Origin: an uncultured virus (IMG/VR IMGVR_UViG_3300025061_000003)
Taxonomy: Duplodnaviria; Heunggongvirae; Uroviricota; Caudoviricetes
DNA: 20,000 nucleotides
IMG/VR virus record: IMGVR_UViG_3300025061_000003
Direction: 5' to 3' (one strand)
Part shown: positions 1-20,000 of the stretch, one piece after another
How positions within the stretch are numbered: position 1 is the first letter of the stretch
How the letters are laid out: each line of letters opens with the position of its first letter
Notes under the pieces: model-generated
What the model saw: the letters and a program-made list of their open reading frames with translations, nothing else
Databases searched by the model: none
Told to the model about the DNA's origin: nothing
Made by a program: the position numbers and the translations under genes

Positions 1-2
1 AG

Positions 3-593
3 AATATAAAAAACTCTATTAAGCAAACTCGAATTCAAGCTATTTTATTTAATGTATTAATATTTCCATTAATATATTTTTTGCCACCTGAATATTTAGG
101 ACTTTCTATTGCTTCTCTTGGTTATCCAAGTGGGTTGTTTTTAAATACTTTTATTCATGCTGGAATATTGCATATCGCTATGAATATGTTAGTTACTTAT
201 CAATTTGGTGAGCTAATCGATGAACTTTATCAAAAGAAAGAACAATACCTTCTTTATTTTGCATTAGGCATTCCCATCACAGCTATTATGTATCTATATA
301 TTTATACATTACAACCAGAAATCTTATTAGTAGGTTATTCAGGAATTGCTATGGGATTAGTTGGTGCTTGCTTTAGATTTTTTCCTAAACCTGCTAAAAA
401 GTCTATTGCATTACAGCTTATCATCTTCCATGTCATTATTATTGCTTTTGAATTATCTGTTTCTTGGGAAGCGCATTTAACAGGATTTGTTTTTGGGATG
501 CTTTACTCTTACAATAGATTTTTATATAAGCAACCTCAAAATCTACCTGATGATTATGACGGTGAAGATAATCGTTCTATTGCTAATTTTTAA
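3..593 (+). CDS. Rhomboid-family intramembrane serine protease (5' end outside window)
   Basis: Rhomboid motifs HAGILHIAMNM (HxxxxHxxxN), GYSG (catalytic Ser, GxSG) and EAHLTGFVFG (catalytic His, AHxxGxxxG), with several hydrophobic TM segments. The frame is open from position 3 (NIKNSIKQTRIQAILFNVLIFPLIYF-), so the TTG at 81 is probably not the true start. Confidence 0.9.
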   Translation, partial: NIKNSIKQTRIQAILFNVLIFPLIYFLPPEYLGLSIASLGYPSGLFLNTFIHAGILHIAMNMLVTYQFGELIDELYQKKEQYLLYFALGIPITAIMYLYIYTLQPEILLVGYSGIAMGLVGACFRFFPKPAKKSIALQLIIFHVIIIAFELSVSWEAHLTGFVFGMLYSYNRFLYKQPQNLPDDYDGEDNRSIANF

Positions 594-603
594 GAGTGTT
601 TAA

Positions 604-1446
604 ATGAAAATACAAACACCTATGCAGACGTTAAGAGATCATTTGAAAAATTTTGATCTCTTAACTAAGCAATTTAATCTTACAAGAAAACGCTTTCAAC
701 ATAGAAAGTCTAAATCTGCTATGTATCCTCATAAAGACAAAAAGGCTATTCACTCTGACTTTTTAATGGTTTTTTATCATGATACACTTGGTAAAGAAGA
801 TTCTTTTGGTTTTAAATTTACTTATTTGGATACAAAGAAAAAAGAAGTTATTAAAGAACAATATTTTGAAATTAATTTTAAAATTAATGGAGAAATATAT
901 AATTCAAAACTTTTTTCAATTCAAGAAGCTAAATCTGTTCTTAAATTTATTAATAATTCAATAAAAGAAAATCATTTTGATAAAATCTCTTTCTTTGAAT
1001 TTTTAAAAACAAATTTTATGATTTCAGATAAAGAGTTGATTAATAATTATGAATTATTTGAGGCTGAATTTAATAAAGAGTCTAAACATTTGCAAAAAGA
1101 ACTTATATTTCAAGAAGCCAATTCCAATACCTTATTTAAACTAATTAGAACAAAAGAAGTTGAGTTGTACGAGTTTGTTAACGAACTTGAAGAAACAAAA
1201 CGAATTGAAATATTGGAATTAAAAATTAAACAACTAAGAATGCAAGTAAATCAGAAAAAATTAGATAAATACAATGAATTAGAAATAAAAAAATATAAAG
1301 ATTTATTAGAACACTCAAAATCCAAAATTGATATTGTCATTGAAGACATTAATCGTTTAATTATGAAAATTAATAAAAAATTTAATATTAAATCTTCCAT
1401 TGTTAATAAATTTAAAAATAAATTTTCCCAAAATGATGAATTTTAA
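604..1446 (+). CDS. Hypothetical protein, C-terminal half probably coiled-coil
   Basis: 280-aa ORF starting 10 bp after the rhomboid stop; K/E/L-rich heptad-like C-terminal half; no recognised motif. Confidence 0.7.
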   Translation: MKIQTPMQTLRDHLKNFDLLTKQFNLTRKRFQHRKSKSAMYPHKDKKAIHSDFLMVFYHDTLGKEDSFGFKFTYLDTKKKEVIKEQYFEINFKINGEIYNSKLFSIQEAKSVLKFINNSIKENHFDKISFFEFLKTNFMISDKELINNYELFEAEFNKESKHLQKELIFQEANSNTLFKLIRTKEVELYEFVNELEETKRIEILELKIKQLRMQVNQKKLDKYNELEIKKYKDLLEHSKSKIDIVIEDINRLIMKINKKFNIKSSIVNKFKNKFSQNDEF

Positions 1447-1482
1447 ATTTTTTATATTATAATAGTATTAAAAGGATTTAAT

Positions 1483-1998
1483 ATGACTAAAAATGAAATT
1501 TTATTTAAAAAACTAAAAGGTTCTGTATTGGCTTTTGTTGATTATTCTACTGATCCTAATGCATATATGCCTGAAACAGTTAAAAAGGATTATCTTGAAT
1601 TAAAGGAAATGGAAGGTTTAAAAAAAGAATTTGGATATAATGCACTACCTTCTTCTGGATTATCAACTATTACTAAATTAAAAGAAAGAATTGATACTTT
1701 TAATGAGAATATAAATTCTTTAATTGATAAAATTAATTTATTTAGCAATCTTGATATTGATATCAATAATAAAATAACACAAATGGAAAGCTTATCTGAA
1801 GTTTTAAAAGTTAAAGGAAATACTGTTAAAGAAAAATCAATTTTTCAGGCTAATCAAGAAATGAATTTTGTATTAAATAAACACAAACAAACATTAAATG
1901 TAAATTTACCAGATGATAAAGAATTGATAGGTGAAATAGAAAGTTTATTAGAAACTAAAAATAGTCCTCAAAAATATACAAAGAAGGCTTCATATTGA
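1483..1998 (+). CDS. Hypothetical protein
   Basis: 171-aa ORF with AAGGA RBS upstream and TATAAT at 1458-1463; followed by a hairpin terminator. Confidence 0.75.
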   Translation: MTKNEILFKKLKGSVLAFVDYSTDPNAYMPETVKKDYLELKEMEGLKKEFGYNALPSSGLSTITKLKERIDTFNENINSLIDKINLFSNLDIDINNKITQMESLSEVLKVKGNTVKEKSIFQANQEMNFVLNKHKQTLNVNLPDDKELIGEIESLLETKNSPQKYTKKASY

Positions 1999-2007
1999 AG
2001 CCTTCTT
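1981..2007. terminator. Probable bidirectional intrinsic terminator
   Basis: Perfect 12-bp stem AAGAAGGCTTCA-tat-TGAAGCCTTCTT at the junction of convergent genes 1483-1998(+) and 2018-2437(-). Confidence 0.75.
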
Positions 2008-2017
2008 ATTAATCACT

Positions 2018-2437
2018 TTAATTTTCTTTGTATTCTTTTAATTCAAAATAAGCCCTATATCCATAAATATAATTCATCGTTAATTCATAATTTTTTTCTT
2101 CTGTTATTTTAAATCCAATTTTTTCTATCATTTCTTTATTTATATCTAATTTTTCTTTTTCTAATAAATAAATTGCCTTTATTATATAAGTTTTTTCTTG
2201 TTCTAATGCTGCTTCCTGATAGTCAAGCTCTACAACTCCTTCTTTAAACTCTATATCTCTAAAAATATTTAATACTGTTTCATGCTGGTTTGAGGTTTTT
2301 ATTTCATAAGCCACTTCATCTACTTCCATTTCATTTACTTCCATTTCATTTAACCAATCACTTATTAAACCTGCACTCGTTAAGCCAGAAAATAATATAA
2401 TAAAGCTTGCCATTATAATTTGTATTGTGTTTTTCAT
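2018..2437 (-). CDS. Hypothetical exported protein (Sec signal peptide)
   Basis: N-terminus MKNTIQIIMASFIILFSGLTSA is a typical signal peptide; AAGGT RBS upstream; has its own promoter at 2468-2496. Confidence 0.75.
   Translation of the reverse strand: MKNTIQIIMASFIILFSGLTSAGLISDWLNEMEVNEMEVDEVAYEIKTSNQHETVLNIFRDIEFKEGVVELDYQEAALEQEKTYIIKAIYLLEKEKLDINKEMIEKIGFKITEEKNYELTMNYIYGYRAYFELKEYKEN
2321..2350. repeat. Perfect 15-bp tandem duplication (NEMEV-NEMEV) in the exported protein gene
   Basis: TACTTCCATTTCATT occurs twice in tandem, in frame. Confidence 0.85.
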
Positions 2438-2467
2438 TTTAATTACCTTTTTTATTTTAATTTAATC

Positions 2468-2496
2468 ATTATATATTAAATACTCTTTATTTTCAA
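2468..2496 (-). promoter_or_regulatory. sigma70-type promoter for 2018-2437(-)
   Basis: Minus strand TTGAAA-N17-TATAAT. Confidence 0.65.
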
Positions 2497-2523
2497 TTAT
2501 TTTGTTTCAATTTTAAATCCAAC

Positions 2524-2552
2524 TTGATATTTAATCTATATTGTTTTATAAT
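2524..2552 (+). promoter_or_regulatory. sigma70-type promoter
   Basis: TTGATA-N17-TATAAT; divergent from the 2468-2496 promoter. Confidence 0.65.
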
Positions 2553-2583
2553 ATTCACTTCTTTTGGCAACTTTATACTTAAT

Positions 2584-3066
2584 ATGATTAAAAGTAAATT
2601 TAAAACAAATACAGAGTCAAGAAGTTTTTATTTGAAAAATAAAGACATATTGCTGAATACAAAAGACTTTGTTAATCATTCAGTGTTTTATATAGAAAAA
2701 CACTATTTTCAACATTTTATTGAATCAAATTCTTTTGTAAAATTTTTATTTTATAATTTTTTGGAAAAATTTATTAGAGAAGAATTTAAAGATTCTTTAT
2801 TAAAATTAAAATCAAAATCTTGGCTTTATGTTTTTGATTTTAGAGATAATACTTTTATAATAAAAGATAAACAATTTATTTCTTTTGTTGATGATAAAGA
2901 GTTAAATGAAGAATTTAAGAAAGAATTTACTTTTTTATTTTTTGTATGGTTTATTGAAAATAATCATAAATTTAACATTAAAAGTCAAATGCATTCATCT
3001 GCTGTAAAAGCTATATTAAGTAAAAAAGATAAAATATTAATTAAATCAAGAATGAGAGATTTTTAA
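2584..3066 (+). CDS. Hypothetical protein
   Basis: The ORF-track start (TTG 2524) coincides with the -35 box, so ATG 2584 (MIKSKF...) is preferred. The stop overlaps the next start (TAATG). Confidence 0.65.
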   Translation: MIKSKFKTNTESRSFYLKNKDILLNTKDFVNHSVFYIEKHYFQHFIESNSFVKFLFYNFLEKFIREEFKDSLLKLKSKSWLYVFDFRDNTFIIKDKQFISFVDDKELNEEFKKEFTFLFFVWFIENNHKFNIKSQMHSSAVKAILSKKDKILIKSRMRDF

Positions 3067-3611
3067 TGAAAATTAAAGAAAGACAAAATCAAGAAGAAAA
3101 ATTTAAAAATTATTTAATTTCTTCTCTAAACTTTGTAACAAAAGATAGCGATTTATATACAGAAATTAAATTAAAAATTAAACAATCTAATTCAAATACT
3201 TTTTTTTCTGACTATCATTCTAATTTTAATAAACTTTTTTCGACAAACAAAGAATTTGTTAAACTTGTTATAGATAATAAAATTGTAGAACATTCTTATT
3301 ATTATAATGATTTAACTACATTAATTTCTTATTATTTTAAAGATGCTGATATTGATAAAATTGTTTTTTTTGCTGAACTTTATTATATCCATAAAGAACT
3401 AAATCAGGTAGAATTTATTATTTCTAATAATTTAACCAATCTTTATAAAAGAAAACATCATAGGTTAACTTATTTTCTTTTGAATGCTTCAATAATGAGA
3501 ATTTTTTGCATAAGAAAAGAACTTACTTTAAAAAATATTATAAAGAAAACACCCAAACTTGGTAGCATTTATAAACGAATTAATGTTATTAATAATATAG
3601 ACTCTTTTTAA
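3066..3611 (+). CDS. Hypothetical protein
   Basis: 181-aa ORF, translationally coupled to the upstream gene (TAATG overlap). Confidence 0.7.
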   Translation: MKIKERQNQEEKFKNYLISSLNFVTKDSDLYTEIKLKIKQSNSNTFFSDYHSNFNKLFSTNKEFVKLVIDNKIVEHSYYYNDLTTLISYYFKDADIDKIVFFAELYYIHKELNQVEFIISNNLTNLYKRKHHRLTYFLLNASIMRIFCIRKELTLKNIIKKTPKLGSIYKRINVINNIDSF

Positions 3612-3626
3612 TTTTTTTGTTATAAT
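3598..3626 (+). promoter_or_regulatory. sigma70-type promoter with extended -10
   Basis: TAGACT-N17-TATAAT with TGn before the -10; the -35 lies in the last codons of the upstream gene. Confidence 0.65.
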
Positions 3627-3653
3627 ACTACTTTTAATAACAGGAAAAATAAT

Positions 3654-3956
3654 ATGTCTTCTAAATATTACTGTTTAAAATGCCAAGCACCTAATAGCGG
3701 CTGTAAATGTGGTAATACTGATTATCATTTCTCTTATTCTTATAAATTAAGAGTGCCTACTTCCATTAAGAATAAAGTTTTATTTAGAAAATTTTTAGAT
3801 GATTGCCCTATTTTTGTTAACTGTGTGCCTGAAGAATTAAAACCTGCTTTTAGAGATTTATTAAGAAAAGTTAAGTATTTTGATAAATCTATCAATGGTA
3901 GAACTTCTGTTATTGTTAGAAAAAATGAAAAAATGGAAACAGACATTTTTAAATAA
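3654..3956 (+). CDS. Hypothetical protein with N-terminal Cys cluster (possible Zn ribbon)
   Basis: CLKC-x6-CKC near the N-terminus; CAGGA RBS upstream. Confidence 0.7.
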   Translation: MSSKYYCLKCQAPNSGCKCGNTDYHFSYSYKLRVPTSIKNKVLFRKFLDDCPIFVNCVPEELKPAFRDLLRKVKYFDKSINGRTSVIVRKNEKMETDIFK

Positions 3957-3962
3957 TTTTAT

Positions 3963-3991
3963 TTGCTTTCCAACTTTTTTATTGTTATAAT
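3963..3991 (+). promoter_or_regulatory. sigma70-type promoter with extended -10
   Basis: TTGCTT-N17-TATAAT with TGn. Confidence 0.65.
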
Positions 3992-4022
3992 AAACCTATC
4001 TTAATTAATCAGGTAAAAAACT

Positions 4023-4373
4023 ATGAATGGACGTATTGATATTCAAATTCCAAAAAATATCACTCCTTTTTTAGACGCTGCATTTACTTTTGTAGCATTA
4101 CAATCAACCATTAATTCAAAATATTCTTCTGGATTTGATAAGTTTGAATTTAAAAAACGTTTTTCTTCTTCTATTCAAGATAGCGTTGATTTTAAATTTC
4201 AAGCGAATGAAGATGAATTAAGACTTATCTTTGATTTAACACGCTCTCTTATGAACAATCCACAATTTATGACAGCAAAAGAGCGTCAAGATAACAATTT
4301 AACTGACTTTTCTGATTATATTGATAAGCAAGTTAAACATTACAAAACTCTTTATATTAGCTCACATTTTTAA
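4023..4373 (+). CDS. Hypothetical protein
   Basis: 116-aa ORF with CAGGT RBS and its own promoter. Confidence 0.7.
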   Translation: MNGRIDIQIPKNITPFLDAAFTFVALQSTINSKYSSGFDKFEFKKRFSSSIQDSVDFKFQANEDELRLIFDLTRSLMNNPQFMTAKERQDNNLTDFSDYIDKQVKHYKTLYISSHF

Positions 4374-4384
4374 TGTGAGTTAAT
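4356..4384 (+). terminator. Hairpin, possible intrinsic terminator
   Basis: ATTAGCTCACATT-ttt-AATGTGAGTTAAT stem spanning the stop codon, followed by a T-rich tract. Confidence 0.45.
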
Positions 4385-4412
4385 TTATTATTAAATTTCT
4401 GGAGAATTTTAA

Positions 4413-4928
4413 ATGAATAAAAATTTTAAAGTCGGTTTGTTTGGTACTTGTGGTAGTTCAACTTGGCGTAAAGACTTTATTGAAACATATAAAGAACTTG
4501 GTATTGATTATTTTAATCCACAATTAGGTGAGGGCGAATGGACTCCTGAATGTGCGGATATTGAAAATCAACATTTTAAAACTGATGAAATTATTTTATT
4601 CCCTGTTACTAATGAAACTACTGGTCTTGGATCATTAGCAGAAGTTGGATTCTCTATTGCTGAAACCCTAAGAAATCTAAATGAACGTTATTTAGTAGTT
4701 TATATAGATCCTGATTGTATTGATTCAAAAGCTGATGCCAATGAAATTAAAACTTCAATAAGAACACGTAAATTAGTATCTTCAAAAGTTGAACTTGAAG
4801 CTGATATTAATGAAAAAGTATTTGTCGTTAATTCATTAGAAGAAATGAAGTCTCTTTCAATTGAAATTGCTAAATATATTAAAGAAGATTCTTTCTCTAA
4901 AACACAAGAATTTTTTAAGGTTGGTTAA
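4413..4928 (+). CDS. Nucleoside 2-deoxyribosyltransferase-like protein
   Basis: Pattern VGLFGTCGSSTWR...YFNPQ...W...E...IILFPVT...GxGSLAEVG resembles the NDT-like (Nuc_deoxyri_tr2-type) family common in phages, with the conserved Glu in SLAEVG; GGAGA RBS. Confidence 0.65.
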   Translation: MNKNFKVGLFGTCGSSTWRKDFIETYKELGIDYFNPQLGEGEWTPECADIENQHFKTDEIILFPVTNETTGLGSLAEVGFSIAETLRNLNERYLVVYIDPDCIDSKADANEIKTSIRTRKLVSSKVELEADINEKVFVVNSLEEMKSLSIEIAKYIKEDSFSKTQEFFKVG

Positions 4929-5573
4929 ATGATTTATAAACTTAATTCATTAGAAAAAGATTCAGTTTTAAATCTTTTTGACTTTGATTATGATGAATTT
5001 TTCTTTTATGAAAACATTGAAAGAGAAGATTTCATTAAAGCTTTATGTTATTTTTTATCTTTTTTTTCAAATCAAAAAAGTATAGAAAATATTCAATCAG
5101 CCTATTATTCAATACAAAATTCATTTGGTTCTGGTGAAGAAGAACAGTTTTTTAAGAATTTTATTTTTATTAATAAAATTTTAATAGATAAATATAATTT
5201 TTCATTTCTTCGAATTATTTTAAAAGATTTAGATACAATATCAAAATTTGAAGTAGACAGAGAAGAATACATTATTTATACCTGTGAAGAATGCAATGGT
5301 AAGGGCGAAGTTTTTTGTAATGAAGAACAAAACTCTATGCATATTTGTATGGAATGTGGTGGTTCTGGTAATGTTGAATTGTATAATCCAAATTATGATA
5401 TGTTATCTAATAGAGATATTGATAAAATAAAACATATTGAATTTAATTTTAAAAAGAACATTAAAAATATTATCAATACTGTTGTGCAAATAATTTTAGA
5501 AGAAGAATTACATCCTGATATTGGTGAAGTTTATAAACCTTATAAAACCATAAATAATGTAAAAAACTTTTGA
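4929..5573 (+). CDS. Hypothetical protein with DnaJ-type zinc finger
   Basis: Two CxxCxGxG motifs (CEECNGKG, CMECGGSG); no J-domain HPD context in the N-terminus. Confidence 0.7.
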   Translation: MIYKLNSLEKDSVLNLFDFDYDEFFFYENIEREDFIKALCYFLSFFSNQKSIENIQSAYYSIQNSFGSGEEEQFFKNFIFINKILIDKYNFSFLRIILKDLDTISKFEVDREEYIIYTCEECNGKGEVFCNEEQNSMHICMECGGSGNVELYNPNYDMLSNRDIDKIKHIEFNFKKNIKNIINTVVQIILEEELHPDIGEVYKPYKTINNVKNF

Positions 5574-5584
5574 TTTTGAGATTA

Positions 5585-5614
5585 ATTATTGATACAATTA
5601 ATTTTATCAATAAT
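5585..5614. repeat. 30-bp near-perfect palindrome (14/15 per arm)
   Basis: ATTATTGATACAATT|AATTTTATCAATAAT in the intergenic region. Confidence 0.6.
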
Positions 5615-5621
5615 GAGCCAT

Positions 5622-5652
5622 AAATCCTCGCTCAATTCGGGCAGGAATAAAT
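5622..5652 (+). repeat. GC-rich imperfect hairpin, copy 1 (IS200/IS605 end-like or REP-like)
   Basis: AAATCCTCGCTCAATTCGGGCAGGAATAAAT closely matches the reverse complement of 8221-8250. Confidence 0.65.
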
Positions 5653-5931
5653 CAGAAAAGGAAACTTTATGAACAGTTTTTTATTAAATATGCTTCTTTC
5701 TACTAAAAATATGTTTCTTTCAGAAGATGAAAAGAGATATTTAAGGAATGAAGATATTGATTTAAATTTGAATCAAGTATGGACTCTTCCTTTTGATGTC
5801 GCTGATAAGTATTGTGAACCTGTCATTATTTCAATTACCAAAACCATTAAAAAGAATGCCCCTTGATTCATCTATGGGGATGAATTTTTAACCTTTTTTT
5901 TATTTATTCTTCAATTTATTTCAATATGTTA

Positions 5932-5959
5932 TTGAAATAAATTGAGATTGTATTATAAT
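5932..5959 (+). promoter_or_regulatory. Putative tnpB promoter
   Basis: TTGAAA-N16-TATAAT just upstream of ATG 5966. Confidence 0.4.
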
Positions 5960-5965
5960 TCTACT

Positions 5966-7322
5966 ATGAAAAACTTTAAGCAACTCTATCTTCTCACTAT
6001 TAAAAATATACTTATTAAACATAAGTACATCTCTAATTTAAATGAGTTTAAAAATTTAGTTGATTTATACAAAACTAAAAAAAGAGTCGCTAAATCTCAA
6101 TTTAAAGAACTTGCTAATAAACACAACTTATCTAAAAGTGATATTAAAACAAAAACTTTCCGATAGAGTATTTGATACTTATTATAAATGGGTTTGTAAA
6201 AAAGGTGGTAAACCACGTTTTAAATCTTGGAAAAACGGTATACGTTCTATGGAAGGTAAATCTAATACGTGTTTATCTTTTAAAAATAATATTTTTTCTT
6301 GGAATGGTATTAAATCCGAAATTATACTTCAAAATAATGATAAATACGGTGTTCAAGAACACGCTTTAAACTCTACTATTAAATTTTGTAGAATTGTTAG
6401 AAAAATAATAAAAGGCAAACCTAAATTTTATTTGCAACTTATTTTAGAAGGTTTGCCAAAACTTAAATCTAACCAAATCTTTAATAATGGTAGAAATGGC
6501 ATTGATATTGGTGTATCAACCATAGCTTCGGTAGGTAAAGAAAAAGCATTACTAACACCATTTTGCCAAGAACTTAATGACATTGAAAAAGACATTAAAA
6601 ACATTCAACGTAAAAAAGCTCGTTCTTTAAGATTAAATAATCCTGATAATTATGAAAACGATTCTTGGGTTATCAAAGATAAACGTTTTCTTAAACGTAA
6701 AGGAAAAAATATTAAAGGTAAATCAAATTGGATTAAAAGTAATAATTATTTAAAATTAGAAAATGAACTAAAAGAATTACAACGTTTACAAGCGTCTAAA
6801 AGAAAATACTTGCATAATGTATTAGCTAATAAAGTACTTGAAAACGGTAATGATATAATTATTGAAAAAAATAATTATAAAGCGTGGCAAAAAGGATTAT
6901 ACGGTAAAACAATCGGTAAAAAAGCACCAAGTTTATTTGTACAAACGTTAAAACGCAAAGCTTTAAAATCTAGCGGAACGTTTGAAGAAGTAAGTACTTG
7001 GAATACTAAGTTTTCTCAATATTGTCATGTATGCGATGGGTATCATAAGAAATCACTATCACAACGCATACATACTTGTGGTGAAAACGAAATAACACAA
7101 AGAGATCTCTATTCAGGTGTATTGTTATACCATTATGATCTCGAAAAGAAAAAAGTTAATAGACAATCAATTATAGATAATTGGTCGGGTATAGAAACGT
7201 CCCTAAGACAAGCCCTATTAACTTTAATAAAATCTCGAAACAAAGGTGATATACCCAAGTGCTTGATACCAAATGGTATTGAGAAGAGAGATTGGCTTGT
7301 GAAAGGTTCTTTGAGTGCTTAA
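5966..7322 (+). pseudogene. tnpB: TnpB RNA-guided endonuclease, frameshifted near the 5' end
   Basis: Frame 6060-7322 carries KGGKPRFKS, RuvC-I GIDIG, RuvC-II IIIE, a Zn finger CHVC...HTC and RuvC-III QRDLYS. The N-terminus (MKNFKQ...KELANKHNLSKSDI) is in another frame ending at 6166; a +1 shift near 6145-6155 is needed to join them. Confidence 0.8.
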
Positions 7323-7420
7323 TTAAATTTGGATGCTATTTTATAGCACTCAAAAGATTAAGTAGGACAAGAACCCCCTTTCTTTAGATATGGGGAGTTT
7401 CAGAGCAATCAACAAAACCA
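7260..7420 (+). ncRNA. Predicted omega/reRNA of TnpB (boundaries approximate; guide from flank 7404 onward)
   Basis: Expected at the 3' end of IS605 tnpB. Visible stems: TTTGAGTGCT (7310-7319)/AGCACTCAAA (7345-7354), GATACC/GGTATT near 7265-7280, and the right-end hairpin. Confidence 0.5.
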
Positions 7421-7538
7421 ATAATACAGTGACTTATACTACTAATTATTTAAAAGGTGATACACTGGAATGCTCTATTAAAGAATTTAAAACAAATCAT
7501 GAACTACAAAAATAAAGCATTAAAATTCGATAAAATTA

Positions 7539-7567
7539 TTGAAAAATAAACCTTATTATTTTATAAT
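7539..7567 (+). promoter_or_regulatory. sigma70-type promoter
   Basis: TTGAAA-N17-TATAAT. Confidence 0.65.
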
Positions 7568-7599
7568 AGTTTTTTAATTTTGAGATTTTGGAGCAATTT

Positions 7600-7830
7600 A
7601 TGAAATTTTTATTTTTAATTTTAACAGTTCTTTTTTTAAGTGCTTGTACACCTTCTCATCAAAATAAAACACAATCTTTTTCTTTACCTCCTGAATTATC
7701 TGATTGTAAAGTTTTTAGGTTATCAAATGACATGGGAAATATTATTTATGTTACTCGTTGTCCAAATTCAACAACCAATACTTCAACAACAGGTAAGAAC
7801 GCTCAAAGTGTTACAGTCATTGAGAACTAA
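7600..7830 (+). CDS. Small lipoprotein (phage-type, possibly DUF4884-like)
   Basis: GGAG RBS then MKFLFLILTVLFLSA-C (lipobox LSAC). The mature part LPPELSDCKVF...YVTRCPNSTT has a Cys pair; the family is recalled from memory, not searched. Confidence 0.75.
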   Translation: MKFLFLILTVLFLSACTPSHQNKTQSFSLPPELSDCKVFRLSNDMGNIIYVTRCPNSTTNTSTTGKNAQSVTVIEN

Positions 7831-7886
7831 TATGAAATATTTAATTATTAGAACTAAAAATTGTATTAAAAAAATTCCTAAAAAAA

Positions 7887-7915
7887 TTGAAAAAAAGGAT
7901 AAATTTTAGTATAAT
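7887..7915 (+). promoter_or_regulatory. sigma70-type promoter
   Basis: TTGAAA-N17-TATAAT. Confidence 0.65.
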
Positions 7916-7944
7916 TAACGAGTGTTCTAAATAAAGAGGTTTTT

Positions 7945-8202
7945 ATGAAAACATTTATTTTAATTTTATTTACTTTATTATCTTTTAATAGCTTTGCTGG
8001 TAATGATATTGATTACGAAAGAATTTTAAAGAAGGCAAGTTATGAAAACTGTCGAATTTCAGTGAAAAATGGAAAAATAACAACTCATAACTGTAAAGCA
8101 GAAGATAAAAAAAATGATGTTATTCGTGAAGCTGATTGGGAAATAGAAAGAGCAGTTAATCGTAAAATTGATAAAACATTAGATAAAATTTTTAAATGGT
8201 AA
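7945..8202 (+). CDS. Small exported protein (Sec signal peptide)
   Basis: GAGG RBS; MKTFILILFTLLSFNSFA signal peptide; one Cys pair in the mature part. Confidence 0.75.
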   Translation: MKTFILILFTLLSFNSFAGNDIDYERILKKASYENCRISVKNGKITTHNCKAEDKKNDVIREADWEIERAVNRKIDKTLDKIFKW

Positions 8203-8220
8203 AAAAAACTAATTAGCGCA

Positions 8221-8250
8221 ATTTATCCCTGCCCAATCGGGCGAGGATTT
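8221..8250 (-). repeat. GC-rich imperfect hairpin, copy 2 (may also act as terminator between convergent genes)
   Basis: Minus strand AAATCCTCGCCCGATTGGGCAGGGATAAAT, flanked by GCAA...TTGC. Confidence 0.65.
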
Positions 8251-8267
8251 CTTGCTCTTCTTCATCT

Positions 8268-11200
8268 TTATTCACAAATCTCACTACTAGTTAAAGTTTG
8301 ACTTGTATCTGCATTCACTACTGTTAAACTTCCAGAATCAACAGCTTGACAGAAATTAGAACCAACTGCTGGTTTTCTTGTATATTGACTTGGATCATCT
8401 AAATATACAGGGAATGAAGGATTATTAACTTGTAAATTCTCTAAATAAGTAATATCAGTCAAGTTTGGATTACTTGTTAGATATAAGTAACCTTTTAATT
8501 CTGAAAGATTTATTAAACCTGATATATCCACAAGGTTATTACCATTTAAGAATATATCACCTGCTGTGGTTAATGAAAATAATCCATTAATATTATTTAA
8601 ATTATTTAAACTAACATCTAATCTATCTCTTATTTCACTTACACCACCTAAGAAATTTATATGACTTAAATTATTATTTTTTAAGTTTACATTATAAATG
8701 GATAGCACATTCCAATTAGAAGTAGGTATTAAGCTATTATCTATAGCATTATTACTTAAATCAATCGTTATATCATTTGTTTCCATATCAGTAATATAAC
8801 CATAATCTAACATTACTTTATTATCATAAAAATAAGTCATCCAAGGGTTAGTTGATGAACATACTTCACCTGCTTTTAGTATTACTTCACCTTCAAGTAA
8901 ATCCTCTGGTCTTACTTCTGTTGCTAATATTGCTTCACATAATGGTGTTGATATATTTGGTTTATTTGTATATTGACTTGGATTATTAATATATATAACC
9001 GCATTTGATATTTTACTTATTGGAGTTAAATCCTCTACATTATTATTACCATTAATTTTTAACTCTTGATTAACATTTGTTAACTCTTCTATTCCTGTTA
9101 TATTCGATAGGTTATTATAACTAAAATCTACTTCATTTACACTTGTTATATCATTCATGAAATCTATATGTGTTATTTCATTCTCACTTAAATCAAAATT
9201 ATAAATTTCAGGTAAATTAATATCAACTTGTGGTAAATCAGAACTTACTATACCCCTACTTGATAAATCAGCATCAATATTCTCGGTAATCCAATCCGAT
9301 AGTTCTAAGTTATCAAGCATTACTTCTTGTTCAAAGAAATATTGTAACCATTCATTTGTTGAAGAACAAATCTCATTAACATCTACTTGCCTTGTAGTTG
9401 CTTTCACTTCTATAATGATATTATCATTTGCAACATTTATACAGAATGGAGTAGTAACATCTGGTTTTGTTATATATTGTGTTGGTTCATCTACATATAA
9501 TTTACCCAATAATGTTGATAAATCACCTATTTTACTTATATCAACTAATGGCGAGTTTCCTGAAATATCAAAATCTCCTCCAATATAGTTAAGATTTTCT
9601 AATTCTTCTAATGTAACTATATTATTATTATTTAATGATAAATCTCCTTGTACATTTTCAAGACTACCAAGACCATTTATACTTGTTAATGCATTATTAC
9701 TTAAATTTAATTCTTCATTTATATTTGTTAAACCTACTAAGAAAAATACCGAAGTAATATTGTTATTGCTTATATCAAAATTTAATAAGTTCCCTATGCT
9801 TAGAGTACCATCTGGTATATCTGTATCTGTAAATGCATTATTACTTAAATCAATTGGCGTGGTTTGATTATTTAATTCACTTAACTCATTAATATCAAGA
9901 GCTTGACCATTATCCTGAAGGAATTGTAACCATAGCGCACTTGCATCACAAATTTCTAAATAAGACACTACCCTTTCTGTTGTTCTTACTAATACATCTC
10001 CTGCACTAGCTGCCTGACAGAATGGTGAACTACTATCTGGTTTATTTATATATTGACTTGGTTTATCAATGTAAATATAGTTATTGTTTGTATCTGTTAT
10101 ATTTGAGATATTTCTTAAATCTTCTACATTTTCATTTTCATTTAAATAAACTGTTCCATTTACTGTTGTTAATGAGTCTAAACCTTCAAATGTTGTTAAA
10201 TTATTATTACTTAAATCAAGATTATTTACGGTTGTAACATTTCTTAAACCATTTAATGTAGTTAATTGATTACCACTTACGTCTAAATTATTTCTAATAA
10301 CAATAACATCCGACAAAAACTCTATGTCCGTTAATGTATTATTAGCCAGTGATATATTGTAGAATGTATTTACACCAAGCGTAATTAATGGTAAATCTTC
10401 ATTTCCTAATCCATTTCCACTTAAATCTATATTCAAATCTTGAGTTACTAAATCATTTAAATCAATATTCCATAATACCTGATTATAATCATGAAATAAC
10501 TGGAACCATTCGTTTTCTACATTACACACTCTTGCAAGAGCTAACCTTTCACCAGAAGCTTGTAATCTAACAGCACCAGTCTTAACAGCATTACAGAACG
10601 GTGTACCACTTAATGGCTTGTTTGTGTATTGTTCATAATCATCAAGATATACCCAATGATGATGGTTTTGGTTAAATGTTGCACAATTTAAATTAGCACA
10701 ATGATTATGATTGAAATATGTTACAGAAGCTAAATTAGACAAACCTGTTATATCTGTTAATGTTGGGTTTTGATCTAAAAATAAATCAGCATAAGTCATT
10801 TCTGTTAAATTTATTAAACCATTTACATTTTTTAAGTTATTTCTTCTTAAATTAATTGAATAAATATCAGCACCAGGTCTTCCCGTCCAAGTTCCTGCTG
10901 ATTCCGATATTGGTTCATGTTGACCACCAAATCTACCAAGATTTATTAATCCATCTACATTTTCTAATAAATTATCATATAAGAATACATCACCATTATT
11001 AATATTAGTTACACTTACTAATGGATCTATATTTACTAATTGATTACTATGTAAAGAAATTTTATCTCTTATAGTAGACACACCCGATAAGAAATCTATG
11101 TTGTTTAAATTATTATTATTTAAAATAATAGAGTATATTGAATCAACACCTAAATTCCCTTCTGGTAGATTTTCATTTGCTAATCCTAAATTATTTAAAT

Positions 11201-14200
11201 CTGCAATTGAATCATTTGTTTTCCATTGTTGAAGCGAATAATAAGAGTCAAAATCAGAATTTAAATTAAAAGCTTTAAGAAAATCTAACCAAGCGAATTC
11301 TGATGGAGCATCCGAACAAATTGCGTTGGCTTGTTGTCTATCTCCATTATTATATAATTTAACTACACCATTATTTATTCTTTCACATACTATATTTTCA
11401 TCATATACTAATTTTGTATATTGTGACGGTTCATCTATTTCTATTGCATTTGCACTTGTAAATTGATTAAACAAAGATATATCTACAAGATTTGCGTTAT
11501 TTCTTAAATCTAATGTTCCTGTAATTGTTGTTAAATTAGTTAAACCTTCTAAACTTACTCTTCCTGTATTTCTTAAATCTAAATCAACAATAGTTGTTAA
11601 TTGACTAAGAGAATTAATATCAACAATATTTGGATTATTTGCAAGCAATATTCTTTGAGCATTCGTTATATTACTTAAACCACTTATATCTGTTAATGCA
11701 TTATCATTTAAATTCAAGGTTTCTCTAATTGTTGTTACATCTGATAAGAAATTAACATTTTGAATAAAGTTATCACTTAAGTTTAATGTATATAAACTTG
11801 TTACACCAATTAAATTAGGTGGTAAATCAGAATTTTCAAGTGATAAGCCTGTTACTTTTGCAATACCAGCTTTTGTTTGCCATTCTGAAATATCATTATA
11901 CGTTAGTAATTGTCCATTATCTCTAAAGAATAATAACCATAAGTAATCATCAGAGAAGTTGTTACATAAATCTCTGATATCTATTAAATTACCTGTGTAA
12001 TAAGGTAATATAATATCATTTTTAATACCATCACAGAATGGAGTTAAGTAATCAAGCTTTGGTGCATAATTATTAGGATCATCAAATCTTATTTCATTTG
12101 CACTTACAAGATTTTCTAAATCATTTATATTACTTATTGCTGTATTATTTAAATATAATTTATCAACATTTCTTAACCCTGTTAAACCTGATATATCTTC
12201 TAAGTTTATATTATTATTAAAATAAACATTAGTTAAACCAGCAAAATTAGTTAAATTAGGAACTCTTGTTAATTCATTGTATGATAAATCAATATTTACA
12301 AGACCTGTTTGTATATTATCAAGTGGGGATATTTCTGATATACTATTGTTTTGTAAATATAAATTAACGTAATTGGTTATATTACTTAAACCTGTAATTC
12401 TGTTAATTTGATTATCTGAGAAATTTAATGTCCTTCTTACATTTGTAACATTTGACATAAAATCTACATTACTGATATTATTATTATTCATTAACAAATC
12501 ATATACACTTGTTGTTGCCATTGGACTTTCTGGTAGTTGATTATCGTTAAATCCTTTTGAGGATAAATCACCTATTCCGTTATTCGTTTCCCAATCTGAT
12601 ATCTCTGTATAAGATGGTAATTGATTATATGTATGGAATAAATTTAACCATAAATCTTGATCATCTGCATTATTACATAAATAACCCATTGCTATTTTAT
12701 TATTTGAATCACCAATAAACACTTTTATATCTTGTGTTGCTACTGCTTGACAAAATGGTGAGGTTGCTTCCATTATAGTTAAGTATTGTTCTGGAGAATC
12801 AAATTCAACTCTTTGAGCATACGTAAGATTGCTTAATCCACTTATATCTGTTAATGAAGGGTTTGTATGCATTGATATCTCATTGCCTACATAGTTTAAA
12901 TTTAAGAATCCATCAAGACTTATTAATCTATTATTACTTAAATCAAAATTATTTTCTATTCTTGTAATTTTAGTAATACTTGAAATATCATTTATTAAAT
13001 TATTTTGAGCATAAAAACTTTCTCTTACTTCTGTTAAGTTTCTTAAAATATCTAATTGAGTAAAGTTATTGTCTGAAATATCAAACATATATAACTTAGA
13101 AGCATCAATTGGGAATGAAGGGAAGTCATTTTCACTTAATGAATTTCCAGATAAATCAACTTTTGACGTATTATTTGTTAATTCCCAATCAAATATAGTA
13201 TCAGCATCTCTCATTTGTTCATAAGAGTGGAATATATCCATCCATAATGCATGGTTCGGTACGTTATTACAAAGATTAGTAATCGACACAAAATCATTAT
13301 TATATTCAGGAATAATATCACTAGCTGTAATACCTATACAAAATGAAGTATTATAATCTGGTAGTATTGTGTACTGTGTTGGTTCATCAATAGCAAAGTT
13401 TCTTCTTGTTGGATTCACATAAGCTAAATTAGCTAAACCAGTTAAATTATTTAACTTAGGGTTGTTATTTAATAAGAAATCTCTATCAATTCTATTTACT
13501 GTACCTAAATCAACCGTATTTAATAATAAATTATTTGATAAATCTAAATCAAAATCTATATTAGACACACCTGTTGAAACATTGAATGTTTTTAAAGAAT
13601 CATTATTGTTTGCTACAATACTTCCCTCTATATTGCCAATATTATCAATTATAACACTTTCTAATAATGGATTATCATACAATAATAAATCGCCATTTAT
13701 TGTGTTTATTGTTCCTATATTTACGCTTTTTAATGAAGGCATATTATACATTCTTAATTCACCATAAGCTCTTTCTATATTATTTAGTGTTATATTTTCT
13801 AAACTATTGTTTTGGTAAATATCAAGAGAACTTTTTATATATCTCATATTATTTATTGTGAAATCTTTTAATAAATTATTATTTCTTACAATTATTCCGT
13901 AGTTATCTCCTTGATTTAAAATATTATCAATATAAATATTAGTTAAATCTGGATTACTTGTTATTTGTAAGAATCTACCTAAATTGTTAATTGTATTAAT
14001 TGTTATGTCTTCTAATCCTTGATTATTCTCTATTATTAGAGATCTATTAATATTGCCACCACCTATAATTGCATTAGTAAAAGCATTATTATTTAACGTA
14101 TAATCCAACTCTATACCTGCAATTGAGTCTTGAATAAAATTCGTCAAACCTGTATTATTTTCAATTGATAATGCACCTTGGAAATCAACTCCATTTATAT

Positions 14201-17200
14201 TCATATTGCTTAATGAAGTATTATTTATTGATACATCACCACCAATTGTAGTTAATAACGGGTTCTCCAATGTTGTTAATAGTGGATTATTTTCTATTAA
14301 TAAATTACCTGTTAATGTTGATAATTTTGGTAATGAAATGGTTTCAAGAGAAGCATTATTGTTTATCTCTAAATTATTTACACTATTCAATTCTTGTGGA
14401 GCAAATTCAACCATTGGGTTATTTGATACTGTTAAATCATTTATTGAAACAAGAGTATCTAAACCTGTAAAATCTATTAAATCATTACCTTCAAGATTCA
14501 AATTATTTCTTATTGTTGCTACACCATTTAAAAAGCTTACATTCTCAAGATTATTATATGAGATATCTAAATCATATATTGAAGATAACTCAAAAGTCTG
14601 TTGTGGCAATCTATTATTTATTAAATTTCTAGCCGATATATTTGCAGTTGTATTTGTATTTAACCACTTATCAAATGTTGCAAAATTAGTTAACTGATTT
14701 TCCTTATTAAAGAAGTCTAACCAAGCTATGTGGGCTGGAACATTACTACAAATGTCTACATAATATACATCAGAACCATTATATGTAACATTTATTAGTT
14801 TATTGTAATAAGCTTGACAAAATTGAGAATTAAAATCTGGTTTTATTTCAAGTTCTAATGGATTTTTCATTATTACTGTATTAGGGGTTAAATTTGCTAA
14901 TGGACTAATATCATTTAATGGAGTATTTGATATATCTAAATAAATCAATGAATTGAAATTTTCAATTGGTACAAGTGTAGGAATTGCAGTATTATTTATT
15001 CTTAACTCTAATGTACCTGAAACATTTCTTAATATTGATATATCATCAAGGTTTGGATTATATGATAAATTAAGATAATTAATCTCATTTATTTCTTCCA
15101 TTCTATCTAATGATTCAATATCATTATTACTTAATTTAAGATTTTTAATCTTTTGTAATCTTCCTAATCCAGCAATATTATTTATTCTATTATTATTAAA
15201 ATTCAATTCTTCTCTTACAACTTCAACTAAATTTAAAAAACTAATATTTGAAAGTAAGTTGTTAGAGAAATTTAATGAATATATTTGAGTAGTCGGCATA
15301 CGAGCACTTGGTATATCACCAACTGTCAAACTCTTAGAAGCCATTGTTGCTGTTACATCATTTCTTTCCCAATCACTTAAATCAGTAAATCCTATTAGTT
15401 GCCCCTGCGATTGTAAATAGTTTAACCATTTAGCATCATTAGGCACACCATTACATATTTCTGTAATATATATTCTTCTACTTGTTGATTTAACAATTGG
15501 AACAACTAAACCACGCGACATTTCAAAACAAAATGGTGAAGTAAAATCTATTAATTCATATTGCGTTGGTTCATTTAAATAAATTTCTAATCCTTTTTCT
15601 ATATTTTCTATGCCTGATAAATCTATAATATTTGGATTACCACTTAAATCTAATCTTCCTACTCTTCTTAAGTTTGATAATTGAGTAGTATCTGTAATTC
15701 CTGTATTTGATAAATTTATTATTCCTGTTACTTCTTCTAAGTCCTCTAAACCATTTAGGTTTGCAAGTGGATTTCCATTTAATAATAAATCCCCCCTTAC
15801 TTCTTCTAATCCTAATAAAAATCCTACTTCTGTTAAGTTATTGTTCGAGGCATTTAATGTAAATAAAGAACTCAAATTTATTGTACTACTTGGTAAATCA
15901 GCATTGGATATATTTTTATTATTTATATTTGCTACTTCATCAATTGATAACCATTGATCTAAATTACTAAGTTTTAATAATTCTCCCTTTTTATGAAAAA
16001 AACTTAACCATAATCCTTTATCTGAAACGTTTTCACATATTTCTTCTACATAAACTTTTTTATTATTTATTATATCTTCTACATTTACTGTATTAGCAAG
16101 AATTCCTTGACAGAAGGGCGCTGTAAAGTCTGGACGTATTGTATATTGATTAACTGAATCTAATTCTATTTTACCTATATTTACATTAGATATTCCTGTA
16201 ATATCAGATAAATCATTGTTATTATTTAATTTCAAAACACCACTAACTGAATTTAATGTTAATAAAGCATTAATATCATTTATATTATTATTATTTAAAT
16301 ATAAATCGTTTATATTTGTAATATTTAATCCTTCAACATTAATTAATAAATTATTACTTAAATTTAAATTATTAAAGTTATTATTATTTAATGCATTTAC
16401 TTCGGTAATATTGTTATTTGATAATATTAAATTTTCAACAAAGCCATTCAGTGTTGATAAACCATTGATTTCTGAAATCTTATTATTGTTAAAATTTAAA
16501 CTTCCTCTAACAGTATTAACTTCTTGCATAAAGTTTAAATTATCAAGTTCTTGATTTGTTATTTCTAATGTATAAATACTTGATAGTGGTAAATTACTAT
16601 CTGGTAAATTATTATTCAATAAACCTTTAGGATCATTAATCGCGCCTACTTCATTTTTTAATAACCATTGCGACAAACTATTTAGATTATTTAATGTGTT
16701 ATGTTCTGATTGAAAAAAACTTAACCATTCATCTTCTGAACTCACATTCGAACATACATCTTTCATTCCTAACTTTCTGTTTATGTCAAAAACATTTACA
16801 GATAAAGATTTTATAGCTTGACAAAAGTTTGTGGTTGTTTCTGGCTTGAATGTATATTGTGAAGGTTCATCTATTACTAATTGTTCTGCATATGTTAAAA
16901 ATTCTAAATCTAATAATGAATTTACATTATCATTACCATTTAATTTTAAAATTTTTGCAGATTTTAAATTAGATACCGCACCTATATTAGATAAATTATT
17001 ATTACTTAAATCAAGCTCACCTCTTACTCTTGTTATATTATTTAAAAAGAAAGCATTCGCTAAATTATTATCAGAAAAGTCTAATGAGTCTAATGAATTA
17101 ATTCTCATTAAACTATTAGGAATATCTGCATTTGTTAAATTAAGAGTTGAAACATCTGCTTTATTTGGATTGCTTTCCCAATCTGACAAATTATTGAAGT

Positions 17201-20000
17201 TTGTTAATTGACCATTTACTTTAAAAAAGTTTAACCACGCTGTATTTGGATCAGTGTCTGCTGTAAAACAAACTCTTGATAGTGGTAAAGGCGTTGTTTC
17301 TTCTTCAATATATATTGTTACTTGTCCATTTTCTATTGCTTGACATATAGGAGTACTATAAGATAATTTTTCAAATTCATTTGGATTATCTATTCTAATA
17401 GCTGAAGCATTTGTAATTCCTGAAATATCTTTTAATGAATTATAATCATTTCCTTGAAGTCTTAATTCACCTGTTACTACTTTTATTAAATTAAGACCAT
17501 TTAAACTTGTAATATTATTATTACTTAAATCTAAATCACCTCTAACAAATTCTGTAAATGCTAAAAAATCCACATTTGTTAAATTGTTATTAGCAAAAAT
17601 TAAAGTATAAATACTATCAATACCCATAGTTCCTGTTGGTAAGTCTTGATTTGATAAATTTTGACTTGATACATTTGCTTCTTGATCTTGATTTTTCCAA
17701 TCGCTTAAAAATGAAAATGTAGTTAATTGATTAAAACTTTGATAAAACTCTAACCATTTTGCATCATTTGGAACTCCATCACAAATTCCACTTATATATG
17801 CTTTTGAATTAGAATTTCCTATATATGCGACTATTGTATTTTTTATTAAACCAAAACATAAAGGATCATAATAACTCATTTTTGGCATTATTTTAGCTTC
17901 TGGATTTTGACTTTTTCTTCTATTATAAGCCCAATTAGATGCATACAAATTTGGATTAGACATTCTTATAATCACTGGATCTTCAACTGTATTTCCCTCT
18001 ATATTTCTTATTCCACCTATATATTCTAGTAAGGGATTGTCATAAATTATTAACTCTTTTACTTTGCTTAGACTTGATAGTTGTTCTATATTTCTTGATA
18101 AAGAATTACTTGCTATATTTAATGTACCTTCAACTTCTGTTAGTCCTGATAATGGTAATAATGAGTTTATTACATTATTATCTAATAACAAATCACCATT
18201 AACTTTATTTAATCCATTTAGAAAATTTACATTATCAAACGAATTACCTGAAAAATCCAATGTGTATAATTCTGATAATCCCATGTTATAAGCGGGAACT
18301 TTATTGTTATTTAATAATTGATTATCTAATATTGCAGATTCTTCTGAATCACCCCAATCATTTAAATTTTCTAAACTTAATAATTGCTTGTTATTTTTAA
18401 AGAAAAACAACCAAGCATCTTGAGCCGACTTCACACCACTACATATTTCATTTGAAGATACGGGTATAGTTGAATTTTTTCTTGATATCTTAGTTATTCC
18501 TGTCTCTACATTACCACAAAATACAGAGTTTATGTTTGGTTTGTTTGTATATTGAGCAGGATTATCTATTATCACTTCACTTATTTTTTGAATATTTTCA
18601 AGATTTGATATATCTACTAAATTCTGATTATTACTTATATCTAGATTTTCCATTTCAACAATGTTTATTCCAGATAAAGTTGTTAATTCATTATCAGATA
18701 AATTTATATTTTTTGCTGTTATTATATTACTTAAACCATTTAAATCATTAATCTTATTATTTCTTAATATTAAATCACCTCTTAATTCATTTATTACACT
18801 CATGAAATTAATATTATTTAATTGATTATTACTTAAATCAAATGTATAAATTGTTGTTAAAGGAATATTTACATTCGGTAAATCTGAATTAAAATAATTT
18901 TTATTAATTCTTACTATTTCTTCAGAACTTTGCCAAGCTGATAAATTATCATATGATTTAAATTGATTATTTACTTTGAAAAACAATAACCACTGTTCAT
19001 CATCAGGTATATTAATACATAAATCTAATGGACTTAATTTATCTCCACCAACATTAGTAGCCACAATATTTTCGGACGCTAAACCTTGACAGAAGTTACT
19101 TGTATAATCTGGCTTTAAATTATACTGATTTGGGTTATCAAATATTACTCTTTCTGCTTGACTTAAATTTAATAGACCTCTTATATCTTTTAAATTATTA
19201 TTTTTTGATATATCCAATAATACTACTGATTCTAATTGTGATAATCCAGCAATATTTCTTAAATCATTTGATTGTAAATACAAGTTTGTTCTTATTTCTC
19301 TTACCGAACCCAAAAAGTCTATTACTCTCATATTATTTTGTGAAATATCTAAACCAAATACACTATATACACCTATCGTTGTTGGCAAATTAATAAACTC
19401 ACTATAATCAATATTTTGATTACTTAAATCCGCAAAATCATCAAATACAATCCAATCAAATATATTGTTAAAATCAGTTAACTGACCTTTACTTTGAAAA
19501 TAATTTAACCACTCTGAAAATTGTGGTACATTATCACAAATATCACTTACTTCTGCACTTAATCCTGTTGATTGAACAACAAAATCAGCTACGCCATTTA
19601 TAAATGAATTACATAATGGTGTTGAAAAATCTAATTTTTGATATTGATTTGCTTCATCTATATATATTTCATTTACGTTAAATAAATTCTCTATTGGAGT
19701 TAATTCTGTTAACGGGTTATTATTGATAAATAATCTATCAATGTTTGTTACATTTTCTAAACCATCTAACCTTCTTAAACTATTATTTGCTAAGTTTATA
19801 TCACCTTCAACTACTGTTAATCCTGAAAGTTTTGTTACATCTCTTATAAAGTTACCATTAAATACTAAGCTATCTCTTACTTCGGTAACATTTTCCATAA
19901 AGTTTAATGTAGTCAATTCATTATTGCTAAAATCTAAACGGTAAAGACTATTAACACCTAAATCACCAGCAGGTAAATCAAAATTGTTAAAACCTGCATT
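8268..20000 (-). CDS. Giant modular leucine-rich-repeat protein (>3900 aa, 5' end outside window), probably extracellular or surface-located
   Basis: Dozens of LxxLxLxxNxL-type repeats (LDLSNNNL, LNLSNNAL) grouped in 17 complete plus 1 partial modules. The frame is open to the edge (NAGFNNFDLPAGDLGVNSLYRLDFSNNE-L); stop TAA at 8270-8268. Confidence 0.92.
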   Translation of the reverse strand, partial: NAGFNNFDLPAGDLGVNSLYRLDFSNNELTTLNFMENVTEVRDSLVFNGNFIRDVTKLSGLTVVEGDINLANNSLRRLDGLENVTNIDRLFINNNPLTELTPIENLFNVNEIYIDEANQYQKLDFSTPLCNSFINGVADFVVQSTGLSAEVSDICDNVPQFSEWLNYFQSKGQLTDFNNIFDWIVFDDFADLSNQNIDYSEFINLPTTIGVYSVFGLDISQNNMRVIDFLGSVREIRTNLYLQSNDLRNIAGLSQLESVVLLDISKNNNLKDIRGLLNLSQAERVIFDNPNQYNLKPDYTSNFCQGLASENIVATNVGGDKLSPLDLCINIPDDEQWLLFFKVNNQFKSYDNLSAWQSSEEIVRINKNYFNSDLPNVNIPLTTIYTFDLSNNQLNNINFMSVINELRGDLILRNNKINDLNGLSNIITAKNINLSDNELTTLSGINIVEMENLDISNNQNLVDISNLENIQKISEVIIDNPAQYTNKPNINSVFCGNVETGITKISRKNSTIPVSSNEICSGVKSAQDAWLFFFKNNKQLLSLENLNDWGDSEESAILDNQLLNNNKVPAYNMGLSELYTLDFSGNSFDNVNFLNGLNKVNGDLLLDNNVINSLLPLSGLTEVEGTLNIASNSLSRNIEQLSSLSKVKELIIYDNPLLEYIGGIRNIEGNTVEDPVIIRMSNPNLYASNWAYNRRKSQNPEAKIMPKMSYYDPLCFGLIKNTIVAYIGNSNSKAYISGICDGVPNDAKWLEFYQSFNQLTTFSFLSDWKNQDQEANVSSQNLSNQDLPTGTMGIDSIYTLIFANNNLTNVDFLAFTEFVRGDLDLSNNNITSLNGLNLIKVVTGELRLQGNDYNSLKDISGITNASAIRIDNPNEFEKLSYSTPICQAIENGQVTIYIEEETTPLPLSRVCFTADTDPNTAWLNFFKVNGQLTNFNNLSDWESNPNKADVSTLNLTNADIPNSLMRINSLDSLDFSDNNLANAFFLNNITRVRGELDLSNNNLSNIGAVSNLKSAKILKLNGNDNVNSLLDLEFLTYAEQLVIDEPSQYTFKPETTTNFCQAIKSLSVNVFDINRKLGMKDVCSNVSSEDEWLSFFQSEHNTLNNLNSLSQWLLKNEVGAINDPKGLLNNNLPDSNLPLSSIYTLEITNQELDNLNFMQEVNTVRGSLNFNNNKISEINGLSTLNGFVENLILSNNNITEVNALNNNNFNNLNLSNNLLINVEGLNITNINDLYLNNNNINDINALLTLNSVSGVLKLNNNNDLSDITGISNVNIGKIELDSVNQYTIRPDFTAPFCQGILANTVNVEDIINNKKVYVEEICENVSDKGLWLSFFHKKGELLKLSNLDQWLSIDEVANINNKNISNADLPSSTINLSSLFTLNASNNNLTEVGFLLGLEEVRGDLLLNGNPLANLNGLEDLEEVTGIINLSNTGITDTTQLSNLRRVGRLDLSGNPNIIDLSGIENIEKGLEIYLNEPTQYELIDFTSPFCFEMSRGLVVPIVKSTSRRIYITEICNGVPNDAKWLNYLQSQGQLIGFTDLSDWERNDVTATMASKSLTVGDIPSARMPTTQIYSLNFSNNLLSNISFLNLVEVVREELNFNNNRINNIAGLGRLQKIKNLKLSNNDIESLDRMEEINEINYLNLSYNPNLDDISILRNVSGTLELRINNTAIPTLVPIENFNSLIYLDISNTPLNDISPLANLTPNTVIMKNPLELEIKPDFNSQFCQAYYNKLINVTYNGSDVYYVDICSNVPAHIAWLDFFNKENQLTNFATFDKWLNTNTTANISARNLINNRLPQQTFELSSIYDLDISYNNLENVSFLNGVATIRNNLNLEGNDLIDFTGLDTLVSINDLTVSNNPMVEFAPQELNSVNNLEINNNASLETISLPKLSTLTGNLLIENNPLLTTLENPLLTTIGGDVSINNTSLSNMNINGVDFQGALSIENNTGLTNFIQDSIAGIELDYTLNNNAFTNAIIGGGNINRSLIIENNQGLEDITINTINNLGRFLQITSNPDLTNIYIDNILNQGDNYGIIVRNNNLLKDFTINNMRYIKSSLDIYQNNSLENITLNNIERAYGELRMYNMPSLKSVNIGTINTINGDLLLYDNPLLESVIIDNIGNIEGSIVANNNDSLKTFNVSTGVSNIDFDLDLSNNLLLNTVDLGTVNRIDRDFLLNNNPKLNNLTGLANLAYVNPTRRNFAIDEPTQYTILPDYNTSFCIGITASDIIPEYNNDFVSITNLCNNVPNHALWMDIFHSYEQMRDADTIFDWELTNNTSKVDLSGNSLSENDFPSFPIDASKLYMFDISDNNFTQLDILRNLTEVRESFYAQNNLINDISSITKITRIENNFDLSNNRLISLDGFLNLNYVGNEISMHTNPSLTDISGLSNLTYAQRVEFDSPEQYLTIMEATSPFCQAVATQDIKVFIGDSNNKIAMGYLCNNADDQDLWLNLFHTYNQLPSYTEISDWETNNGIGDLSSKGFNDNQLPESPMATTSVYDLLMNNNNISNVDFMSNVTNVRRTLNFSDNQINRITGLSNITNYVNLYLQNNSISEISPLDNIQTGLVNIDLSYNELTRVPNLTNFAGLTNVYFNNNINLEDISGLTGLRNVDKLYLNNTAISNINDLENLVSANEIRFDDPNNYAPKLDYLTPFCDGIKNDIILPYYTGNLIDIRDLCNNFSDDYLWLLFFRDNGQLLTYNDISEWQTKAGIAKVTGLSLENSDLPPNLIGVTSLYTLNLSDNFIQNVNFLSDVTTIRETLNLNDNALTDISGLSNITNAQRILLANNPNIVDINSLSQLTTIVDLDLRNTGRVSLEGLTNLTTITGTLDLRNNANLVDISLFNQFTSANAIEIDEPSQYTKLVYDENIVCERINNGVVKLYNNGDRQQANAICSDAPSEFAWLDFLKAFNLNSDFDSYYSLQQWKTNDSIADLNNLGLANENLPEGNLGVDSIYSIILNNNNLNNIDFLSGVSTIRDKISLHSNQLVNIDPLVSVTNINNGDVFLYDNLLENVDGLINLGRFGGQHEPISESAGTWTGRPGADIYSINLRRNNLKNVNGLINLTEMTYADLFLDQNPTLTDITGLSNLASVTYFNHNHCANLNCATFNQNHHHWVYLDDYEQYTNKPLSGTPFCNAVKTGAVRLQASGERLALARVCNVENEWFQLFHDYNQVLWNIDLNDLVTQDLNIDLSGNGLGNEDLPLITLGVNTFYNISLANNTLTDIEFLSDVIVIRNNLDVSGNQLTTLNGLRNVTTVNNLDLSNNNLTTFEGLDSLTTVNGTVYLNENENVEDLRNISNITDTNNNYIYIDKPSQYINKPDSSSPFCQAASAGDVLVRTTERVVSYLEICDASALWLQFLQDNGQALDINELSELNNQTTPIDLSNNAFTDTDIPDGTLSIGNLLNFDISNNNITSVFFLVGLTNINEELNLSNNALTSINGLGSLENVQGDLSLNNNNIVTLEELENLNYIGGDFDISGNSPLVDISKIGDLSTLLGKLYVDEPTQYITKPDVTTPFCINVANDNIIIEVKATTRQVDVNEICSSTNEWLQYFFEQEVMLDNLELSDWITENIDADLSSRGIVSSDLPQVDINLPEIYNFDLSENEITHIDFMNDITSVNEVDFSYNNLSNITGIEELTNVNQELKINGNNNVEDLTPISKISNAVIYINNPSQYTNKPNISTPLCEAILATEVRPEDLLEGEVILKAGEVCSSTNPWMTYFYDNKVMLDYGYITDMETNDITIDLSNNAIDNSLIPTSNWNVLSIYNVNLKNNNLSHINFLGGVSEIRDRLDVSLNNLNNINGLFSLTTAGDIFLNGNNLVDISGLINLSELKGYLYLTSNPNLTDITYLENLQVNNPSFPVYLDDPSQYTRKPAVGSNFCQAVDSGSLTVVNADTSQTLTSSEICE

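Follow-up and report, generated by a model that had tools for sequence, protein, structure and literature searches.

A phenylalanine-ended C-terminal tail on unrelated proteins of a likely giant plasmid: a candidate type IVB export signal

Unrelated proteins of a 72-kb contig, filed as a virus record, end in a short peptide tail whose last residue is phenylalanine. The evidence supports a tail which is real, selected as a peptide and replicon-specific. We consider it quite possible, if short of probable, that the tail is a lineage-specific C-terminal address for export through a type IVB (Dot/Icm-like) secretion system of a plasmid. A literature search returned no published description of such a tail.

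The window is the whole stretch of DNA analysed, 20,000 nucleotides of this contig. The initial annotation had reported six Phe endings among the nine plus-strand genes of positions 1-5573, and all six lie where they were placed (Table 1). Four of them fit [IVM]-x-[NDS]-F as claimed, the exceptions being SQNDEF and YISSHF. It was also correct that the signal-peptide proteins of the window are free of this ending, as seen in three genes (2018-2437, 7588-7830 and 7945-8202). Describing the carriers as small was too narrow, since tail proteins span 81-731 aa. The orthologue of the 214-aa protein is 69% identical and ends in TTNNLKDF; the match of the 214-aa protein to Pfam DnaJ_CXXCXGXG is weak and below the cut-off. 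The 181-aa ORFan has no match in Pfam, PHROG or Atlas, and a 167-aa tail carrier falls only into unnamed clusters in Atlas. The stop codon of gene 2524..3066 is overlapped by the next start (TAATG). Contigs from the RNA libraries X15 and X16 cover parts of the stretch; contigs cannot show transcription. Apart from the possible source, 13 DNA runs from 8 studies contain at least 0.76 of the stretch.

Table 1. Features of the window and their C-terminal endings
Feature	Coordinates	Strand	Basis or remark
Rhomboid protease, 207 aa, tail RSIANF	1..593 (start 30 bases upstream of window)	+	Pfam Rhomboid, E 3.5e-20
Tail R-S-I-A-N-F, fits motif	573..590	+	Sequence
280-aa ORFan, ends KFSQNDEF, no hydrophobic residue at -4	604..1446	+	L005 counterpart ends SKNDEF
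160-180-aa ORFan, ends ILIKSRMRDF, fits motif	2524..3066	+	Sequence
181-aa ORFan, ends INVINNIDSF, fits motif	3066..3611	+	Sequence
Sigma-70-like promoter, TAGACT/17 bases/TATAAT, TG extension	3598..3626	+	Over last codons of 181-aa gene
116-aa ORFan, ends LYISSHF, Ile at -5	4023..4373	+	Sequence
214-aa protein, DnaJ-like Zn-finger stretch, ends TINNVKNF, fits motif	4929..5573	+	Sequence
Giant LRR protein, >3,900 aa, no tail	8268..20000	-	Frame open to contig end

C-termini were tabulated over the whole contig and over AT-rich viral controls, as had been proposed, and the Phe excess is seen on the contig and not in the controls. Among ORFs of at least 80 aa (n = 79), 26 end in Phe where composition predicts 5.4 (p 6e-12). 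The excess persists (p 2.5e-8) when the expectation is taken from the DNA itself, where Phe codons precede about 10% of off-frame or intergenic stop triplets (9-10% off-frame). The pattern [ILVMF]-x-x-F closes 21 of the 79 (0.85 expected), and the longer hyd-xxx-hyd-xx-F closes 14 (vs 0.4). Outside positions 3-5573 of the window, terminal Phe recurs in 20/69 ORFs and the motif in 17/69. The 84 control loci, unrelated to the element and picked by the DNA pattern of the tail and counted after removal of the ORFs ending in the seeded tail, gave 52 Phe-enders among 1054 ORFs (47.6 expected). Their 18 loci at no more than 27% GC gave 15/262 (12.7 expected) and one motif.

The tail has a recognizable consensus: a hydrophobic residue at -8, basic or polar residues at -6/-5, a hydrophobic residue at -4, polar residues at -3/-2 and Phe last. 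I, L, V or M occupies -4 in 19 of 27 Phe-enders (6.8 expected) and -8 in 15, and a polar residue occupies -2 in 24; these counts include ORF 7640-7909, a shadow of the lipoprotein gene 7588-7830, without which n is 26. Over the last 15 residues of the tail proteins the mean net charge is +1.1, with Lys and Asn dominating. No paralogue pair was found among the Phe-enders, which makes them independent carriers. The initial annotation had asked whether codons vary at the tail, and they do: position -4 is written with eight different codons, and each of the three stop codons occurs. Orthologues exchange V/L, I/V, N/D and TGA/TAA and yet retain the pattern. The terminal Phe of AsnRS, outside the motif, is probably a native ending. 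A 266-aa protein ends in WFSGF, and its Vibrio homologues do not; its motif fit may be chance.

The carriers are ORFan, ankyrin and membrane proteins, the last numbering four with the rhomboid among them. With exported, soluble-enzyme and other classes assigned by hand, the motif is found on none of 12 exported-type proteins vs 21 of 58 others (p 0.013), and on none of 18 soluble enzymes (p 0.002). None of the 12 exported proteins ends in Phe at all.

In the rhomboid, the structure model shows the tail as an appended segment of low confidence. The layout comprises a core (residues 1-181), a coil linker and then the tail; pLDDT exceeds 90 over most of the core and drops below 50 at 203-207. The protease itself looks intact. 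The GYSG serine motif and the WEAH histidine are present, and G122, S124, G125 and H169 are invariant in an alignment of 43 rows. Among homologues whose C-terminus is native, the 8 closest keep D-x-R-S-I-x-x-F. Homologues from other genomes, a comparison also suggested at the outset, mostly do without the tail: it fits 0 of the 16 next-closest rhomboids and, farther away, 1 of 131, a count which omits P0008, whose C-terminal part is not homologous. A sister clade bears K-rich ends instead (FKIIK, FKVLK or FSVVK).

The element is likely a pMPPla107-type giant plasmid. A metagenome scan for relatives returned L004 and L005 only. Two genes of the syntenic L005, one T2SSF (PilC-type) and one pilin-like, are missing from the contig of the window, which ends inside the LRR gene; that giant gene occupies their position. 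The T2SSF gene matches 17 of 72,556 plasmids, all of them megaplasmids of 347-1,455 kb, pMPPla107 included. The family link is this single gene, in a relative, at 22-33% identity, and the PilC tree places the element's clade beside pMPPla107 weakly (71/76). The longest contigs of rhomboid and PilC homologues are equal in size three more times. GspE of the megaplasmid pilin cluster was seen neither on the contig nor on L005, and a genome scan with a single PilC query gave no match. Among plasmids, the RNase H protein has no match and the PNKP-like protein a weak one; AsnRS matches ordinary gammaproteobacterial copies at 60-62%. In common with the pMPPla107-type megaplasmids are, through L005, a PilC/T2SSF gene adjoining pilin-like genes, and further some accessory genes (exonuclease, KptA, CYTH, NIF), a mostly hypothetical cargo and lineage-specific C-terminal tails. 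The differences lie in the 24% GC and uncultured marine host of this element, in the tail (hyd-x-x-F here; DLGL, P-x-P or L-S-M there) and in the core genes, which were not seen on the 72-kb contig.

On pMPPla107, the tail reads R-D-x-hyd-hyd-G-x-DLGL, and D[LIM]G[LIM] ends 131 of 862 proteins. These fall into 69 blast families, and none is encoded in the first 160 kb, where Dot/Icm resides; a Pfam scan of 121 of them gave no match. According to its description, 776 of the 1080 pMPPla107 genes are hypothetical and its Dot/Icm-like system has no known effectors (PMC3136466). Under the terms searched, no tail is mentioned in the available text of PMC3136466 or PMC6482414. Other family replicons show the P-x-P or L-S-M types. 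IcmB of Dot/Icm is present on six of nine family replicons and absent from three. Endings of the hydrophobic/Pro-x-hydrophobic/Pro kind are enriched on five IcmB-positive replicons (233 vs 68, 35 vs 7, 119 vs 75, 38 vs 11, 39 vs 19), marginally so on the sixth (15 vs 9), and are not enriched on the three IcmB-negative ones (9 vs 10, 22 vs 33, 50 vs 63), a correlation whose pattern was chosen after the data were seen and which uses our own gene calls on nine replicons that are related and of which several were only sampled. Such endings are not enriched on the present element (9 vs 7.1), the hyd-x-x-F ending is enriched on none of the nine, and a comparison of this element with pMPPla107 yielded no pair of orthologues whose tails are swapped.

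Under the export reading, the common tail of dozens of unrelated cargo proteins would be an address, recognized by a type IVB system through its coupling complex or an adaptor, and tailed proteins would pass into the contacted cell. The element would itself encode Dot/Icm, and the -1/-4/-8 spacing suggests a helical tail. A mating partner or competitor would be a likelier target than a eukaryote. Known Dot/Icm signals are C-terminal, with a terminal hydrophobic residue (RalF type) and an F-xxx-L helix motif; in Legionella, DotM reads the E-block and LvgA an FxxxLxxxK helix (PMC7251119, PMC9302130). The present tail is likewise short and C-terminal, sits on unrelated cargo devoid of signal peptides and places hydrophobic residues at i/i+4, and related plasmids carry a Dot/Icm-like machine. 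It differs in being a single fixed ending that always closes with Phe, in being basic or Asn-rich instead of Glu-rich (no E-block was seen near the C-terminus, where net charge is positive), and in belonging to a mobile element, with no machine linked to it. Neither the 72-kb contig nor L005 was found to carry a Dot/Icm, coupling-protein or relaxase gene, and scanning viral contigs for IcmB gave no locus; AT-rich-looking IcmB homologues exist, unlinked to this element. Conjugation machines transport many proteins, some via C-terminal signals, but in the F 'conjutome' these are diverse and loosely defined (PMC11288057), whereas here one sharp motif marks about a quarter of the genes. Against this reading, the membrane carriers, an intact-looking rhomboid included, would be awkward cargo for export, three of the nine family replicons are without IcmB, and the tail register differs.

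A broader proposal is that these megaplasmids run mass protein delivery, each lineage placing its own address on many of its orphan genes, about 15% in pMPPla107 and about 25% here, in co-evolution with its Dot/Icm coupling complex; we regard it as possible but doubtful. If true, a Legionella-sized repertoire of uncharacterised proteins, even membrane proteases, would be injected into neighbouring cells. As an export signal, the tail would put megaplasmids on the scale of intracellular pathogens as vehicles of protein delivery, and would give type IV substrate recognition, usually called vague, a sharp and swappable code. If its role is degradation or docking, a mobile element would be controlling a quarter of its proteome in an undescribed way. 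Its strictness yields a minimal peptide to try in pMPPla107, which is already cultured, and a list of candidate substrates: 131 pMPPla107 proteins and 21-25 of this contig.

The C-terminal sorting signal proposed at first is supported as replicon-specific and protein-level; of its suggested forms secretion, still a hypothesis, is the best supported, with a degron as a live rival. The tail might be read by a protease of the host or the element that keeps the cargo short-lived, and FtsH would suit membrane and soluble carriers alike; we judge this unlikely, but by no means negligible. It would accommodate the membrane proteins among the carriers, and a Vibrio family member encodes the RseP protease. 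The K-rich ends of the sister rhomboid clade are similar to the part of SspB that binds ClpX. All nine family replicons show an excess of Ala-Ala endings (88/453 on the Erythrobacter plasmid), so the megaplasmid family does have C-terminal degron-like tags. These endings recall the LAA end of ssrA, and in PMC9382460 the C-degrons of ClpXP, FtsH, Lon and Prc are, like this tail, short terminal tags on unrelated proteins. That text, as far as available, describes LAA and NYAFA and no hydrophobic-x-x-Phe degron (PMC9382460); the element's tail resembles neither, and none of its 88 ORFs ends in Ala-Ala. Stable-looking enzymes are without the tail, though TnpB-like proteins lack it equally. Nor do Ala-Ala tails follow IcmB, as the hydrophobic tails do. 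To our knowledge, no host degron carries as much information as the 11-residue motif of pMPPla107, a further point against a degron.

We hold it unlikely that the tail is a docking peptide, bringing cargo together within the host cell, with no export, on a hub encoded by the element (chaperone, PDZ/TPR-type scaffold or compartment). An appended tail with a free Phe at its end would suit such a role, as the Phe-ended SSB tail docks its partners; carriage by membrane and soluble proteins alike is compatible with it, and the lineage-specific tail swaps of rhomboids suit a co-evolving plasmid-encoded reader. No candidate reader was seen on the contig, and docking does not predict the IcmB correlation of the family tails. 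Terminal Phe with a free carboxylate is shared by DegS-type YxF PDZ ligands, the SSB tail DDDIPF and the BAM beta-signal. Unlike these, the present tail is spaced -1/-4/-8, is not acidic and sits on carriers without signal peptide. The BAM beta-signal combines a signal peptide with alternating hydrophobics at -1, -3 and -5, and was rejected as a candidate on the polar -3/-2 positions and the exported proteins, none Phe-ended.

Packaging into the virion of a jumbo phage, the capsid option of the initial annotation, is improbable. The virus record, the T4-like RNA ligases and the PNKP-like gene would fit it, but a PHROGs scan of the 87 contig proteins (the contig being a fragment) found no virion genes, that is no head, terminase or true tail gene, and among plasmids the PilC of the relative matches megaplasmids only; on these two grounds capsid packaging is unlikely. 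Viral-contig scans with the rhomboid, PilC, the PilC alignment, the PNKP-like protein and IcmB found no relative, and the RNA ligase scan only three distant phages without the tail (Phe-enders 0/34, 0/25 and 2/36). A polytopic protease would also be improbable capsid cargo.

A membrane-targeting amphipathic helix of the FtsA/MinD kind is very improbable: the hydrophobic spacing with basic residues between recalls one, but no more than two or three residues make up the hydrophobic face, the final residue is strictly Phe and some carriers are integral membrane proteins.

A DNA-level effect (TTTTAA bias, stop-codon context or -35 box overlap), the alternative first offered, is largely refuted and very hard to credit. 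The low GC and a terminal codon that is TTT in 23/27 would favour it, but this use is in line with internal codons (1222 TTT to 148 TTC), and the off-frame null, the AT-matched controls and the varying codons and stops speak against it. The -35 box overlapping the tail at 3598 is credible and its overlap real, yet incidental to the tail: such boxes lie over 4/26 Phe-enders vs 5/53 other ORFs (p 0.47), so that promoter overlap accounts for at most 4 of 26 tails.

The six terminal phenylalanines noted in the initial annotation, on six of the nine plus-strand genes in bases 1-5573 of the window, are all placed correctly, and four of them fit [IVM]-x-[NDS]-F as it had stated. The window forms bases 52,455-72,454 of a 72,454-base contig (24% GC), which is catalogued as a virus record. 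Across this contig, 26 of the 79 ORFs of at least 80 residues end in Phe (5.4 expected, p 6e-12), and the motif [ILVMF]-x-x-F, set post hoc from these same data, ends 21 of the 79 against 0.85 expected. Outside window bases 3-5573, where the endings were first noticed, the counts are 20/69 and 17/69, respectively. Common endings are NKINNF, NKINDF, RAINDF, NKLSDF, NKINEF, KNIDNF and LNINNF. Among 27 Phe-enders, a number which takes in one shadow ORF (corrected total 26), I, L, V or M occupies position -4 in 19 and -8 in 15 (6.8 expected for each), position -2 is polar in 24 and position -5 is K or R in 11. This hydrophobic spacing at -1, -4 and -8 suggests a short amphipathic helix. The tail is a real, selected C-terminal tag, apparently undescribed so far. 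The shadow ORF, wrongly chosen by a longest-ORF caller, ends in KKDKF and covers a real lipoprotein gene.

That DNA bias created the shared ending is scarcely credible. A Phe codon precedes 9-10% of off-frame stop triplets and 73 of 691 intergenic ones, and the observed excess beats the off-frame null (p 2.5e-8 against 10%). In an AT-matched comparison, 84 AT-rich viral loci have no excess (52/1054 Phe-enders, 47.6 expected); the 18 loci of at most 27% GC give 15/262 against 12.7. Eight different codons at position -4 point to a protein-level signal. Furthermore, the Phe-enders use all three stops much as other genes do (TAA 17, TGA 5, TAG 4), and orthologues in L005, a syntenic relative, retain the pattern through V to L, I to V and N to D changes and TGA/TAA swaps. 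The initial annotation had also considered overlap with a -35 box, as at 3598. The promoter there is credible, but such overlap does not explain the tail in general, occurring in 4/26 Phe-enders vs 5/53 other genes (p 0.47). An extended -10 box, TGTTATAAT, has 14 copies on the contig (one at window 3618-3626), often directly after stop codons.

No paralogue pair is found among the Phe-enders. With protein classes allotted by hand, the motif occurs on 0/12 exported-type proteins, on 0/18 soluble enzymes (one of which, AsnRS, has a terminal Phe but lacks the motif) and on 21 of the 58 remaining proteins, including ORFans, an ankyrin protein, a DUF1281 protein, a Zn-finger protein and the rhomboid. 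Three other predicted membrane proteins are Phe-enders, two of them with the motif. In the rhomboid model, a confident core (residues 1-181) is followed by a 22-residue coil and then the tail, with pLDDT <50 at 203-207. By sequence comparison, this tail is a lineage-specific appendage, because the eight closest homologues keep the motif and more distant ones almost never do. D-x-R-S-I-x-x-F ends all eight closest homologues with a native C-terminus, down to 61% identity (P0008, whose C-terminal part is non-homologous, was excluded). The next 16 comprise three Phe-enders and no motif, several having K-rich FKIIK-like tails, and 131 more distant rhomboids yield nine Phe-enders and one motif. A sister clade of element-type rhomboids (P0044-P0047, P0054, P0055) has K-rich FKIIK, LKIIK, FKVLK, FSVVK and FRVL tails, which resemble the ClpX-binding end of SspB.

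None of the 87 proteins scanned with PHROGs was recognised as a head, terminase or structural tail protein, the label 'tail' falling only on T4-like RNA ligases, which makes a virion packaging signal very unlikely. The contig encodes AsnRS, two RNA ligases, KptA, a PNKP-like protein, RNase H, DsbA and TnpB. Its RNA-repair set may counter host tRNA-cutting defences. The element is marine and recurrent: at least 0.76 of window bases 1-6000 is present in 13 DNA runs of eight studies, possible source left out, and 12 of the 13 are labelled marine or seawater. In L005, the slot of the giant LRR gene, whose product is possibly a pilus-associated adhesin, is taken by a T2SSF gene of the PilC type and a gene for a pilin-like protein. 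Among 72,556 plasmids, the L005 T2SSF has matches in 17 at 22-33% identity; every one of these is a megaplasmid, and pMPPla107 is among them. Homologues of the rhomboid and of PilC have longest contigs of equal size three times (98,780, 39,850 and 45,746 bases), which indirectly supports their linkage. In a tree, the PilC clade of the element is itself solid, but its junction with pMPPla107 is weak (71/76). Membership in the pMPPla107-type megaplasmid family is therefore no more than likely. The TnpB-like gene is probably a multi-copy insertion sequence, because it is absent from the L005 site and its depth is several-fold that of the contig in all four runs compared.

Positions of features on the window, the whole contig (G000:C1) and pMPPla107
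Feature	Position	Strand	Remarks
Promoter, -35 overlapping tail	window 3598-3626		credible
TnpB-like gene	window 6060-7322		L005 has a 742-aa ORF there instead
Shadow ORF	window 7640-7909		covers lipoprotein gene 7588-7830
LRR protein, >3,900 aa	window 8268-20000	-	frame open to contig end; slot of L005 pilin-like gene and PilC
RNA-repair set	G000:C1 4003-49115		two T4 Rnl1-type ligases, KptA/Tpt1, PNKP-like phosphatase, CYTH, metallophosphoesterase; complete AsnRS
Possible second tail class	G000:C1 4003, 13587, 26950, 34588, 48330		basic then hydrophobic endings
DLGL-type tailed proteins	NZ_CP031226.1 about 174-940 kb (L150-L182)		mostly about 400 aa

For nine related replicons, genes were called by a script of our own over 850 of 972 kb for pMPPla107, 120 of 910 for FeN3W, 140 of 1,261 for AM1, 140 of 709 for Bosea and 261 of 1,189 for Mesorhizobium; the rest were covered in full or almost in full. 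On pMPPla107, D[LIM]G[LIM] ends 131 of 862 proteins, exactly DLGL in 120, with the consensus R-D-x-hyd-hyd-G/A-x-D-L-G-L and freely varying codons. Once stripped of the tail, these proteins form 69 families; none of 121 scanned has a Pfam match at 1e-4, and none lies within the first 160 kb, the site of dotA, B, C, D, G, H, I and an IcmB homologue. A second ending class (SPSP, SPEP, DLEP, SLEM) occurs on about 40 pMPPla107 proteins. FeN3W (L272-L277) has a diverged DLGL-type tail (ISNEFGL, LSAGLDI) on about 20/103 proteins, Bosea (L285-L291) P-x-P endings (Pro at -3 in 38/149, at -1 in 31), Vibrio L-S-M and the Mesorhizobium contig x-M.

Hyd/Pro-x-hyd/Pro endings exceed expectation in the replicons with IcmB: pMPPla107 (233/862 vs 68), Vibrio (119/978 vs 75), FeN3W (35/103 vs 7), AM1 (15/118 vs 9, p 0.03), Bosea (38/149 vs 11) and Mesorhizobium (39/262 vs 19). 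IcmB was not found in the Variovorax (50/849 vs 63), Erythrobacter (22/453 vs 33) and Vreelandella (9/150 vs 10; replicon maybe incomplete) replicons. This correlation is a lead only, because the ending pattern was chosen once the data were known and the nine replicons are relatives of one another. The element itself is not enriched for such endings (9/79 vs 7.1), and hyd-x-x-F is not enriched in any of the nine. Ala-Ala endings, which resemble the ssrA LAA end, are enriched in all nine: 88/453 (5.9 expected) in Erythrobacter NZ_CP031358.1 (L184-L203), 56/849 in Variovorax, 28/978 in Vibrio and 16/118 in AM1. They could reflect mass ClpXP tagging.

The most likely reading of the tail, with a probability somewhat short of even, is a putative export address. 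A coupling protein or adaptor would have a pocket that receives the free Phe together with the hydrophobic residues at -4 and -8, much as LvgA receives Phe476 of VpdB (PMC7251119). By way of a plasmid Dot/Icm channel, the tailed protein would then be threaded into a cell in contact. Known Dot/Icm signals are likewise C-terminal and include a terminal hydrophobic residue and an F-xxx-L helix motif (PMC7251119, PMC9302130), and many proteins are translocated by conjugation machines (PMC11288057). Export would account for three observations: Sec-exported proteins and housekeeping enzymes lack the tail, its sequence is lineage-specific (it would co-evolve with a putative reader encoded by the plasmid), and family tails correlate with IcmB. 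This reading fits the rhomboid poorly, even though some Dot/Icm substrates are multi-pass proteins. Moreover, no Dot/Icm machine is linked to this element, whose tail register is unlike that of the IcmB-linked family tails, and the ssrA-like Ala-Ala endings also speak against it. A C-terminal degron, which would suit both the membrane carriers and the Ala-Ala habit, seems rather unlikely; the tail matches no degron in the available part of the list in PMC9382460. An intracellular docking tag is unlikely as well, and a membrane-targeting helix hardly plausible.

No description of hyd-x-x-F or DLGL tails was found in literature mostly outside subscription journals, and the supplementary annotation tables that accompany publications on pMPPla107 may be relevant here. 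The terms C-terminal, Icm and effector do not appear in the available main text of PMC6482414. A Dot/Icm-like system of pMPPla107, with no effectors known, is described in PMC3136466, and a P. putida type IVB system kills bacteria (PMC9519443). The cultured plasmid pMPPla107 offers a testable counterpart of the element's tail. Lastly, judging from endings such as KKIKP, KKFQI, KRKI, KKIKI and TKIK, the element may have a second tail class, basic then hydrophobic and mostly on enzymes, which is present on one RNA ligase paralogue and absent from the other.
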